Shown here: positions 1 through 64,000 of the stretch, piece after piece
How positions within the stretch are numbered: position 1 is the stretch's first letter
Layout of the letters: each line of letters opens with the position of its first letter
Source: a virus
Virus record (IMG/VR): IMGVR_UViG_3300002092_001594
Location: 32,001 to 96,000 of that record
DNA: 64,000 nucleotides
Direction: 5' to 3' (one strand)
The notes under the pieces: model-generated
What the model saw: only the letters and a program-made list of their open reading frames with translations
The model's database searches: none
What the model was told of the DNA's origin: nothing
Translations under genes and position numbers: made by a program

Positions 1-38
1 CAATAGATAACACAAATAATGTAATAAGTCAAAAACAT
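1..38 (-). CDS. 5' end of a probable small hydrophobic protein running off the window (MFLTYYIICVIY...)
   Basis: ATG at 38-36 directly follows a TATTTAT motif (46-40); the frame is open to the window edge. Confidence 0.35.
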   Translation of the reverse strand, partial: MFLTYYIICVIY

Positions 39-52
39 AATAAATAATTTTG

Positions 53-137
53 CGGAAAGCCAAGGATTCGAACCTCAGAACCTGTTACAGTTGCCGGTTT
101 TCAAGACCGGTGCATTCAACCACTCTGCCAGCTTTCC
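53..137 (-). tRNA. tRNA-Ser(TGA)
   Basis: Reverse complement GGAAAGCTGGCAGAGTGGTTGAATGCACCGGTCTTGAAAACCGGC...GGTTCGAATCCTTGGCTTTCCG: cloverleaf, long variable arm, anticodon TGA, no encoded CCA. Confidence 0.95.
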
Positions 138-142
138 AATAG

Positions 143-240
143 GATGAGGTTTAGCGGCCAACTAAACAAAGTTACTACTTGCTCTCACCTCGAGTTACAC
201 GTGACAGTTACGGGTGAATAGGGTTTCGTCAACACTCATC
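143..240 (-). ncRNA. putative structured RNA filling the tRNA-Thr/tRNA-Ser spacer
   Basis: Terminal stem GATGAG/CTCATC, internal TTCACC/GGTGAG, hairpin GTTTAG-TTGGCCG-CTAAAC; no ORF. Confidence 0.5.
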
Positions 241-244
241 TTTG

Positions 245-316
245 AGCTCAGTCCCAGACTTGAACTGGGGATACAAGATTACAAATCTAGCGTTATACCA
301 ACTTAACTAACCAAGC
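245..316 (-). tRNA. tRNA-Thr(TGT)
   Basis: GCTTGGTTAGTTAAGTTGGTATAACGCTAGATTTGTAATCTTGTATCCCCAGTTCAAGTCTGGGACTGAGCT: acceptor, D, anticodon (TGT) and T arms present. Confidence 0.88.
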
Positions 317-320
317 ATTA

Positions 321-515
321 CAACTTTTATATTCACCTTCAGAGTTGTCAACTGTGCCTACACCGACGATTAGGAGCTATTAAGCGAGCAGATCTTACGG
401 TATGCCACGGCTGTGTTTCGATCCCGTGTACTTAGGGCTAATTATTTAAAGGACACCTTTATTAGTTATTTAAACGTGAGAGGACGGAATCCGTAGCCCC
501 AGCGTTCCTTAAATA
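321..515 (-). ncRNA. putative structured RNA(s) of unknown family
   Basis: Stems TATTTAAGGA/TCCTTTAAATA (515-443), TGGGGCTA/TAGCCCTA (501-494 with 440-433), CACGG/CCGTG, ATACCG/CGGTGT; more GC-rich than typical intergenic DNA here. Confidence 0.4.
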
Positions 516-522
516 TTTTAGG

Positions 523-651
523 AAAGTAGAAGATGGGTGCGTGGACATCTACTTTTACGATTGGCATTACTTTGGTATCGTTTAACCGCCTCACCCTATA
601 CCGGCCCTTTCTACAGTTAAAAGGTATAGGGTTTCCCAATCAACCTACTTT
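523..651 (-). ncRNA. putative structured RNA immediately 3' of tmRNA
   Basis: Nested stems AAAGTAG/CTACTTT, GATTGG/CCAATC, ACCCTATACC/GGTATAGGGT (10 bp), AGATG/CATCT. Confidence 0.55.
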
Positions 652-652
652 G

Positions 653-1056
653 TGGAGACGCAGGGAATTGAACCCTGGTCTTGCGAAGTAATTATAATAC
701 CAGCGTATCACACGTTTAGATCTACGTTTTAAGCTGATCAGTAGTGAAAGGGCCGTACAGTTAAGTACCAGCTACCACCACTTGGTTTTATGACTACCAA
801 GAAACTCCCAGAAGGAGCAGAGCTATAATACTGAGACTATAGCGGGGTTTGTCACTTCTTTTTAAAGTCCCATGAGTGATACGGGATGTGATTAAGCAGC
901 GTAAGCGTACTCATCAGCACCTACGAAAGACATTAAGTCTTCGAAGGTCATAGTTGACATTTCGTCGTTTGTTGTTTTGCAAGTATTTAAAGACATTCAT
1001 GCTTTGTCTACGTGTGGTACTATCCTTCTCATCGCAATCAATACCAAGTCGTCCCC
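653..1056 (-). ncRNA. ssrA: tmRNA
   Basis: 5' GGGGACG pairs with 3' CGTCTCCA (G3-U70-type alanine identity); T arm CAGGGTTCAATTCCCTG; internal tag ORF 966-892 DEMSTMTFEDLMSFVGADEYAYAA*; about 404 nt. Confidence 0.93.
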
Positions 1057-1075
1057 ATATTTTAAAGAACTGTAT

Positions 1076-1083
1076 TATAAATA
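1076..1083 (-). promoter_or_regulatory. putative phage late promoter (TATTTATA) upstream of the tmRNA/tRNA array
   Basis: Same motif recurs just 5' of about 18 minus-strand starts. Confidence 0.6.
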
Positions 1084-1155
1084 TATAAAAATATATTAAA
1101 AGACCTTTCTAACTACGTAGTCTTTGCAGGCCGGACACCCTGACGTGTTTTTCTC

Positions 1156-1365
1156 TTACTTAGAAGCTGAATCTAATTCTGCTTTTCTCTTTTTGTTTAA
1201 CTCTTTGTAGTAGTTAGTGTCTTGCTTTACTTCTGGAGTAGCTACACTTGTGTCTACTGTAGTAGAATCAGTACTTACTGTAGTTGAATCAGTTTTTACT
1301 TCAGTAGAAGTACCACCACATGCAGTTAAAGCTGCGATAGCAAACATTGCGATTACTTTTTTCAT
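1156..1365 (-). CDS. small lipoprotein
   Basis: MKK + hydrophobic core + LTAC lipobox, followed by a Thr/Asp/Ser-rich stretch. Confidence 0.75.
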   Translation of the reverse strand: MKKVIAMFAIAALTACGGTSTEVKTDSTTVSTDSTTVDTSVATPEVKQDTNYYKELNKKRKAELDSASK

Positions 1366-1383
1366 CTTGTTTTCTTTTTTTGT

Positions 1384-1635
1384 TTATTTAAATTGCGATA
1401 ACACTTGAGTTAGTTGCGGCTTGGACATTACTCCAGAGTTTCTATAAACTACGTTTCCGCCATTCTCTACTATGATAGTAGGAACGCTTGACACGTTATA
1501 TCTCTGTGCCATATCTTTTTGTTGATCTACATCAATATAATTAATACCTACGCCCGTTTCTGCACTTACTGCTTGAACTGTAGGTTTGAACATCTTACAT
1601 GGACCGCACCATGTTGCTGTGAAGTATAATACCAT
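1384..1635 (-). CDS. trxA: thioredoxin
   Basis: FTATWCGPCK active site, IDVD, VPT cis-Pro motif. Confidence 0.93.
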   Translation of the reverse strand: MVLYFTATWCGPCKMFKPTVQAVSAETGVGINYIDVDQQKDMAQRYNVSSVPTIIVENGGNVVYRNSGVMSKPQLTQVLSQFK

Positions 1636-1648
1636 TTTTATCTTTTTA

Positions 1649-1679
1649 TAAATGTATGAACTTATTCTGAATCATCCAA
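1649..1679 (-). promoter_or_regulatory. Bacteroidota-type sigma70 promoter
   Basis: TTG-N20-TACATTTA just upstream of the thioredoxin start. Confidence 0.65.
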
Positions 1680-1997
1680 CTTTACTGAATGTTTTTCTTG
1701 AACTCCTGTAATTGCAGTAAATACCGGTTCTACCTTGTATACAGAGTTTACTGTATAGGCTAAGTCGTGACCTTCTTTCTCTTCTAGTATTAAAACTTGA
1801 GAGGTATTAAAAAATCTATCTCCTTCAATAATAAGGAAGCATTGATGTTCATTAGACTTTTCTAAGTTAATCCTTCCTTCTTTCACATACCCTACATCAA
1901 TACCGTTTGGATGCTTACCGTTAAATCTGGTATCTGTTATCTTACTTAGACGTATTACCGTATCTTTATACTTTTTAAAATCTATTAATTCGCTCAT
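1662..1997 (-). CDS. hypothetical protein
   Basis: 111-aa ORF tightly packed in the operon. Confidence 0.7.
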   Translation of the reverse strand: MSELIDFKKYKDTVIRLSKITDTRFNGKHPNGIDVGYVKEGRINLEKSNEHQCFLIIEGDRFFNTSQVLILEEKEGHDLAYTVNSVYKVEPVFTAITGVQEKHSVKLDDSE

Positions 1998-1998
1998 A

Positions 1999-2436
1999 TT
2001 ACTTTATTTTAAATTTAATATTTTTCTTTCCTAACTTAATTGACTCTATAATCAAGTCCTCGTAATCTTTTCCAAAGAACATTTTTAAGTTCATTCCTCT
2101 AGAAAGATAAGGACCTCCTGAAGGATCTACCATATCGATAGTATCTTTGTCTGAATAAATATACTTTCCGAATAGTGTATAAAGAGCATTATACCCGTAA
2201 CTTTCTTCGTCCTTTCTAACATATAATGCTTTCTCAAATTCTTCCTGTGTCATTATTTGATTACCTTCTAGCTTGGCATCCACAACTGCACTCTCAACAT
2301 ACTTTTCATAAGCTGTATCGTATACATTAGGCCAGCTATACCTATAGTAAGGGCTATAGCCAGACATAGTTACAGTTTTTCCCTTATGATCAAAGGTAAT
2401 TTTATCTTTGTAGCGATTATAGTAGATTGCTTTCAT
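1999..2436 (-). CDS. hypothetical phage protein
   Basis: 145-aa ORF with own promoter; IDMVDPSGGPY motif. Confidence 0.75.
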   Translation of the reverse strand: MKAIYYNRYKDKITFDHKGKTVTMSGYSPYYRYSWPNVYDTAYEKYVESAVVDAKLEGNQIMTQEEFEKALYVRKDEESYGYNALYTLFGKYIYSDKDTIDMVDPSGGPYLSRGMNLKMFFGKDYEDLIIESIKLGKKNIKFKIK

Positions 2437-2440
2437 ATAG

Positions 2441-2471
2441 TAAAGGTAAGGAGACTTATTCAGACTATCAA
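2441..2471 (-). promoter_or_regulatory. Bacteroidota-type sigma70 promoter
   Basis: TTG-N20-TACCTTTA. Confidence 0.7.
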
Positions 2472-2475
2472 CTTT

Positions 2476-3804
2476 TTATATGTTTATTTTTGAACCTAAA
2501 GCAAATACAGACATCATTGGAGTACTTGGATTAGTACTTATATTAACTTTAAAATTAATATTTAACTTAAACCTTTTAGAAAATCTAATATCTGTTCCGG
2601 CACCTGTAAAAAAGGAAACGTTAGCGTCGTAGGTTGCTTTCTTATCTTTCTGTCCAAACATTACAGGAGAGGAAATTACATAGATTTCTGGAGAGATTGT
2701 TTGCTTTTTACTAATCTGGAAAGGTCTGGTATAAAAGGTTATGATAGATGGTGATAGCATAACTTGATTACCTGTTAAGATAAGGGAATTTCCACTTAAA
2801 GCAAGTCCTGCAACAGCTCCTTTATCTAGAGGCTTGACAAAGCTCCATCCGTAGAAAATAAACTTATTGTTCCAGTCCGTTACATAGGTTATGCTAGTGG
2901 AAGTTACTCCATATACTTTTCCATTCTTCATTATAATATCAGAAGTACTTCCTCCGATTACTATTTGTTTTAAATCTAACCTAATTGAAGTACTTAATCC
3001 GTAGCTAAACATTCCTTCGTTTAAAGTCTTAGACATATTAACATTGAAAGTAGGTACTATAGTCGTACCCATTTGCATTACGGATAGATCTGCCTTAACT
3101 ACAGGAGGGTTAGCTTTTCGCTCTTCTTGTTTCTTTTTCTTCTCTTCTTTTTGCTTTTTCTTCTCTTCAGATTTTTTTTCTGATTTAGATTCTGATTTAC
3201 TTTCAGAAGAGCTGCTTTTACTCTCAGAAGAACTACTACTCGACCCTCCTTCTGATTTGCTTTGCCCTCCTTCGCTGCTTCCCGATGAGGAACTGGACGA
3301 AGACGATTCCCCAGAAGAGGATGACGATTGGGATTGTGAGGATGATCCCGACGAAGTTGATGGAGAGGAGGAAGATGCTGCTGAACTCGAAGCACTTGAT
3401 GCGGCGGAAGAAGCAGCGGAAGAAGCACTTGAACTTGCTGAAGAGGAAGCTGAGCTTGCTGCAGCGGAAGCGGCGGCTGAAGCGGCTTGTGAGGCTGCAT
3501 TGGATGCAGCTTGAGCGGCTTGTTGTGCTACCGTTGCTGTTATGGCTACTGGACATGGCGTTGAAAAGATTTCATTAACCCATTTAGTTACAGTTCCAGA
3601 AGCGAAGTCGGCGTATGTGAAAAGTCTAGATTTACTTCTAATAAGTACTAGTACTCCAGGTTGATTAGATGAGATAGGAACTACTACTGTGTAAACTTTG
3701 TTATCACAGGGGTCAATGTAGGTTTGAACAATATTCTGACTGTTAGCTTTAAAAGCTATTAAAAACAAAACTGATATTAGGGTACTTAATATCCATTTTT
3801 TCAT
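2476..3804 (-). CDS. exported Ala/Ser-rich protein with probable C-terminal outer-membrane beta-barrel
   Basis: Signal peptide; low-complexity A/S then E/K linker; C-terminal half has alternating hydrophobic beta-strand pattern. Confidence 0.65.
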   Translation of the reverse strand: MKKWILSTLISVLFLIAFKANSQNIVQTYIDPCDNKVYTVVVPISSNQPGVLVLIRSKSRLFTYADFASGTVTKWVNEIFSTPCPVAITATVAQQAAQAASNAASQAASAAASAAASSASSSASSSASSAASSAASSASSSAASSSSPSTSSGSSSQSQSSSSSGESSSSSSSSGSSEGGQSKSEGGSSSSSSESKSSSSESKSESKSEKKSEEKKKQKEEKKKKQEERKANPPVVKADLSVMQMGTTIVPTFNVNMSKTLNEGMFSYGLSTSIRLDLKQIVIGGSTSDIIMKNGKVYGVTSTSITYVTDWNNKFIFYGWSFVKPLDKGAVAGLALSGNSLILTGNQVMLSPSIITFYTRPFQISKKQTISPEIYVISSPVMFGQKDKKATYDANVSFFTGAGTDIRFSKRFKLNINFKVNISTNPSTPMMSVFALGSKINI

Positions 3805-3806
3805 TA

Positions 3807-4220
3807 TTAATGTCTACTTCTATAAGAAGGACTTGGTGTATAATGGTACTTAGGTCGAGTAGGAGTTACGATTTGTTGTCTATAAACCGGGACTTGAATA
3901 ACTAAAGGGTAGCTGTATCCGTTATAAAAGTTATATCTGTTGTAAAACCACAAATCAGATGTTAAATTAATACTTGTATGCGGTATTACTGTAGGTGAGT
4001 TATCGTAGTACTTGTTTATAGTGCGTATTTGTTTACCTGTACTGTCTGTAGTTGTTGTTTCTACAATTTTGTAAGGAGCTTCACACGCAAATAAAAACAC
4101 TAGTATAAGTAATGCTGCTAATTTCTTTAATATTAATAAATTACTTTTCACTAAATTTAATTTCTTAACTCCAGATCTTCTAGATCTCATTGGACGTTTT
4201 TTTGGTGCTGCTGTTCCCAT
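3807..4220 (-). CDS. putative lipoprotein with long basic N-region
   Basis: Hydrophobic stretch ending in LFAC lipobox; Tyr/Pro-rich C-terminus. Confidence 0.6.
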   Translation of the reverse strand: MGTAAPKKRPMRSRRSGVKKLNLVKSNLLILKKLAALLILVFLFACEAPYKIVETTTTDSTGKQIRTINKYYDNSPTVIPHTSINLTSDLWFYNRYNFYNGYSYPLVIQVPVYRQQIVTPTRPKYHYTPSPSYRSRH

Positions 4221-4227
4221 AGTTTAA

Positions 4228-4953
4228 TTATTTAGTAAATATTTTTTTATCAACCATTCTTTTTAGTATTCTCGCACAAGCAATATCTAAAGCTTTCTTA
4301 GTTGCTATTGATACTGTTGATTGATTAAATTTAACTGGATCTACCGTAGCATCTGAAAGGAAAGTTAATTCTCTAGTTGTCTTAGCTTCACCAAGTCCTG
4401 ATGCTGCTATAATTTCTCCTGTCTCTGCATTTGTAAATCTAACTTGAAGACCTAAGCGAGTTACCATCTGATTCTTAACTCCATTAGATAAATTTATTTC
4501 TTCGTCATCTGATACAGACCAATCATAAACTTCAATCTCTACAAAGTAATGTGCAAGTCTAATCTTACCTCTACCATCTAGTTTGTCTTGCGAGATTCCC
4601 GCTTGTGAGGCTTGGAACTGCTTAACCATTCTGTTTTTAATCTCTGTCTTATCCTCTGTAAACGTAAAGCGGTTAAGATTTTCAAGATATTCCAACGAGA
4701 TGTTAGCTACACCTAAACCTACTCTCTTTTCTTTGAGTTCTGGATATTGTTCGTAGACTTCATCTCCAATACCACATTTAAGAATTTGTATTGGTATTGT
4801 TGGCCCTTCATAATTTAAAAATTGACTAATATCGATTTTAGTTTCAAAGCTTGCTCGAAATTGTTCTGTCTTTGTTGACCCTATAGTCTGAGCAATTACA
4901 GCACTGCTTATTAAAAAGCAACCTAATAATATAAATAACTTTTTCATACACAT
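4228..4953 (-). CDS. CsgG/HfaB-like exported protein
   Basis: Signal peptide; GLGVANI...NRFTFTE, LQVRFTNAETGEII and ATKKALD segments resemble the CsgG/TolB-N fold. Confidence 0.65.
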   Translation of the reverse strand: MCMKKLFILLGCFLISSAVIAQTIGSTKTEQFRASFETKIDISQFLNYEGPTIPIQILKCGIGDEVYEQYPELKEKRVGLGVANISLEYLENLNRFTFTEDKTEIKNRMVKQFQASQAGISQDKLDGRGKIRLAHYFVEIEVYDWSVSDDEEINLSNGVKNQMVTRLGLQVRFTNAETGEIIAASGLGEAKTTRELTFLSDATVDPVKFNQSTVSIATKKALDIACARILKRMVDKKIFTK

Positions 4954-5168
4954 TACTTCTTTTCTGGTTTTTTATACCAAATATTGTCTGGAGAGTTTTT
5001 AAATGTTCCGTCTACTTTCCACATTATTTCATTACCTACTTTTGTATTTAGCTCTGGATTACAAAAGTGAGTTACAATCATAAAAACTTCAAAACTTAGA
5101 GCTAGTATCGTCCATGCAAAAAGTAATTGAGCAAGTCTTAATACTATGGTTTCGCTTATCTTTTTCAT
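4953..5168 (-). CDS. small membrane protein
   Basis: One TM segment; stop/start overlap with neighbour. Confidence 0.65.
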   Translation of the reverse strand: MKKISETIVLRLAQLLFAWTILALSFEVFMIVTHFCNPELNTKVGNEIMWKVDGTFKNSPDNIWYKKPEKK

Positions 5169-5171
5169 ATA

Positions 5172-6089
5172 CTATATTTTTATATTTCCTTTATTTTCAA
5201 TTTTAATTTTAATTTTAGGTTCGTACCCTTTAGGAAGTAGATTCTCTACTGTTTCTAACTTACCGTGCTTGTTATCCATACGTACTGTTACAGTCTTAGT
5301 ATCGCAGTTCATCATAATTTGACCTACTGTTTGCATATGAAACTTATTATCAATCCTATATGGATTTAAAAAAGGATTATCTTTGTATTTTTTCTTCATT
5401 AGATCTAACACATCTTGATCTGTCTTAGCATGTTGAAGATGATTTTTAGCAAGATCCATTCTACTGTGAGAAGATTGCTCTTTAGGACCGCTTTGATATC
5501 CTAAATGCTTATGGTAGATACCGTGGTTAGTTCTAACTATTACCTTCTTATCGTTTTTTAACTTTCTAATAACAGGAACATCCACGCTTGAATGCTCTAC
5601 AACATAAATACTCTTACCATCACTAACAATAGACTCACCTGAAACTCCTTTAAACTCAGAACTACCATCGCCTCTTGTACTTATTAGTACCTTGATAGCA
5701 TCTCTAATATTTTTCTGAGTTAGTACTTGTCTAATTTTAGCGCCGTCGGTTGCATGTTGAGGATTTTTACTCTTATCTTTATTGTCAGCCTTTTCTTCTC
5801 TTTTCTTTTCTACCTTATCGGTTTCTTTTTCATCATCCCCTACCATTAAAGAAGAGTTAACAATACCAATACCGAATTCATTCATACCTTCAGACCAGTC
5901 AGTATCAATATCATGCCAATAGACCATTTCTACGTTGTCTACTACTTCATGTACAATTTCCATTTTGGCATCATAACCTCTATCTCTGTTTTTAGCCAAA
6001 ACAATGCCATCACCAAGTCTTACACCAGCAACAACACATTCTAATAACCGTTCCTTTTTTATTTCTTTAAGGATTTCTATTAATTTCAT
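5172..6089 (-). CDS. Ntn-hydrolase (C45/choloylglycine hydrolase-like) with N-terminal propeptide
   Basis: Cys18 then VVAG...LAKNRD, SEGMNEFGIGIVN, VRTNH, SSHSR motifs. Confidence 0.75.
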   Translation of the reverse strand: MKLIEILKEIKKERLLECVVAGVRLGDGIVLAKNRDRGYDAKMEIVHEVVDNVEMVYWHDIDTDWSEGMNEFGIGIVNSSLMVGDDEKETDKVEKKREEKADNKDKSKNPQHATDGAKIRQVLTQKNIRDAIKVLISTRGDGSSEFKGVSGESIVSDGKSIYVVEHSSVDVPVIRKLKNDKKVIVRTNHGIYHKHLGYQSGPKEQSSHSRMDLAKNHLQHAKTDQDVLDLMKKKYKDNPFLNPYRIDNKFHMQTVGQIMMNCDTKTVTVRMDNKHGKLETVENLLPKGYEPKIKIKIENKGNIKI

Positions 6090-6355
6090 TATTCTTCAGT
6101 TTTAGCTTCATCAGCTGGTGAATCTTTTTTCTTGGCTGTAAATTTATCTAAGGTATCAGCACCCATTCCAATTGCTGTGATTACCATTACTGCATTTACT
6201 AATTCAGCAGCCGGTTTGAAATGTTCATCTGTGAAAGAGTTTGCTAGCATAGTTCCACAAAGGAATAATGCACCAAAAAATGCGATTACAGGTTTAACTG
6301 AAATAGTACCTCTTTCGTCTTTAAAAAGATCAATTACCCATTCTTTAAAAGTCAT
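6089..6355 (-). CDS. two-TM membrane protein (holin-like)
   Basis: Two hydrophobic helices, charged C-terminal tail. Confidence 0.6.
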   Translation of the reverse strand: MTFKEWVIDLFKDERGTISVKPVIAFFGALFLCGTMLANSFTDEHFKPAAELVNAVMVITAIGMGADTLDKFTAKKKDSPADEAKTEE

Positions 6356-6380
6356 AGTTGTAAATTTTACTTATTATAAA

Positions 6381-6728
6381 TTACCATTTAGGAGCTTCTT
6401 CTTTAAATTCGTCTCCGTCTTTCTTTTTAGTTTTTGGTTGTGGTTTATTTATTTGCTTTGCTTCATTACTCTTCTCCTTAACTATTACTGTTTTAGTAGA
6501 AGTAGTTTGTTGACCCGGAACAGTAATGTTAATACTTTGCGGTTGTACTTGTTTATCGCTTTCTTTTGGTTTTTGTAAATAAGACATTAAAAATGTACCG
6601 CCTCCAACTACTAGAGTAGATACAGTACCTATAAGGGTCTTTTTTAAACCAGTCATAGTACCGTCATTATACTTTTCATTCTTAGCCATCGATGACTCCT
6701 CTACTGCCTTCTTTGTTACTTTTGCCAT
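6381..6728 (-). CDS. single-pass membrane protein
   Basis: TM segment LIGTVSTLVVGGGTFLM; Lys/Gln/Pro-rich tail. Confidence 0.65.
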   Translation of the reverse strand: MAKVTKKAVEESSMAKNEKYNDGTMTGLKKTLIGTVSTLVVGGGTFLMSYLQKPKESDKQVQPQSINITVPGQQTTSTKTVIVKEKSNEAKQINKPQPKTKKKDGDEFKEEAPKW

Positions 6729-6734
6729 ATTAAA

Positions 6735-7085
6735 TTATTTTATAATAACGGGACGTTTAGTTTCATTACCGTTTATATCTATAAATATCAAGTTATAGTC
6801 GCTTTTTGGTATTTTAGATAAATTATATACTTTTGTTACAGAATTAGAGTTAGCTGTAAATCCTTCTGTTATTACCGGGGTAAATGAACTGAATGGAGTA
6901 ATCTGCACTGAGTATTTAGCTCCTTGAGTAACAGCAAATTCCACAGTAATTATGTTATTTTCCTGTGTTAAGCTGCTTATAGCTGTTGAAGTTGATTTTA
7001 CACCTAAGTCAATCACCGGTAAGGTAGTTACTGTTTTAGTGCATGCTGCTAAGAATATAACCGTTGTTAGTATTAGTTTTTTCAT
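6735..7085 (-). CDS. lipoprotein, beta-sandwich-like
   Basis: MKKLILTTVIFLAAC lipobox. Confidence 0.75.
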   Translation of the reverse strand: MKKLILTTVIFLAACTKTVTTLPVIDLGVKSTSTAISSLTQENNIITVEFAVTQGAKYSVQITPFSSFTPVITEGFTANSNSVTKVYNLSKIPKSDYNLIFIDINGNETKRPVIIK

Positions 7086-7086
7086 A

Positions 7087-8841
7087 TTAGAAATTATTAT
7101 ACCCTGTTAATTTGATTGATATTGTATTTAAGTTAATTCCTAGTTGATTACCTTTATTATCAGAAGCATCCATTGTGGATCCTACTTTAATTGCAGTAGT
7201 TAGGTTAACTCCATCTCCTATAGAAGAAAACTTAAGTGTAAAAGGAGTTTGTGCTCCTGTAATAGGCGCTTTCAGGTCTCTGTTAACAGCTCCAAATTTA
7301 ATTCTACCAGATTTAGAATTAGCAAATGTAAACCAAGTATTAGGTAAGTTAGAGGCTAGGCTTTCAAATTTAATTTTTGTAGTATCGTAATAGAACTCAA
7401 ATTGCAAAGCTCCTACGTTGTTAACTGTATTAATATTAACTGGTACTTCTATTGTATTAGTTGTTACAGTTACATTACTTAAATTAACGTCTACAGGAGC
7501 TTTATTAACATTAGGAGTATTTACGTATTCAACTGCGAATGATTGTATTGTTCCATCAGAAGCAACTACTTGTGAACTGTGTGATCTGTTTATGTCTCCG
7601 GGAATAACATACTTTAAGTTTAGTGGTAAGTTTGATCCTATTTTACCTGTCTTAAAATACACGTATCCGGTTTTAATACTAGGCCAATCAGCTATACTTA
7701 AATTATTAAATAAAGAATCTGTAAATGTAGGAACATCTAAGTATATGTCCGTGCCTGGTCTATATGTAGCAGGAAGTGTGTATAGTGAATCTACTCCTAC
7801 TGATTGAGCAAAGATTCTAGTAACATCTCCGCCATCAAATACATAATTTTTATTTACATCAGCAGATAAATAGCCAATACCAGTCTTGATATTAGATCCA
7901 GTAAATGTACCGTCTAAGTTTTGATTAGTAAATTCAGTTTGTGCTGCAGTAAAATCACTTACAGTCACAGCAGCATTCATAATATCTTTTACTACATCAG
8001 CACTTACTCTAACACTCACCTGGTATACCGTATTAGCTTTAAATCGAGTTTGATCTATTGCAAGACTCCCGTCGTCATTAGCATCTACTAAGTACGTTGT
8101 TTTAGCAACTGTATCTGTAAATGCTATTCTTGTAAGGGTAAATTGAGATAAAGCTCCATTAGTTTCTACATGCCCTTTAATATAAGATTCAGAATTAGGA
8201 TCTAAGTACACCGGAATGCTTAGCGGAGTTTCCTGTATTGTAGCTCCCTCTGTACCGTTACTATTAAATGCAGCAGCAAAGTTCATTCTAATAGGATCAA
8301 ATGTAAGACCTACTGCATTAGCGTTTAATTTAAATGTTAATTTTTCTAATCCCCAGTAACTGCTGTAAGGCATTGCTGCAGTAGTAGCCCAGTTTAAGCT
8401 GTGTCTAATAATAGTGTGATTACCGCCGTTTGTATAGGTGTAGTTACAGTTACTATAATCTATATTACCGTTACTAGTTGTGTTAGCTGAAGTCTGAGCA
8501 AATCTATAACCCGGATATAGGTAGTAGCTTTCTGAAATTTGAGAACCTGCAGGAAGTACTCCTCCGTTACCTGCAGTACCGCTATTACTAATACTTAATA
8601 ATGTTAAAGCTGTATTCTGATACTCAAAATCAAAATACAACTGTCTTGCAGTACTATTACCGTTACCGTTAGCTGCTACGTAGATTACTAATGTATCACC
8701 TTTTTTAAGCGTATTACCGTAAGCATTAAGCTTAACAGTATCGCCTGTAGCATTAGGTTGAGTACTCAGTTTTAACTTAATGTTTTGTCCAAATGTTGTT
8801 AATCCTACGAAAAGCAGGATACTAGTTAATAAATGTTTCAT
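7087..8841 (-). CDS. large exported protein with dockerin-like motif and C-terminal cohesin-like domain
   Basis: Signal peptide; ADVNKNYVFDGGDV Ca-loop-like motif; C-terminal VPVNI...GALQFEFYYDTTKIKF pattern. Confidence 0.6.
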   Translation of the reverse strand: MKHLLTSILLFVGLTTFGQNIKLKLSTQPNATGDTVKLNAYGNTLKKGDTLVIYVAANGNGNSTARQLYFDFEYQNTALTLLSISNSGTAGNGGVLPAGSQISESYYLYPGYRFAQTSANTTSNGNIDYSNCNYTYTNGGNHTIIRHSLNWATTAAMPYSSYWGLEKLTFKLNANAVGLTFDPIRMNFAAAFNSNGTEGATIQETPLSIPVYLDPNSESYIKGHVETNGALSQFTLTRIAFTDTVAKTTYLVDANDDGSLAIDQTRFKANTVYQVSVRVSADVVKDIMNAAVTVSDFTAAQTEFTNQNLDGTFTGSNIKTGIGYLSADVNKNYVFDGGDVTRIFAQSVGVDSLYTLPATYRPGTDIYLDVPTFTDSLFNNLSIADWPSIKTGYVYFKTGKIGSNLPLNLKYVIPGDINRSHSSQVVASDGTIQSFAVEYVNTPNVNKAPVDVNLSNVTVTTNTIEVPVNINTVNNVGALQFEFYYDTTKIKFESLASNLPNTWFTFANSKSGRIKFGAVNRDLKAPITGAQTPFTLKFSSIGDGVNLTTAIKVGSTMDASDNKGNQLGINLNTISIKLTGYNNF

Positions 8842-8844
8842 AAT

Positions 8845-9327
8845 TTAGAGTAATTTTGTCACAACCGAAACGCATGCTTTTTTTATTGCATTTCTTTGTA
8901 CGGCAGAATTAAACTGACCTCTTTCATTTATCAACAACGTGGATGTACTGATCTCAGAGGATCTGTCTTCAGTATTTATAGTTTTTAGTACTTTTCCAAA
9001 TCCATCAGATAAAGTACCTTTCATCCTTATTACAACTTCGTTCTTATCTTCATGGAAAACAGAAACACCTTGTTTTGTTTGTTCTACATCAAAAAAAGAA
9101 ATTTCGACATCTATAACGTAATCAGCATCAAATCTATCTACAAGAGTGAAGCCCTTATCTTGAAGGGCCTCTTGTATTACGTTTTTAACGCCAAAAGCCA
9201 GGTTTTTATTTCCTGTTAAAGGACCTGCTTTGATATTATTTACAATAGTTCCAAGAGCAGCTTTATTTTGGGCTCTACTTGAAACCCCTATTAATGTCAT
9301 AACCATAATTAAGAAAACTAGTTTCAT
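8845..9327 (-). CDS. exported CsgG/LptE-like alpha-beta protein
   Basis: Signal peptide; FGVKNVIQEALQDKGF...ADYVIDVEI...AIKKAC parallels the 4228-4953 protein. Confidence 0.5.
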   Translation of the reverse strand: MKLVFLIMVMTLIGVSSRAQNKAALGTIVNNIKAGPLTGNKNLAFGVKNVIQEALQDKGFTLVDRFDADYVIDVEISFFDVEQTKQGVSVFHEDKNEVVIRMKGTLSDGFGKVLKTINTEDRSSEISTSTLLINERGQFNSAVQRNAIKKACVSVVTKLL

Positions 9328-9357
9328 TACGGTTTAGATATAAATAGGATATATGTC

Positions 9358-10011
9358 TTACTTAAATTTAAATCCTGTCAGTTTTTCTACGTCTCCTACT
9401 GTAACTTCATGTGAATGTAGTCCGACTGGTTTATCGGCGGTATTATCGAAGATATATGCTTGATACTCTTTAAGCTTTACTACGTAGATAACTTTCCAGC
9501 ATTGTTTAGGAACGGATACTTTACCTATTTTTTTTGCAACACCTACTGAACCTGCCCAAACGTGTACACTGTCACTTTGTAAAGCAATAGCTCTTTCTAC
9601 AACTTCCAAAGCTTTCCAATCACCTGCGTTTAAGCTGTGATACTGAGGTGCCATGTTAGAAAAGTAAAAACACTCTGTTTGAACCATATCTCCTTGGCAT
9701 TGATTTTCTGCTGCAGGACACATATGACCTCTATCTGTACCTGAACCTACGTAGTCTTTCATAAGATCGGTTTCAGTTTTTAATAATGGATCTGGTGCGA
9801 ATTGATCTTTACGTGCAAGTTGGTTTGCACAACTTACTTTAGCTTTAGTTACATACCATTCGACTAGTACCGGGTAGTACTTAGACTTACTGAATACTGT
9901 AGTGTAATTAGTATGCTTAATACGAACTGTATCTTGTGCATTTAATGCAAGTACTACAAATATGCTCAAAAAAGCAATAAGTGCTAATGTTAGTAAAAGT
10001 TTCTTTTTCAT
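9358..10011 (-). CDS. secreted DNA/RNA non-specific endonuclease (NucA/EndoG family)
   Basis: DRGHMCPA, FYFSNMAPQ, N..W..LE motifs; signal peptide from MKKKLLL at 10011. Confidence 0.92.
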   Translation of the reverse strand: MKKKLLLTLALIAFLSIFVVLALNAQDTVRIKHTNYTTVFSKSKYYPVLVEWYVTKAKVSCANQLARKDQFAPDPLLKTETDLMKDYVGSGTDRGHMCPAAENQCQGDMVQTECFYFSNMAPQYHSLNAGDWKALEVVERAIALQSDSVHVWAGSVGVAKKIGKVSVPKQCWKVIYVVKLKEYQAYIFDNTADKPVGLHSHEVTVGDVEKLTGFKFK

Positions 10012-10041
10012 ACTTATAAATAGTTCATACTTATAAATAGT
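10007..10041. repeat. tandem 17-bp repeat TTCATACTTATAAATAG; 10020-10041 is also identical over 22 bp to 13955-13976
   Basis: Read directly from the sequence. Confidence 0.9.
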
Positions 10042-10373
10042 TATAATGCAAAACTTTCTCCGCATCCGCAAGTGCGAGAAGCATTTGGATTAATAAATTG
10101 AAATCCTTTACCGTTTAATCCATCACTATACTCTAATTGTGTTCCAAATAGATATAGTAAAGATTTCCTATCTATTAGTATCTTTAAACCAGCTTCTGAT
10201 TCTACAATTTCATCTGTTTGATCAATATGATCATCGAAATCCATTACGTAAGATAAACCACTACATCCTCCTCCTTTAACGCCAACTCTTAAGAAATGAG
10301 TATCAGGAGTAACTCCTTCTTCCATCATTAAGCCGATAACGTGATTTAATGCTTTCTCTGTAATTGTTACCAT
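10041..10373 (-). CDS. iscA: A-type Fe-S cluster carrier protein (IscA/HesB)
   Basis: GGGCSGLSY and NPNASRTCGCGESF. Confidence 0.93.
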   Translation of the reverse strand: MVTITEKALNHVIGLMMEEGVTPDTHFLRVGVKGGGCSGLSYVMDFDDHIDQTDEIVESEAGLKILIDRKSLLYLFGTQLEYSDGLNGKGFQFINPNASRTCGCGESFAL

Positions 10374-10681
10374 TATGCATACTTTAATCCGAAGAACTCA
10401 TAGTTTTTATGTACTGATTCTTCTTCGCCTGCTTTAATTGCTAAATCTTCATCTTCATAAATTGCACTAACAGGACATTCAGGAACACAAGCACCACAAT
10501 TGATACAAGTATCTGGATCTATATATAATTGTCCGCCTGGAAATGCTTCTTTACCTTGTGCTGCTACTTCTGCACCAGAACCTCCAATATTTATAGGTCC
10601 GTGAATACAGTCAACAGGGCAAGCGTTAGCACAAGCTGTATCCATACAGTCAACACAACTTTTTCCAATAATAAAGCTCAT
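10373..10681 (-). CDS. 4Fe-4S dicluster ferredoxin
   Basis: CVDC...CANACPVDCI and CINCGACVPECPV. Confidence 0.93.
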   Translation of the reverse strand: MSFIIGKSCVDCMDTACANACPVDCIHGPINIGGSGAEVAAQGKEAFPGGQLYIDPDTCINCGACVPECPVSAIYEDEDLAIKAGEEESVHKNYEFFGLKYA

Positions 10682-10691
10682 AATCTATAAT

Positions 10692-11102
10692 TTATATATG
10701 TGATTCTTCAAATATAATTGCCTCTAAGCCTTGTTTTACTCTATAATCATTAATAGCTGATTTGATAGCATCTTCTGCTAAAACTGAACAGTGAATTTTT
10801 ACTGGAGGCAAATTTAATTCCTCTACTAAATCCATATTATCTATAGTAATAGCTTCGTCTAATGTCTTACCTTTTAGCCATTCAGTTGCTACTGAAGAAG
10901 ATGCAATTGCTGAACCACATCCGAATGTTTTAAACTTAGCGTTAACAATTATATCATTCTCTACTTCGATCTGTAATCTCATTACATCGCCACATTCTGG
11001 TGCACCTACTAATCCCGTACCTACGTTAGGTTTAGACTTATCTAAAGTTCCAACATTCTTAGGATTAGAGTAGTGATCCAATACTTTATCGCTATATGCC
11101 AT
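10692..11102 (-). CDS. iscU: Fe-S scaffold protein IscU
   Basis: APECGDVM, FGCGSAIASSS, LPPVKIHCS. Confidence 0.97.
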   Translation of the reverse strand: MAYSDKVLDHYSNPKNVGTLDKSKPNVGTGLVGAPECGDVMRLQIEVENDIIVNAKFKTFGCGSAIASSSVATEWLKGKTLDEAITIDNMDLVEELNLPPVKIHCSVLAEDAIKSAINDYRVKQGLEAIIFEESHI

Positions 11103-11123
11103 ATTTGAGTTATTTTAAATAAA

Positions 11124-11157
11124 TAGAGAAAGCTCTCCTTAATTGGAGAGCTCTCTA
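11124..11157 (-). terminator. probable intrinsic terminator after groEL, abutting a TATTTAT motif for iscU
   Basis: AGCTCTCC-N6-GGAGAGCT hairpin followed by a T-rich run on the minus strand. Confidence 0.65.
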
Positions 11158-11174
11158 CTTTAAGGAAACCTTAA

Positions 11175-12812
11175 TTAATACATTCCCATGTTCGGGTCTT
11201 GTTCTTGCTTCTTCTTATCGTCTCTCTTTTCAAAGATAACTGATTCTGTTGTCAAGATAGTTCCTGCTACAGATGCTGCATTCTCTAAAGCCGTACGAGT
11301 TACTTTAGTTGGATCTAATAATCCTACTGTAAATGCATCTACTATTTCTTGCTTCTTAGCATCATAAGTAAAAGAATCTGCCTCTGTTGCATTTTTTAAG
11401 ATCGAATAGTAATCTTCAATACCGCAGTTGCTTAAGATAGTCTTAAATGGTGCGTAACATGTTTTCTTTACAATATCAAAACCTAATAATTCATCTGATG
11501 ATATCTCTCTAGGTAAAATCGGTAAGTTATTAACTGCTCTAATCAAAGCAATACCGCCACCAGGAACGACACCTTCTGTTAAGGCTGCTTTAGTAGCAAA
11601 TAAAGCATCTTCTACTCTATCTTTTCTCTCTTTAATTTCAATATCAGAATTACCTCCTACTGAAATGATAGCTACACCGCCAACTAGTTTACCTAATCTC
11701 TCTTGTAACTTTTCTTTCTCGTAGAATGAAGTAGCTTTCTCAATTTGATCTTTAATCTCTTGAGCACGTGCTGTAATCTTCTCTACCTCTCCATTACCAT
11801 CAACGATAGTAGTTGTTTCTTTAGCTACATTAATTGTTCTAGCTTTACCAAACATTTCTACAAGTTGAACAGGAGTTAATTTATCTAACTTATGTCCTTT
11901 ATCTTTAGAGATAACTGTACCGCCTGTTAAGATAGCTAAGTCTTCTAAGATTAAAGTTCTTCTCTCTCCAAAATCTGGAGCTTTAACTGCTGCTACTGAA
12001 ACAATACCTCTCATCTTATTTACAATCAAAGTAGCTAATGCTTCATCTTCGATATCTTCTGCAACAATTAATAAAGGTTTGTTATCTGAGTTTACTTTGC
12101 TTAATGCATTTAATAATTCAGCTGCTTTAGTAATACGTCCGTCGTAGATTAAGATGTATGGTTCAGTTAATGAAGCATTCATCGTAGTGTTGTTAGTAAC
12201 AAAGTATGGAGATTTATAACCTCTATCAAATTGCATACCTTCTACAATCTCTAAACTAGTTTCACCTGTCTTAGATTCTTCGATAGTAACAATACCCTCT
12301 CTACCTACCTTTTCGATAGCTGTAGAGATTAAGTTACCTACCTCTACATCGCCGTTAGCTGAAATAGTAGCTACTTGTTGGATTTGATCTTGCGAACTTA
12401 CATCCTTAGCAATTTTTTTGATTTGCTCTACTACCTGTGCTACGTACTTATCGATACCCTTCTTTACTTCTACTGGATTAGATCCTTGGTTAATTAACTT
12501 TAAACCTTCTTCTACCATAGTAGCTGCAAGTAAAGTAGAGGTAGTAGTACCGTCGCCTGCTTCATTAGCAGACTTAATAGATACTTGCTTTACTAATTGT
12601 GCGCCTAAGTCTTCTACTTGGTCTTCTAACTCATGAAAAGATTTAGCTACTGTAACGCCATCTTTAGTTACTTTTACTTCGCCTGATTGATCTTTAATCA
12701 ATACTGTTCTACCGCCTGGTCCTAATGTTGAGGATACCGACTGGTTTAGCTGTTTAATACCTGCTAATAATTTATTTTTTAGCTCAATTCCGAAAACTGT
12801 CTGTGTTGCCAT
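11175..12812 (-). CDS. groEL: chaperonin GroEL
   Basis: [39 protein letters not shown]. Confidence 0.97.
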
Positions 12813-12814
12813 TT

Positions 12815-13174
12815 CTAATTAATTTTTGTTTTAAATACATCGTCTATTACCGTCTCTTTAAGAATGTCTAGTACAGATGTACTTTCACTAATCTTGGAAT
12901 AAACGTCTTGTTCTTTTACAATATAGTAATCTTCCCCTTCTACAGTGATTGATACAGATCCCATTTTCGGAATCAATACTTTATCCCCAACTGCTAGACT
13001 AGAGTCTACATACTTATCAGAGTTGTAGTTATACACTTTTGAAGTAGCAATTACTTCTCCTAGTTCAGGTCTTTCTTTACCTAAGTCAGGGATAATAATA
13101 TTACCTACTGTTTGTTCTTCTTCTTCGATTGGCTTAAGAACTAAATAGCCGTTAAGTGGATTTAATTTACTCAT
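12815..13174 (-). CDS. groES: co-chaperonin GroES
   Basis: PLNGYLVLK, GNIIIPD mobile loop, VGDKVL; adjacent to groEL. Confidence 0.93.
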   Translation of the reverse strand: MSKLNPLNGYLVLKPIEEEEQTVGNIIIPDLGKERPELGEVIATSKVYNYNSDKYVDSSLAVGDKVLIPKMGSVSITVEGEDYYIVKEQDVYSKISESTSVLDILKETVIDDVFKTKIN

Positions 13175-13190
13175 ATACTTAATTGTTGTT

Positions 13191-13385
13191 TTAATCTTCT
13201 ATTATTTCAATATCAGGAATACTTCTCAGAAAAAAAAATTTATCTTCTTTTTTTAATACAATATCTGCATGCCAATTCTCTTTCAAATTTTCTACATTAG
13301 GATTGTCACTCATTCGTACAATCTCTATAACATAGTAGAGAGTCTCATTAAAGGTAATAAATTCTTTCTTGATAAAGGGTATCAT
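13191..13385 (-). CDS. hypothetical protein
   Basis: 64-aa ORF between hsp20 and groES. Confidence 0.6.
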   Translation of the reverse strand: MIPFIKKEFITFNETLYYVIEIVRMSDNPNVENLKENWHADIVLKKEDKFFFLRSIPDIEIIED

Positions 13386-13392
13386 AACTGGT

Positions 13393-13910
13393 TACTTAGT
13401 AGGCCTACTTTTTATTTAGCTTTTAAAGCTTTAGGTGTGCTGATCTGTATTTGTTTTACAGCTTTGCCTTCTGCAACTGGGATTGTTAATACAAGCAATC
13501 CTTTATCTAGAGATGCTTCTAACTTACCTAGATCAAATTTAGTTGAAATCTTCCAAGTAATATTAAAAGAGGATCTCTTGATACCTCTATAGATTGGAGC
13601 TTCTTCTGCTTTGTTAGGTTTTTCGTATGTAATACGTAATTGATCTCCGTCGACAATGATATTAATATCTTCTTTGTCAAGGCCTACTGCGGCTACTTCA
13701 AATCGAATGCCGTCTTCTGTTTCAAAAATGTCTACTGGGTGGGTTACTTTCTGCGTAATGGCAGCAAAGTGTGATTGTGTGTCGAATAAATCTCGCCATA
13801 ATAGGTCGAATGGATCTAGCTCAAATGGTCTAAATGTCATTTTGTTTAGTTTTGTGTTCCCTTACGGTGAACGGTTTAAAAATTGTTTATAACTTAAGGC
13901 CTACTAAGTA
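13393..13910. repeat. 14-bp inverted repeat flanking hsp20 (13393-13406 / 13897-13910)
   Basis: TACTTAGTAGGCCT ... AGGCCTACTAAGTA. Confidence 0.9.
13412..13840 (-). CDS. small heat-shock protein Hsp20
   Basis: HPVDI, AAVGLDKEDI, YRGIKRSSF, ASLDKGLLVLTIP alpha-crystallin motifs. Confidence 0.93.
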   Translation of the reverse strand: MTFRPFELDPFDLLWRDLFDTQSHFAAITQKVTHPVDIFETEDGIRFEVAAVGLDKEDINIIVDGDQLRITYEKPNKAEEAPIYRGIKRSSFNITWKISTKFDLGKLEASLDKGLLVLTIPVAEGKAVKQIQISTPKALKAK

Positions 13911-13930
13911 CCTTATTTCTCATAAATATA

Positions 13931-13963
13931 CTACTTTTTATTGTAATGTTTTCTATAGTTCAT
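13931..13963 (-). pseudogene. 10-codon remnant resembling the N-terminus of an HNH homing endonuclease (MNYRKHYNKK*)
   Basis: Follows a CTATTTAT motif, as do the two intact HNH genes. Confidence 0.4.
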
Positions 13964-14005
13964 ACTTATAAATAGTGTCCATCTCAGAAAACATACTAAA
14001 GAAGG

Positions 14006-16315
14006 TCAATGGCCATCACGGAAGTTGTTTGCAACCTCAGGAATTGCAATTAATTCTACGCCATCTAGCTTAGTTGTATTTTCCATACAGTCTTGGACAA
14101 TCTCACAAGCTCTCTTAACGTCTTCAATTTTTACTTGGCAAATCAATTGGTCATGTATCTGTGCAATTACTTGTCCTACTATATTTTCCTTACGGAATTT
14201 ACGATTTATTTGTAAAGCTGCACGGTTTACTATGCTTGCTGCATAACTCTGAATTTGATAGTTTAAAACGTTATTAAGAGCATTTTTATAATCTCTATAT
14301 AATGTAGTAACTGCTTCTACTCCGTAGCTTGCTTCTATACCTTTTCTAAATTTCCAGTCATCGAGAATTTTATCTCCGAAAGCTTCATAGATTTCCTTTG
14401 CTTTAGGTAGATGTCTAATACGTCCTACCTTATTTTTAATATATCCATGCTCTTTTACAAACTTTCTAGAATTCTCTCTCCACTCTCTTAATTGCGGGAA
14501 TCCATTTAAGTAACCTTCTACAAGTCTCTCTCCTTCTTTTTTGTCTATTTTTAGAGACATAGCTAATGCATATCCTGACATACCATAAGGTACACCTAAG
14601 GCATAGCCTTTAGCAGTTTGTCTTTTAACTGGATCTACTTTCTTTAAGAAGTTAGGTGCTTGAGTATGTGCACTAACACCTTCAAGCTTTTCTGTCTTAA
14701 TAGCAATGTGAGAGTAAAAATCTAAATCGTTATTAAAAATCTCTTTTAGTCCTTGATCGCCTGCTACTGTAGCAAATACTCTAGGTTCTAGGGATGCATA
14801 GTCAGTATCAAGTAACTTTGTACCTTCATCGCAAATAAAGAAAGCTCTTACTACATTAGTATATCCTGTAAGTAAAGCCTCTTCCTGACCTTCTTCTAAC
14901 GGTTTAGGTAATTGCTGTAAGTCAGAACCGTATCTACCTGATACGGTACCATTTTGTTTAAAATACGGATAGAACTTTTCATCTTCTGCTGCATCTAAGA
15001 AACGATCAACATAAGCTGTCTTGATCTTAGTAAGCTTATTATATAAGCGTAAGTGCTTAGCCCACGAATACTTATCGCTAATAGACTGAATCATATCTTC
15101 ATCGAATTGAGGCTTACCTTTATCAGTACTTGATAATGGTTTCTCTCCTAATACATCGAAAGCAATCTTACCTAATTGATCTTTAGATTGAATATTAAAA
15201 AACTGTCCGTCGTTATCTTCCTTCCACAAAGTCATACTAACCTTAGCTACTTGCTCTTTAGTTAGATAACTTTCATCGCCAGTCATTAAAAAGTCCTTAA
15301 TAGGTCCTTCTGCAAGAGATGTAACAGCTGTTTTATTAATAGCAAACTTACCTGTTCTTTCTGATCTAGGTAATTCAATGCCGCTTTGTTCTAATAGTCT
15401 TTGTGCAAACGTACCTTTATGCTTAGGAGGGTAGGCAGTTCTAGCCTGCTCTAATATCCAGCTTCTTACTTGCGGTAGAGCTAACAACTCTTTAACAACT
15501 AAAGTAGATTGCTCTTCTAAGTCTTTTGTAATATTATCTTGAGTCTCTTGAATAAGAGCTACGTTAAGTCTAATACCGTGCTCTTCCATTGGTATAGTAA
15601 CCTCTCTATAAACAGGCATTACCTCCTCTTCAAAGAAAAAATGCTCTAATCCTTCGTCTTTAAGTACCTGTAGGAAGTGGTAGAAAATACGTAAAGTTAA
15701 ATCCGTATCGGCTGCAGCATATTTAGCGAGTATAGCCATATCTGCTTTATAAATCTCAAAGTTATCTTTCGATACGGCCCCGCCATTTGCTTTAATGCTA
15801 GCTTTTAATTCTAACTGCTCTTCATTAGCTTCTGATTCTACGTCTAGACCAATTTCCTTCTGTACCATTTTAGCAATAGATTTTAATCCAAAAGGATTAC
15901 CAAACCCAAACGCACCTTCCTCTTTAACTGTGTGTACAAGTAAGGCAGTATCAGCGTGTAGTGCTGGAAGTAAATCTATACCGTAAAAATTCTTTGTAAA
16001 TCGAACGTCAAAAGAGGCATTATGCATTACTAATTTTTTCTTTAGTAACTGACTTATAGCATACTTTGCTAATTTATCTGCATTTGTACCATCTATGCTT
16101 AGCTCTACTAATTGTTCGTTCTTCCATTCACGAATTGGCATGTAATAACCTTTACCAATCTCACCAGATACAGAAAATCCAATAATCAAACCCTTACGGG
16201 GATTCAGACTATTGGTTTCCGTATCATACGCAACGAGTTCACTATCGTTAATATGTTTAATTAAATCTTTTAGAGTCTCTTTACTATTGACCGTTACATA
16301 ACTTTTTTCTTGCAT
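14006..16315 (-). CDS. polA: family A DNA polymerase with 3'-5' exonuclease
   Basis: YDTET exo I, HNASFD exo II, YAAAD exo III; motifs A DYASLEPR, B RQTAKGYALGVPYG, C QIHDQL. Confidence 0.96.
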   Translation of the reverse strand: MQEKSYVTVNSKETLKDLIKHINDSELVAYDTETNSLNPRKGLIIGFSVSGEIGKGYYMPIREWKNEQLVELSIDGTNADKLAKYAISQLLKKKLVMHNASFDVRFTKNFYGIDLLPALHADTALLVHTVKEEGAFGFGNPFGLKSIAKMVQKEIGLDVESEANEEQLELKASIKANGGAVSKDNFEIYKADMAILAKYAAADTDLTLRIFYHFLQVLKDEGLEHFFFEEEVMPVYREVTIPMEEHGIRLNVALIQETQDNITKDLEEQSTLVVKELLALPQVRSWILEQARTAYPPKHKGTFAQRLLEQSGIELPRSERTGKFAINKTAVTSLAEGPIKDFLMTGDESYLTKEQVAKVSMTLWKEDNDGQFFNIQSKDQLGKIAFDVLGEKPLSSTDKGKPQFDEDMIQSISDKYSWAKHLRLYNKLTKIKTAYVDRFLDAAEDEKFYPYFKQNGTVSGRYGSDLQQLPKPLEEGQEEALLTGYTNVVRAFFICDEGTKLLDTDYASLEPRVFATVAGDQGLKEIFNNDLDFYSHIAIKTEKLEGVSAHTQAPNFLKKVDPVKRQTAKGYALGVPYGMSGYALAMSLKIDKKEGERLVEGYLNGFPQLREWRENSRKFVKEHGYIKNKVGRIRHLPKAKEIYEAFGDKILDDWKFRKGIEASYGVEAVTTLYRDYKNALNNVLNYQIQSYAASIVNRAALQINRKFRKENIVGQVIAQIHDQLICQVKIEDVKRACEIVQDCMENTTKLDGVELIAIPEVANNFRDGH

Positions 16316-16318
16316 AAC

Positions 16319-17338
16319 TTATATTACTTCCTGGTTTTCTAAAAGGTCTTTTGCTTGTTGATAAGTAAGCATAAATTCTTTCTTTCTACCTCTAAACTCT
16401 TTAATAACATCTAACTCTTGACAAAGTACAATAAAAGATCTTAAGTCTTTTTGAGAACAATCTATCTTTTGTGTCTGTACTAAAGATTGAAATTTATTAA
16501 AGGACAGGGTTTGATCACCTATTACCTTTTTACCGTTCTGATAGTATAATTTAAGTAATTTTAAGTTAAGATCTAACTGCTTAAACTTAGGAGTCTGTAA
16601 AAGTTTTTTAGTCTCTTCGTAACTGCCTAAAGTATAAAAAGCATCAAAACCTACACCAATTAGAACAATTAATTCAAGAAAAATTGTTATAAAGAGGAAT
16701 GCAGTTGAGTTTTCCAAATTCTTATCCACAGCGGTGTTCGCTTTGGCTTGTGTTTTCGTTTCAAGCTGTTGTACCTTAGCATCTTTTGCTTGCTGCAAAG
16801 AGTTAACAACTGAATCTCTATAAATCCTGTCAGCCTTTCTGCTTCCAGGTTGGCTACGGTAATAGGCAATTTCTTTATCATAGTATTTTGCTATTGAATC
16901 TGCTTTTTGATTAGATGTTGAATCTACTGCTGCAGTTATCATTTCTGAATTATCTACAAGTCTATGTGCGCCTTTAATGGATAGGTAAAAACTTCCTGCT
17001 ATTAAGAAAGAACATATCATACCTCCTATAAAGATTTGACCTGTAAGTTTTTTTACCTGTAATATGCCTGTAAAGAATTGCTCTAATGTAAATCTCTTTG
17101 TTAACTCATATCCTGTTAGAAATAAAGCTATAAAAACTGTAAAAAATATTTCTTGAAAAGGAAATAAAGTAGGTATGGAGTTTGTGACAGACTTAACAAA
17201 GAAATATCCAAAATAAATCAAAAAGATATTACCGAGAAAAGAAAAGTAGTACAAGATCCTATCAAGGGTTATATAATTCTGTTCAAGCTTAAATACTTCT
17301 AACTTAAGACGTAACCTGTTAAATTTATCTATTTTCAT
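16319..17338 (-). CDS. multi-pass membrane protein
   Basis: Four hydrophobic segments, coiled-coil loop, soluble C-terminal domain. Confidence 0.75.
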   Translation of the reverse strand: MKIDKFNRLRLKLEVFKLEQNYITLDRILYYFSFLGNIFLIYFGYFFVKSVTNSIPTLFPFQEIFFTVFIALFLTGYELTKRFTLEQFFTGILQVKKLTGQIFIGGMICSFLIAGSFYLSIKGAHRLVDNSEMITAAVDSTSNQKADSIAKYYDKEIAYYRSQPGSRKADRIYRDSVVNSLQQAKDAKVQQLETKTQAKANTAVDKNLENSTAFLFITIFLELIVLIGVGFDAFYTLGSYEETKKLLQTPKFKQLDLNLKLLKLYYQNGKKVIGDQTLSFNKFQSLVQTQKIDCSQKDLRSFIVLCQELDVIKEFRGRKKEFMLTYQQAKDLLENQEVI

Positions 17339-17339
17339 A

Positions 17340-17501
17340 TTATAATTCTTCTATTACTCCAAAGCATTCTGCAATAAAGAATAAACAGCCTCCTATAAAG
17401 AAACTGCCGTACATTAATGCTGCACAGCCAAACATTCTAATACCTGATTTTAATATACTTATTCTAAAGTGTTTAGTTGTTTTTGATTCTTTTGGTTGCA
17501 T
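17340..17501 (-). CDS. small membrane protein
   Basis: Hydrophobic ORF ending AECFGVIEEL; start chosen at MQPKES to avoid overlap. Confidence 0.6.
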   Translation of the reverse strand: MQPKESKTTKHFRISILKSGIRMFGCAALMYGSFFIGGCLFFIAECFGVIEEL

Positions 17502-17502
17502 A

Positions 17503-18012
17503 TTACCTTTGTTTATCGCCTTGGAATTGGCCATTATATAAATTTTCTTGATCTACTTCTTCGCATTTATGGAAGTATATTTGAGCTACTCTCGCATCTT
17601 CTTCGATAAATATAGTTTCATTTACTCTCATTACACATCCCATAAATTCTGTTTCGAATCCTGGATCGAATACTGATGAATGTATAATAGTACCGTTTCT
17701 TAATAAAGAAGATCTCTGTCTAATTAAACCTACATAGTCTGCAGGTAATTTACATCCTTCCCAGAAAGTAATTTCATAAGTACCGGGATACAGTATCCAT
17801 CCCTGCTCCCCGTCTAGCTTTACTTTCTCTACATCAGAGTAACCTGCTAGGGTAGTTTTATTCTTTAATACTATCCCAATTTTGTCTTGAGGATTAGCTC
17901 TAATTTGCTTTACTGTCTGTAAAGATAAATCGTAACCTACTTGAGCTTTCTTACCTTTCGACTGCTCTAATTTAAGCAATCCTTTTTCTGTTATTTGATC
18001 TGCGTTTAACAT
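17503..18012 (-). CDS. trimeric dUTPase/dCTP deaminase family protein
   Basis: GYDL, RSSLLRNG, VFDPGF, RVAQIYF, YNGQFQ. Confidence 0.88.
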   Translation of the reverse strand: MLNADQITEKGLLKLEQSKGKKAQVGYDLSLQTVKQIRANPQDKIGIVLKNKTTLAGYSDVEKVKLDGEQGWILYPGTYEITFWEGCKLPADYVGLIRQRSSLLRNGTIIHSSVFDPGFETEFMGCVMRVNETIFIEEDARVAQIYFHKCEEVDQENLYNGQFQGDKQR

Positions 18013-18014
18013 AA

Positions 18015-18182
18015 CTATTTTTTCTTTTTTGTATATGGAAACATTCTATTTAGAATATTTTTTCTTCTAGTACATCCACAATCTTCATACCCAAGCATAT
18101 GGGCAATCTTATCTGCTAGTCTATCAATATAGAAAAACTTTAGCACTTTAGCAACTGTATCTCCTAATCCTTGTGATTTCAT
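18015..18182 (-). CDS. small conserved-type phage protein (55 aa, missing from the ORF track)
   Basis: MKSQGLGDTVAKV...YEDCGCTRRKNILNRMFPY; fills the gap between folE and the dUTPase-like gene exactly. Confidence 0.75.
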   Translation of the reverse strand: MKSQGLGDTVAKVLKFFYIDRLADKIAHMLGYEDCGCTRRKNILNRMFPYTKKKK

Positions 18183-18892
18183 TATTTACGTGGGTATCCT
18201 TTAGTAAATTCATAAAATTCTGATCTAGCTGAATCTTCGTTTAAAAAAGAGCCGCTTAACTTAGAGGTTTTCATACTAGCACCTTGATGCTTAACTCCTC
18301 TACAGCTTACACAGTTGTGAGTTGCTTCAATCATTACTGCTACACCGATATTATCAGTACAGATTTGATTTACTGCATTATGAATAGCTACAGTTAATTG
18401 CTCTTGAATTGCACCTCTTCTACTAAAATGCTCTACTATACGATTTAATTTACTTAAACCTACTACTCTACCTTCTAAAGTAGGAATATAAGCAATATGG
18501 CATAAACCGTTAATAGTCTGATGATGATGAGAGCACATACTCGTGATAGGAATACCTCCTTCAAATACTACTCCGTCATAACCGTCAGAAGGAAACGAAG
18601 TAACAGAACTTAAATGTTCATATCTACCTTTCCATAAATCGTTTACGTATGCTTTAGCTACTCTCATTGGAGTATTAGAACTATTAGGATCATTTTCCCA
18701 ATCTACACCTAATGCAGTTAAAAAGGCTCCGTAGTGTCTAGCTGCTTCTACGGTAATTTCGTACTTATCAGTCTGGCTTAAACCAGGCTTACCGTTTTTG
18801 ATTGCTTCCTCTAATTGTAAGCTAATACCATTAGCACAGCCTGCTTTAGCTAATTCTAAATCGTCAATGTTTATATTTTTATCTCTTGTCAT
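18182..18892 (-). CDS. folE: GTP cyclohydrolase I
   Basis: TPMRVAK, SMCSHH, GLSKLNRIV, IQEQLT, HNCVSCRG. Confidence 0.96.
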   Translation of the reverse strand: MTRDKNINIDDLELAKAGCANGISLQLEEAIKNGKPGLSQTDKYEITVEAARHYGAFLTALGVDWENDPNSSNTPMRVAKAYVNDLWKGRYEHLSSVTSFPSDGYDGVVFEGGIPITSMCSHHHQTINGLCHIAYIPTLEGRVVGLSKLNRIVEHFSRRGAIQEQLTVAIHNAVNQICTDNIGVAVMIEATHNCVSCRGVKHQGASMKTSKLSGSFLNEDSARSEFYEFTKGYPRK

Positions 18893-18900
18893 ATTCTATA

Positions 18901-19410
18901 TTATAAGTATTTTGAAATCTGCTCTAAACGCTCTTCTACCGTACCTGTTAAAGTTACGACTTTTTCTGCAGGGATATACTCTGCTATAAACTTTTGTATA
19001 ATTCCGTCAATCTTAATCTGTAACTCAGCACTTAATCTATCTGGATCATCTACAAAGTCAAACTCGATAGGAATATAAAAGAAGTATTCTACTTGATCTT
19101 TAGTCTTTTCAAATAACTCTCTAATCTCGTCAATATTAACATTAGGAGTTAAGATTCGTGAATAGATAATACAATCTACTAAACTACGAGTACTAATTAC
19201 ATTTTTATGAGTTAAGTAGTTTTGATAAGCCCAAGCAGATAGCTCGTTAATTGCATACTGCTTCTCGTCGTTAGATAACTCTAACATTTTACCAATTTTA
19301 ATTACAGGACGAGAAAACCCGTCGGTAACATAATAATCAGGAAAACTGGTAGATACCTCTTTTAATAAGGTAGTTTTACCAGTTCCGTGCGATCCTATTA
19401 ATATCTTCAT
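18901..19410 (-). CDS. P-loop nucleotide kinase-like protein (AAA_28/NadR-like)
   Basis: N-terminal GSHGTGKTT, RSLVDCIIY, DDPDR. Confidence 0.8.
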   Translation of the reverse strand: MKILIGSHGTGKTTLLKEVSTSFPDYYVTDGFSRPVIKIGKMLELSNDEKQYAINELSAWAYQNYLTHKNVISTRSLVDCIIYSRILTPNVNIDEIRELFEKTKDQVEYFFYIPIEFDFVDDPDRLSAELQIKIDGIIQKFIAEYIPAEKVVTLTGTVEERLEQISKYL

Positions 19411-19423
19411 AAGTATCTTTTAG

Positions 19424-19454
19424 TAAAAATAGCTACTTTTTATCGAACTTCCAA
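19424..19454 (-). promoter_or_regulatory. Bacteroidota-type sigma70 promoter
   Basis: TTG-N20-TATTTTTA. Confidence 0.6.
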
Positions 19455-20002
19455 ATATTAGTAAAGAAATGTACCCAGGAATTTAAGGAAGTCTCTCGAA
19501 GTATAGCATAAGCTTCGTCTATAGTATTTGCTCTATTTACAACTTGATAAGCGGATACAACCTCGCCAGCATCTAATTCCGGAATCACCTTATGCACTAC
19601 TGATCCGCAGTAAGGATACTTTTCTTGATTTCCGGCAACGTCTTCTTGCTTGTTAAATCCTTTTAATTCCGGGTACATAGTAATTAAAGCCGGATGTCCA
19701 TTATAGGCAGCTCCTTCTAAGTACGGAAAAAGCTCTGCTGGAAGTATTCTTAAATATCCATGTAAGGTAATTAGTTCTTTTAAGTTAATTCTTGTACGTA
19801 AGTAGTCTACTATAGAAGGTCTACGAGGTATAGTATGTATCTCTACGTTATTTTCCCCAAAGATCTCCATGTTTCTCGGTGATATCTTTGTAATGTTATT
19901 AGTTACTACTAAACTAGGGAGAATCCTAAGCTTTTCACTAATAGCTACTACTTCAGAACCTGTCTGAGATATTAATACCCCCCAGCCGTTTAATACTTTC
20001 AT
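19433..20002 (-). CDS. PurN-like formyltransferase, probable preQ1 formyltransferase (DpdN-like)
   Basis: ISQTGS, GYLRIL, NGHPAL, GSVVHKV..ELDAG; translationally coupled to queF. Confidence 0.8.
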   Translation of the reverse strand: MKVLNGWGVLISQTGSEVVAISEKLRILPSLVVTNNITKISPRNMEIFGENNVEIHTIPRRPSIVDYLRTRINLKELITLHGYLRILPAELFPYLEGAAYNGHPALITMYPELKGFNKQEDVAGNQEKYPYCGSVVHKVIPELDAGEVVSAYQVVNRANTIDEAYAILRETSLNSWVHFFTNIWKFDKK

Positions 20003-20919
20003 TACTGTCCCATTGCTTTTCTTGTATAGTAACCTGTATCGATTAATGCACGTGGAATTAATTCCTCTCTAGTTGCACGAACAGGATTGATATCTAATGA
20101 ACCGCGTCTTGCATATAATAACATTACTACGCAATCTTTAACTTCAGGATGCTTTGTAATAGCTGTAAATAACTTCTCACTGCAGAACTCATGGAACTCG
20201 TTTACTTCACGTAATGCAATTACTTCTTTTAATAAACCTTCTAAATCCACTCTGCCTTTTCTAGTAGTAATATGGAAGTAAGCAGCGCCTGTATCTTTTT
20301 GCTTTGTATGTCTACATCTTGATCTTAAGATACCAGTCATTACAGATACGTCATCAGATGTTTCGGCAGGAATAATATTAAAATGACTCTCTTTACCAGA
20401 GTAATCTGTAATCTCTAATTCTTCTAATTTCTTATTTCCTAATAAGCGAAACAGATCGTAGTATCCATCTCCTGGATCACCTTCAAATAATACTTGTTCA
20501 CCCTCTCTAAAGAATGATACTTCTACCTCTTTACCAATACACTCGCTAATATCTTTCTTTACTTGATTCTCATAATTTTCAATAGCATCATGAATCTTAT
20601 CGCCCATCTTACACATATCAAATGTATTGAGGTATAATTTAAATGATTTAGACTCTACCATAAATTCTGAATCAGCAGGGCATATTATTTTTAACGTACC
20701 TGCGATAGGTAATCCATTATCTAATAAAAAGGTTGCTTCATGACAATGCCACGTATCGTAGCCTACAAATTCATCTCCTTTAATATTCCAATCACCACGA
20801 GCTAATGCTCTTGGCATAGGATTTAATTGGCTAGGATCAAAGGTGTCTGTATAGACTGCATATGAGTTAGCTGAACCTAAAGTTTTAGCAGCTACCTCTG
20901 ACATATTACTTGCTGACAT
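20002..20919 (-). CDS. queF: NADPH-dependent preQ0 reductase, bimodular QueF
   Basis: VESKSFKLYLNTF, RSRCRHTKQKD, FHEFC, YARRGSLDINP. Confidence 0.93.
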   Translation of the reverse strand: MSASNMSEVAAKTLGSANSYAVYTDTFDPSQLNPMPRALARGDWNIKGDEFVGYDTWHCHEATFLLDNGLPIAGTLKIICPADSEFMVESKSFKLYLNTFDMCKMGDKIHDAIENYENQVKKDISECIGKEVEVSFFREGEQVLFEGDPGDGYYDLFRLLGNKKLEELEITDYSGKESHFNIIPAETSDDVSVMTGILRSRCRHTKQKDTGAAYFHITTRKGRVDLEGLLKEVIALREVNEFHEFCSEKLFTAITKHPEVKDCVVMLLYARRGSLDINPVRATREELIPRALIDTGYYTRKAMGQ

Positions 20920-21688
20920 AATTGCGGAATGTTTTTATATTTTTAAAAATAAGATCTGTCTGTTCTTTTGTTAACTCAATATCTAAATTATCTGCTAATT
21001 TAGCTTTTGGTTTAGGTTGAATTAAACCATGAGGACCTAATTCATTACCTGCCCAACCGTTAATAACAGGTGAGCTAGTATCTAATGAGTATACTAATCC
21101 TCTGAGAGCAATATGAAGACTATTAATTAAAATAAACTCTACTGGATTTTGACAGCCTAATAAATGAAACTTAGGTAATCCAATCCCCATATTGAATCTA
21201 TTCTCATACCACCAATTTAAGAATCTAAATCTTACTGTTACATAATCTGATTTTTCAATTAAATCGAAAGGTAATGCAATAATATCTACTCTCTCAGTTA
21301 AGTAGTAATCTATACAATCAGCAATTTCTTCAAAAGTATCGCCTTGACATACACCAATATATTTTTGTCCTTCTACTTTAAAGTTTGCTAAATACTCTTT
21401 TGCATTATCTAAAGTTTGCTTATGGTTATTAACTACATCAGGAAGTACGAGATGGGTAGGTTTATATTCCTTACCCAACTCATAAAGTTCTTCCATTGGT
21501 ATAGATCTGCCTAATTCAAATGCTGAATTATCTAATATAGAGTAATCGGCTGCTTTAAGCTTTTCTTTATAAAAGTCAGCATATTCTGTATCCAGGCTTA
21601 ATAAATGACCTAGTACATAAGGGTAATCGCTTACCTCATCATGACGGTCAAATAAAGCTTTCGGTATTTCGTGTGAAATTAAAGGCAT
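20906..21688 (-). CDS. TGT-like TIM-barrel protein, probable DpdA-family 7-deazaguanine insertion/nucleotide-forming enzyme
   Basis: ILDNSAFE, LVLPD, GVCQG, FHLLG, SLDTSSP match the TGT/DpdA motif order; lies between queC and queF. Confidence 0.7.
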   Translation of the reverse strand: MPLISHEIPKALFDRHDEVSDYPYVLGHLLSLDTEYADFYKEKLKAADYSILDNSAFELGRSIPMEELYELGKEYKPTHLVLPDVVNNHKQTLDNAKEYLANFKVEGQKYIGVCQGDTFEEIADCIDYYLTERVDIIALPFDLIEKSDYVTVRFRFLNWWYENRFNMGIGLPKFHLLGCQNPVEFILINSLHIALRGLVYSLDTSSPVINGWAGNELGPHGLIQPKPKAKLADNLDIELTKEQTDLIFKNIKTFRNYVSK

Positions 21689-21691
21689 AAT

Positions 21692-22597
21692 TTATTTTTT
21701 ATATTCTGATAATACTTTTTCTACTGCTTCTTTAGCTACTTCCCATGTTACTGGTCCTGTTTCGTCAGCATATGCTACAGGATCAGGACGTCCTAATTTA
21801 ATGAATGCTTCAATACGCTCTACTGATGCTGCTGATTTGTAATCAGAATACCACTTTCCTACGAGTTCTACTTCTGAGCTAAATAACCCACTGCTTAAAT
21901 CTCCCTCCCACGACTGAATAAAAATTGGTTTATAAGATGTATTTGTACGCTTATATACTTCATCAAAATCAAGACCTAACGCCTCACATGCTCTTAAACC
22001 GTCTTCTAATATCTCAAATTTATTTACTTCTAAGTAAGGAGTATAAACTGATACTAAGTCAGTATCCCAGTTACCTATTTTAAATGCTTCGAAATCAGCA
22101 TCTCTAAATTCTTGACGACAGTCAGGATAGATAGCATGATCACCTGCGTGAATACCCATTGCAATAGCTATAGGCTGTCCTACAGTACAATCATCTCCAA
22201 TATTATTAGTAGCAATCGATAATGCTGCTGCTTGAATTAAAGATGAAAATATTTTATTACGATTAGGTACAACAGTTGCTTTCATATTGTCTTGCTCGTA
22301 ATGTCCTTCTGGTACATCTGCACCACCTGTTACTAGAGTTGAGTTTAATAATTGCTGTAACCCGTCTAATTTAATAACTTGATACTTTACTTTGTGATAT
22401 GTTATATTTTCTGCTTCCGAATCATAACCATTGTTAATGTACTCAACTAATGATTTAGCACGCTCTAATTCTACTTTGTGCTTTTGACCGTAATCAAAAC
22501 CTAATGCTGTTACTTCATAGCCATTAGCTAATAGGTGTAACAAAAGAGAGGAAGAATCCATCCCACCTGATAATGATAAAACTGCTTGTTTTTTCAT
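21692..22597 (-). CDS. queC: 7-cyano-7-deazaguanine synthase
   Basis: SLSGGMDSS, FDYGQKH, VVPNRN, YPDCR. Confidence 0.96.
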   Translation of the reverse strand: MKKQAVLSLSGGMDSSSLLLHLLANGYEVTALGFDYGQKHKVELERAKSLVEYINNGYDSEAENITYHKVKYQVIKLDGLQQLLNSTLVTGGADVPEGHYEQDNMKATVVPNRNKIFSSLIQAAALSIATNNIGDDCTVGQPIAIAMGIHAGDHAIYPDCRQEFRDADFEAFKIGNWDTDLVSVYTPYLEVNKFEILEDGLRACEALGLDFDEVYKRTNTSYKPIFIQSWEGDLSSGLFSSEVELVGKWYSDYKSAASVERIEAFIKLGRPDPVAYADETGPVTWEVAKEAVEKVLSEYKK

Positions 22598-22658
22598 GTT
22601 TAAAAATTGTTAAATTTAGAGCGTATTATTTTGTAGATCGATTAGCTCTATAACCGAA

Positions 22659-22865
22659 TTATTTTTTATCTTCTTTACCGTTAAGGTCTTTTTGTAAAGA
22701 AAGTATTTGGCTTGTTATATTACCGACTAAAGTACCTAGCTGTGCCCAAATATCATCGCACTCTTTTTCTAGCTTCTTAATAAGTCTAAACTGGTAAATC
22801 TGTAATCCTGCAAGTATTATTATAATACCTAAATACAAGTGTTCTTGTGTAAGTGTAACTGTCAT
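22659..22865 (-). CDS. small membrane-anchored coiled-coil protein
   Basis: N-terminal TM followed by heptad pattern. Confidence 0.65.
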   Translation of the reverse strand: MTVTLTQEHLYLGIIIILAGLQIYQFRLIKKLEKECDDIWAQLGTLVGNITSQILSLQKDLNGKEDKK

Positions 22866-22869
22866 TAAG

Positions 22870-22900
22870 TAAAGGTATTATTTTTTATTCGTTTCAACAA
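22870..22900 (-). promoter_or_regulatory. Bacteroidota-type sigma70 promoter
   Basis: TTG-N20-TACCTTTA. Confidence 0.65.
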
Positions 22901-23135
22901 CTTCATTTACAAAATTAGTAAATTCTTTTGTACCTGGAAATCCAATAAAGTTAGGGTTATCCATTACTCTCTGTAATGCTTTAATAGTTAGATCTTTATT
23001 CTTAGTATCAACAAGTAAAGGTTCTAAAATATACTCTTCTGTCGAACCGTTTTTACGGTTTAAGTAGAATAGAGTACCTGCTGCTGCACCTAAGGCTTGG
23101 TAATACTCCTCTGCGGTAGTACTCATATTATACAT
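22878..23135 (-). CDS. hypothetical protein
   Basis: 85-aa ORF in operon. Confidence 0.65.
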   Translation of the reverse strand: MYNMSTTAEEYYQALGAAAGTLFYLNRKNGSTEEYILEPLLVDTKNKDLTIKALQRVMDNPNFIGFPGTKEFTNFVNEVVETNKK

Positions 23136-23967
23136 TTAAAGTTTTATTCCAAGCTGCAATATGCAATCTAGTTAAACCGCGGAAACGATATTTCTTAGCC
23201 ATCTCCATTACAAATCGAGTTCTCTCTTCAAAGTTAGCAGCATCATCTAAACCCGGCATACAGACTACGTTCTTTAAAGGTATATTAAACGGTTCTACAA
23301 AATCTCTAAAGATCTCTTTAACATCGTCTTCACTACTAATAACAAACTTAAATTGATAGTTCTTATGTTGTTTAATACGTTCAATTGCTTCTGGTACAAT
23401 ACGCTGTTTCTCAGTCATACCTGAATTAGATAATTTAGGTGAACAGTTAATTTGATCTAACATATTAAATAACTTAACATCTATTACTATAGTACCGTTA
23501 GTTTCTATTTCATAAAATGGATAAACATCATTTCTATCAAGATATCTTGACATCCAATGATTGGTAAAGTTAACAATTGCTTCTTGATGACCTTTAATTG
23601 TTGGCTCACCACCAGTCCAAATAATATGAACTAAACCGTTTTTAATATCTTCATATACACCTTCTCCTTTCCAACGATTAATTAAATAATCAAATTCTTT
23701 ATCTTCACCTCTCCATAACCACTGAGATGTAGAATCACAAGTCCATGTTGCTTTACCTTCTTTAACTAAATCACCTTCGAATATTTCTCCGTCTTCTAAC
23801 TTTTGTTCTTTTTCTAATTGATTAGTAAATGCTCTACTCATACCACACGTTAAGTTACAAATACCTAAACGAACGAAGTATGCTGGAATACCAGATGAAA
23901 TTCCTTCACCTTGTACTGTATAGAAGTCACTCGAGATAAGTAACTTATTTGGATCTATCTTACTCAT
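23128..23967 (-). CDS. queE: 7-carboxy-7-deazaguanine synthase (radical SAM)
   Basis: FYTVQGEG, FVRLGICNLTC...WTCDS (CxxxC with long insert before the third Cys), TGGEP, IETNG, CSPKL, RLH. Confidence 0.93.
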   Translation of the reverse strand: MSKIDPNKLLISSDFYTVQGEGISSGIPAYFVRLGICNLTCGMSRAFTNQLEKEQKLEDGEIFEGDLVKEGKATWTCDSTSQWLWRGEDKEFDYLINRWKGEGVYEDIKNGLVHIIWTGGEPTIKGHQEAIVNFTNHWMSRYLDRNDVYPFYEIETNGTIVIDVKLFNMLDQINCSPKLSNSGMTEKQRIVPEAIERIKQHKNYQFKFVISSEDDVKEIFRDFVEPFNIPLKNVVCMPGLDDAANFEERTRFVMEMAKKYRFRGLTRLHIAAWNKTLNV

Positions 23968-24182
23968 TACTTTTTACGTTTTAATTGTCTTTCTGAAATA
24001 GTTTCAGTTACTGGCTCTTGCATTTCTACTACAGTTTTTACTGTTACTCTTTTAGTAGCTACTTTCCATTCAGACTTCGGAATAAAGCCCCATTCTCTAG
24101 TAGCTTGATCAGCTTTTTCATTTGTTACTCGAATTATTTCTCCGGTCTTAGAACTCTTTAAACATTTCATAGTTTCCTCCAT
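23967..24182 (-). CDS. hypothetical protein
   Basis: 71-aa basic ORF coupled to queE. Confidence 0.65.
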   Translation of the reverse strand: MEETMKCLKSSKTGEIIRVTNEKADQATREWGFIPKSEWKVATKRVTVKTVVEMQEPVTETISERQLKRKK

Positions 24183-24199
24183 GTTTTATTGTGATTAAA

Positions 24200-24484
24200 T
24201 TATTTTTTATCTACATAGTGATGTAGCTTCTTTCTTAACCTATCAATTCGTATTTGACAGTACCACTTTCCCATATTACTGGATGCATTAGCATACCTTT
24301 CTTGCCAGTACTTAATAGCTTTATTAGTTTTAGCATTAGCTTCTTCCAGGTAGTCAATATCCCAGTAGCTATTATTTTCAAGTATTTCTTCATCAGTAGG
24401 AATATAAGGATTTTCTTCTCTATACTCTTCGATAAGCATTTTACGTCGAGACTTTTCTTGGTTCTTTTTAAATTTCTTATCCAT
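24200..24484 (-). CDS. hypothetical protein
   Basis: 94-aa ORF coupled to queD. Confidence 0.65.
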   Translation of the reverse strand: MDKKFKKNQEKSRRKMLIEEYREENPYIPTDEEILENNSYWDIDYLEEANAKTNKAIKYWQERYANASSNMGKWYCQIRIDRLRKKLHHYVDKK

Positions 24485-24951
24485 TAGCCTATATAAATTG
24501 CTGAATTTCTTTTATTCTCAAAGAATTCTACTTTTAAAACCTTAACGCGCCCTTTCGTTTCTTCTTGTACGAAGGTGTTAATTTTACCGTAGATATACTT
24601 TGCAAATTGTTCTGCACCTACTGGACCTTCAAGTATCCTCAACTGAACTACTTCTTTCTTGTCTAGTTCTTTAAAGATCTCTAATTCAGGATCGTCTGGT
24701 GCTAATACTGTAGTATGGTCGAACATGAAGTCCATCCATGCTTTTGGATTCATACCATCGATATTACCTTTAGCTCTTTTCATACCGCCAAAGTCCCATA
24801 CCCAGTTTCTATGATCTAACTCTCCTTCAAAAGTTACTCTAAACTCGATATCGTAGCCATGTAAAAATCTACAATGCGTTCCTTCTGCAGCCCATTGACG
24901 AAAGACGGTGCTAAAGCCGTCGTATAATTTTGTTGATTGAAATGTACTCAT
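24484..24951 (-). CDS. queD: 6-carboxy-tetrahydropterin synthase
   Basis: HCRFLHGY, WVWDFG, FDHT, GAEQFA, FENKRNSA. Confidence 0.92.
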   Translation of the reverse strand: MSTFQSTKLYDGFSTVFRQWAAEGTHCRFLHGYDIEFRVTFEGELDHRNWVWDFGGMKRAKGNIDGMNPKAWMDFMFDHTTVLAPDDPELEIFKELDKKEVVQLRILEGPVGAEQFAKYIYGKINTFVQEETKGRVKVLKVEFFENKRNSAIYIG

Positions 24952-24964
24952 AACTGTATTTTTA

Positions 24965-24995
24965 TAAAATTAAGTATTTTCTCTCAGATGACCAA
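24965..24995 (-). promoter_or_regulatory. Bacteroidota-type sigma70 promoter for queD operon
   Basis: TTG-N20-TAATTTTA. Confidence 0.65.
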
Positions 24996-25182
24996 ATTTT
25001 TCATCAAGTATTTGGTTTCCTCTTTTTGCTTTAGGAGTATATGGACAATGCCTACATCCATTCCCGCAACATTGACCTCTTTGATAGAGGAAGAGAGGTG
25101 TGAAAATTACACGCTCTTCCTCTAAGTAATAGTGTAGTACTTCTTGTGTACCTATGTTTCTAAAATGGTTATCTTCCCCCAT
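24970..25182 (-). CDS. small Cys-rich protein (DUF5522-like)
   Basis: RGQCCGNGCRHCPY. Confidence 0.75.
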   Translation of the reverse strand: MGEDNHFRNIGTQEVLHYYLEEERVIFTPLFLYQRGQCCGNGCRHCPYTPKAKRGNQILDEKFGHLRENT

Positions 25183-25186
25183 AAAT

Positions 25187-27043
25187 TTATACTATTTCAC
25201 AAGCACCACCTGCGCAAGCAGCTTCTCCCATTAAGTTAGTATTGTCGTTAAACTCTACTACTTTAGATAAATCTACATTATGTAAATGTTGAATCATCTC
25301 TTCGTACTTCTCTTCCGTACAGTCCTCAAAAGGTGCTTGAATATAAGTTCCACCGTTATAAGGTAATACTGATAATCCATTATAGAATTTTCTATTCTCC
25401 CACATCCATTTTCCTACTGCTTCCCATTCATCTTCTTTAATAGATACTGTAGCTGAAATATTGTGAGTATTTTGTCCTGATCTATGACCTGGTTTAATCC
25501 AGTTCTGATAGAAGAATTTAACTCTCTCTAATAACTCTAAAGCAGACTCGGTTCTAAAAATAGATCCTGCTGGTGCTTTTTGCGGTACTGAGATTACTGC
25601 AGTATCGTGAGGGCGGAAATATTCGTCTTCAATTAATTCTGGGTGATTAATAGCTAGGTGAGAGTAAATTGCTTCGTTCTTACCTACTCTAATTCTACGG
25701 ATGTAATAATCGTTATGCCAAGCGTGAATACCTGAAGAAGTACCTAAAGTTAAAGACGAAGTACCAGAAGGTTTAATTGTAGTACATCTAGCAGCTGCAT
25801 TTATACCTAATAATTTAGCAACTCTTTCGTTTTCTTCTTTAGTAATTTTAGCTGCTACTTTTAAATCTAATTTTTGAGCTGCACCAGAACCAATACCTGT
25901 CATACCAACGCCTATTAGACCATCTTTTTCAGTTGTTCTTTGCCATACTGGACGTAAGTAATGGAAGCTAGTATAAGATGCTTGTAGGGTACCAATAAAT
26001 GCAGCAGCTTTAACTCTTGCATTTAAATCATCTTGATCTACGACATCAGAAACATTTACTTCACATAAGTTACAAAACTGGAAAGGACGTAAAGCAATTT
26101 CACAACAAGGATTAGTTCCCCAATCTTTATCGTTAGATAAGTAAACGCCAGGTTCCCCAGCACCACTTGCCTTAATTTTGTCCCACAAGCCGAAGAAAAA
26201 CTCTTCAGTTACTTTATTTCTTAGTAATACTGCTGAATTATTAGCTCTTCCGCGTTGTGGGTTAAGTTCCCACCATGCGCCTGACTTAGCTGAAATCATA
26301 TCATCGTCATCCGCACTAAAGAGGCTGATTAAAGCTGCTCTTCTAATACCGCCTGTTAATACTGCATCTGCAATATGGCAAACTATATCGTGTACTTCAA
26401 TAGAAGCTAATTTGTCGTTGTTTTCTTTGCTATCTAAAATACCTTGTATCTTAATTAAACATTCTTTTAATGGTTGAGGTCCAGGTGCTTTACCGCCTGT
26501 AGTAATTAAAGCAGCTCCCTTAGCTCTAATATCTGAAAAGTCAAATGCTGGAGATGATCCACCTTCAAAATAAGATCTAACTAACACCTTTACTGCGTCA
26601 GCCCATCCTTCAATAGAATCGCCAATTAAAAAACGTCTAGTTTTCTTTGGATCTGGTTTTCTAATTTCAGGTAATTGCTCAACGTGATGCTTCTGTACTG
26701 AATAACCAACCCCAGTACCGCCTAATAATAAGAACATCGTTTCTCCAAAGGCTCTCCAATCATCAATTGGAAGATAAGCGCAGTTGTAGATACGGTTAGG
26801 ACTGATTTCGATGGGTTTACCTGCAAATTGCATAGAGCGCATTGAAGGTAATGCTTTTCTCTCATAAACATACTGATAAGCATTCTCAATCTCTTCTTGT
26901 AACTTCGGAAATTTCTTTAAGTGCATTGCTTTATTTCTATCTACTAACTCTTTCCATGTCTCCCTTCTCTGTACTTCGGGATTAAATTTGGCATATTTCA
27001 TATATACCGTAATGTCACTTAAAATGCTCTGTGAAATGTCCAT
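25187..27043 (-). CDS. nrdJ: class II (adenosylcobalamin-dependent) ribonucleotide reductase
   Basis: YNCAY, TNPCCEI, CNLCEV, TIKPSGT, C-terminal ACAGGACE; no beta subunit adjacent. Confidence 0.93.
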   Translation of the reverse strand: MDISQSILSDITVYMKYAKFNPEVQRRETWKELVDRNKAMHLKKFPKLQEEIENAYQYVYERKALPSMRSMQFAGKPIEISPNRIYNCAYLPIDDWRAFGETMFLLLGGTGVGYSVQKHHVEQLPEIRKPDPKKTRRFLIGDSIEGWADAVKVLVRSYFEGGSSPAFDFSDIRAKGAALITTGGKAPGPQPLKECLIKIQGILDSKENNDKLASIEVHDIVCHIADAVLTGGIRRAALISLFSADDDDMISAKSGAWWELNPQRGRANNSAVLLRNKVTEEFFFGLWDKIKASGAGEPGVYLSNDKDWGTNPCCEIALRPFQFCNLCEVNVSDVVDQDDLNARVKAAAFIGTLQASYTSFHYLRPVWQRTTEKDGLIGVGMTGIGSGAAQKLDLKVAAKITKEENERVAKLLGINAAARCTTIKPSGTSSLTLGTSSGIHAWHNDYYIRRIRVGKNEAIYSHLAINHPELIEDEYFRPHDTAVISVPQKAPAGSIFRTESALELLERVKFFYQNWIKPGHRSGQNTHNISATVSIKEDEWEAVGKWMWENRKFYNGLSVLPYNGGTYIQAPFEDCTEEKYEEMIQHLHNVDLSKVVEFNDNTNLMGEAACAGGACEIV

Positions 27044-27131
27044 TTTTTCGTCGTTTTTTATAATTTTAAAGATACGTTTTTCATTCGGGGTTTTAACACC
27101 ACCGTTAAGTCTATAACTTACTTAGTTAAAT

Positions 27132-27344
27132 TTACAGGTTTTTGTTTAGACCGTCTTGAAAGACTGTCTCAAGGTATGAGGTTCCAGCAGCAGGAGGTCT
27201 AAAAGTAGGATCTACCATATCTCTCTCTACCAAATCATTAGTGCCATTTTTCTCCATCTCAAATACAAACTCATTATAAGTTTCTTGATTTACAGGAGGT
27301 GCAAATGCTGTCTTTTTTTCGTTGTATAATGTAGTTAAACTCAT
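27132..27344 (-). CDS. hypothetical late protein
   Basis: 70-aa ORF preceded by TATTTAT at 27371-27365. Confidence 0.65.
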   Translation of the reverse strand: MSLTTLYNEKKTAFAPPVNQETYNEFVFEMEKNGTNDLVERDMVDPTFRPPAAGTSYLETVFQDGLNKNL

Positions 27345-27374
27345 ATAAAATACCTTTTGTAGTAATAAATAGCG

Positions 27375-28751
27375 TTATTTCCCTAATTCAAAGAATCTTT
27401 GCTGTAAATAATTTCTTTCTTCTGCACTAAAATTAGTAGTCGGAGCCTTAGGTCCTTGAGTACCATTTTCTACCGTAAATTCCCCCTCTTCCATCTCTCT
27501 ATTTAAAATTTCTATATTACCGTTTTCAGTGTTAATTTTCATTGGATAGGTCATTCCATCACCGCCATATCGATTCTTCATAATATGTGCTCTTCCAGTA
27601 CCGTTCATCTTATCTAAACGCTTTCTTGATAAAGACATTGCAAAATCCGCAATCATAACTTTATTATATGAACCTGCTGCTTTATCTCCTTCAATTACAT
27701 CATCTTTTGCTCCTGCTCTATTTACTTGAGATACAGTCCAAATTGGAAGTTTCAAGTCTCTTGCTAAAGCCTTAGTAGAGATATAGATATCATCAATTTC
27801 ATCTTTTCTGTCAATAGATTTACGTTTAGATTTTAATAAATCTACGTAATCGATAATAACTAAATCTGGTCGAGTTCCAAGGTCAGTCATTTTCTGAATA
27901 TGAGATTCTATACTTGCTATAGATGCTTTACCCATTGAAAATTCTTTAATAATTAACTTACCTTTAAGCTTCTCAATCATCTCATTAACTTCCTGTCTAT
28001 GTAAACCTAATTCCTGTACTTTAAGACCTGTAAAAGTAGCATCGTATCTTCTACCCATATATCCTTCTGATAATTCTAAAGTATAGTGGACTACAGTATA
28101 GCCTAATGATACAGGCATAGCACCTAATGCAGTTAACATCCAACTCTTACCCCCACCTGGATTACCGAAAATAATTCCTACATCACCAGCTCCTAATCCT
28201 CCCTGTAACAAGTCATTAACATGAGGCCAAGGTGTTGGTATAGGATTTCTATCTTCTGCTCTATAACGAGTTTCAGTATCTTTTTCATACTCGTGACCTA
28301 GATTTTTATCCATACCAGCTTTTAATGCTGAATCGATTAAGTATCTAATATCGTCGTATTGTCCTTTCTCTAATAAATCAACTGAAGATAATAATGCTTT
28401 CTTTAACTGCTGGTTCTTACAGAAGTTAGCAAACTCCTGCTCTACATACTCCTGATCTTCGTTAGATGCTTTATAAGCTTCTTTTAATTGCTCGATAACA
28501 GATACTTTTAATACCTCGTTATCAATTTTTTTAACCTCTACCTGTAATGCGTCTAAAGAAGGTGTAGTATGATATTTGTAATGGTATTTTAAAATCTCTT
28601 CTACAATCCATTTATGTGCTGGATTATCAAAATACTCCTCTTCTAATATGTCGTGTATGTTCTGTAAAAATTCTTTATGCTTTAGTAAGCTTGACATCAC
28701 CTTTACCTGAAAGCCTACTCCGTATTGATTCAACTGATTTAAAACTGCCAT
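27375..28751 (-). CDS. dnaB: replicative DnaB/gp41-like helicase
   Basis: GNPGGGKS Walker A, YTLEL, IIDYVDLL, SQVNR, KNRYG. Confidence 0.93.
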   Translation of the reverse strand: MAVLNQLNQYGVGFQVKVMSSLLKHKEFLQNIHDILEEEYFDNPAHKWIVEEILKYHYKYHTTPSLDALQVEVKKIDNEVLKVSVIEQLKEAYKASNEDQEYVEQEFANFCKNQQLKKALLSSVDLLEKGQYDDIRYLIDSALKAGMDKNLGHEYEKDTETRYRAEDRNPIPTPWPHVNDLLQGGLGAGDVGIIFGNPGGGKSWMLTALGAMPVSLGYTVVHYTLELSEGYMGRRYDATFTGLKVQELGLHRQEVNEMIEKLKGKLIIKEFSMGKASIASIESHIQKMTDLGTRPDLVIIDYVDLLKSKRKSIDRKDEIDDIYISTKALARDLKLPIWTVSQVNRAGAKDDVIEGDKAAGSYNKVMIADFAMSLSRKRLDKMNGTGRAHIMKNRYGGDGMTYPMKINTENGNIEILNREMEEGEFTVENGTQGPKAPTTNFSAEERNYLQQRFFELGK

Positions 28752-28770
28752 AACTAATTCTCTTTATTCT

Positions 28771-28801
28771 TTAATGTAGTAAACTATTCTTGATCTTTCA
28801 A
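28771..28801 (-). promoter_or_regulatory. Bacteroidota-type sigma70 promoter
   Basis: TTG-N20-TACATTAA. Confidence 0.6.
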
Positions 28802-29821
28802 CTTATACTGTGTTAATTTTGCAAAAGTTTCACTTAACCATATTTGAGGACTAAGTAAAGTCTTACCTAACAAGTCTTCGTTATATAATTTTACAAACCT
28901 AGTAGGGTCGTATTCATTATTTGGGTTATTTAATAGATGATCTATTGTAACCTTATCTTCTTGAGGTATGTTTGGACTATGTAAATCCATTAATTTTCTG
29001 TTTATATCTAATTGATAAGAAAAATTAAGTATATCACCATAATGTTTACTTTTTGCAATATTTTGCTTTGCATGTTCTAGTAAAACTAACAACCTAAATT
29101 TCTCTTCTTCTTTTAATTGAGGAAAAAGCTTTATTAATGTCTTTGCACCAATACCTTTTACCCCAGGTACATTATCGCCCTTATCTCCCAATATAACTTT
29201 ACCTACTAAAAAGTTTTGAGGTGTAATTCCGTACTCTTTTACTACTCTAGCCGGGTCATAGATTATCTTCTTAACTGGTGAATAAACAGATATTTTATCT
29301 GATACGAGTTGTAAGTAATCTTGGTCAGTAGATAATATAGTTACCTTTTCGGGAAACCTAGTTGCAAGGTATCCAATTACGTCATCTGCTTCAATTTTAT
29401 CTACTGCAATTAAATCAACAGGTAGGCACTTTAAATAAGAGACTAAGCGTAAGATTTGATTGGTAATAGATTCAGATTCTTCTTCTTGATTATCAAATGC
29501 ATCCCAGTTTGAGATTTTAGTAATATGTCTATTAGCTTTATACTCTGGGTAAAGGTATCTTTTATTTGTTGAACCACCAACACCGTCAAAAACTAAAATA
29601 ACCCTTGTAGGTTGTATTTGTTTTATCACAGCACCGACTGATTTTAAAAAACCTCCTAGTCCTCCTACGTGGTTACCTGCTGGATTTACGTGATGTATTG
29701 CTACAAAACTACGTAAAAACGTATTTAACGAATCCACAATAAGAACCCTGCTATCTTTATGCAGGGTCGTTACCGGTTCATTTTCCATTTCCGTAAACAT
29801 TTTTCTATAGTCTGTATTCAT
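28784..29821 (-). CDS. 5'-3' exonuclease / flap endonuclease (PolA N-terminal, T4 RNase H-like)
   Basis: LIVDSLN, VFDG, YPEYKANR, EADDVI, STDQDYLQL, GDKGDNVPGVKGIGAKT. Confidence 0.94.
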   Translation of the reverse strand: MNTDYRKMFTEMENEPVTTLHKDSRVLIVDSLNTFLRSFVAIHHVNPAGNHVGGLGGFLKSVGAVIKQIQPTRVILVFDGVGGSTNKRYLYPEYKANRHITKISNWDAFDNQEEESESITNQILRLVSYLKCLPVDLIAVDKIEADDVIGYLATRFPEKVTILSTDQDYLQLVSDKISVYSPVKKIIYDPARVVKEYGITPQNFLVGKVILGDKGDNVPGVKGIGAKTLIKLFPQLKEEEKFRLLVLLEHAKQNIAKSKHYGDILNFSYQLDINRKLMDLHSPNIPQEDKVTIDHLLNNPNNEYDPTRFVKLYNEDLLGKTLLSPQIWLSETFAKLTQYKLKDQE

Positions 29822-29825
29822 ATTA

Positions 29826-30902
29826 TTATTCTTCTGAAGCGTCAAAAATATCCTTACTGTCGTCGTCGGTTTCTATTATTACATCAAAATCAGTAGCACC
29901 TAAAGTTTTTAACCAGTCTTTTGAATACTGTTTCTTATAGGCATCAATAGCTTGCTTAGTATCATCAATAAAACCGTGTGCGGTCATAATGACTCTACCG
30001 GCGGAAGTAACATCGTTAACGTGATTCTTATCACAACTAACTTTAGTACGCTTTGCAAACTCTACATCTTTACCGTTTTTAGTAGCTTTAATCTTATTTG
30101 TACCTGAACTAGTAACGTTACCGAAAGTAACAATTAATGAAGCGTCAAAGTACATCGTATCTCCGCCTTTATTTTTCATCTTAGGCTGTGCCATGATGTT
30201 TTCTGCTTTAGCTACCCAGATTTTATTCACTGCTAGCATTGAGTTGGTATAAGGTTGACTCTCTTTACGTGATAATACGATTTTTTGGTTGATAAAGTTA
30301 CCAAATGTCTTAGACATAGCACCTGCATTCCACTCATTATTGTTCTTATTAGATGTTATAGACATTTCACAAGGTATACTACCTACTGAATCCCATAAAA
30401 ATAATAAATCGTAAGGTAATTTACCGTTCTTTTGTTCGTCTAGTAAATCTGCAATAAATGCACCTACGTCTTCAATACTATTTAGCTTTTCTCTGTCGAT
30501 ATACAAGAAAAAGCCTTTATAATCCTTCACTACTCCGTCTTCATCAGCTACTTCATCAAATTGTAATCCCATTTGCTTGGCATGTTCCCAATTCCACTTC
30601 ATCTCTGTAATGATAAACACAGGTAAGACGCCCATTTTCTGGGCGCTTACCGCTGCTTCTAGAAGAGCTGTTGTTTTACCTGTGTCAGAGTGACCGCGGA
30701 GTAGTGTAATATGGCCTTGTGGGATGCCAGGTATAGATAAACAGTCTTGAAAGGCTTTTGACAAAGGTATCCATTTTTGTTCTTTCATCTTAATCGATGT
30801 ACTAGATAAGTTCTTTGCTTCTTTAAAGCTATCTAGATTAAAGGTACCCTTTAGGGCACCAGCTATACTCTCATTAAGAGAAGCTTTAGTTCCTTTTGCC
30901 AT
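29826..30902 (-). CDS. recA: RecA/UvsX-like recombinase
   Basis: GHSDTGKT Walker A, LWDSVGS Walker B, KGG. Confidence 0.85.
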   Translation of the reverse strand: MAKGTKASLNESIAGALKGTFNLDSFKEAKNLSSTSIKMKEQKWIPLSKAFQDCLSIPGIPQGHITLLRGHSDTGKTTALLEAAVSAQKMGVLPVFIITEMKWNWEHAKQMGLQFDEVADEDGVVKDYKGFFLYIDREKLNSIEDVGAFIADLLDEQKNGKLPYDLLFLWDSVGSIPCEMSITSNKNNNEWNAGAMSKTFGNFINQKIVLSRKESQPYTNSMLAVNKIWVAKAENIMAQPKMKNKGGDTMYFDASLIVTFGNVTSSGTNKIKATKNGKDVEFAKRTKVSCDKNHVNDVTSAGRVIMTAHGFIDDTKQAIDAYKKQYSKDWLKTLGATDFDVIIETDDDSKDIFDASEE

Positions 30903-30910
30903 GTATTTGT

Positions 30911-31720
30911 TTATTTAAATAATTCGTCAAACTCGTCGTCAATGCTTGCCTTAGGTTTAGCGTTTAAAGCAAACGATGCTGGTTTATTAGCAGGAGCTGG
31001 TGCTTCTACTACAGGTGCTACAGGAGCTGCTGGTTCGTCAGTAGCCGCTTCAGGGTGTAACCAGCTTAATAAAGACTCTTTCATCTCATCGTAAGAATAT
31101 TTCTTAAAGATAGTGAATACCTCTGGTTGAGTATTTAACCACTTTTCAACCTCTTTAGCATCTTCTGATAAAGTAGTAGTTTTAGTACGAACACGTACTT
31201 TAGATTGATTATAACCAGTACCGTTAGTTGCTGCATCGGTAGTTTCAATCGTAATATCACGACCATCGATTACATCTGTGTAGTCGCCTACATCAGGATC
31301 GTCAGCTAATGATAATAACTCGGCATAAATTTGTTTACCGAACTCCCATAAGCGTACGCCCTTCTCTTCTTCACCTCTAACGATGACAGGAGCAAATACA
31401 CGCATCTTTGGTTCTAATTTCTTAGACATAACCCAGTTTTCTTTATCACCTGCTGTAGCTAATTGCTTAGCAAACTCAACAATTGGATCTTTTTCACCGA
31501 AGTTAACTAATGAAATCATAGTACGGTTACCAATACCGTAATGTACTAATACTTCCTTAAAAGGATTTGATCTGTCCCATGTAGCTGGAACAATACGAAC
31601 GCTGTGTTTACCCACAGTAGGCTTCCATAAAATCAAAGACATGTCTCTTTTTTGACCGCCTGACTTTTGGTTTTGTAGCGAAGTAAGTTTCGACTTAATC
31701 GCGCTGAGGTCCATTGCCAT
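30911..31720 (-). CDS. single-stranded DNA-binding protein (gp32-like)
   Basis: WKP..G...VRIVP, GVRLWEFGK, DGRDI, acidic C-terminus DDEFDELF; located next to recA. Confidence 0.8.
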   Translation of the reverse strand: MAMDLSAIKSKLTSLQNQKSGGQKRDMSLILWKPTVGKHSVRIVPATWDRSNPFKEVLVHYGIGNRTMISLVNFGEKDPIVEFAKQLATAGDKENWVMSKKLEPKMRVFAPVIVRGEEEKGVRLWEFGKQIYAELLSLADDPDVGDYTDVIDGRDITIETTDAATNGTGYNQSKVRVRTKTTTLSEDAKEVEKWLNTQPEVFTIFKKYSYDEMKESLLSWLHPEAATDEPAAPVAPVVEAPAPANKPASFALNAKPKASIDDEFDELFK

Positions 31721-31756
31721 AACTTATTGTTTTAGTTTAAAAATTTATTCTATAAG

Positions 31757-31787
31757 GAAATGTAAGTAGAAAAATCCGAATTAGCAA
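31757..31787 (-). promoter_or_regulatory. Bacteroidota-type sigma70 promoter for ssb-recA-exonuclease
   Basis: TTG-N20-TACATTTC. Confidence 0.65.
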
Positions 31788-31788
31788 C

Positions 31789-32208
31789 TTAAATAGTAAC
31801 TATTTTGTGGATTTTTGTAGAAAGTTTTCTTAGATCATCGCCTTGAGTAAGCAATACAGTGTTTCTGTAATTTTGCCATTCTACTCTAAAGGACGTGTCT
31901 AAGATTCCCTCATTTAGGGATTTAATTAGAAGGTTTAAACTATTAATCGTGTATAACGTATTGGTTTCCTTCTTTCTATGTAAAAGTATCGTATTTGGAA
32001 GTACTCTTGTATTAGTACTTTGAACTTCAATATTGTAAGTGCACAAAAACTCATCAGACTCCTCAGATTCCAATACAAATATCTTATCGTACATGATAAC
32101 ATATTCGGATTTAATCGTATCTAAAACCTCTTCCAACTTGCTTTTAGGAGAGAATGTGCAAAATAACTTATTCTTCAATTGATCTTGTGTTAACTGTATA
32201 AATTCCAT
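31789..32208 (-). CDS. conserved-type hypothetical phage protein
   Basis: 139-aa ORF; NKLFCTF and HRKKETNTLYTINSLN motifs. Confidence 0.75.
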   Translation of the reverse strand: MEFIQLTQDQLKNKLFCTFSPKSKLEEVLDTIKSEYVIMYDKIFVLESEESDEFLCTYNIEVQSTNTRVLPNTILLHRKKETNTLYTINSLNLLIKSLNEGILDTSFRVEWQNYRNTVLLTQGDDLRKLSTKIHKIVTI

Positions 32209-32230
32209 AATAAATAGTTGGTTCTTAGTG

Positions 32231-33529
32231 TTAAAAGTTATAGTTATCGCCTTTTTTAGCTTTAACCTTATATCCGTCCTCTTCTAATATATCTTTAATG
32301 TGAGATAATGTTCCTTTTCCATCTGATACTGCATAGTCAATTAGTATTGAATCATATACAACTAGAAGTACTTTGCTTTGCTTATCTTTTAAGTAGTCTT
32401 TTAGCTTATTTAGCTTTTTTACGTTATTTACCGTTTCTAGACACTGAATATAGTAGTTAAATAGCTTTTGAGGATTAGCATTTTCTTGAATAAGTTTTCT
32501 ACCGTTTGGTAACTCTAAAAAACCGTTATTTGTATAGGTAGTCCACATAGCTCTTACAGTATGATACACGTCTTCGAAGAATTCAATGTACAGATACTCC
32601 TCTTCTACTCCGTTATACATCTGTCTGAAGGTAATTTTCTTAGCTTCTTGATATTCTTCAGGTGTTAATTCCTCTTTATTAAAATATTGCTTACCTAAAT
32701 ACTCGTGAATTGATTGATTCTGTGGTATATCAGTGTGCATTGCATCAGCAATTAGCCTTATATGATATCCATCGAAGTCAAACTCTACAAAAGCATCGTT
32801 TTGCGGTATAAAAGCCGTTCTAGAACCGTTTTCTTTGTTAAAAGCAAGAAAATTTATACTATTAAATGCATTAGTAGGACGTGAAGTAATGTTATATAGG
32901 TTATAACTTGAGTAAACCCTACTATCCCTTAGAGATCTCCCTTTCCAAGGAGTTTCAAAGTACTTATCAAAGAGCTTTTCATCTACTGAGATTCCCTGCT
33001 CTTCTACCCACTTGTATACTTCTACGTATTTGTCTTGCCATTCAATATTCGACTCCTTTCCTACATACTCTTTCACCATTTCAAACATACACTCACACCT
33101 TTCGTAGTGCTTTGATATTGGTATATAGGTGTTTACTTGAGGTAAATACTTAAATCTTTCGTAGAAGTCTAAATGTACCGGTGTGTAGCATTGAAAATCT
33201 TTAATCTTACCGTCTATATCCAGGACAGTAAAGTTTAAATCAATAGAATGAGGTAAATCAAAATAGTAAGAATGCCATTTTTTATCTAAAAGATATACTT
33301 TCGGTACTTCCTTAAGAAAACTCTCTATTGACTCTAATTTAATTGAAAATCCCTCTGAATGATTAATAGGTATTATGTATCCTTTCTGGAAATCATTATA
33401 ATACAGTACGCAGGATGTGGTTAAAGCTGGATGGGTATGCTCTGATAGAGATACTAGCTCAATAAAGCATTTTCCTGGTTTAGGTAGCTGTGCTAATTGC
33501 TCTTCCGTCTCAACGATAAAATATGCCAT
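32231..33529 (-). CDS. second, divergent family A DNA polymerase-like protein
   Basis: YNITSRP, motif A DFDGYHIRLIA, motif B EAKKITFRQMY, NYYIQ, motif C VVYDSIL; no exo I DxE. Confidence 0.8.
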   Translation of the reverse strand: MAYFIVETEEQLAQLPKPGKCFIELVSLSEHTHPALTTSCVLYYNDFQKGYIIPINHSEGFSIKLESIESFLKEVPKVYLLDKKWHSYYFDLPHSIDLNFTVLDIDGKIKDFQCYTPVHLDFYERFKYLPQVNTYIPISKHYERCECMFEMVKEYVGKESNIEWQDKYVEVYKWVEEQGISVDEKLFDKYFETPWKGRSLRDSRVYSSYNLYNITSRPTNAFNSINFLAFNKENGSRTAFIPQNDAFVEFDFDGYHIRLIADAMHTDIPQNQSIHEYLGKQYFNKEELTPEEYQEAKKITFRQMYNGVEEEYLYIEFFEDVYHTVRAMWTTYTNNGFLELPNGRKLIQENANPQKLFNYYIQCLETVNNVKKLNKLKDYLKDKQSKVLLVVYDSILIDYAVSDGKGTLSHIKDILEEDGYKVKAKKGDNYNF

Positions 33530-33549
33530 ATGTATAACCTTTATTTAAT

Positions 33550-33580
33550 TTAATATAAACTATTTTCTCCAATCTTCCAA
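33550..33580 (-). promoter_or_regulatory. Bacteroidota-type sigma70 promoter
   Basis: TTG-N20-TATATTAA. Confidence 0.6.
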
Positions 33581-34120
33581 GAGTTTATCTGATTTTTCTA
33601 AGTTATCTTCTTTCCATAAAGGCTGTAGATTAGTATAATGAAAACTGCCTTTTTTAGCTAAAGGGATAATATGATCGATTTGCCACTTTCCGTAATTATC
33701 CCAAGACATTACTTCTATAAATTGTTTTTCTAAGTGTACTACTAATTCTTCATACGTACAACCTATATAGGATTCAGCACTACCTAGTTTAGTCTGTCCT
33801 CGTAATTTTAAACCCTTACTTATTCTAGCTCCGACACTATGCCTTAATTTATAAAGGGTATCATACTTTAACACCTTGTGGTAATGTGTTCTCATTATCT
33901 CATTAGACCTTTCTTTATTTTCTTCTCTCCACTTCTTATTGTATTCTCTGAAGTACTCTGGATCTCTTTTATAAAAGTATCCAGGAGTTTTCTCTCTTAC
34001 TTTTCTACCTACAAGCTTTTCACATTCTTTGCATTTAGATTGTCTTTTATCTTTTGTATGCTTATGTTTATGGAATTGATCTAAAGATTTTTCTGTTTTA
34101 CAGACAGTACAAGTTTTCAT
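33560..34120 (-). mobile_element. free-standing HNH homing endonuclease with N-terminal zinc ribbon
   Basis: CTVC...CKEC; MSWDNYGKWQIDHIIPL...FHYTNLQPLW..DN..KS. Confidence 0.88.
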
Positions 34121-34159
34121 ACTAATAAATAGTATAGGTCTATATAAAATACATAACTT

Positions 34160-34792
34160 TTAAGGAGTTATCTTTGCATACTTTGTATACTCCTCTCCAA
34201 TAAATTCTACAATACCTCTAAAACCTACTTGCTTTGCTTCTGTTACTCTTTTATTTGTATCGTAGACACCTCCTTGAACTTGGTATTGAGATAATCTCGT
34301 ATCGTGTAATGGTCCAGTTAACTGCCATAGCATGCTTGTTGACTCGTAACTTAAGACAGCAGGTGAAACATTCCCGTTTTGTAATTGAGAGTAATCCATT
34401 TGAGAAATTTCTATAACGTACTGAGCACCAGAAACAGTTTTTGCAAAATACCTTGTGAAATAACCTCTTGAATAGTCACTAGCAATAGGTACAGGGAAGT
34501 AAGAATTTAGTTCAGACAGTGTTACATCAGAACTTTTAGTCCTTTTTTGAGTATTTTGAGTACTTGCTGCAATATAGGCATTAGAGGTAGGATTACTGCT
34601 ACTGCTAACTACAGGGACAGCGGTTAATTCTTCATTAGTACCTAATACCGGATTTATACCTGTAAAAGCTTTATTCTCATAAGTTAAGTAATACCTTCCA
34701 GCATAAGTCTTCCCGTCGAGGGTAGTAAATTCATTACCTCTTGTATAAAGGTTTGATCTTATTCTTGTAAGTGGATAATATTTTACTGGCAT
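34160..34792 (-). CDS. hypothetical protein of the tail/baseplate operon
   Basis: Last gene of the tail operon; YYP...LYT.G.EF and DY.RGYFTRYF motifs. Confidence 0.7.
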   Translation of the reverse strand: MPVKYYPLTRIRSNLYTRGNEFTTLDGKTYAGRYYLTYENKAFTGINPVLGTNEELTAVPVVSSSSNPTSNAYIAASTQNTQKRTKSSDVTLSELNSYFPVPIASDYSRGYFTRYFAKTVSGAQYVIEISQMDYSQLQNGNVSPAVLSYESTSMLWQLTGPLHDTRLSQYQVQGGVYDTNKRVTEAKQVGFRGIVEFIGEEYTKYAKITP

Positions 34793-34794
34793 AA

Positions 34795-37700
34795 TTATAC
34801 GAAGTTTATAGCCCCATTATAGGCAGCAATTTGATTTATAGTTGAATTTGCAGTAAATTGAGTTAGTCCTATCTTTTTAAAATAGCCTAGTATCTGAGAT
34901 ACATACTGGTTTGGATTATTAGCGGGATCAGAAGGAGGTGCGTACACATTAATATAGTCAGTTATTGTAACTACGTTTTTGTAGTAGTCTCTTTTCTGTA
35001 CTGCATTATTTGTAACACCTAGCATTGCTTGAACTCCATCTGCAAGAGTCGGAAAGTATTTAACAGCTTTTCCAGTATTTCCTACGTTACCTGGATTGTT
35101 TGTTCTGTAAGCTAACGTATCTGGATAGTATCCTTCTACTCCTATTTGAGCTAACATTAATGCTTTAATACCTGTAGTAGTATTAAGTGCTTTTACAGCA
35201 TTTACTACATTAGCTCTAGACGGACCTGTAGGTATTATTACATCCGCTGGTATAACTGTATTTGTAATAATAGGGAAGGTAAGTTGTAATTTCTCTAATG
35301 TTTTAGTAGTTCCATAGTCCGTACTATCTCTTAACTTAATCATTTGTCCTCTAATCTTAGTTAACCATTGGTTATTATCAAGAGTATGAGTTAATCCTAC
35401 TACAACAAATCCTACTTTAGTATTTCTATCTGCACCTCCTTGACCTCTTAGAGATAAAGGAAGTCTATCTTCGGGAATTGTAAAGGCATTACCCATTATA
35501 ATACCTCCGATACCGTCTACTGTTAGATTAATATTAGCAGGAATAAAAGGAGCTGCTATTGTAATTCTATCTGCAGACTTAACCTGTGCTATACCGTTTA
35601 TGTAATAATTTGCTGCAGCACTTACCATTTTTTGAGATAATGCTACACCTCCTCGGTATATACTGACAACGTGTTGATTAAATTCAGTTGCTGCTAGATT
35701 TGCTTGATATTCTTGTGTCTCCTTTTCTTTGTCTGTAGTTTTATTATTTGAATTTGAGTTAGTATTAGAAGAATCAGAGATTGTAGGTTTATAGGTATCG
35801 AAAAAATTAGTATTTAACCAACTAAAAGAGGAATGGTCTGTTGAATTTACCGAGCCTATATTGGATTGTCCTGAGATTGCTATTACCTTAGATAGGTTTG
35901 TGGACATTTCTGTTTCAAATCTCATATCTCTTACCAGACTGTATTTTCCAAATACAGGTAGCTGCCCGTATTTAGGTACATTAACCCCATTAGGTACACC
36001 GTAATTACTAGGAGCAGCTGTAATGTCCATTGTCCAATCTTCACCAGCTATAGGAGGTACAAATTGATCATCTTTAATAATGACTGTATTACTGTCATCT
36101 CTATAAGCTACTCTAAAAGAATTTAAATTACCTGTTGCTTTATTTATCCCAGTCATAATATCATCTAAAAAACCTTTTAGATCTACCGTATGATCTGGGC
36201 TGCTAGTCGTTCTTGCATTTAAAGTACTAATTAAAAAATCTATATTTAGTAGGATCTCCATTGTACTACCTTGGTAGGGATTATCACTTGCTTTAAATTT
36301 AGGTAAATACCAAGATACTTCGTTAAGGTTTTCATTAAAGAGGGTATCACTGTTAGGATCGGGGTTAGGAGCTACATCTGGCGGGAATAGCTTTAGGTAA
36401 TCTATTTGATTTCCTTGGTAAGGAATCATACAGGTGAATGGGTCTATAGACATATGCTGAGGCATAGTCAAGCAAAAATTTGTATATGGATTAAAATCTA
36501 GGTAAACGTACGGATGTTTATCTACATCCTGTCTTGAATCGTAAATTAAGCACATAGCGTTTAAAAAAGATAGTACGTAACCTAGTTTTAAATATGCCGG
36601 ATGATTAACTTGATTAGCATCGTCTTGTATAGTCCACCTAATACCATAAGCTGTGGATAGGTCTTTAAAATTAACTGATTTAATACTGTTAAATAACGCA
36701 GGGTCATTTTTAGCATTTACCATTAAGTTACTGTTAAAGCCTTTTAATGCATATTGTATTAAATTAAATTCGGATGTAGTTCTATCTTCGGGGGTATCAA
36801 AAAGTGTTTCTAGTATAGTTCCTAGGTAGAATTTTCTTGTTAAGCCTATTAGCGATACGTTAACTACATCGTTTCGATCTGTAGTCATTGTAAATTCGAC
36901 TTGACTTTTAACTGCTGCAAGCATTGCATGTAGTGCAGAGGCAAATCTATAACCGGGATCGGTTTGTGTAGGTGTTGAATTGTTATCGATACCGCCATTA
37001 TTACCTGCATCAGCATTTTGTATGGCATTTTGAGGAGTGCTTTCGGGTACAGGGGAAGCTAAGACAGATTCTATTAAAGCTGTATTTGTAAACTCTATAG
37101 TTAATGTTGAAATCGCTTTATTAGGTATAGTAATTTTAAAAGTTCCTTTTACTGTAACGTTATTAGCTGTGTTAGTAGTATTTTCTATAGAAGTTATTTG
37201 AACTTTTCTATCGTTTAAAAACCAATCTTCTAATGCAGCTATAATTTCTTTTCTTGTTGGTCTTATTAATAAATCATCTGCTTCTTTTCCTTTTTCAGGA
37301 TTAGGGAGAGGGGTGTACGTTATTGTAAGAGTATAGGGTTTTAAAATAACATTACCTGTTTTTGGATTTTTTACAGGAGCAGGAAATAGGAGGGTTACTG
37401 TAAGAGGTATATCTTTAAATGCTCCAGCTTGGGAGTAGATATATTCATCAGGCCCTAAAGAAAGTCCATTTCCGTATCCAAGAGAATTAATTGCAGTAGC
37501 TAGAGAAGTTTGAGGGTAGCGGTATAGGTTATAATCAAAAGCTTTAATAAATTGATTTGACCCTAGTAAGTTATTGTCTTGTAAATTTACATAGCCTAGA
37601 GAACTGTTATCAAGTTGGCTTGCTCTAAATGCTGTAAGATTAAGTAGTCCTGCAGATAAAACCACTTCAGGATAGTTGTCCGCAGGAATTAAAGTCCAAG

Positions 37701-38949
37701 TACTCCTTAATCCTGTAATAGGGCTTAAAAATAAGCCGGTTCTTTTTTGATTAAGTTCGGTAATAAATGGACCGCCGGTCTTTCCTCCTGTTTGAGCTTT
37801 ATAGTAGTAATCGAGAACAGTATTAGTAATTTCATTAGCGGTATCTACATTATATGCAACAGGTAAGGCTTGATCTGCTAAAAAAGTATCTTGACCAGAA
37901 GTAGAAGTTGTTGAAATTCCTGTATCTGCGGTATAAATTTTAGTATAAATCTCTTGGGGATTAGTAGGAGTTGCAGGAAGAGGGTCTTTAAAGCTGGCTT
38001 TTTCTCTTTTTTGCGCTTCTGCATTATCTGCCTTCCTTTTATCTAATATCTCTTGCTCTGCTTTTAAAGTATCTTGCTGACTCTTATATGCCTGTAGTAT
38101 TGCAGTAGGCATTATATAAGATGAATTAATTCTTAGAGTATCCATTATTGCACCTAATCCTATAAGTCTAATTGTACAGTCGTACCCGCCTGTTTGGTTA
38201 AATGACCAATGAAAATTTGTAACTACCCCTAGCATACCGTCATAATTAGCACTTAGTTTATAAGATCTCTGTGCTATCAACTGCTGTATCTTTTCCTTTC
38301 TTAAATCGGACTGAAAAGGATCTATACCGTAGGTATTAGTAGTAAAGGTACCACCACCACCTTGCTGATTTACGTTAGTATAAAATTGATTGTGTCCCCA
38401 TTCAAGTAGCATTGAATATCCGAGTCTAAAATATAAAGCTTCAATTATGTTTAATTGATTCATATTCCAAACTTTAAACTGAATTGTAGCCTCTCTTAAA
38501 GAACCTAAAGTACCTTTTGTATCAATAGTAACAGAGGTTAAACCAGGCATTGGTCTATAACCTAATTCTTCTGTACCTCCTAAACCATATGCTCCATCTA
38601 GACCGATACCGTACCTTAAATCAATATTTGCACCGTTTGCTTTTGAAGTACCTGCTTCTAATGTCCAGTATTTTGCTAAATCATCTGCATTTGCATAATC
38701 TACTCCTAATTTTTTATAGTACTCTGATAGAGGGGTGGGAATTCCGTTATTGCTTTCGGCTTGAACTCTAACAGAGGAAGTTAATTTTACCCACGACATT
38801 TTATTGGCTAGGAATAAAATTTCTTCATCACTTCTAGTAGGTACATTACCAGCTCCAGTACTATTGTGGGCAGCTCTTAAATTTAACTGTGTCAGTACGT
38901 GTTCTGCAAAGGGAGCGCCAATTACATTAGAGAGCTTTTCACTAGCCAT
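34795..38949 (-). CDS. large baseplate hub/tail protein with C-terminal lysozyme-like domain
   Basis: RPMPGLTSV...GSLREATIQFK...LLEWG N-terminus; C-terminal EG...RTNNPGN...YAPPSD...NPNQY; position after LysM-like gene. Confidence 0.7.
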   Translation of the reverse strand: MASEKLSNVIGAPFAEHVLTQLNLRAAHNSTGAGNVPTRSDEEILFLANKMSWVKLTSSVRVQAESNNGIPTPLSEYYKKLGVDYANADDLAKYWTLEAGTSKANGANIDLRYGIGLDGAYGLGGTEELGYRPMPGLTSVTIDTKGTLGSLREATIQFKVWNMNQLNIIEALYFRLGYSMLLEWGHNQFYTNVNQQGGGGTFTTNTYGIDPFQSDLRKEKIQQLIAQRSYKLSANYDGMLGVVTNFHWSFNQTGGYDCTIRLIGLGAIMDTLRINSSYIMPTAILQAYKSQQDTLKAEQEILDKRKADNAEAQKREKASFKDPLPATPTNPQEIYTKIYTADTGISTTSTSGQDTFLADQALPVAYNVDTANEITNTVLDYYYKAQTGGKTGGPFITELNQKRTGLFLSPITGLRSTWTLIPADNYPEVVLSAGLLNLTAFRASQLDNSSLGYVNLQDNNLLGSNQFIKAFDYNLYRYPQTSLATAINSLGYGNGLSLGPDEYIYSQAGAFKDIPLTVTLLFPAPVKNPKTGNVILKPYTLTITYTPLPNPEKGKEADDLLIRPTRKEIIAALEDWFLNDRKVQITSIENTTNTANNVTVKGTFKITIPNKAISTLTIEFTNTALIESVLASPVPESTPQNAIQNADAGNNGGIDNNSTPTQTDPGYRFASALHAMLAAVKSQVEFTMTTDRNDVVNVSLIGLTRKFYLGTILETLFDTPEDRTTSEFNLIQYALKGFNSNLMVNAKNDPALFNSIKSVNFKDLSTAYGIRWTIQDDANQVNHPAYLKLGYVLSFLNAMCLIYDSRQDVDKHPYVYLDFNPYTNFCLTMPQHMSIDPFTCMIPYQGNQIDYLKLFPPDVAPNPDPNSDTLFNENLNEVSWYLPKFKASDNPYQGSTMEILLNIDFLISTLNARTTSSPDHTVDLKGFLDDIMTGINKATGNLNSFRVAYRDDSNTVIIKDDQFVPPIAGEDWTMDITAAPSNYGVPNGVNVPKYGQLPVFGKYSLVRDMRFETEMSTNLSKVIAISGQSNIGSVNSTDHSSFSWLNTNFFDTYKPTISDSSNTNSNSNNKTTDKEKETQEYQANLAATEFNQHVVSIYRGGVALSQKMVSAAANYYINGIAQVKSADRITIAAPFIPANINLTVDGIGGIIMGNAFTIPEDRLPLSLRGQGGADRNTKVGFVVVGLTHTLDNNQWLTKIRGQMIKLRDSTDYGTTKTLEKLQLTFPIITNTVIPADVIIPTGPSRANVVNAVKALNTTTGIKALMLAQIGVEGYYPDTLAYRTNNPGNVGNTGKAVKYFPTLADGVQAMLGVTNNAVQKRDYYKNVVTITDYINVYAPPSDPANNPNQYVSQILGYFKKIGLTQFTANSTINQIAAYNGAINFV

Positions 38950-39247
38950 TATTTGCTAAATTATATTCGTTTATAACTGTTTGTAAGTTAGTTGGAATTC
39001 TTAATTGAATCCCCACCGGTGCATAAATAGAGTCTCCTGAAAGGGAATTTGCTGAAGCAATAACCCACCAAAGGCTAGAATCTTGATAAAAATCGTAAGC
39101 TATTAGATCTAGTCTACTACCCACTGTTGTAATTATATAGTAATCATTGTTTACCGGGGGAATTTCAGGGTAAATGTTAGTCTGGTAGAATATACTACCT
39201 GTTACGTCTGCCTTTATTACCGGTATGTTTTGATATCTTGATGCCAT
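38942..39247 (-). CDS. LysM/tail-X-like baseplate protein (gp53-like)
   Basis: RLDLIAYDFYQDSSLWWVIASAN...GIQLRIP. Confidence 0.85.
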   Translation of the reverse strand: MASRYQNIPVIKADVTGSIFYQTNIYPEIPPVNNDYYIITTVGSRLDLIAYDFYQDSSLWWVIASANSLSGDSIYAPVGIQLRIPTNLQTVINEYNLANNG

Positions 39248-39265
39248 TGTGCTTTATTTTTAATT

Positions 39266-41272
39266 TTACCCAGTCGATGACCCTCTTCCACCTCTTCCAA
39301 GTCCATTTACCACGTTAGTATTATCTTGAATCATTGGCGGTACTGTAAAGAAGTCCTTATTAAGAGGAGAAGGAGTATTAGTTGCTTTTTTAGGAGTTGG
39401 ATACTTTTTAATCACTTTACTTGCTGGTTGTGGTGTTGGTTTTGATGCAGTAACTGCTGCTACTGCTGCAGGTGTGGTGGCTGCTACTGCAGGTTGCTGC
39501 TGTGCAAGTATACGTGCTTTATTAGTAGCATTTGGATTTGGATTATCAATTGCTGTATCAGAAAAATTACTACCGTTAGCAATAATAGGAACGTAAGGCT
39601 GTTCGTAAGTTTCTCTTCTCGGTAAAATATCCATAATAGGCTTGAACGAAGTAGTCACCGTAACAACGTGAGGTAGTTGAGCTACGTTTGTTTCGTTAGG
39701 ATTTAACATTATCTCCCAAGAAGTATTAGTATTATCAATTGTTATATTTACGTGCTCTAAGAATCCAGGCATTCTATAAATATAATCACCAATTGTCAAT
39801 TTAACAACACTTCCTCTCATTAAATTTGAAGTAGGAGAGTAGTCTGGATATACCTGAGATACTAAGTTATTAAGTTTTCTGTATAAAGGAAGAAGTTCTA
39901 CTCTACTTTGCGGAAATATTTTAAAAGAGAAGCTAATAGTTCTATCGTATCCTTGGTAAGTTCTAAAAGTTTCACCTCTACCTAAATACTTAAATGAACT
40001 AAACTCTGCCTGGTTTGTATCGCTTACTTGTCCGTCAAGGAAAGCTCTAAATATAAGAGCTACTGCATCACCCGGGTTATCATTTGACATACATTCAAAA
40101 GCAAACTTAATAATGTCTTTAGTATTGTGGTTGTCAGTTGCATTTGGACTGGCATTCCAAGGTGTGTTTGTACTTGCGTTAAAGTAAAATAAGTTTTTTT
40201 GGTTTAGTAAGTCAATTCCGTTTGGTTTTGAATCTGTATAATCGGTACTAAATAAAAAGCCACCTGGATTACCTATACCTAAACCTCCGACTCCGTTGTT
40301 AGGATTTGCAATATTGTAAACACTGTAATCTGACTTTACTTGATCCCCGGATAACTGAGATCTAAAGTCTTGAATTCTAGCAACAGTAGGTAATGCCGCA
40401 TTAACAGTATCCTGTGTTGCAAGTTGAGCATAAGTCATTCCTATACTTGAATAAGCAACACCTGTTACTAAGTTTGCAGTAGGTTGTGTTGACATTGCAA
40501 CTCCCTGCGAGTCAGTAGCTCTAAAAATTCTTGTAAATCCAATACCGTAATCAGAACCAGGACCTCCTGGGTAATTAAATAATTGACTTTGTATTGTTGA
40601 TATCCCTAAGCGATCAACTAAAGCCGGGTCAAGGCTAATTCCGTTAACTGGATTTGAATTCGTTGTAAAGTTAAGATTACTATTTAAATTAAGTTTTAAA
40701 GCTTTTAAAATAGTAAGTCTGTTAGTTAATTCTGTATTGTTATCAGGATTACCTACAATATACTGGTAAGTCTGTCTAACTGATTCATAGATGTTAGGAC
40801 TTACTCCTTGTCTATTAAAATGTGTTCCATTTCCTTGAACAGCTACTTGTGCTAATGTATTAGCAGGGTTATAGACCTGTGTTACAGGTATTACTGCATT
40901 CCCTATTCCTACACCTATAAATTGTAGTGAATTAGGTACCTGTGTTAGCGGATTAGTTAACTGTAATCCTTTTTGTTTATTAATAAAAGCATCTCCAAGT
41001 GGTGCACTCTTAAAAAACTTTTTAATACGTTCAGTATCTATCACTGCCGCCTGTGTAGTATAGGTTCCATTATCTAGAGAGCTTAACGCTCCCCCTCTTA
41101 TTGGGAAATCTAAGCTAGTTCTATTAAGTTCATAAAACCTCTTAGTCTCCGCAGGGGTATTAGCATTCTCAATAGGATTTTGGATAAATGGTTGACCGCT
41201 ATCACCACCTCCAGGTTGATCCATGCCAAATCTTAGATTAGTAAAATTAGTTTTAAAGTTTATAAGAGGCAT
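39266..41272 (-). CDS. baseplate / tail tube initiator-like protein
   Basis: FRAFL...KYLGRGE..Y..R.ISFSF...LTIGDY...PGFL tube-like domain; directly after the tape measure region. Confidence 0.7.
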   Translation of the reverse strand: MPLINFKTNFTNLRFGMDQPGGGDSGQPFIQNPIENANTPAETKRFYELNRTSLDFPIRGGALSSLDNGTYTTQAAVIDTERIKKFFKSAPLGDAFINKQKGLQLTNPLTQVPNSLQFIGVGIGNAVIPVTQVYNPANTLAQVAVQGNGTHFNRQGVSPNIYESVRQTYQYIVGNPDNNTELTNRLTILKALKLNLNSNLNFTTNSNPVNGISLDPALVDRLGISTIQSQLFNYPGGPGSDYGIGFTRIFRATDSQGVAMSTQPTANLVTGVAYSSIGMTYAQLATQDTVNAALPTVARIQDFRSQLSGDQVKSDYSVYNIANPNNGVGGLGIGNPGGFLFSTDYTDSKPNGIDLLNQKNLFYFNASTNTPWNASPNATDNHNTKDIIKFAFECMSNDNPGDAVALIFRAFLDGQVSDTNQAEFSSFKYLGRGETFRTYQGYDRTISFSFKIFPQSRVELLPLYRKLNNLVSQVYPDYSPTSNLMRGSVVKLTIGDYIYRMPGFLEHVNITIDNTNTSWEIMLNPNETNVAQLPHVVTVTTSFKPIMDILPRRETYEQPYVPIIANGSNFSDTAIDNPNPNATNKARILAQQQPAVAATTPAAVAAVTASKPTPQPASKVIKKYPTPKKATNTPSPLNKDFFTVPPMIQDNTNVVNGLGRGGRGSSTG

Positions 41273-41273
41273 T

Positions 41274-41504
41274 CTATGATTTATTAGCGGATTTTAAATA
41301 ATCAAGGTATGTAGGTTGCGGCTTTGAATTATAGGTAACATCTAAGGGAACTTGTGACACAGGAATTACAGAAGAAGCTAAAGGTACGGAAGAACCTCTT
41401 AAAACAGTTGCTACGTTTTGAGGAGTGCCTTCAAAAATACCTGTAGGATTAGTTCGTCCTTGTTTACTTAATTGTGATTTCTTTATTTGTCCTAGTAATG
41501 CCAT
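41274..41504 (-). CDS. small hypothetical protein of the tail operon
   Basis: 76-aa ORF between tape measure and baseplate genes. Confidence 0.65.
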   Translation of the reverse strand: MALLGQIKKSQLSKQGRTNPTGIFEGTPQNVATVLRGSSVPLASSVIPVSQVPLDVTYNSKPQPTYLDYLKSANKS

Positions 41505-41513
41505 AATAATTAT

Positions 41514-43760
41514 TTATTTTGTACTGTTTCCATATCCTGGTGTCTTTATTATTTCTTTTACAACAGGAGCTGTGATTTTTTCTGCCCCTACCTCTGTAGT
41601 GTGATGGAAGGTTAGTGCTATTGGTCTTTGCTCTGCATTTGCTGCTGCTGCTTGAGAATTTGCAGCTGTTACATTTGGGTTTATTGGCTCAGTCATACTT
41701 TCACCTTCACCTCCAGCAAAATTATACTTTCCTAATCCAGTTCCTCCCATTAATGCTGTTAAAGCTCCGTAAGTTGCAATACCTATACCTAAAGCTGCTG
41801 GACCTGCATAAGCAGACCCGGCTGTTACTGCTGCTGCAGCTTGTACTGCAGTTATAGAAGCGAGTATTTTCATTGCTTCGATAGCTACACCTAGTATTTG
41901 AGGTAGATGTTGAATTGCACTTGCAATACCTTTAAATATACTTTTTATTCCATTTGCTATTGATTTAACATTTTCGCTTTTAGAGAGAAATTTAGTTATA
42001 TCGTCTACTAATTGCGCTAATGGTCCAGCAACTATAGAACCTAGAGTATCTTGAAGTTTTTCTATTGCTGATTGAAACTTGTCTTGTATAGAGGCTTTTT
42101 TTAGATCTATTCGCTCTTGTTCAGTTAACTGCTCTGTAATTAATTTTTGACCTTCAACAGTTTTCATTAACTCTCCGTATCTATCTTCTAAAGACTGGCC
42201 CTGTTGTACGCCTAATCTATTAGACTGCTGTTGTTTTAATAGTATCTTTGAGTACTCTTCTACACTTAAACCTACTGCCGCTGCTTCTGCTTGTCTTGCG
42301 ATAACGTTTTCACCCATAAACTGCTGATAAGTAGCTCCTTGTCTGTTAAGCTCTTCCATTAAGTTCTTAGTATCACCTGCAAGTGCAAATTCTCTAGCCC
42401 TTGTTAAGTTAATGTCTCTACCTGTTAGTAACTGTGCTTCAAATTCTTTACTTATGCTTGATTCAAAGTCTAACAAAGTCTCGCCTTGTTTGTTGATAGT
42501 ATCTAAAGTAGTTCCTAATTTAGTTGCTCTAACAATAGCATCTCCTAATGCACCAACATCGCCTTTAAAATTAATTAGTACAGCAGCACTTGTTTTAGCA
42601 ATACCGTCAAGTATTTGCTTTTGCGATAACAGTAATCTATTTCGTGCACCTTCAATATTCCTACTCACATTTAAAGTACTCATCGTTTCTTCTAAGGTCT
42701 TTCCTGAAAGGGTAGATTGAAGTGTAAGTGCGGACATATCTTCTGCTGAAGCACCTAGTCTTTTTTGAATTAAAGTAGCTGTCTCTAAAAACTCTTTATT
42801 GGTAGGGGCCATAAAACCAAGGCTGTTAGAAATCTCGGCATAATTTTTAGCTAGTTGAGAGGAAGAAATACCTAAACTTTGAGAACTGTTTGCCATATCG
42901 ACAAACTGCTTCTGTAAAATAGATGCTTCATTTACTGTAACTCCTACATTTTTAGCTATATCAAAAGTGTTCTGGTCGAATTTTAAGCCAAACTGTATAG
43001 CGGTTTTAAATAAACTTATTATGCCTGAAATTGCAGAAGTTATTAATTTGAATGCACCTGCTGCAATTACTAAAGGATCTGTTAAACTTTCCTTTAGACT
43101 TGCTCCCATTTCCTTAATTCCGACTTGAAATACTTTCCACCTACTGTTATTTTCTGCAGCAGCTTTTTCCATCGCTTCGGTTGCTCTTTTTGCATCAAGT
43201 AACTGTCCAACAATCGGAATTTTTGTAAAACTTTGCATAATTTGACCTGTCCTACCTAAAGCTCTTTCATTTTCTTTTGCAGTTTTAAGTTGATTATTTA
43301 AGATATCTAGCTGTCTTTGTATATCTTCTGTAATTTGAGCTGTTAACTCTTCTCTTTTTAAATCTGATTCAACTCCCTGAGCTTCTAAAGAAGCAAGAGA
43401 ACTGTTAATACTTAACTGTGAGTTTTTTAATTTTTCAATTTGAGATTCAATCTTAGATTGAGATAGTAACTTTTTGCCTACGTTTTGTTGGATAGCTTCA
43501 CTTTCCCCTACTACTTTTCTTGCTGCTTCTAAGCCTTTTACTAAGTCTTTAGTTGTTGATTGAGCTATTTTTTTAGAGACTGTGTCCCAGTTATCAATTT
43601 GATCGTTAATATCATGACTTAAAATAAATGAGATAGACTTCAAAGTGTCTTTGATTTCTACAAAGGTATCTTTAAGCTTTTGAGTATTGTTGATATTCTC
43701 ACTACTTGCTCCTGCATTATCTGCAGGATCGGCCATATAAAATTTTTTAAGTAGTTCCAT
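41514..43760 (-). CDS. tail tape measure protein
   Basis: 748 aa, helical Ala/Gln/Lys-rich; LLDFESSI..E.EA.LLTGR.INL..AR motif; canonical position after tube and chaperone. Confidence 0.85.
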   Translation of the reverse strand: MELLKKFYMADPADNAGASSENINNTQKLKDTFVEIKDTLKSISFILSHDINDQIDNWDTVSKKIAQSTTKDLVKGLEAARKVVGESEAIQQNVGKKLLSQSKIESQIEKLKNSQLSINSSLASLEAQGVESDLKREELTAQITEDIQRQLDILNNQLKTAKENERALGRTGQIMQSFTKIPIVGQLLDAKRATEAMEKAAAENNSRWKVFQVGIKEMGASLKESLTDPLVIAAGAFKLITSAISGIISLFKTAIQFGLKFDQNTFDIAKNVGVTVNEASILQKQFVDMANSSQSLGISSSQLAKNYAEISNSLGFMAPTNKEFLETATLIQKRLGASAEDMSALTLQSTLSGKTLEETMSTLNVSRNIEGARNRLLLSQKQILDGIAKTSAAVLINFKGDVGALGDAIVRATKLGTTLDTINKQGETLLDFESSISKEFEAQLLTGRDINLTRAREFALAGDTKNLMEELNRQGATYQQFMGENVIARQAEAAAVGLSVEEYSKILLKQQQSNRLGVQQGQSLEDRYGELMKTVEGQKLITEQLTEQERIDLKKASIQDKFQSAIEKLQDTLGSIVAGPLAQLVDDITKFLSKSENVKSIANGIKSIFKGIASAIQHLPQILGVAIEAMKILASITAVQAAAAVTAGSAYAGPAALGIGIATYGALTALMGGTGLGKYNFAGGEGESMTEPINPNVTAANSQAAAANAEQRPIALTFHHTTEVGAEKITAPVVKEIIKTPGYGNSTK

Positions 43761-43790
43761 GTATATAAATAGTTCAAAAGAAAAAAGTGT

Positions 43791-44075
43791 CTATTTTCTA
43801 GACACTTTGCTCGTATAGGTTGGGGTTGAATCTGTTAGCTTAGGTATATTAGGTCTTGTAACTGGTGTATTTGCAGTAACCATCTTACCTTTACCTACTG
43901 CTTCATCATATTCTTCTCTTTCTTTCTTGTAAAATTCGTTTATTGAATTGAATGTATACCTTCTAAGCCAAATTGGCATATTATATACAGTTTCCCAGTC
44001 AAAACCTCCTTTTCCGTAAAATACTATTTCGTGAATTTGCTTGAAAACAGCAGCTCTATATTCAGGCGGTAGGAT
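43791..44075 (-). CDS. frameshifted C-terminal extension of the tail assembly chaperone (gpGT-like)
   Basis: Frame open from 44075 (ILPPEYRAAVFKQIHEIVFYGKGGFDWETVYNMPIWLRR...), starting just after a T7 run near the end of the upstream gene. Confidence 0.75.
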   Translation of the reverse strand: MLPPEYRAAVFKQIHEIVFYGKGGFDWETVYNMPIWLRRYTFNSINEFYKKEREEYDEAVGKGKMVTANTPVTRPNIPKLTDSTPTYTSKVSRK

Positions 44076-44817
44076 AAAAAAATGATACTCCTAATGGTAG
44101 ATCTACACCCTCCTGTGTGTAGCCGTCAGAACCGACAAAAGTAAAAGTTAAATCTAAATCTGGAGATACTGTTCTCATATACTCTCTTAATGCTTTAGCA
44201 TCTGAGGCTAGTAGGAAGTTATCAACAAAATCTCTAATATCTTTCTTTTCTCTACTGCCGTTTACAGCAATAACTGATTGTTTTAATCTTGTAGTAACTT
44301 CTGCAGATAAGTTAACTTTTTTAAGTCCTTTTAATTCATCCTCAATTTGTCTTTCGTCTTTATGAGTTAAAATTTTAAAAGTTATTTCATTTTTAGACTG
44401 CGGTAATGTAAAAGTAAATTCATTAGCATTATTAAAAAGGCTATAATCTACTTCTTTATTTTTAATTTCTGCAAGATCGACGGTAATTATTTCGTCTTCG
44501 CCCGTCACTGGATGTGCATACTTAATCTGATAGTCTTTACCGTACCCTAAAACACGTGCTGCAATTAAAACAGCATTCTTGTCCCCGATAGTTAAATCGT
44601 CGTAGTTAATTTTAGATACAATTAAAGAGCTTAGTAATTTATCAAATACTACTCCTTGACGTATGTAGTTTTGATTAGATAAAATATCTTCTTCTTTAGC
44701 TGTCATGTACTTCATTTCGATAGTACCTGACGATAGAGGGTTTTCTACTGGATATAGTAATCCTTTAGATGGTAGTTCAACGTTCTCTGTTGGGAGATTG
44801 AATTTTGTTTGTTCCAT
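44062..44817 (-). CDS. tail assembly chaperone (T4 gp26-like)
   Basis: VELPSKG..Y, KYMTAKEEDIL, ends GVSFFYPTA; lies between tube and tape measure. Confidence 0.82.
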   Translation of the reverse strand: MEQTKFNLPTENVELPSKGLLYPVENPLSSGTIEMKYMTAKEEDILSNQNYIRQGVVFDKLLSSLIVSKINYDDLTIGDKNAVLIAARVLGYGKDYQIKYAHPVTGEDEIITVDLAEIKNKEVDYSLFNNANEFTFTLPQSKNEITFKILTHKDERQIEDELKGLKKVNLSAEVTTRLKQSVIAVNGSREKKDIRDFVDNFLLASDAKALREYMRTVSPDLDLTFTFVGSDGYTQEGVDLPLGVSFFYPTA

Positions 44818-44855
44818 AATCTTAATTTAGTTATATATCAATAAATATCTAGAGT

Positions 44856-45506
44856 TTAACTTTTCTTGTAATAAATTTTAAAGCCTTTTTTCATTATACC
44901 TGGAAATTTTCTAAGTCTATCACTTAGCGAGCTAGGCGGCATGTTAATTACTTTAGCTAATTGTAATGCACTTCCTGCTTCTACACTTCTTCCGTCTTCG
45001 TATTCGCAAATAACTACTCCTTTACTTGCTTTAGCATCTAATCCAACTTTACCGGTTTGGTCTTTTATTCTAGCTTCGGCCAGTTTTTGCCTACCTTCTT
45101 TCGATATGTCTGATTTCATTCCTTTAAATACTCTTGACTTGTTGTTAGTATTTCCTAATTGAGCCTTTCCTATTTTTTCTTTATGCTCTTCTGTTTTTCT
45201 ACGAGTCCATAAATTCATTAATAAGATTCTAGCTTCTGCATACTCTTCTGCTGTTAGCTTTCTTTGTTTATCATAAGCTAGCCTGTGAAATGCCCATAGC
45301 ATTTTTTGGCCATACTTTAAATGGTGTTTAAAGACTTCAGCTAAAATCCTATGGCATTCATAGTGTTCTTGCGGGGTAAGCAGTACTGTGCTAGACTGTT
45401 TATCAAAACTTTTAGGTACAATATGATGTGCTTCGTAATAAACTTCGCCTTTTACTCTGCTTTCAGATAAGGCTTTTCGAATAATTTGAAAATACTCTTT
45501 TAACAT
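44856..45506 (-). mobile_element. free-standing HNH homing endonuclease with NUMOD-like DNA-binding tail
   Basis: YEAHHIVPKS...LTPQEHYECHRIL; TEEHKEKIG repeat-like motif. Confidence 0.88.
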
Positions 45507-45511
45507 AAAAA

Positions 45512-45540
45512 AACTCCTTTCTAATAAATAGTAAGGAGTC
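45512..45540 (-). terminator. hairpin with U-tail containing a TATTTAT promoter in its loop and AAGGAG in its 3' arm
   Basis: GACTCCTT-ACTATTTATTAGA-AAGGAGTT-TTTTT-ATG. Confidence 0.65.
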
Positions 45541-45569
45541 TTTAAAAAGTATAAATTTAGTACGCAGTA

Positions 45570-46055
45570 CTAGTAATTTAGTATTGCATAGTCAAGTCCG
45601 ATTGTTAACTCAATAGTAATTGCATCTTGGTTAGACCAATCATATGAACCGAAGTTTGATGTCTTAATGAATGCACCTTTAATGATCCACTCGCTAACCA
45701 CATCGCCTACTGGACCTAAGATTGATAAATTTAAATCTTTCTTATAGAAGTCAGAATAACCATCACGGCCAGTTACTGATTCATGTGATAAACGAATCCA
45801 CTCCATTACGGCTTGTTGGCCTGAAGGAGAGATTGGGTTGTATAAGTTTAAAGTCATATCTTGCCACTCAGCCTTACCTTTAATCTTACGGTAAACGTTG
45901 ATATGGTCGATTTTAACTTCGTTCAAGTTGATGTTTGGTGCAGTTGCACTTTTGATCATAAATGAAGGGATACCGTCAATATACATGATGAAACGGTTTT
46001 GAACGGTTGGTTCAAAGGCCGTAAACATTATTTCATTTGGATCTAATACTGGCAT
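45570..46055 (-). CDS. tail tube protein (T4 gp19-like)
   Basis: FEP...NRF, KGKAEWQD, GRDGYSDFYKKD, EWIIKGAF, LTIGLDY; downstream of sheath. Confidence 0.9.
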   Translation of the reverse strand: MPVLDPNEIMFTAFEPTVQNRFIMYIDGIPSFMIKSATAPNINLNEVKIDHINVYRKIKGKAEWQDMTLNLYNPISPSGQQAVMEWIRLSHESVTGRDGYSDFYKKDLNLSILGPVGDVVSEWIIKGAFIKTSNFGSYDWSNQDAITIELTIGLDYAILNY

Positions 46056-46098
46056 TTTATTCTATGTTTTATATAAATATCTACTAATGTAAAACTTA

Positions 46099-46446
46099 TT
46101 AATCTTGATCACCTAAGTGCTTACTTAAAGCAGCATGCAATTTATACATGTCTTGTTTTGATAAGCCCTTGATATCAGACATTACTTTATGTAAACCTTC
46201 TTTCTTTTCAGTTACTGCACCCTCTTCTGCTACTCTAGTCTCCATTTCACCCATTGTTGCCTCTTTATCAGTCTTTTGAACTTCAGGAGATGCAGCTTGA
46301 GCTTTAGATTGCTTAGGCATTTTAGGTTGCTTAACTGCTACAGTATATCCGTCATTTGCTTTTGCTTCTTTAATAATCTCTTTTGTAAGAGATTCAAACA
46401 ATTGCTTAGATAAATGTAATCTAACTTTCGTATTATTTTTCATCAA
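46099..46446 (-). CDS. hypothetical charged late protein
   Basis: 115-aa Lys/Glu-rich ORF between sheath and tube. Confidence 0.65.
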   Translation of the reverse strand: MMKNNTKVRLHLSKQLFESLTKEIIKEAKANDGYTVAVKQPKMPKQSKAQAASPEVQKTDKEATMGEMETRVAEEGAVTEKKEGLHKVMSDIKGLSKQDMYKLHAALSKHLGDQD

Positions 46447-46466
46447 GTTGTTTTTTTATGTTTCTA

Positions 46467-48230
46467 TTAACCGAATGTTACTCCAGTTGGTAAGATGTTA
46501 AAGTCTAATTGGATGTATTCAGCTGTTCTAGTTGGTTGTAAGTAAATAGCACCTACAAGTAAGTTTCTATCAATTACATCTGGTGTGTTATTAGTTTCAT
46601 CCATTACTACTCTGAATGCATACAAACCTTGTCTTTGTTGTACATATTCTAAGTAAGGATTAACTTGAGATGTAAATTTATTTCTAGTTACTGTTGTATT
46701 TTGTTCGAATACTAATGTTTGTGCAATTTGACCAATGTAACTCTTAAGTGCAATTAATAAACGTCTTACATTTACTCTATCTAAAGATGAAGCTTTAGCT
46801 TGTAATGTTTTTTGACCGTATACTACTGTACCTTGACCTGGGAATACTGCAATTGGATTAACTTTAGAACTATATAAAGTATTTCTCTGGTTAACTGTCA
46901 ATCTGATTTCAGGTTGAATTACTGTTGGTAAACCTCCTCTATTTAAACCAGCTGGTGCGAACCATTCTGCTGACACTTTATCATTGTACTCATATACCCC
47001 TGGAATTACAGTTGAAGCAGGTACGAAATTTAATCTACCAGTCTCAGTAGATCTTGTTTGTACCCATGGGTAATAAGTAGCTCCGTATGAATTATCGTAA
47101 GTTTGAGCTGCTTGAGTTACTGAATTAATTGTTTGATTATATCCAACTAAATCTACTACTGCAATTGCATCACCGCGATTTTGTACTGTTGATAATAAAG
47201 CACTAACTTGACTTGTTGCATTTTGAGTAGAGATGCCAGGTGCATAAATTGAATTATAAGCATATGCATCTTTATTAGCTAATAAGTTAATAGCTGTATC
47301 GTAATCACTAGCAAATACACCTTGAATATTTGTAGTAGGATCGCTTGCTACAGAAGGTATTGTAGGAATTTGTTCGAATAAATTTAATGGAGCAGTTCCA
47401 AAAGAACCGTATAAAGGACCAGTTGCGTTACCAAATGAACCGTTTGCAGATCCACTACCGTTTAAGGGAATAGAAGCTGTATATTGTGCTTGAGCTCTAC
47501 CTTGTGGATTTAAATAATTCGGTGTCGGTGTAAATACGTTAGAAATTCTAATGTAGTTAGACAAATTAGGATAGCTACCTGTAACTTGGAAGTAAGCTTG
47601 ACCGCTTTCGTCATATTTTACAGTTTGTGCTTGATCTCCAATTACGTAAGCAATATAATTATTTTGATTTGGATCTAAAGATAAGTTAGTCCAAGTTTCT
47701 AATACTGATTGATTTTGAGTATAGTCATTACCTTGTCTAATTAACAAAGTAAAATATCCAGAAGCGCTATCAGCTTGTGTAATTTGCCATCTAATATTAT
47801 TTGAAGAACCAGAAGGTAAAATTCCGTTTACTGCTCCTGTAGCACCTTGGTTATTATTCATTACATTACCTACTGATATTGTTTCGATTTCAAAAGATGC
47901 AGATCCTAGACTATTAACTACAGTAGAAGAAGTAGCAGCAGTATAAGAACCGCTTGTTACTCTTGTTACTAACAGAGAAGTACCTCCTTGTTGAAAGTAA
48001 TTATAAGCTGCTTGAGAAGTTAAATATTCTTGTGTATTGCCTCCAGAAATGAAAGTAGTACCGAACTTAGCTGAATACTCAGAATAAGAAGTTACTAACG
48101 TAGGAGTATCTTTTCTACCAACTACTGTAGGGCCGATTAATGCTGCTCCTACCGTGATAGGGCCTGTTGTTATTTGAGATTGATCGTTTTCTCTTAGGAA
48201 AACGCCTGGACTAATTAATGCTTCTGCCAT
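46467..48230 (-). CDS. contractile tail sheath protein
   Basis: SPGVFLREND, WFAPAGLNRG, YGQKTL, DRVNVRRLL, FEQN, PTRTAEYI. Confidence 0.96.
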   Translation of the reverse strand: MAEALISPGVFLRENDQSQITTGPITVGAALIGPTVVGRKDTPTLVTSYSEYSAKFGTTFISGGNTQEYLTSQAAYNYFQQGGTSLLVTRVTSGSYTAATSSTVVNSLGSASFEIETISVGNVMNNNQGATGAVNGILPSGSSNNIRWQITQADSASGYFTLLIRQGNDYTQNQSVLETWTNLSLDPNQNNYIAYVIGDQAQTVKYDESGQAYFQVTGSYPNLSNYIRISNVFTPTPNYLNPQGRAQAQYTASIPLNGSGSANGSFGNATGPLYGSFGTAPLNLFEQIPTIPSVASDPTTNIQGVFASDYDTAINLLANKDAYAYNSIYAPGISTQNATSQVSALLSTVQNRGDAIAVVDLVGYNQTINSVTQAAQTYDNSYGATYYPWVQTRSTETGRLNFVPASTVIPGVYEYNDKVSAEWFAPAGLNRGGLPTVIQPEIRLTVNQRNTLYSSKVNPIAVFPGQGTVVYGQKTLQAKASSLDRVNVRRLLIALKSYIGQIAQTLVFEQNTTVTRNKFTSQVNPYLEYVQQRQGLYAFRVVMDETNNTPDVIDRNLLVGAIYLQPTRTAEYIQLDFNILPTGVTFG

Positions 48231-48251
48231 TTTATGTGTTTATTTCTGATA

Positions 48252-48258
48252 ATAAATA
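48252..48258 (-). promoter_or_regulatory. putative late promoter (TATTTAT) for tail sheath
   Basis: Same motif precedes tube (46072-46079), chaperone (44841-44847) and tape measure (43764-43771). Confidence 0.7.
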
Positions 48259-48283
48259 GCTGGTAATGATGGCAAAACCTAAT

Positions 48284-48538
48284 TTATTGTATTAGGGTGA
48301 TAACGCCGGTCTCTACATCGATAGAACCGTTACCGTACTTGGTGCCAAACCCTGTTAATAAGGTTTTTTCCTTAAGGGCGTTTTGCTTGATGACAGTATT
48401 TAGATTTTCAATTTCAAAGTCTAAAAGGGTCTTTCTATAGGTTAAATCACCTAAAACGCTAATGCTTTCAAAGATTTCTTCTCTAAGACCTTGAAACTCT
48501 TTAAGTTCTTCTTGTGTTAACGTAACTTTTTCACTCAT
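48284..48538 (-). CDS. small coiled-coil phage protein
   Basis: LT.EEL...KYGNGSIDVETG motif. Confidence 0.7.
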   Translation of the reverse strand: MSEKVTLTQEELKEFQGLREEIFESISVLGDLTYRKTLLDFEIENLNTVIKQNALKEKTLLTGFGTKYGNGSIDVETGVITLIQ

Positions 48539-48543
48539 TTTAA

Positions 48544-48741
48544 TTACTTTTTAACTTTTTTAGCTAAAGTTTTAGCAACTTTTGCTTCCTTTTCTACTAC
48601 TGTTTCTACTTCCTTTACTACTTCTTTAACCTCTTCAACTTTACCTTCTACCTTTTCGATAACTTGAGAGATCTTAGTTTTGTTTAATTTGTAGGCAACA
48701 AATAATGCTACTGCTACAATGATAACGATTACTAATGTCAT
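48544..48741 (-). CDS. small membrane-anchored protein
   Basis: N-terminal TM plus V/E/K repeats; late motif at 48767-48774. Confidence 0.7.
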   Translation of the reverse strand: MTLVIVIIVAVALFVAYKLNKTKISQVIEKVEGKVEEVKEVVKEVETVVEKEAKVAKTLAKKVKK

Positions 48742-48794
48742 AATGTGTGCTTTTATTGTTATTTTATATAAATATATAGACTTTTATAAGAACC

Positions 48795-49334
48795 TTAGAT
48801 TTTAATACATTCAATATTCAAGCTTATTAAAGTACCGTTCTCTTTATCCATATGTGGAATATAAGCTTGTGAATAGTCATCAAAAGTACCGTGATCTACT
48901 TGTTTCCAGTCCCAGAGCTTTATATTACTGAAGCCATTAAGGCTTAATAAAAAGTCTAAAGAACTATAATCGTAAATTGTTTTATGGTAGATTGTCTTAT
49001 CTCCCATTTGCATTTTACCGTACAGAGGACCTAGGAATTTACTGATACTATGATCACTTGTATATAGTTTAACTATTTTTTTGAAGTCAGGAACTGATAA
49101 TCTTAATATGCCGCCAGGTTTTAAGACCCTACGCCATTCATTTAGGACTGTAACAGCTTCTTCTCTATCAAAATACTCAAATACATGCGAGGCATAAATT
49201 AAGCTTACTGTATTATCTTCAAACGGTATGTTTGTAATATCGTGAGAATGTAAATGAGGAAAATCTCCGCCGTCTATATGTGTCCATTCCGGACCAAAAT
49301 CTTTTTTTCCGCAACCTAAATGTAATTTTATCAT
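48795..49334 (-). CDS. SAM-dependent methyltransferase (type 11-like)
   Basis: LHLGCG, YASHVFEY, RRVLKPGG..RLSVPD. Confidence 0.88.
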   Translation of the reverse strand: MIKLHLGCGKKDFGPEWTHIDGGDFPHLHSHDITNIPFEDNTVSLIYASHVFEYFDREEAVTVLNEWRRVLKPGGILRLSVPDFKKIVKLYTSDHSISKFLGPLYGKMQMGDKTIYHKTIYDYSSLDFLLSLNGFSNIKLWDWKQVDHGTFDDYSQAYIPHMDKENGTLISLNIECIKI

Positions 49335-49900
49335 ACTAGTTTTTTTTTTATTTTAATTCCAATATTAGTTGCAATCATAAATCTCACATCTTGTGATTTA
49401 TTCTCCTGTGTTCTATGAAGGTACCAACCTGGCATAACAACTACATCGTTTTCTTTTACCGGTACTCTTTTCCAACTCCAACTTTCATCTTGAAAAGGTA
49501 CAAACTTGTAGGAGTCGTAGCTTGGATTTTTAACTTCTAATACTTCGGAATTTTCAGGTATTCTAATATAGGCACAAATAACAGCAACAACGTCCCCGTG
49601 GTTATGCTCTAATTTACTTTCACCGTAAGATGACGACCTTAACCAGGAATCTTCAATATAGTATTCATGATTGTTTGGTAGTCCCCATTTTTCGGTTATA
49701 ATTTTCTTGTAGAGAGGTTCAAGATAATCATAGTAACCTTTAAACATATCGACTTTGTGTGGTTTAAAATTTGCACCATATCTACCGTAAACATCATCGT
49801 ATTCTAAATGGTATTGATGACAAAATTCTTTTATTAAATCCCATTTAAAATCATACTCAAGCTTATAGATTTCGTTATCAAATAGTTTTACTTGTTCCAT
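49331..49900 (-). CDS. putative 2OG-Fe(II) oxygenase
   Basis: SW...EHNH...AYI...PGWYLH...R..IATN. Confidence 0.8.
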   Translation of the reverse strand: MEQVKLFDNEIYKLEYDFKWDLIKEFCHQYHLEYDDVYGRYGANFKPHKVDMFKGYYDYLEPLYKKIITEKWGLPNNHEYYIEDSWLRSSSYGESKLEHNHGDVVAVICAYIRIPENSEVLEVKNPSYDSYKFVPFQDESWSWKRVPVKENDVVVMPGWYLHRTQENKSQDVRFMIATNIGIKIKKKLV

Positions 49901-50570
49901 CTTTTAATTGATTAAGGTTATTACCTTTTACAAATCGCTGTGAGTAAAAGTTCTTAAAGTCTGAATGTAATACTGTTATATCTTGTGTTGTATAGACCTG
50001 CAGCCAAACTCTCCTTGGTTTATCAGATTTATTCTCTTCTGAGTAGTGTAGCGTTTCTCCATCCCAAACAATAATATCTCCTGCTTTTGAGTAAGCGGTT
50101 ACATACTCTCCTGTTTTTTTATTTAGTAACCTAACAGGACCATTTTCATCTGTAAAGTCATCTAATACCCAACAACAAGTTATGCTTCGGTACCAGCCTT
50201 CAGAAGCCATTTGTGGATTAGGTCCATATCCATTATCACTATGAGGATCAAAAGTGAAATTATCGTTAGGTAGTTTAACTACTATTTGATCGTTAAATAA
50301 ATAAATTTCATCAGTATCTAACAGTTCACTTGCTATGTCGTACATTAAATCAGAAGTGTAGAATTCAAACAGTTTATCGTACTCGGTACTAGCGACATCT
50401 AAGCCTGTCCAGTATTTCATAAGACCAAACGGACGAGGCTGTCCTATTAAATTTTCATTAATAGTCCTATTCCTATAATCTAAAGTAATCTCTCTTGCTG
50501 TATCTAAAAATTCAGGAGTTAATTTATTGCTAAAAGTAATATATCCATTTTCTTCAAATTCTATATTCAT
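49878..50570 (-). CDS. phytanoyl-CoA dioxygenase (PhyH)-like 2OG-Fe(II) oxygenase
   Basis: PHSD, WVLDD..ENG, AGD......LHYS..N.S..PRR. Confidence 0.88.
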   Translation of the reverse strand: MNIEFEENGYITFSNKLTPEFLDTAREITLDYRNRTINENLIGQPRPFGLMKYWTGLDVASTEYDKLFEFYTSDLMYDIASELLDTDEIYLFNDQIVVKLPNDNFTFDPHSDNGYGPNPQMASEGWYRSITCCWVLDDFTDENGPVRLLNKKTGEYVTAYSKAGDIIVWDGETLHYSEENKSDKPRRVWLQVYTTQDITVLHSDFKNFYSQRFVKGNNLNQLKDGTSKTI

Positions 50571-50572
50571 AC

Positions 50573-51145
50573 TTAACCTCTTTTAATTTTACATACCCAG
50601 GAAACATCAGCAAATGCTTCAAAGTTGTACGGTACTAATGAATTTCTAATTGAACATTCTTCTATATCTTCATCTTGAATTTCCAACCAATTCCATTTCT
50701 TATTATAAAACTCCTGTCCGAATATTGTAAAATTAGAGACGTAGTCGTGTGCCATTATAACATCTCCTTCTTTTAAGAATGCTGAAAAAGTGTTAAACTC
50801 TTTCGGTTTATCTCCACCATCGCATAGTAATAGGATTCTACCGTGGTTCTGTATTAAACTCTGTAAGTCGTACTCAAAAATATTAATATGGTTTATATCA
50901 ATACCTTTACTAATTAAGTTATTATGAGTACTATGAGGATCTTCGATATCAAACGACATCAGCTTATAGCTTAGACTGTGTTCAGCTTTAAAATCATATA
51001 AAAATTCAACAAAACCACCTACTGCAGTTCCAATCTCTACAATTAAATCAAAAGGCTCTTCTAATAGGAACTTCTCAAAGACACCCCAAGCATTAAATTG
51101 CTGCTGTGCTTTGTATTTGCCTTTATATGTAGAATACATGTCCAT
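50573..51145 (-). CDS. CmcI/class I methyltransferase-like protein
   Basis: IVEIGTAVGG, SFDI, LCDGG, AHD. Confidence 0.7.
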   Translation of the reverse strand: MDMYSTYKGKYKAQQQFNAWGVFEKFLLEEPFDLIVEIGTAVGGFVEFLYDFKAEHSLSYKLMSFDIEDPHSTHNNLISKGIDINHINIFEYDLQSLIQNHGRILLLCDGGDKPKEFNTFSAFLKEGDVIMAHDYVSNFTIFGQEFYNKKWNWLEIQDEDIEECSIRNSLVPYNFEAFADVSWVCKIKRG

Positions 51146-51150
51146 AAACT

Positions 51151-51180
51151 GTAATATAACCTTTTTAACAATATTATCAA
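51151..51180 (-). promoter_or_regulatory. Bacteroidota-type sigma70 promoter
   Basis: TTG-N19-TATATTAC. Confidence 0.55.
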
Positions 51181-51185
51181 ACTGT

Positions 51186-52229
51186 TTATATGAGTTTTTT
51201 AGTGTTTATGTTGATTTTAGTACTATTTTTAAAGCTATTATACTGTTCTAGGATAGTATCCCACTTCTCTTCTGAGATTACTGAGGACTGCTTTCTGTAT
51301 TCTTCGGCAAATAGACTCCATGTTGAGGTATTTGACTTTATTAAGAATTTACAAAAACTTAAAGCAAATAAATCAACCATATTACATATTGTAAGCTCTT
51401 TCTCATCAGTATCGATAATATCTCCAGATAGAGTAAGGAGTTCTTTAATCTTACCTATTATAGTTTCTTTAAGAATAATATTCTTACCGTATTTTTCGAC
51501 GTAATATGAAATTAAGTAAAAAGGTAAATCTGTGCTAATGTAGAACTTTTGATTTGGATTTATTTTTAAAAAATTATCAATAATATTAAAATAAACCTCA
51601 TCATTGATATAAGGATACCCTTCGTGATTGTATATATAAATTTTACTCCTAAAATCAAGGTAGGATTCTTTTATGTTAGACGATTCAATGTCTATTTTAT
51701 CTTTGTCGTATGCAACGCCAGAGCCTCTTCTAAGATGTATACCTATTGCATCCTTAGTAATATCTTTTAAATAGTCTTCTACTAAGTAGTTTTTTATTTT
51801 TATATGGGATAATGGACGTACTTTATTTTGATACTCAGTCTGTAGTGTGTTTAGAAAGGTAGAAGTGAGAAGTTCGTCCCTTTCATTAAATCCGCTAAAA
51901 TCAAAAGTGTAGGTCAAGTGGTTACAGTCTGCTAATTGCTTTGCAGCATACATATGATGGCAAAAGTCTTCTCGTACTTCCTTAATGTCAGGAATATTAA
52001 TAACTTTTTGATCTATGTTTTGTACTAAGGATGTGTGAGGTAGAAAAATAAAGTCATTGCTAACTTCAGGCCATTCTGTTCGATCCATCAATATACGATG
52101 ACCTTTTCCTAATGTTTCTCTTAAATAATATGCTATCTCCCAATTCACAACCCTATTACCGAAACTTGTATCTAAATTATGCCACACGAATCGTTTGTTA
52201 ATCCACATTAGCGATTTTTCAGAATCCAT
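51186..52229 (-). CDS. fucosyltransferase-like glycosyltransferase (GT-B; NodZ/GT11/GT23-like)
   Basis: FGNR, IGIHLRRG, FYISTD, DLFALSFC...STWS motifs. Confidence 0.75.
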   Translation of the reverse strand: MDSEKSLMWINKRFVWHNLDTSFGNRVVNWEIAYYLRETLGKGHRILMDRTEWPEVSNDFIFLPHTSLVQNIDQKVINIPDIKEVREDFCHHMYAAKQLADCNHLTYTFDFSGFNERDELLTSTFLNTLQTEYQNKVRPLSHIKIKNYLVEDYLKDITKDAIGIHLRRGSGVAYDKDKIDIESSNIKESYLDFRSKIYIYNHEGYPYINDEVYFNIIDNFLKINPNQKFYISTDLPFYLISYYVEKYGKNIILKETIIGKIKELLTLSGDIIDTDEKELTICNMVDLFALSFCKFLIKSNTSTWSLFAEEYRKQSSVISEEKWDTILEQYNSFKNSTKININTKKLI

Positions 52230-52384
52230 TAGCTTTGTGATGCCTTTAGTAACGTAATAAATTTGCTTATGATATTGTTTGATTGTGCCTTGTGCTTATC
52301 ACTTAAAGGCTTCATTACTCTTTCTAAAGTAATTGCTTGATCTACCTTTTTATATACTATCTTATTTAATGTAGTCTCTGACAT
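52229..52384 (-). CDS. small hypothetical protein (51 aa, missing from the ORF track)
   Basis: MSETTLNKIVYKKVDQ...FITLLKASQS*; fills the gap with a TAATG overlap onto the next gene. Confidence 0.65.
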   Translation of the reverse strand: MSETTLNKIVYKKVDQAITLERVMKPLSDKHKAQSNNIISKFITLLKASQS

Positions 52385-52391
52385 GTTATTA

Positions 52392-54242
52392 TTATTTATT
52401 GTGAACTAAAAGTCCGTTTGCAAAGAAGTTATGATTATCTGCTACCGTAAAGATATACATTGTAGTTGGATTTGTATGTAATAAGATGCTGCTAAATTCT
52501 GAAATTTCTACAATACTTGTTGCTTGTCCGGTTCTTGTATATAATGAATTACCTACTTCTAGTTTATTACCTTCTGTAGTTGAGCCGTCACGTGATGCTA
52601 ATGTAAGGTCTGCTTTATAGTATGGATGGTCTAAAGTTGAAGTAATTGATTTACTGTCTGCAGTATAGAGATTAATAATATTATCTTTAGTAGTTTGAAC
52701 AGGATTAGAAACTGCTTTAGGTTCAACTTCTCTAGTTGTTTCATTAAATGAAGCTACTACATCTCCTTCAACAATATCTTCAATGTTTTTAAAAGAACCA
52801 TCAGCCATTTCAATTTGAGTTCCTGCTGCAAAGCAATTATGAGCTATTGTAAAGAAAGTACTCATACTAAATCCGTGAATATTCTTAGTTGCTAATATAA
52901 AGTTATCTTCTTCCTCAAGGTTTAATGCATAAACAGTTTGAGGCTCTTCAAAAATTACTAATTCAATTGAATTTACAGTAACTAGAGTACCATTACTTGA
53001 AAGAATTGAGTCTCCGGTCTTAATATCTAAAACTCTTCGGTATTTTATAGTATTTGTTTCTTTATTATATACTAATAATCTCGTCTCACCTCCTATTACT
53101 ATCTCTTCACCATCTCCAAAATTTATAGAGGTCATTTCGTTAGTATAAGTTAAGCCGCTATAGATATCAACTAAAGTTGAAATAGTTTCATGTGATCCTT
53201 CTGGTAATACGTTACCGCTTATTAACCAGTCTCTAATAATAGCCTCGTCATCTGTGTTTGGAGCACTTTCTATAGAGTAAGACTTAAATTTATCGCCTAT
53301 CTTTACGTCTTTAATTTGAATAGTGTTACCTTCTTCGTCTAAAATTTCAGTATCTCCAATAAACCCATGTCTAATATTTTTAACATGGTTTGTTGCAAAC
53401 TCATAATAATGTTTATTAGATACTTTATTAACTAATGATTTATCGTCGAATCCAACTTCAGTCGGCAAATCAAGAACGGCTAAAATTTCATAGTCAGCAA
53501 CAGTACATAAATCTAGATTAGGTCCGTATACGATTTGAAATGAACGAACTGAACTAACCTTATTATTATTACTTTCAACTGCAGCTGGTGAGTAGTGGTA
53601 TTGTTGTAATACTAAATTGTGATCATTTATTTCTTCTAAGAAAGAATTAAGTCTATTCTGTATTGGTAGTTCGGATTGGCCTATTTTATAAAAGCCGTGT
53701 GATTTATGTTCTTCAATTGTTGACTTTACAATAACATCCGGAATATTACCTTGATTTAATAAGTCAATATCAAGTGTATTGTAGTCTCCATTCAAGTTAG
53801 ATGAATGGTAAAAATTAACAGTAGATTGAGAATCGCCTGCATCAGCAAATAACTTTAATAAGTTTAATGTGCCTTTAGCGTATTCAGAATCCAATATTGA
53901 TGTCTCATCGTACGCCATTCTTAAAACAAAGGTACTACCGTTATCGTCGATTGCTGGAGGAAAGATACTATCTTCAGGAGTCAAGATTGGATTTAGTGTA
54001 ATAGAAGGAGCGCTTTTCTCTAGGGATTCTCTTAGTGATTCAATAATAGGGTACTGAATACTATGCTTATACACCACGGTCAATTCCGTAATTGCATTAT
54101 TGTTTAATACGTTAAAAAATTCAGACCAATCGAATACAGATTTTTGAGATTCAATAATACCAGTATCAGTATTTATCTCAATTAAGCGCAAATCGTCGTT
54201 TTGGTCTCTAACAAAATCAGCCGAAAAAAAAGTTCCTTTCAT
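52392..54242 (-). CDS. circularly permuted ATP-grasp-like domain fused to two tandem Hint domains
   Basis: aa 1-292: ADF...LIEINT, PDVIVK, LVLQQY, VRSF; aa 293-469: GFIGDT...IAHN; aa 470-615: CFAAGT...TLDHP...HNFFANGLLVHN; terminal K. Confidence 0.75.
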   Translation of the reverse strand: MKGTFFSADFVRDQNDDLRLIEINTDTGIIESQKSVFDWSEFFNVLNNNAITELTVVYKHSIQYPIIESLRESLEKSAPSITLNPILTPEDSIFPPAIDDNGSTFVLRMAYDETSILDSEYAKGTLNLLKLFADAGDSQSTVNFYHSSNLNGDYNTLDIDLLNQGNIPDVIVKSTIEEHKSHGFYKIGQSELPIQNRLNSFLEEINDHNLVLQQYHYSPAAVESNNNKVSSVRSFQIVYGPNLDLCTVADYEILAVLDLPTEVGFDDKSLVNKVSNKHYYEFATNHVKNIRHGFIGDTEILDEEGNTIQIKDVKIGDKFKSYSIESAPNTDDEAIIRDWLISGNVLPEGSHETISTLVDIYSGLTYTNEMTSINFGDGEEIVIGGETRLLVYNKETNTIKYRRVLDIKTGDSILSSNGTLVTVNSIELVIFEEPQTVYALNLEEEDNFILATKNIHGFSMSTFFTIAHNCFAAGTQIEMADGSFKNIEDIVEGDVVASFNETTREVEPKAVSNPVQTTKDNIINLYTADSKSITSTLDHPYYKADLTLASRDGSTTEGNKLEVGNSLYTRTGQATSIVEISEFSSILLHTNPTTMYIFTVADNHNFFANGLLVHNK

Positions 54243-54258
54243 AAAATTACCAGTTTTA

Positions 54259-54266
54259 TATAAATA
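54259..54266 (-). promoter_or_regulatory. putative late promoter (TATTTATA) for the ATP-grasp/Hint gene
   Basis: Motif 17 nt upstream of ATG at 54242. Confidence 0.65.
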
Positions 54267-54309
54267 TCTACTAAATTCAGATATTCAAGTCAATTATGTA
54301 TATATATGT

Positions 54310-55383
54310 CTATACGATCTTCTTTGTTATATCTACTACGTCGTGTAAATTGTGATATACCTGCGGCTCAATCCATATCTTCTTAGCTTCTTCAATAAAA
54401 TCACTGTATTCAGGATGTATTGGATCCCAGACTTTAACGAATTCGTATTGATTACAGTTAAATGTTCCCCAGTTATTAATTTTAATGAATAAAACAGATG
54501 CTTTTTTACCGAATATTCCTTTAATTAAGTCAGCAAACATCCTCATTTCTTTATAATTAGCTTGTTGAACTACAAATGACGTTCTTACCTCTTCTAAACT
54601 CGGAATTGTACTAATAAATTTAAGGTTTTTGATTAAATTATCCCAATTACCGTTTAATCTAGTTTTATTTTCATAGGTTTCTTTAGTTGCAGCGTCAATA
54701 CTGATCTCACAGGTCTTTACATACTTGTGAATATTCGGCATAGTGTTCCACATCTTCTCGTTCCACATAGATGCATTAGTATGCAAGTGAATACTCTTAA
54801 GTTTTGGGTATTCATCCTTGTTAAAGTTTTGTAAGAAAGCTCTGAATGTGTTAGAAACGAAGGGATCTCCAGATGCAGTGAAGTATAGTGTCTTAGCATC
54901 CTTTGAAAACAGTCTTTTCATCTCTGTCATAGTGTCTTCTATCTCTATTAAATTTTCTGGAGTAGCTTTATAGGTCTCTTTTCTACAAGAAGGACATTTA
55001 TAATTACAGCTCTTGTCGAAATTATGTTCTATTTTTTCAGGACCTACTTCCATATAAGGGTCTTGATTAATAAACTTCTCTTTAAACTTATTTGGTAGGT
55101 CGTCCTTGTGGTAAATTGGGCCTTTAGGATCTACTTCATTAAACTTCAATAGATATGATAGGTATGGACATTGAGTAGCATCACAATGTCTGTATGACCC
55201 ATCCATTACCGATCTTCTTGACTCTAAAGAATCTTCTGAGTTCCAAATCTCACTTAAAGGTTGGTTTTCAGGATTTCTTTTAATTAGCCACTCAGGAATA
55301 CAGAGGAAATATTGATTTTCTTCATGTATGTGTAGAAATCTAAAAGGTGCTGTACACACATAGTTTTTTAAATCAACTTTCAT
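54310..55383 (-). CDS. radical SAM protein with N-terminal SPASM/twitch-like Cys domain (paralogue 2)
   Basis: CNYKCPSC, SGDPF, HTNAS, SIDA; N-terminal C..PF...WNS...C....CP. Confidence 0.88.
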   Translation of the reverse strand: MKVDLKNYVCTAPFRFLHIHEENQYFLCIPEWLIKRNPENQPLSEIWNSEDSLESRRSVMDGSYRHCDATQCPYLSYLLKFNEVDPKGPIYHKDDLPNKFKEKFINQDPYMEVGPEKIEHNFDKSCNYKCPSCRKETYKATPENLIEIEDTMTEMKRLFSKDAKTLYFTASGDPFVSNTFRAFLQNFNKDEYPKLKSIHLHTNASMWNEKMWNTMPNIHKYVKTCEISIDAATKETYENKTRLNGNWDNLIKNLKFISTIPSLEEVRTSFVVQQANYKEMRMFADLIKGIFGKKASVLFIKINNWGTFNCNQYEFVKVWDPIHPEYSDFIEEAKKIWIEPQVYHNLHDVVDITKKIV

Positions 55384-56457
55384 TTATATAATCTCCTTTT
55401 TTATTTCAATAAATTCGTACATGTTATGAAACACTTGTGTATCTCTCCAAACTTTATTAAACTCTTTTTTAAAAAGATCGTGTTCAGGATGATTAACATC
55501 CCATACTTTCTTAAGTTTAAATTCTCCTTCGGTAAAAGTATCCCAGTTGTTTATCTTACCAAAAAACACATGAACTTTTTTGCCAAAGATTGATTTCATT
55601 AGCTTCAAAAATATTTCCATTTCACCATAATTACTATCTTGCACTACAAAAGAAGTCTTAATATACTTTAATACAGGTATCTTTGCTATGAAACGTAAGT
55701 TATCAATTAAGTTATCCCAATTACCTCCTAAACGTGTCTTATTTTCATAAGTGTCTCTGGTACCTGCATCTATACTTATCTCACAGCTCTTAACATACGG
55801 CCAAACATTTTTCATGCTATCCCACATCTTTTCGTTCCACATTGACGCATTAGTGTGTAAGTGTATGTTCTTTAACTTTGGATACTTCTTAGGGTCAAAC
55901 GTTCGTAAAAAATCTCTAAAGCCAACTGATACGAATGGATCACCACTTCCAGTAATAAACATTGTGGATAAATTCTTTGCGAACTTAGTTTCTATTTCTA
56001 AAAGGGTAGCTTTTACTCTTTCAATACCTTTTGAGTTTTCAACAATTAAGTCAACTCGACATGATGGACATTTATAATTACAAGTTCTATCAAATGCAAA
56101 TTGGATAACAGAAGGACCAACATTCATCTCTCCAGTTTCGATATTATAGTTATCGGTTATATAGCTTGGTGTATCCTTTCTTTCAACTATTGGATTTACA
56201 TTATTTAATTTCTTATCGTTTATTAATTCTGATAAAAAAGGACATTGCTTTTTATCACAATACTTGTAAGAGCCATCGTGAATTGATTTTCTTATTTCTT
56301 TAGCTTCCTCAGAATTCCAAACTTCATCTAATGGCTTTTTCATATCTGGAGATATGTTGTTGGGTAACCAGGTGGGACAACACATGAAGATAGCCTGATT
56401 GTGAATTTCAATATTTACAAACGGAGCTGTGCATATGTAATTTTTTAAATCTCTCAT
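55384..56457 (-). CDS. radical SAM protein with N-terminal SPASM/twitch-like Cys domain (paralogue 1)
   Basis: CNYKCPSC, GSGDPF, HTNAS, SIDAG; N-terminal C..PF...CC...WNS...C....CP. Confidence 0.9.
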   Translation of the reverse strand: MRDLKNYICTAPFVNIEIHNQAIFMCCPTWLPNNISPDMKKPLDEVWNSEEAKEIRKSIHDGSYKYCDKKQCPFLSELINDKKLNNVNPIVERKDTPSYITDNYNIETGEMNVGPSVIQFAFDRTCNYKCPSCRVDLIVENSKGIERVKATLLEIETKFAKNLSTMFITGSGDPFVSVGFRDFLRTFDPKKYPKLKNIHLHTNASMWNEKMWDSMKNVWPYVKSCEISIDAGTRDTYENKTRLGGNWDNLIDNLRFIAKIPVLKYIKTSFVVQDSNYGEMEIFLKLMKSIFGKKVHVFFGKINNWDTFTEGEFKLKKVWDVNHPEHDLFKKEFNKVWRDTQVFHNMYEFIEIKKEII

Positions 56458-57036
56458 TTATATTAATTTATTTTTTTTAAGTACATATCCATTTGGTGCT
56501 ATATTTGATTTGAATGTCTCTAATTGTGTAAAAATATTTTGTTCACTACTTTTCATTCTTATCTTTTTCCCATTTATAATAGATAACTCATAATCGTAAG
56601 GAAATTTTATTTTCCTATTATTAAAATAGTCTAGTAACTTAATAGCGCCTTGATAAGATATAAAATATGAATAACAGCTACCCTCTACTCCTAAGTTATA
56701 AAGGTCAAACTCTCTAAAGTCCACACTCCTCCAATCAAAACTATTAACCATATCGATATCATCCTCTATTATTAGTATATTACTTCTAGATTCAGCTGAT
56801 AATTTAATTAATGACAGATGTGATAGAAATGTTGCCATAGTTGCTTTTTGGCTAAAGTCCCATTCGATCAAAAAATCATCAACAAAATATTTTTTTTCTA
56901 ATTCTACTGTAACATCCTTTGGTTCTACTGCATTAAAAAAATCAAACTCTAATCCGATTCTATCTTTTATAGATTTCATCCATATTCTTCTATCCTTATC
57001 TAATTCTAAGGAAATGCAGTAGGTTTTGAATTCCAT
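56458..57036 (-). CDS. glycosyltransferase family 25
   Basis: YCISL...RR, FFNAV, FLSH, LIIEDD, YFIS..GA.KLL. Confidence 0.85.
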   Translation of the reverse strand: MEFKTYCISLELDKDRRIWMKSIKDRIGLEFDFFNAVEPKDVTVELEKKYFVDDFLIEWDFSQKATMATFLSHLSLIKLSAESRSNILIIEDDIDMVNSFDWRSVDFREFDLYNLGVEGSCYSYFISYQGAIKLLDYFNNRKIKFPYDYELSIINGKKIRMKSSEQNIFTQLETFKSNIAPNGYVLKKNKLI

Positions 57037-57681
57037 TTAAATATACTTATTATCTTTCACCTTAAAGCTATTGTGAATATATAATGCGTCGTTATTGCTA
57101 CTGAATAGTTTAGTGTATCCATACCCATATAACAAGTTATCGAAGTCTTCATACGAAGTGCCTGACTCATAGAAAATATCAAATGCGCAGATTTCTGACC
57201 AAATGCATGCTGGTCTGTAGTTGCCTAGTTTACTCAATATCTTATATTCTGCGCCTTCAGCATCAATATGTATGAAGTCTGGTGAGACATTATTTTCATC
57301 GCAGAATTTATTTAGAATTATGCTTTGAACAAAGTAGGGTTTTCCGTACGTCAAATTAAAATACTCAGTTGGAATTGGTTTTAATGTGCTACTAGATATG
57401 TTCCAATTTTTTTGACCATTGAGTGTATCGGATGGATAAAATATTATTTCACCTTCAGTATCAGATAGTGCATAATGAAAGTAATTTATTCCATGGTCAG
57501 CTGCTGTTATGCTATTACTTTCTTTAAATTTTTCATTACATTCGAATGCATAAAATTCTGCGTTTGGTAAATGATTTTTAAAGTCAATTGTATCACCTAA
57601 GTCGGAACATCCAATGTTGAAAAAATTTATTTTCTTATTGTAAAAATTATTTACCAAAAAATCTGTACTTAAATCGCTCAT
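57037..57681 (-). CDS. FkbM-family methyltransferase
   Basis: NIGC..G, YAFE, ALSD..G, SSSTL, DFIHIDAEGAE. Confidence 0.88.
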   Translation of the reverse strand: MSDLSTDFLVNNFYNKKINFFNIGCSDLGDTIDFKNHLPNAEFYAFECNEKFKESNSITAADHGINYFHYALSDTEGEIIFYPSDTLNGQKNWNISSSTLKPIPTEYFNLTYGKPYFVQSIILNKFCDENNVSPDFIHIDAEGAEYKILSKLGNYRPACIWSEICAFDIFYESGTSYEDFDNLLYGYGYTKLFSSNNDALYIHNSFKVKDNKYI

Positions 57682-57686
57682 AATTT

Positions 57687-59240
57687 TTATTTAAAAAACA
57701 TTTGATTGTTTATTACTAATATGTCTATGTCTGTTTCTAAAAAAGTTTTTAAAGCATCTTCTGGGGTTAATATCATGGTCTTATCTTTGATATTAAATGA
57801 GGTGTTAAGTAAAATTGGATACCCGCTTAACTTTTCAAAGCGTGTTAATAATTTGTACATATTACCTTTACGATCATATACTGTTTGTATTCTAGCTGTT
57901 CCATCTACATGCGTTATTGCTTTTAACTTGTCTCTGTATTCTTCTCTTACTTTAACGACTTGATTCATATAAGGAATGAAATCGTATGATTCAAAGTAAG
58001 TGCTTTGTGCAAACTGAGTAACCATTGGTGCAAAAGGCCTAAACATCTCTCGCTTCTTAATAAGCTTGTTTATTCGATCTTGCATTCCTGGTATAGTCGG
58101 GCTAGCTAATATACTCCTATGTCCTAATGCACGTGCACCAAACTCAATTCTACCTTCATACCAGCCTACTACCTTTCCTTTGTGTAATTCCTTTGCTATA
58201 ACATTTAAATCTAGCATTTTTGTGTTGCACGTTGTAAATTCGTACTCTGGACCTAAGAAAGGATCTTGTTTTATACGGTGATGTACAAAATTAGTACAAG
58301 CGCCAATGCAAGAACCTGCATCTGAAGGTGCAACAGGTATCCAGATATTCTTATAAGGGGTATTTTCCTTTATCTTACCGTTTGCAGTACCGTTATAGGC
58401 ACATCCTCCGCTTAAACATAAGTTTTCCCCCGGATATAGGTTTAAAAAGTGAAATAATGCTTTTTCGTAGATCCATTGAAGAGATGCTGCAATATCTTTA
58501 TGTCTTTGCTCTATCGGCTCGTCAGGAAGCCTGTTGTCCCCTAATAGTTCTATTAAATGATGACTAAACATTACTTTATTACTACTATCCCACGTAAAGT
58601 ACTTCATATCTACGTGTAATCCTCTCTTATAGTTCAGTAATTTTCTAAACTTACCTTTATACTTTGTCGGATCTCCGTAAGAAGCGAGTCCCATTACCTT
58701 ATATTCACCTTCGTTTGGTTTAAAACCTAAATAGGCAGTGATAGCAGAGTATAATAGTCCTAGAGAGTGAGGATACTTAACAGTAAGTTCAGGAATAAAC
58801 TCTCCGTTTACTACTCTTACTATTTTTAACGTTTCTTCTTCACCTACTCCGTCAATACTAACTAAAGTTGCATCTGCAAAGGGAGAACTGTTGTAAGCAT
58901 ACATTAAATGAGACATGTGGTGTTCAGAAAAAAACACGGTATCGCTAAGCTTCTTTAGTTTAAACCATACTTTAATACCTGTCCACAAGGTTCTAGGTAC
59001 AGATCTCCAATTATGCTTTAAAGCTCTTAGTAATTTTAAATGCGGCTTTTCGTAATAACATACTACATCGAACTTATCGGTGTAAGTATCCTTAATATAC
59101 TGTATTGCATTGATAGGGAAAGAAGAATCATGCTTTATTCCTGTGAATTTCTCTTCTTCACATGCAAACACGAGTTTTCCGTCCTGAAATAGACAAGCAG
59201 CCGAATCGTGATAATATGCTGATATTCCTAGTACGTTCAT
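57687..59240 (-). CDS. carbamoyltransferase (NodU/CmcH/TobZ family)
   Basis: YYHDSAA, EHH.SH, DGVGE, EYKVMGLASYG, EFGARALGHRSILA, HVDGTARIQ, LNTSFN. Confidence 0.95.
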   Translation of the reverse strand: MNVLGISAYYHDSAACLFQDGKLVFACEEEKFTGIKHDSSFPINAIQYIKDTYTDKFDVVCYYEKPHLKLLRALKHNWRSVPRTLWTGIKVWFKLKKLSDTVFFSEHHMSHLMYAYNSSPFADATLVSIDGVGEEETLKIVRVVNGEFIPELTVKYPHSLGLLYSAITAYLGFKPNEGEYKVMGLASYGDPTKYKGKFRKLLNYKRGLHVDMKYFTWDSSNKVMFSHHLIELLGDNRLPDEPIEQRHKDIAASLQWIYEKALFHFLNLYPGENLCLSGGCAYNGTANGKIKENTPYKNIWIPVAPSDAGSCIGACTNFVHHRIKQDPFLGPEYEFTTCNTKMLDLNVIAKELHKGKVVGWYEGRIEFGARALGHRSILASPTIPGMQDRINKLIKKREMFRPFAPMVTQFAQSTYFESYDFIPYMNQVVKVREEYRDKLKAITHVDGTARIQTVYDRKGNMYKLLTRFEKLSGYPILLNTSFNIKDKTMILTPEDALKTFLETDIDILVINNQMFFK

Positions 59241-59356
59241 TAGTGGTTATAGATAAATGGATCACGCTTTTTTAACTCTTCGATTTTCTTCTTAAATCGC
59301 TTTTTGCGCTTACGCTCTTCCCATTTGTCTTTAAACCACTTTATTAGTTTTTTCAT
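59240..59356 (-). CDS. small basic protein ending DPFIY (38 aa, missing from the ORF track)
   Basis: MKKLIKWFKDKWEERKRKKRFKKKIEELKKRDPFIYNH*; TAATG overlap with the carbamoyltransferase. Confidence 0.7.
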   Translation of the reverse strand: MKKLIKWFKDKWEERKRKKRFKKKIEELKKRDPFIYNH

Positions 59357-59371
59357 AACAGATTCTTTGTA

Positions 59372-59402
59372 TAAAAATAGGAGTATTCTATTAAACTTCC
59401 AA
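59372..59402 (-). promoter_or_regulatory. Bacteroidota-type sigma70 promoter for the carbamoyltransferase-rSAM operon
   Basis: TTG-N20-TATTTTTA. Confidence 0.6.
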
Positions 59403-60077
59403 ATAATTCACTATTTCATCTGAAAGTTGGTAAGGATTCATAGGGAATTGAATACTAATACCGGAGCTTTGATAACGTGTGTCGTGAAAATCTCTGGCAT
59501 TAAATACTGAAACACTAGAAGTTATGTCGTAGATTGTGTCGTCAACGTTATCATAGACATAAAGTGATTTTGTATCAGAAATTATCATGTGAAGCTTGTA
59601 TGCTCTCTTTACTTCGTATTCATAAGTGTCCGGATATTCAGCTTTTAACCAAGCATCGTTGTCAAAGCTTAGTCCGTTGCTATCAGATACACGTAATTGT
59701 TTTATTGAATTTTTTGTGGAGCTGTTTTGATGCCATAACGCCATCTTGTAATGTGGAATTAAATCTTTCCAAGGTGCACAAGGAAATGGAGCTAAATCTT
59801 GGTGTATAACTGGACCGCGATTTACGTCTTCGATTCTAATGTTATAAGCAAACTGATTTGCATGAAATGTTGCAATAAAAGCAGTAGTTAGTGGAAATGC
59901 AGCTGCCTGTCTTGCTTGAAAGCTTTCATCTTGCCAGTCGTCTGAATTATAACCTATAAATTCCGTATCTGTGCTTGCAAGTAATTCTTGCTTTGCTGCT
60001 GCAAACATCTCTTGATTGACAAAGCTATCTAAAGATATATACGGAACTTTTACACCGTTCTTAGTTAATCCGACCAT
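59391..60077 (-). CDS. hypothetical protein, possible Fe(II) oxygenase/cupin fold
   Basis: IHQD...LHM...FNARDFH pattern (HxD...H). Confidence 0.55.
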   Translation of the reverse strand: MVGLTKNGVKVPYISLDSFVNQEMFAAAKQELLASTDTEFIGYNSDDWQDESFQARQAAAFPLTTAFIATFHANQFAYNIRIEDVNRGPVIHQDLAPFPCAPWKDLIPHYKMALWHQNSSTKNSIKQLRVSDSNGLSFDNDAWLKAEYPDTYEYEVKRAYKLHMIISDTKSLYVYDNVDDTIYDITSSVSVFNARDFHDTRYQSSGISIQFPMNPYQLSDEIVNYLEV

Positions 60078-60095
60078 AATTCGTTAATTTTATGA

Positions 60096-60111
60096 TTATA
60101 AATATTTATAA
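60096..60111. promoter_or_regulatory. palindromic bidirectional late promoter TTATAAATATTTATAA
   Basis: 16-bp perfect palindrome giving TATTTATA on both strands, exactly between divergent genes. Confidence 0.7.
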
Positions 60112-60128
60112 ACAGAAATAAGTTGCAA

Positions 60129-60674
60129 ATGAATGATAAATGGAATAAATTTATAGAAACTCCATCATTAAGGTTTCGTTATCAAGTACCTAAGTTTACT
60201 CCTAGTATTTATAGGGAGTATAGAGGTGAAATTTTCACCACTTTTCATTCAGAAGAGCATCCTGTAATGAAATATCTTCCTTTTAACAAAGAGGAATTAA
60301 ACATTCATAATAAATTCTCTAAATCTTACAAAGGTGTTTTAAGAGGCCTCCATTACGATAATAAAACGTGGAAGTTAATTCAAGCGCTTGCAGGAGATTT
60401 GTACTTAGTAGTTCTTGATATGAGACGAGATTCTTTTACCTATGGAGAATGGGAATCATTTATTTTAACTGAAAAGAGTAGAGATCAAATCTTAGTACCG
60501 CCCGGTTTTGCTAATGGTCATTACGCATTAACTGACTGTATTTTTCATTATAACTTATTTTATAAAGGTGAGTGTGTTGATTCAGTTGATCACGAAATAG
60601 TTAAATGGAATGATCCTGAGTTTCAAATAGAGTGGCCTACTGATAATCCAATTTTACAGAAAAAAGATAAATGA
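60129..60674 (+). CDS. rfbC: NDP-4-keto-6-deoxyhexose 3,5-epimerase (RmlC family)
   Basis: RGEIF, S.S.KGVLRGLH, KLI....G..Y.VVLDMR..S.TYG.W, VPPGFANG, WNDP...I.WP. Confidence 0.9.
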   Translation: MNDKWNKFIETPSLRFRYQVPKFTPSIYREYRGEIFTTFHSEEHPVMKYLPFNKEELNIHNKFSKSYKGVLRGLHYDNKTWKLIQALAGDLYLVVLDMRRDSFTYGEWESFILTEKSRDQILVPPGFANGHYALTDCIFHYNLFYKGECVDSVDHEIVKWNDPEFQIEWPTDNPILQKKDK

Positions 60675-61252
60675 TAGATACATTAATTACATTTGAAAGA
60701 AAAATAGCTGATCTGTGGGAAGCAGGTAAGATAAGAGGTCCTATTCACTTAAGCGGCGGTAATGAAAGGGAATTAGTAGAAATTTTCGGGAAAGTAAAAA
60801 GTGGAGATTGGGTATTTTCGACTTGGAGATCTCATTATCATGCATTACTTAAAGGTGTAGATCCTTCTTGGCTAGAGAAAGAAATATTGGATGGAAAATC
60901 CATTACGATTGTAAATAAAGAACATAAATTTTATTCATCAGCAATAGTTGGCGGTATTATTCCGATTGCTGTTGGTGTTGCAATGCAGCTTAAAGCCGAT
61001 AATAGTACTGATAAAGTTTGGTGTTTTATAGGAGATATGGCATTTGAGACAGGGATTTTTTATGAAATGCATAAATACGCTACAAATTATAATTTACCAA
61101 TTCAGTTTGTAGTAGAAGATAACGGTGTATCTACAAACACACCAACATTTGAAACTTGGAATAGTAAGAAACCAATACCAGATAATGTAATTTATTATAA
61201 ATACGAAAAACAGTGGCCGCACTACGGAACAGGAAAATGGATAATGTTTTAA
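60671..61252 (+). CDS. ThDP-dependent dehydrogenase E1 alpha-like subunit
   Basis: GPIHLS.G.E, WRSHYHAL, AIVGG, FIGD, VVEDN. Confidence 0.88.
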   Translation: MIDTLITFERKIADLWEAGKIRGPIHLSGGNERELVEIFGKVKSGDWVFSTWRSHYHALLKGVDPSWLEKEILDGKSITIVNKEHKFYSSAIVGGIIPIAVGVAMQLKADNSTDKVWCFIGDMAFETGIFYEMHKYATNYNLPIQFVVEDNGVSTNTPTFETWNSKKPIPDNVIYYKYEKQWPHYGTGKWIMF

Positions 61253-62247
61253 TAACAGGGATAACAGGAATGGTGGGTTCTCATTTAACCGACTTTCTTT
61301 TAAAGAATACAGATTGGAAAATTTATGGCTTTTTAAGATGGAATGACAATTTAGAAAACATAGAGCACTTATCTAAAGTAATTAACGAGGGAGATAGAGT
61401 TAAACTTGTATATGGCGACTTGACAGATCTATCTTCTTTAATAAAGGCTGTAGAGGTATCAAAACCAAAGTATGTATTTCATTTAGCTGGCCAGTCTTAT
61501 CCCCAAGCAAGCTTTATATCGCCGGTAGAGACTTTACAGGCAAATATTATAGGTACTACTAATGTACTTGAAGCATTAAAAAATTCAGAATATAAAAATG
61601 CAAATATACATGTTTGTTCTTCTAGTGAGATATTTGGTAGAGTACCGAAAGAAAAGCTACCTATAAATGAAGATTGTTCAATACATCCTGCATCTCCGTA
61701 TGCTATTTCAAAGTGTGGTGTTGATTTATTAGGCAGACATTATGCTCAAGCTTATGGAATGACTATAATGACGACACGTATGTTTACCCACACCGGTCCT
61801 AGACGTGGTGATGTATTTCATGAATCGACTTTTGCAAAGCAAATAGCAATGATTGAAGCAGGTATACAAGAACCTAAAATTTATGTTGGTAATTTACAAT
61901 CTTTAAGAACATATGCTGATGTAAGAGATGCTGTTAGAGCTTACTACATGCTCTTAACTATCAATCCTACTTCAGGTGAATACTATAATATTGGTGGTAG
62001 CTTTACTTGTACTGTTGAGGACACTTTACAATTTTTAATTAATGCATCTACTGCAACCAATATAGAAGTTATTACAGATAAAGGAAGGCTTAGACCTATA
62101 GATGCTGATTTACAAATACCAGATACTACTAAATTTAGAGCCCATACAGGATGGAAGCCAGAAATACCTTATGAAACTACGATGCTTGATCTATTAAATC
62201 ATTGGAGAAAGAAAGTAAATAGTGGACGAACATTTTTAAAACGATGA
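61237..62247 (+). CDS. gmd: GDP-mannose 4,6-dehydratase-like SDR
   Basis: LITGITGMVGSHL, HLAGQS, SSSEIFG, SPYAISK, FTHTGPRRG, GNL. Confidence 0.85.
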   Translation: MDNVLITGITGMVGSHLTDFLLKNTDWKIYGFLRWNDNLENIEHLSKVINEGDRVKLVYGDLTDLSSLIKAVEVSKPKYVFHLAGQSYPQASFISPVETLQANIIGTTNVLEALKNSEYKNANIHVCSSSEIFGRVPKEKLPINEDCSIHPASPYAISKCGVDLLGRHYAQAYGMTIMTTRMFTHTGPRRGDVFHESTFAKQIAMIEAGIQEPKIYVGNLQSLRTYADVRDAVRAYYMLLTINPTSGEYYNIGGSFTCTVEDTLQFLINASTATNIEVITDKGRLRPIDADLQIPDTTKFRAHTGWKPEIPYETTMLDLLNHWRKKVNSGRTFLKR

Positions 62248-62783
62248 ATACACCTCAACATACACCCTACAAAGATGCTTTAACAAAAGCAATGGGTAAA
62301 TTAGGACAATACGAATACTCTACTTTTATAGGACAGCAAATACTGTATCCCGGTAATCCTATGAGTACTACTTTAGGAGATGTTCCTAAATCAAAAATGA
62401 TAGAAGTACCTGTAATGGAAGAATCTCAAATGGGTATGAGTCTAGGTCTTGCTATGGCAGGTAGGTTTGTTATTACTTTCTATCCTAGATGGGACTTTCT
62501 TATATGTGCAACAAACCAGTTAGTTAATCACGTTGATAAATTAGGATTAATGGGTAATTGGAATGTTGATATGATTATTAGGGTTGGAAAAGGAAGTACT
62601 AATCCCTTAGATCCTGGACATCAGCATAAAGGAAATTATTTCAACGAATTTAAATCTATGTGCCCTAATATAGAATTTCATGACTGTAGATCTCCACAAG
62701 ATGTAGAAAAAGCTTATGAATATGCTATTCAAGGAGGTATAAACCTTATTGTTGAGTATCCGGAGTTTTATTATTCCAACTAA
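62244..62783 (+). CDS. ThDP-dependent E1 beta/transketolase pyrimidine-binding domain
   Basis: PVMEESQMG...GLA, DFL..A.NQLVN, GHQH; lacks the usual C-terminal domain. Confidence 0.85.
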   Translation: MNTPQHTPYKDALTKAMGKLGQYEYSTFIGQQILYPGNPMSTTLGDVPKSKMIEVPVMEESQMGMSLGLAMAGRFVITFYPRWDFLICATNQLVNHVDKLGLMGNWNVDMIIRVGKGSTNPLDPGHQHKGNYFNEFKSMCPNIEFHDCRSPQDVEKAYEYAIQGGINLIVEYPEFYYSN

Positions 62784-63177
62784 CTTCCCAAACTTGCATA
62801 TCAGCTGCTAAACAATCGATCTTATAATCTTTTCTACCTCCAGCAACTTCTTGAATTTTATTCTTAGCTGTATTACGAATACCGTTGAGTCCATGAGTTA
62901 ACTCTAAAGTATTACCGTCTTTAATTCCTTTACGTACATTTGATTCGTTATGCCAGATATGTAAATTCATCTGTGCAAGAACTATAATTGCTCTAATAGT
63001 TTCAGCTGTTATTACTCCATTTTGCTCATCGAGTGCTAATTGAACATCGTGAATGATATCTTGAATTTCTTGAGCATATTCTGTCTTGTGTTCGGGTATA
63101 AAAACTTCTTTTAACTGAACAATACTTAGTCTATCGACTAATTCACTTAGAGTTGGTAAATACTTTCTGTTTTTCAT
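62746..63177 (-). CDS. conserved-type hypothetical helical protein
   Basis: ELVDRLSIVQLK...N..IW..E...R...LNG.R...KNKI pattern. Confidence 0.7.
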   Translation of the reverse strand: MKNRKYLPTLSELVDRLSIVQLKEVFIPEHKTEYAQEIQDIIHDVQLALDEQNGVITAETIRAIIVLAQMNLHIWHNESNVRKGIKDGNTLELTHGLNGIRNTAKNKIQEVAGGRKDYKIDCLAADMQVWEVSWNNKTPDTQQ

Positions 63178-63536
63178 TATATTTCTATTTTACTTATTCC
63201 TTCATCTCGTTTTAAATTAATTGCTACTGCTGTTTCTTCGTCACTTCCCGGTTTAAGGTCGTTAAGTAATACCCTAACGCCTCCTCCTATTCCCATGATC
63301 AGCTGATCGTAGAATATTCCTGCTAATTCTAACTGTTCTTCAGTAAACTTTCTCATAGATTCTCTTCTACCAGTTGTTAGGATAATATTATAACCTTTTT
63401 TGTCCCATTCCAATAACTTCTCTACAGTACCGGGTAATACTTTAGGTTTAAAGCCGTAAAAACTCTCTCCTGGGGGGAAGTGCTCGAGTAATGTTCCGTC
63501 TATATCGCAAAATATCGTCTTAGGTCTAATATCCAT
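63177..63536 (-). CDS. HAD-superfamily phosphatase-like protein
   Basis: FCDIDGTL, LTTGR, YDQLIMG, LND. Confidence 0.85.
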   Translation of the reverse strand: MDIRPKTIFCDIDGTLLEHFPPGESFYGFKPKVLPGTVEKLLEWDKKGYNIILTTGRRESMRKFTEEQLELAGIFYDQLIMGIGGGVRVLLNDLKPGSDEETAVAINLKRDEGISKIEI

Positions 63537-64000
63537 TTAATCTATATTTTATTGTGTCTTTAATAATGTCGTTTATACCTTCTCTTAAAGGTAGCTTATC
63601 ATAATTGTAGTGGCCGCATACTTTAATCACCATATCTTTATCGCTCAAATTAAATTCAGGTGTTACCCATCTTTTCCACTTTTCAGAAGCTAAACACACC
63701 TCGTAGAAACTATTTTTCTCTGATTCAGTCATATGCTCTAAATAAATTTCTGTTTCAAGCTGTGCTAATTCAGGTCCTATGTTAATAGCATCTATTCCAG
63801 CATGGAATCTTAACTCTCTTTCTTCTTTTGATAAGTAATCACCGTTATGTTCCTTAGTCTTTTTTCCATACTCTTTACATACCTTAATCATAGTAGCTAA
63901 AGGCTCTGTTAAAAACTTATTTGTATTCTTTCTACTTACTAAGTCTATCTTAACTCCAGACTGTACTACTACATACTCTATATTATTAAATGCTTCTGCA
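63526..64000 (-). CDS. partial TIM-barrel protein, GatZ/KbaZ-like sugar-phosphate epimerase/aldolase family (5' end outside the window)
   Basis: Frame open to the window edge (AEAFNNIEYVVVQSG...); KEHNGDY and INIGPEL resemble GatZ motifs. Confidence 0.6.
   Translation of the reverse strand, partial: AEAFNNIEYVVVQSGVKIDLVSRKNTNKFLTEPLATMIKVCKEYGKKTKEHNGDYLSKEERELRFHAGIDAINIGPELAQLETEIYLEHMTESEKNSFYEVCLASEKWKRWVTPEFNLSDKDMVIKVCGHYNYDKLPLREGINDIIKDTIKYRLNGY

Follow-up and report, generated by a model that had tools for sequence, protein, structure and literature searches.

Enzymes of the glutathione synthetase/GspS/YgiC-YjfC class couple a small peptide, through its C-terminal carboxylate, to an amine; YgiC and YjfC are peptide-spermidine ligases according to Pederick et al. 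2023, as cited in PMC12270671. The best structural matches of residues 1 to 288 of the phage protein described here fall in this class (PDB 3kak, 5oeu, 7uk6, 7uka, and 3o98), and the phage chain opens with the Mg-binding E-x-N strand, like that of permuted eukaryotic glutathione synthetases. The phage ligase shares about 10% sequence identity with these enzymes, has 292 residues rather than 370 to 600, and, unlike them, is always fused to Hint domains and occurs only in viruses. Its second Hint domain (Hint2) resembles the A-type BIL and Tetrahymena BUBL BIL2 domains (PDB 2lwy and 6y75; 30% identity, Z scores of 23.3 and 20.4, with 23.3 against BIL2 6y75, and rmsd of 1.6 to 1.7). Unlike those domains, it lies directly behind a Cys-less Hint domain (Hint1), one Asn-Cys bond serving both; its C-extein is a single Lys, and extra Hints vary from 0 to 3 over the family. 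Graspetide (MdnC; PDB 5ig9 and 7mgv) and LysW/LysX (PDB 3vpb and 5k2m) systems likewise have a small gene-encoded peptide adjoining an ATP-grasp and tailoring enzymes, but the phage domain matches graspetide and LysX ATP-grasps only at Z scores of 4.2 to 5.8. The small partner of the phage ligase, unlike LysW and graspetide peptides, has neither the acidic LysW C terminus nor a graspetide-like core, and the enzymes appear to be recruited by tags of their own rather than by a leader on the peptide.

In chlorovirus and mimivirus glycan machineries and in mycobacteriophage capsid and tail glycosylation, soluble viral sugar-nucleotide enzymes, glycosyltransferases, and methyltransferases act on viral proteins in the cytoplasm. 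To our knowledge, a ligase-Hint or partner module is absent from them. As a variable block among structural genes, the phage island resembles the “host recognition cluster” or hyperplastic region of pelagimyophages and cyanomyophages, which holds tail fibers, glycosyltransferases, sugar-nucleotide genes, radical-SAM cassettes, and 2OG oxygenases and undergoes cassette turnover (PMC7029224; PMC3037559). No mention of the ligase-Hint gene, the partner, or the end-tag was found in that literature, nor was any paper found on the ligase-Hint-partner module.

The window analyzed here is a 64,000-nucleotide stretch of a 115-kb viral contig estimated to be 66% complete. Its source is best explained as an uncultured freshwater (lake) myovirus with a hypervariable island. 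By sheath, the nearest cultured relative is Flavobacterium phage immuto (sheath 52% and tube 64% identical). The original prediction placed a tailoring island at 48795 to 60077, next to the tail sheath. The enzyme block and its position beside the sheath stand (Table 1), but the limits do not: the island spans at least 35 kb, of which 48795 to 60077 is only the sheath-side third, and it continues beyond 60077 through a sugar-nucleotide cassette on the opposite strand up to the contig end.

Table 1. Features of the tailoring island and adjoining tail genes (window coordinates)
Feature	Position	Strand	Basis and remarks
Tail tube	45570-46055	-	
Tail sheath	46467-48230	-	Pfam sheath domains; adjoins enzyme block
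Methyltransf_11 methyltransferase	48795-49334	-	Pfam; ends IKI
2OG-FeII_Oxy_5 oxygenase	49331-49900	-	Pfam; ends KLV
PhyH oxygenase	49878-50570	-	Pfam; ends KTI
190-aa ORF	50573-51145	-	No family assigned
NodZ/FUT8/O-fucosyltransferase-like protein, 347 aa	51186-52229	-	Language-model atlas; ends KLI
Partner protein, 51 aa	52229-52384	-	Starts 7 nt past ligase-Hint stop; 1-nt overlap with next start
Ligase-Hint protein, 616 aa	52392-54242	-	Pfam Hint families, AF2 models, structure comparison
Hint2, residues 470-615	52398-52835	-	Intact, BIL-type; followed by Lys616 and stop
Hint1, residues 293-469	52836-53366	-	Degenerate; lacks Cys1; ends His-Asn
Permuted ATP-grasp (modeled), residues 1-292	53367-54242	-	
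19-nt element GTAGATATTTATATAAAAC	54253-54271	-	Upstream of ligase-Hint operon; includes motif at 54259
Radical-SAM enzyme, 357 aa	54310-55383	-	Ends KIV
Radical-SAM enzyme, 357 aa	55384-56457	-	Ends EII
GT25 glycosyltransferase	56458-57036	-	PF01755, 46 bits; ends KLI
FkbM-type methyltransferase	57037-57681	-	PF05050, 37 bits; ends KYI
NodU/CmcH-type carbamoyltransferase	57687-59240	-	PF16861 and PF02543, 212 and 199 bits; untagged
Basic 38-aa ORF	59243-59356	-	Read from sequence; ends DPFIYNH; stop overlaps carbamoyltransferase start
228-aa ORF	59391-60077	-	Heads leftward enzyme block; no family match
Sugar-nucleotide cassette, divergent	60123-62783	+	Pfam and NCBIfam

Pfam placed a Hint domain at the C terminus of the 616-residue protein, as predicted. 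AF2 models (pLDDT 86.5 and 86.6) indicate that the protein is a circularly permuted glutathione-synthetase/GspS-class ATP-grasp ligase followed by two Hints. The N-terminal domain matched eukaryotic glutathione synthetases, YgiC/YjfC, and GspS with a Foldseek probability of 1.0 (E values of 3e-6 to 1e-4) and VIA Z scores of 9.3 to 8.1 over 203 to 232 residues, against Z scores of only 5 to 6 for classical ATP-grasps, and residues E22, N24, K173, and K186 are invariant among homologues. By structure comparison, both C-terminal domains are Hint folds, Hint1 matching the Prp8 intein 6mwy at a Z score of 16.9. Hint2 carries Cys1, T536..H539, and a terminal His-Asn and lacks an endonuclease and a +1 nucleophile; therefore, cleavage rather than splicing is expected, and self-cleavage at the Asn469-Cys470 bond is predicted to release Hint2. 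At least 415 homologues were found. The family comprises 331 clusters at 50% identity, with the ligase domain always beginning at residue 1 and being followed by one to four Hints. The ligase domain had no match in 50,697 cultured-phage records, and the family had one match in 185,579 species genomes; the ligase-Hint/partner/tagged-enzyme module is virus-only. The Hint protein had been proposed as a substrate. Because its N-terminal 292 residues form an ATP-grasp ligase, we infer that it is an enzyme or hub and not a substrate.

Both tiny ORFs noticed originally are, judging from their recurrence, real genes. Directly behind the ligase-Hint gene, 36 of 38 relatives have a 44- to 53-aa ORF with an invariant Tyr11 and a nearly invariant Lys12 and penultimate His. 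The second half of this partner bears an NFI.Y[LF]K..HS motif and looks helical by eye. The partner lacks Cys and showed no leader/core signature, and no enzyme with an RRE was observed. Near-identical 38-aa ORFs occur in six loci, in five of which a carbamoyltransferase adjoins.

The predicted enzyme inventory held in large part. The two radical-SAM/SPASM enzymes were borne out as a paralogous pair, both having a CxxxCxxC motif and, toward the N terminus, a twitch/SPASM-like cluster of Cys residues, although their Pfam scores were weak (28 and 34 bits against a cutoff of 29.5) and their NF033640 scores (59 and 66 bits) were under the cutoff of 170. The carbamoyltransferase was confirmed by matches to two Pfam families. 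Two 2OG oxygenases and two methyltransferases were found; the third of each that had been suggested was not present within 48795 to 60077. One of the two proposed glycosyltransferases, GT25, was assigned by Pfam. The other, the 347-aa ORF, is a lead to a fucosyltransferase-like enzyme: it scored 0.95 to 0.97 against viral and NodZ/FUT8_N_cat/O-FucT clusters in a language-model atlas feature search and had no Pfam, NCBIfam, PHROG, or PDB sequence match. The 190-aa and 228-aa ORFs matched no family. The divergent cassette encodes an RmlC-like 3,5-epimerase (PF00908), the TPP-binding (PF00676) and pyrimidine-binding (PF02779) halves of an E1/transketolase-like enzyme, and an NDP-hexose (GDP-mannose-type) 4,6-dehydratase (PF16363, 245 bits).

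Gene co-occurrence, the check suggested with the original prediction, was positive for part of the enzyme set, whose linkage to the Hint gene extends to diverged relatives. Among the 39 loci retrieved through the Hint protein, 21 contained the radical-SAM subfamily; in the reverse test, the radical-SAM protein retrieved 32 fully flanked loci, all of which contained the ligase-Hint gene within 10 kb, in the same orientation and with a median gap of 2.3 kb. P4H-like 2OG oxygenases occurred in 26 of 28 non-redundant relatives, often directly after the partner, and the carbamoyltransferase in 14/39 and 29/80 related loci. Apart from the partner, only radical-SAM, 2OG, carbamoyltransferase, DUF6734, and w70799-type genes recurred with the ligase gene. 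GT25, FkbM, Methyltransf_11, and the sugar-nucleotide genes were found, among relatives, only in the near-identical locus L005, and the idea of the whole 11 kb as one conserved system is not supported.

We tentatively favor, at somewhat less than an even chance, cytoplasmic tailoring of a polypeptide, with the ligase-Hint protein, its partner, and the tagged enzymes as the island core. A RiPP-like or protein-modifying reading, as first proposed, is still the best fit to the conservation of the partner and the enzyme linkage, with the Hint protein removed as substrate. That the acceptor would be a polypeptide is suggested by analogy and by the lack of membrane proteins.

Several points count against this reading. 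Lipid-linked intermediates, too, can be acceptors for soluble glycosyltransferases. Lacking conservation with the module, the sugar-nucleotide genes, GT25, FkbM, and Methyltransf_11 may have a different purpose. The missing leader/core signature, Cys, and RRE-bearing enzyme, the sub-cutoff radical-SAM scores, and the incompleteness of the contig belong here too.

The main rival is that the island makes unusual nucleotide sugars for host lipopolysaccharide or capsule intermediates, blocking superinfection or altering adsorption. This would account for the sugar-nucleotide cassette, the carbamoyltransferase, GT25 (an “LPS biosynthesis” family), and further island genes for a PMI/nucleotidyltransferase and GT7-like and GT2-like proteins. 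Pelagimyophage clusters with tail fibers, glycosyltransferases, and radical-SAM genes have been read as O-chain modification (PMC7029224), a reading that is itself inferred. Contigs from other lakes cover 46000 to 59240 but barely the sugar cassette, a weak hint of a swappable host-matching cassette. However, none of the roughly 40 island proteins spans a membrane, and a flippase, polymerase, ligase, or initiating transferase for a surface glycan is missing as well. Host-glycan modification also leaves the ATP-grasp-Hint ligase, partner, and end-tag unexplained, and the ligase operon has an upstream element in common with the tail-tube gene. We regard this rival as improbable but worth serious consideration.

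Also unlikely, and slightly more so, is a mosaic of independent cassettes, in which nothing but a common recombination hot spot connects the glycan genes to the ligase-Hint/partner/radical-SAM/2OG module and the targets of the two are unrelated. The few recurring gene types, the confinement of most others to L005, the opposite strand of the sugar cassette, and the wide variation in gene order and copy number among related loci are all as such a mosaic would have them. Against it, GT25, the fucosyltransferase-like protein, and FkbM share both the end-tag and the densely packed operons of the radical-SAM and 2OG enzymes.

This tag, a C-terminal [K/T/S/N]-[L/I]-[I/V/L], is common to enzymes in ligase-Hint loci. 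K-x-[IV] ends 7 of 166 contig ORFs, and all 7 are among the 40 island ORFs (1.8 expected; binomial P = 2.5e-7); Ile ends 12/40 ORFs in the island versus 8/126 elsewhere on the contig (Fisher P = 2.6e-4). In relatives, 197 of 606 neighboring ORFs end in [LIV][ILV] (5% expected), and radical-SAM orthologues end in TLI, SLI, or TII. Among the tagged families are SET-domain and P4H-like enzymes, whose usual substrates are proteins. Part of the signal may be an RNA-level coupling effect, because tagged ORFs often overlap the following ORF (62%) and ATGA overlaps favor NTA codons: 66% of ORFs in such overlaps are tagged, with Ile always encoded by ATA, TGA stops end 43% of tagged versus 15% of untagged ORFs, and outside the island four of six ATGA overlaps place Leu at the end. 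That nucleotide-level constraints at stop/start junctions in compact operons produced the whole tag, with no protein signal, is nevertheless doubtful. Where the spacer exceeds 30 nt, the tag persists on 21% of ORFs (5% expected), ATA being about as frequent as ATT, and three window enzymes whose stops lie that far from the next start keep their KIV, KLI, and IKI ends. At position −3, too, the choice is limited to K/T/S/N, and outside the island only 7 of 126 contig ORFs, mostly in compact operons, end in [LIV][ILV].

The original prediction further held that the enzymes are made early from host-type promoters and that the Hint protein or a released fragment is their late-made substrate. The motif at 54259 is present, within the 19-nt regulatory element, an identical copy of which precedes the tail-tube gene (46066 to 46084). 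These two exact copies and one with three mismatches (48761 to 48779) compare with 0.17 expected by chance. However, its TATTTAT core is found ahead of about 30 genes, of every class and all across the contig, including the head of the enzyme block (60104), and a ATATTTATA motif lies 20 nt upstream of the 228-aa ORF. The enzyme block and the ligase-Hint operon are headed by the same phage motif type, which does not support the proposed timing. The host-type promoters were not supported, as sigma-70-like matches were fewer than in shuffles (64 versus 85 ± 8.6) and only one claimed site, at 51180 to 51153, was among them. The sigma-70 consensus may not suit the host: Bacteroidota promoters depart from it, and the nearest cultured phage by sheath infects Flavobacterium. 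The element in common with the tail-tube gene and the fragments that Asn469-Cys470 cleavage would yield fit the early-enzyme, late-substrate model, but with a conserved enzyme bearing invariant ATP-grasp residues as the supposed substrate, we consider it very improbable. Hypermodification of phage DNA bases by these sugars and enzymes is scarcely credible, for although all island enzymes are soluble and phage glycosyltransferases and carbamoyl-type DNA modifications are known, no thymidylate-synthase-like hydroxymethylase was found in the 115-kb contig and the peptide-type ligase and small partner would have no role.

Under the favored reading of cytoplasmic polypeptide tailoring, the core would comprise the ATP-grasp ligase with its degenerate Hint1 and intact, BIL-type Hint2, the translationally coupled 44- to 53-aa partner, and a changing set of soluble, end-tagged enzymes: N-twitch radical-SAM, P4H-like 2OG, and DUF6734 proteins, methyltransferases, and glycosyltransferases. 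The end-tag would recruit these enzymes to one common partner, and cytoplasmic modification of a polypeptide would coincide with virion assembly. The most likely target would be the small partner, as a RiPP-like precursor or carrier, with virion proteins as second candidates. In this phage, the sugar-nucleotide cassette, glycosyltransferases, carbamoyltransferase, and methyltransferases may build and decorate a deoxyhexose glycan on the same acceptor.

The region between the tail sheath gene and the end of the contig is a large, soluble, cytoplasmic glycan-building and tailoring island in the position of a myophage hypervariable cluster. Its source is an IMG/VR virus contig of 115,224 bp, estimated to be 66% complete, of which the window takes up bases 32001 to 96000. 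Judged by its tail sheath, the phage is closest among cultured phages to Flavobacterium phage immuto (52% identity) and Microcystis phage Mel-JY01. Its tail tube shares 64% identity with that of immuto, which has tail-fibre genes and a lysozyme gene upstream of its sheath and no comparable island. Megablast found no match to the island among 50,697 phage records. Myophages are described as having a hypervariable host-recognition or hyperplastic region in which fibres, glycosyltransferases, and radical-SAM/2OG cassettes sit among structural genes (PMC7029224). The present island has this character: it lies between the sheath and a Peptidase_S74 fibre, and its content varies between relatives.

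DNA of this phage occurs in metagenomes from fresh waters and lakes. Contigs from other lakes cover positions 46000 to 59240, and cover of 59240 to 64000 is scant, with none shown to bridge that part. Two lake-metagenome contigs from two other studies (X4 and X8) match the window only from 57690 to 59240 and continue past both ends of the match. These two positions are the borders of the carbamoyltransferase gene, and there is a hint here of cassette exchange at gene boundaries.

Features of the island and its surroundings (window positions unless stated otherwise)
Feature	Position	Strand	Source
Tail sheath	46467-48230		
Sites of phage-specific motif (C/A)TATTTAT(A/T)	46066-46084, 54253-54271, 48761-48779	-	
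65-aa protein	48544-48741	-	
Methyltransf_11	48795-49334	-	Pfam/NCBIfam scans
2OG-FeII_Oxy_5	49331-49900	-	Pfam/NCBIfam scans
PhyH	49878-50570	-	Pfam/NCBIfam scans
51-aa partner	52229-52384	-	
616-aa protein with C-terminal Hint	52392-54242	-	Pfam/NCBIfam scans
Two paralogous 357-aa radical-SAM proteins	54310-56457	-	Pfam/NCBIfam scans
GT25	56458-57036	-	Pfam/NCBIfam scans
FkbM methyltransferase	57037-57681	-	Pfam/NCBIfam scans
Carbamoyltransferase (strong match)	57687-59240	-	Pfam/NCBIfam scans
38-aa ORF	59243-59356	-	
Divergent sugar cassette	60123-62783	+	
TPP-dependent E1/transketolase-like halves	60671-61252, 62244-62783	+	
HAD phosphatase, PMI/nucleotidyltransferase, DUF6071, canonical N-twitch radical-SAM (354 bits)	62.7 kb of window to contig end		
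Two GT7-like, Methyltransf_24, DUF6734, Peptidase_S74 fibre	62.7 kb of window to contig end		
Adjacent GT7 gene pair, beyond window	L003 (same contig):12736-15458 = contig 107436-110158		

The original prediction had placed two radical-SAM enzymes, two or three 2OG oxygenases, three methyltransferase-like proteins, two glycosyltransferases, and a carbamoyltransferase around the Hint gene. Pfam and NCBIfam scans supported the radical-SAM pair, Methyltransf_11, FkbM, two 2OG enzymes, GT25, the carbamoyltransferase, and the C-terminal Hint domain. A third methyltransferase and a third oxygenase were not confirmed, since the 190-aa and 228-aa ORFs have no family assignment. PHROGs, NCBIfam, and PDB sequence searches yielded nothing usable for these two ORFs or for the 347-aa ORF that follows the 51-aa ORF; for the last, the lead is a language-model atlas, which alone points to a fucosyltransferase-like protein (NodZ/FUT8/O-FucT). 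Comparison by hhalign with the 2OG profile of the relatives found no relation for the 190-aa ORF, the 228-aa ORF, or the 2OG_Oxy_5 protein, and the idea of a third 2OG enzyme was therefore abandoned. Both 357-aa radical-SAM proteins carry a CxxxCxxC motif and an N-terminal Cys-rich, twitch-like region, and their scores are at or below curated cut-offs. For NF033640 (N-terminal twitch radical SAM), they reach 59 and 66 bits versus a cut-off of 170; a 468-aa paralogue encoded beyond the window reaches 354 bits.

The island extends past 60077. A divergent cassette encodes an RmlC-like epimerase, an NDP-hexose 4,6-dehydratase, and a split TPP enzyme whose halves flank the dehydratase gene, a layout reminiscent of two-carbon branching of deoxysugars. 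Farther on, one of the two GT7 (beta-1,4-galactosyltransferase-like) genes is fused to a Laminin_G_3/sialidase-N-like lectin domain; the GT7 family is better known from animals. The island enzymes, approximately 40 in number, all lack membrane-spanning segments (19-residue stretches above KD 1.9). The sole clearly membrane-bound product near the island is the 65-aa protein, which has an N-terminal membrane helix.

The N-terminus of the 616-aa ligase-Hint protein bears the motif DF..D..LRLIEINTDT, of a type normally placed at the end of an ATP-grasp domain. AlphaFold models were confident, with a pLDDT of 86.5 for the whole protein and 86.6 for residues 1 to 292. Foldseek matched this N-domain at probability 1.0 (E 3e-6 to 1e-4) to eukaryotic glutathione synthetases, E. 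coli YjfC/YgiC, and glutathionylspermidine synthetase. VIA gave Z scores of 9.3 to 8.1 over 203 to 232 residues, compared with 5 to 6 for classical ATP-grasps; the top 11 rows held glutathione, homoglutathione, glutathionylspermidine, and trypanothione synthetases and YgiC, along with other carboxylate-amine ligases (3k1t and 9cjn). The modeled fold and topology are those of an ATP-grasp of the permuted glutathione-synthetase/GspS class, for which ATP-dependent carboxylate-amine ligation would be the predicted activity. Residues E22, N24, D9, K173, and K186 are invariant in 24 to 29 sequences and are candidates for a Mg/ATP-binding E-x-N motif with its lysines.

The remainder of the protein consists of two Hint domains, which BLASTP did not relate significantly and whose relation was settled by fold comparison. 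Hint1 (residues 293 to 469) has the fold of the Prp8 intein (6mwy; Z 16.9, rmsd 2.0, 133 residues aligned over 293 to 459), and its Pfam Intein_splicing score of 25 bits is under the family cut-off. At the nucleophile position Gly293 is invariant, with no Cys, Ser, or Thr at position 1, so Hint1 cannot form an N-terminal (thio)ester. Hint2 (residues 470 to 615) is a complete BIL-type domain that matches Tetrahymena BIL2 (6y75; Z 23.3, rmsd 1.7, 30% identity) and scores 57 bits for Pfam PT-HINT. It retains C470, T536, H539, H614, and N615, which correspond to Cys1, the block-B TxxH, and the terminal His-Asn. A lone Lys616 and then the stop follow, and 18/29 family members share this HNK end. 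Since Lys616 leaves no +1 nucleophile, the sequence predicts that Hint2 cleaves rather than splices. The His-Asn end of Hint1 directly precedes Cys1 of Hint2; from intein chemistry, the same single bond could therefore be cut from either side.

Two tiny unannotated ORFs had been singled out by the original prediction, and both proved to be conserved genes in relatives. The 51-aa partner gene is found by position in 36/38 relatives, and ORF clustering grouped it in 23 loci. This conserved ORF (44 to 53 aa) adjoins ligase, 2OG, and radical-SAM genes and is a candidate RiPP precursor, with conserved ends and a variable Ser/Thr/Asn-rich middle. Pfam and NCBIfam scans found no RRE or other peptide-binding domain. 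A LysW-type carrier has an acidic C-terminal Glu tail, whereas the partner ends in K-x-x-H-S (SQS in the window version), and the LysX/ArgX ATP-grasps of the LysW system match the N-domain at a Z of only 5.2 to 5.8. The second ORF is a very basic 38-aa sequence that ends in DPFIYNH and whose stop overlaps the carbamoyltransferase start. It is nearly unchanged in six loci and lies beside carbamoyltransferase in five of them. Pfam gave no meaningful match (SieB at E 0.052 only); presumably, it resembles the small DUF5989 proteins found beside bacterial carbamoyltransferases.

If the enzymes and the Hint gene belong together, they should co-occur in relatives, and this held for part of the island. 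Of 39 IMG/VR loci fetched with the ligase-Hint profile and searched with all island proteins, 21 contained the 357-aa radical-SAM type and 12 the 468-aa type; carbamoyltransferase was present in 14, and 13 had a 229-aa protein whose gene lies beyond the window. Recurrence of GT25, FkbM, Methyltransf_11, the fucosyltransferase-like gene, and the sugar cassette was essentially confined to L005, a locus with 84% identity. In a more distant locus, L006 (46% identity), the order carbamoyltransferase, radical SAM, ligase-Hint, partner, 84-aa gene, sheath, and tube is kept. ORF clustering of the neighborhoods in 28 nonredundant loci plus the window placed a P4H-like 2OG oxygenase family in 26 loci, frequently immediately after the partner, with DUF6734 in 17, radical SAM in 14, and Hsp20 in 11. 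For the reverse test, the best 80 of at least 536 IMG/VR stretches encoding the radical-SAM subfamily were used. The ligase-Hint gene was present in 56 of these 80 stretches and in 32/32 loci with at least 19 kb, always co-oriented and at a median distance of 2.3 kb. The island contains a conserved virus-only core of ligase-Hint, partner, and tagged enzymes, with tight linkage to the radical-SAM and 2OG families.

Clustering at 90% leaves the ligase family with at least 415 members, and at 50% identity it falls into 331 clusters. In every case the ligase domain begins at residue 1; one to four Hints come after it, as judged from protein lengths of about 460 to 935 aa (e.g., in loci L023, L027, L028, and L031-L037). 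Because Hint copy number varies across the family, the extra Hints look like mobile insertions. A tblastn search of 50,697 cultured-phage records gave Hint-level matches to inteins only, with the ligase domain absent, and among 185,579 species genomes the family occurred once, in a Cyanobium MAG (contig of 2.8 kb). The partner-adjacent 2OG family likewise has almost no relatives among cultured phages. We found no paper joining ATP-grasp, Hint domain, and phage in this sense and none on the module.

Several island enzymes share a C-terminal pattern. A K-x-[I/V] C-terminus occurs in 7 of the 166 ORFs of the 115-kb contig, and all 7 are in the island (1.8 expected), 6 of them between 49331 and 57681. 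An Ile C-terminus is found in 12/40 island ORFs versus 8/126 elsewhere (P = 2.6e-4). In relatives the tag is broader, [K/T/S/N]-[L/I]-[I/V/L], and 197/606 ORFs of their loci end in [LIV][ILV] versus 5% expected; radical-SAM orthologues end in TLI (42), SLI (11), or TII (6). Tag-bearing proteins include 2OG oxygenases and radical-SAM, SET-domain, DUF6734, and FkbM enzymes, and the ligase and carbamoyltransferase never carry the tag. The tagged SET-domain proteins are encoded in relatives' islands (L013, L018, L022, and others); proteins of this kind are typically protein lysine methyltransferases.

Translational coupling might produce such ends, and 62% of tagged ORFs overlap the next ORF versus 32% of other ORFs. 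ATGA overlaps favor NTA codons, outside the island as well. Across all loci, the last sense codon at a 4-nt ATGA overlap is nearly always NTA (Ile/Leu/Val) and not the commoner AAA or GAA, a preference that may hold for coupling in these phages generally. However, with more than 30 nt to the next start, 21% of ORFs are still tagged and Ile codons are balanced. Outside the island the tag occurs in only 7/126 ORFs, even though most ORFs there are also in compact operons. The persistence of the tag at this spacing and its rarity outside the island argue against a purely RNA-level cause.

Exactly the same 19-nt element (GTAGATATTTATATAAAAC) precedes both the tail-tube gene and the ligase-Hint gene (0.17 matches expected), so the operon of ligase, partner, and fucosyltransferase-like gene is probably co-regulated with a major structural gene. 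The original prediction had the enzymes made early and a substrate late. The TATTTAT core, however, lies 8 to 33 nt before about 30 genes of all kinds, including the head of the enzyme block (60104) and a DUF6734 gene beyond the window, and sigma-70-like sites are rarer than in shuffled sequence. There is therefore no basis for such timing. About 30 further sites of the phage-specific motif are spread across the contig, and the 65-aa membrane-helix gene has its own copy of the upstream element. The short distance to start codons points either to very short leaders or to one signal that combines promoter and initiation functions. In the correct orientation, the motif is not that of the T4 late promoter.

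In the interpretation that we favor, though at somewhat less than even odds, the end-tags would gather the enzymes at one common partner. The acceptor would be a polypeptide, either the small partner or virion proteins, and the sugar genes of this phage would decorate that same acceptor. We also propose, as a bolder possibility that we consider rather doubtful, a virus-only machine in which the three-residue C-terminal tag addresses unrelated enzymes (radical SAM, 2OG, and methyl-, glycosyl-, and SET-type transferases) to the ATP-grasp-Hint ligase and its 45-50-aa partner. The ligase may act on C-terminal carboxylates of tagged proteins or of the partner, and release or transfer of the product may fall to the Hint domains. 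That product, assembled late in infection, would be a conjugate of peptide or protein with heavy hydroxylation, methylation, and glycosylation. In RiPP logic the leader is on the substrate; tag-directed assembly would reverse this by placing the tag on the enzymes.

The main rival is that the island remodels host surface glycans. Family searches of the island found no initiating lipid-carrier transferase, flippase/ABC transporter, polymerase, or ligase, the membrane proteins of a self-contained O-antigen or capsule pathway, but host machinery could serve. It is also possible that the island is a mosaic whose cassettes are unrelated to one another. A collagen-type target for GT25 and the hydroxylases was rejected because the contig encodes no G-x-y repeat protein, as was DNA glycosylation because it has no thymidylate-synthase-like gene.

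Hypervariable glycan/radical-SAM regions of abundant aquatic myophages are usually dismissed as "LPS genes" that alter the host surface. This region, like dozens of related ones, is organized around a conserved module in which end-tagged enzymes accompany the ligase-Hint protein and its small partner. The module is widespread (331 ligase clusters at 50% identity; at least 536 IMG/VR stretches with linked radical-SAM) and virus-only, and cultured phages lack it. If it does tailor a peptide or virion protein, it would represent a new route of post-translational chemistry in phages and a new mode of enzyme recruitment. It would also provide compact self-cleaving Hint domains, a small permuted ATP-grasp ligase, and a portable three-residue tag. 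The purpose of such islands becomes testable with a handful of recombinant proteins.

Follow-up and report, generated by a model that had tools for sequence, protein, structure and literature searches.

What would a phage gain from an enzyme that ends in two Hint domains, placed one directly behind the other? The question is raised by a protein of 616 residues encoded on the minus strand of a 64,000-nucleotide stretch of viral DNA from IMG/VR (the window). A sequence-only reading of the locus had proposed that an ATP-grasp-like ligase is fused to two tandem Hint domains that share a single Asn-Cys junction. Our analysis points to a self-processing ligase precursor that bears an exchangeable, self-removing BIL cassette and works with an obligate micro-protein subunit; we consider this the most probable account of the locus, and hold it with fair rather than high confidence.

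The reading frame is as first described, with 616 codons on the minus strand (Table 1), and all the motifs that had been quoted for it are present in the translation. In the N-terminal part these are D9-F10...L20-I-E22-I-N24-T25, V170-I-V-K173, L211-Q-Q-Y214 and V232-R233-S-F235, and in the Hint domains G293, H468-N469-C470, T536-L-D-H539 and H614-N615-K616-stop. The start codon is sound, as all homologues open with the same M-K/R-G/A-T motif. The source genome is that of an uncultured marine T4-like myovirus, represented by an IMG/VR record of 115 kb with a completeness estimate of 66%, and the gene lies within a run of co-directional genes. Encoded downstream of it are a tail sheath (46467-48230), whose best cultured relative is that of a Flavobacterium phage (52% identity), a tail tube and a T4-type baseplate protein.

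Table 1. Features of the locus, in positions of the window
Feature	Positions	Strand	Basis or remark
Upstream 22-nt element TTAGTAGATATTTATATAAAAC	54253..54274	-	Identical to the element before the tail-tube gene (46066-46087); late-promoter-like
616-aa ORF with stop: ATP-grasp, Hint1, Hint2, Lys	52392..54242	-	Full-length AF2 model, pLDDT 83
Circularly permuted ATP-grasp domain (predicted), aa 1-292	53367..54242	-	AF2, Foldseek, VIA, hhalign to YgiC, conservation
Degenerate Hint1, aa 293-469: begins with Gly, lacks the TxxH block, ends in H468-N469	52836..53366	-	
N469 and C470 codons: predicted self-cleavage site and cassette recombination breakpoint	52833..52838	-	
Complete BIL-type mini-Hint2, aa 470-615: C470, T536/H539, H604, H614-N615	52398..52835	-	
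K616, the only residue after Hint2	52395..52397	-	
51-aa micro-protein gene, 8 nt after the ORF stop; Y11-K12	52232..52384	-	

Structure modelling and a Foldseek search of residues 1-292, set beforehand as the test of an ATP-grasp-like N terminus, returned a permuted ATP-grasp fold. The AlphaFold2 model, built on a 53-sequence alignment, reaches a pLDDT of 95 and a pTM of 0.90, and its significant matches in the PDB (E 1.6e-5 to ~1e-3) are without exception circularly permuted ATP-grasp ligases: YjfC, YgiC, glutathione and homoglutathione synthetases, GspS, trypanothione synthetase and Cp1B. VIA-align, with a database of 48,161 representative chains, likewise ranks 11 permuted ATP-grasp entries at the top over model residues 1-288, with Z 9.5-7.0, although a Z of 8-9.5 is only middling on the tool's own calibration. 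These alignments span 189-232 residues at an rmsd of 4.5-5.8 Å, and residues 1-288 of the model pair with 310-609 of GspS. Classical ATP-grasp enzymes (TTLL, LysX/ArgX, RimK, DcsG and Ddl) score Z 5-6 and align only over approximately residues 50-289, as is expected of a permutation that places the ExN strands first.

Conservation and profile alignment agree with this assignment. An hhalign comparison of the family profile with the YgiC sequence of E. coli runs collinearly (5-235 with 97-354), though a template of one sequence keeps the score weak. D9 falls opposite D102, E22/N24 opposite E115/N117 in 'LLENNADTP' and VLQQYH opposite IVQQFH, and Ser7 stands where the GspS family has an Arg (YgiC R100). 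Five residues (D9, E22, N24, D118 and R233) never vary among 53 sequences, down to 21% identity; R108, D112 and K173 are nearly invariant, K173 being at least 90% conserved. By analogy with GspS structures, D9, E22 and N24 are the presumed metal ligands. Family libraries do not recognise the domain: residues 1-292 match no model in Pfam, PHROG or NCBIfam (Pfam and NCBIfam gave chance matches only, none of them real even at E 10), and a search of the virus record with PF03738 (GSP_synth) gave no match. Nothing better than E 0.04 was found for the N-terminal domain among the viral structures of BFVD, and the ESM Atlas provided weak leads only, to ATP-grasp and GshA clusters. We therefore set aside membership of PF03738 at the sequence level and assign a fold class only. 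By its model, the region is a minimal permuted ATP-grasp domain of the GspS/YgiC/GSS class with its metal site intact, and the core is probably an ATP-dependent carboxylate-amine ligase of that class. The activity is a guess by analogy, and a natural one, since YgiC and YjfC are peptide-spermidine ligases.

The two Hint domains differ in the way that had been proposed, the first having Gly at position 1 and no TxxH, the second being complete. Hint2 exceeds the curated cut-offs of its best Pfam model, PT-HINT (57.1 bits against 27.7), of Pfam Intein_splicing (47.2 against 35.8) and of NCBIfam intein_Nterm and intein_Cterm (TIGR01445 and TIGR01443). Each of its catalytic residues, C470, T536/H539, H604 and H614-N615, is invariant in 31 homologues, and among solved structures the nearest match is BIL2 of Tetrahymena BUBL (6y75; E 1e-13, TM 0.86-0.89). 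Because Lys616 and a stop codon follow N615 directly, Hint2 is BIL-like and not a canonical (class 1) intein, which would require Cys, Ser or Thr at +1, where lysine stands here, and a host protein whose two halves are joined again. A Hedgehog/Hog autoprocessing domain, in which the Hint lacks a terminal Asn and precedes an adduct-recognition region, was also rejected, as both Hints end in HN and Lys616 is all that follows Hint2.

Hint1 is detected only by more sensitive methods and stays below the curated Pfam cut-off, Intein_splicing giving 25.4 bits (E 1.4e-5) against the required 35.8. A profile of the Hint1 family matches the MJ0781 intein (E 1.5e-5) and the Pho RadA intein (E 1e-4), and hhalign aligns Hint1 with Hint2 over 125 collinear columns (probability 87%, E 4e-6), placing G293 opposite Cys1 and the TLDH block in a gap. 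The region is all-beta in the full-length AF2 model and holds a conserved insertion, at about residues 325-365, that has no counterpart in Hint2. Its sole catalytic remnant is the terminal HN, which is nearly invariant across relatives at 20-25% identity. With Cys1 and the block-B His absent, only Asn cyclisation is open to this domain; its conservation suggests a Hint reduced to the C-terminal His-Asn machinery, that is, a candidate asparagine lyase.

How these parts work together is best approached through the relatives, which prove numerous and anonymous. Among 1.84 billion representative proteins, we found 258 clusters at 50% identity with E <=1e-3, 101 of them at <=1e-30, and all start at query residue 1; a word-indexed search gave 346 clusters at 90% identity, every one unnamed or 'hypothetical'. 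IMG/VR holds 31 near-clade loci and 332 stretches encoding a distant-clade relative, which amounts to more than 360 stretches over two clades. A tblastn search of 50,697 deposited phage records returned no core of the near or the distant clade, only intein-type matches to Hint2, and no cultured phage with the ATP-grasp and Hint1 core was found among those records.

The sequence-only reading had suggested collecting homologues and asking what follows the first HN, and the answer is a set of exchangeable cassettes rather than one fixed Hint. The core ends in HN at about residue 450-480 in all members, and the region behind it varies. Some members have only 1-10 further residues, for example 'HNK'; some have a tail of 26-33 residues with exactly six Cys; and others have between zero and three BIL-type Hints, a Vint-type Hint that lacks the HN ending (P0112 and P0122; 50-53 bits, cut-off 27) or, in P0263, a Peptidase_S74 self-cleaving chaperone domain (29.1 bits, cut-off 22). 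That three classes of self-removing module occupy one position is our main argument that a processed C terminus is part of how this protein works.

Pairwise comparisons point to the same boundary. Over the ATP-grasp domain, Hint1 and Hint2, identity to the query is 88, 83 and 44% in P0004 and 58, 48 and 78% in P0025. P0002 is 98% identical as far as residue 471 (about ten differences) and roughly 40% identical thereafter, a drop that places the breakpoint at the N469/C470 junction. On these comparisons, Hint2 is a swappable C-terminal cassette.

The shared junction stands in part: N469 and C470 are directly bonded in this protein, but the arrangement is not a feature of the family. In 166 members a Hint was picked out behind the core by a rough pattern parser; the spacer between HN and Cys is zero in 42 of these, the subclade of the query, and in the others it is 1-8 residues long (LGS, AP or LIGGS, for example). 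The direct Asn-Cys bond is thus a local state of one subclade and not a design principle, and the conserved unit instead comprises the ATP-grasp domain, Hint1 and the downstream micro-protein. A zero spacer has one chemical consequence, namely that cyclisation of Asn469 by Hint1 and the N-S acyl shift of Hint2 would attack the same carbonyl. The AP, SP and GP spacers of relatives had suggested a diketopiperazine or small cyclic peptide as product, an idea dropped here, where the spacer is zero. Among the 166 parsed members carrying a Hint, 97 have a terminal K alone.

The micro-protein gene is a conserved partner of the core. In this phage its TAA shares sequence with the ATG of the gene that follows (51186-52229). 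An ORF of 44-53 codons, 2-21 nt past the stop, is found in the window and in 22 of 22 non-redundant near-clade loci, where the consensus has Y-K near the N terminus and the ending NFI-x-Y-x-K-x-K-H-S; the C-terminal motif in relatives is K-x-H-S/L. The distant clade has an ORF of 36-52 codons after the gene in 78 of 80 loci, most of them ending in K-H-L-S/G. One of the two distant-clade loci that have no such ORF has almost no downstream DNA.

Complex prediction supports, but does not show, binding of the micro-protein to the core. For core residues 1-469 with the micro-protein the score is 0.84, while the best of three controls scored 0.01; among 80 solved complexes 58 came up to that mark, as did 2 of 110 mismatched pairs, counts that are only rough because the alignments were self-made. 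Separate runs share at least 90% of contacts, with a partner pLDDT of 81-84. The predicted interface bridges the two domains: a helix lies on ATP-grasp strands 8-12, 18-20 and 228-238, contacting residues 8, 10, 12, 18, 20 and the even ones of 228-238, and the Y11-K12 strand pairs with Hint1 residues 425-436. In the model, this interface is on the face of the sheet opposite D9 and R233 and away from the active site, so the complex offers no clue to the substrate, and the micro-protein resembles a structural subunit more than a substrate placed in the active site.

The genes nearby form what may be called a tailoring island, with two radical SAM paralogues, a GT25 glycosyltransferase, an FkbM methyltransferase, a carbamoyltransferase, 2OG-Fe(II)/PhyH oxygenases and a plus-strand sugar-nucleotide block. 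Genes for carbamoyltransferase, APS kinase, GT/FkbM and SET-domain proteins turn up repeatedly around the loci of the family. Oxygenases of the 2OG-Fe(II) type lie near the gene in 30 of 31 near-clade and 79 of 80 distant-clade loci, and radical SAM homologues in 18 of 31 and 25 of 80, respectively. Of the 80 distant-clade loci, 39 encode a tryptophan halogenase (Pfam E 6e-109), and the tails there are often Trp-rich. Tailoring genes are common in the variable regions of marine myoviruses and the loci share ancestry, which makes this co-occurrence a lead and not pathway evidence; the association of halogenase with Trp-rich tails, which is not independent of phylogeny, is equally only a lead.

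Upstream of the gene, the 22-nt identity with the element of the tail-tube gene fits late co-expression, as far as sequence can indicate it. The motif TATTTATA is not enriched over the whole window (18 found, 14.3 expected); only its placement ahead of genes and the 22-nt match to the tail-tube element are suggestive.

We can now say how the favoured self-processing precursor might operate. The conserved unit of ATP-grasp domain and Hint1 would be held together by the 51-residue micro-protein. After translation, Cys470 would form a thioester at the N469-C470 bond, or Asn469 would cyclise, or both would occur, and either route would cut the same N469-C470 bond. The products would be a core of ~52 kDa ending in Asn469, or in Asn-Lys if the BIL splices, and a free Hint2 of 16 kDa. 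What the analysis shows is how the family is built, with its folds and conserved residues, that cassettes are exchanged, that the two genes stay paired and that binding is predicted under controls; ATP-dependent ligation, cleavage at N469/C470 and late expression are what we infer for this protein.

A more ambitious proposal, which we regard as doubtful, is that core and micro-protein constitute an unrecognised phage system in which the C terminus of the enzyme carries its own product or activating group, freed by Asn cyclisation. Most relatives would release a tailored, six-Cys, Trp-rich peptide of ~30 residues, and in the lineage of the window a BIL would make the same bond a thioester for ligation. 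If true, this would be a ribosomal natural product with the enzyme itself as 'leader', tailored by halogenase, 2OG-oxygenase and radical SAM enzymes.

Conjugation in the manner of BUBL seems unlikely to us. It would have the Cys470 thioester resolved by a lysine amine instead of water, the core becoming covalently attached through Asn469 to an amine of K616, of a micro-protein lysine or of a virion or host protein. Its appeal is that BIL2, the best structural match of Hint2 (6y75), makes an isopeptide between a Lys epsilon-amine and a C terminus without ATP (PMC8616854), that a single Lys terminates most members and that the late-type upstream element is common to this gene and the tail-tube gene. 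However, members that have no Hint, or have S74, make no thioester and keep the same core, so the thioester cannot be essential to the function of the family. Hint2 is moreover exchanged freely, and AT-rich codon usage also favours a C-terminal Lys.

We give rather little credence to a scaffold for RiPP-like peptide release, in which the core would tailor the peptide that follows HN and then free it by Asn cyclisation; in this phage a Hint would have replaced the peptide, and the role would be lost or changed. Tails of 26-33 residues with exactly six Cys, often Trp-rich, in 66 of 70 short-tailed distant-clade loci are what such a scaffold would lead one to expect, as are the 2OG-Fe(II) oxygenases, tryptophan halogenase and radical SAM proteins of the distant clade and the radical SAM proteins of the near clade. 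Yet the protein of the window, those ending in 'HNK' and those with 4-8 residues offer no peptide to release, and a six-Cys tail could equally well be a metal-binding module. The genetic association is weak besides, island genes being common in the variable regions of marine myoviruses and the link between halogenase and Trp being confounded by relatedness.

That no processing takes place, both Hints being inert relics and the uncut protein of 616 residues serving as enzyme or virion component, strikes us as quite improbable: Hint1 has indeed lost Cys1 and TxxH, and on our count neither Asn has a +1 nucleophile behind it, but every catalytic block of Hint2 is kept and invariant in 31 homologues, the core HN is nearly invariant at 21% identity and self-cleaving modules of three unrelated classes have come to occupy this one place. 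A virion fibre, suggested by S74 cassettes in relatives and the late-type element, ranks low because the ATP-grasp catalytic triad is invariant.

The self-processing ligase precursor is therefore the account we carry forward. No description of an ATP-grasp-Hint fusion was found in the literature and family libraries searched, in keeping with the sequence-only reading, which knew of no described protein of this architecture. The building blocks are known; what appears new is the combination of a minimal permuted ATP-grasp domain, a putative Hint-derived asparagine lyase, a micro-protein and a slot for three kinds of self-cleaving module. The family would show how Hint domains can serve in nature as self-removing C-terminal cassettes that are open to exchange, and would supply a very small ATP-grasp scaffold; it also gives an entry to a function within the 'tailoring islands' of marine myoviruses, which are poorly understood. 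Should either peptide release or thioester ligation prove true, it would represent a new viral route to modified peptides or protein conjugates.

Comparison with known systems helps to place each part. YgiC and YjfC are described as peptide-spermidine ligases that join an amine to the C-terminal carboxylate of a peptide after activating it (Pederick et al. 2023, as cited in PMC12568646). With these enzymes, the synthetase half of GspS and trypanothione synthetase, the phage domain has in common the permuted fold, the N-terminal D...ExN motif and the QQ(F/Y)H hinge motif. Unlike them, it has 292 residues where they have about 380, carries Ser in place of YgiC R100, is fused to Hints and paired with a micro-protein, and matches no sequence model. 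Eukaryotic glutathione synthetase (2hgs, 5oeu and 3kak) and the fungal E-64 ligase Cp1B (9cjn) have the same permutation (Z 9.5-7.9, residues 1-288), but at 9-12% identity, and they are stand-alone enzymes of 450-490 residues with lid and substrate domains that are absent in the phage protein.

The C-terminal half has parallels of a different kind. As in the pretoxin-HINT proteins of polymorphic toxins, a Hint precedes a hypervariable C-terminal module, which in the phage protein it is predicted to release. Here, in contrast, there is no toxin domain, the variable module being a Hint, a six-Cys tail or S74, and the N-terminal part is a probable enzyme instead of a secretion or filament region. 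Closest of all are the BIL domains, which, according to work cited in PMC4031507 (refs 36-37), cleave or ligate without a +1 nucleophile; BIL2 of Tetrahymena BUBL processes without one (PMC8616854) and attaches a ubiquitin-like domain. Hint2 resembles this BIL2 (6y75/6tmm) and the BIL of Clostridium thermocellum (2lwy) at ~30% identity and TM 0.84-0.89, and has the same Cys1, block-B His and terminal HN, with no Cys, Ser or Thr at +1. It differs from both in its flanks, a single Lys on the C-terminal side and a degenerate Hint ending in Asn on the N-terminal side, and in being one of several interchangeable cassettes that this putative phage ligase can carry at the same position.

Most relatives of the ATP-grasp-Hint protein in the distant clade, its more remote branch (IMG/VR loci L034-L113), end in a C-terminal tail rich in cysteine. 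Of the 70 short tails in this clade, 66 measure 26-33 aa and contain exactly six cysteines, and a typical example reads C-W-C-P-W-x-Y-C-G-x-W-C...C-P-x-C...K-L. Putative tailoring enzymes are encoded near these genes: 79 of the 80 loci encode several 2OG oxygenases each, and 39 a tryptophan halogenase. In most loci the gene is also preceded, at a distance of 28-123 nt, by a conserved ORF that encodes about 95 aa and has no Pfam match. One carrier, L036, comes from a contig of 5 kb that was assigned to a giant-virus MAG (GVMAG in its name); this may be a binning error, or the family may have a wider host range.

Radical SAM homologues lie near the gene in both clades (18/31 near-clade and 25/80 distant-clade loci), and are represented in the window by an abutting pair. 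Genes for SET-domain and APS-kinase-like proteins recur in the islands surrounding the family on other viral contigs. The window also holds a block, the only one on the plus strand in its part of the window, comprising an RmlC-like epimerase, a split ThDP-dependent E1/transketolase-like pair and a GDP-mannose-4,6-dehydratase-like gene, which probably forms a modified-sugar pathway.

Within the core, Hint1 contains a conserved insertion with the pattern A-P-N-T-D-D ... W ... G-x-x-L-P-x-G-S, in which several residues are nearly invariant and which may form a core-specific functional surface.

Downstream, the TAATG stop/start overlap at the end of the micro-protein gene suggests that three genes in succession are translationally coupled; the gene that begins there has no match in Pfam or PHROG. 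Identical copies of a 22-nt element, TTAGTAGATATTTATATAAAAC, stand directly 5' of the ATP-grasp-Hint gene and of the tail-tube gene, and several further minus-strand genes are preceded by similar TATTTATA boxes. The element is a candidate phage late promoter.

Features of the window and of related loci
Feature	Position	Strand	Remarks
Gene after micro-protein	51186-52229		347 aa
TAATG overlap	52227-52231		micro-protein TAA / ATG of next gene
Hint1 insertion	about 53148-53270		aa 325-365 of the ATP-grasp-Hint protein (P0001); absent from Hint2
TTAGTAGATATTTATATAAAAC copies	54253-54274; 46066-46087
Radical SAM paralogues (two)	54310-56457		357 aa each; directly upstream of ATP-grasp-Hint gene
Sugar-related gene block	60123-62783	+
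SET-domain protein and APS-kinase-like gene	L027:10040-10510 and related loci		SET-domain protein: putative protein lysine methyltransferase
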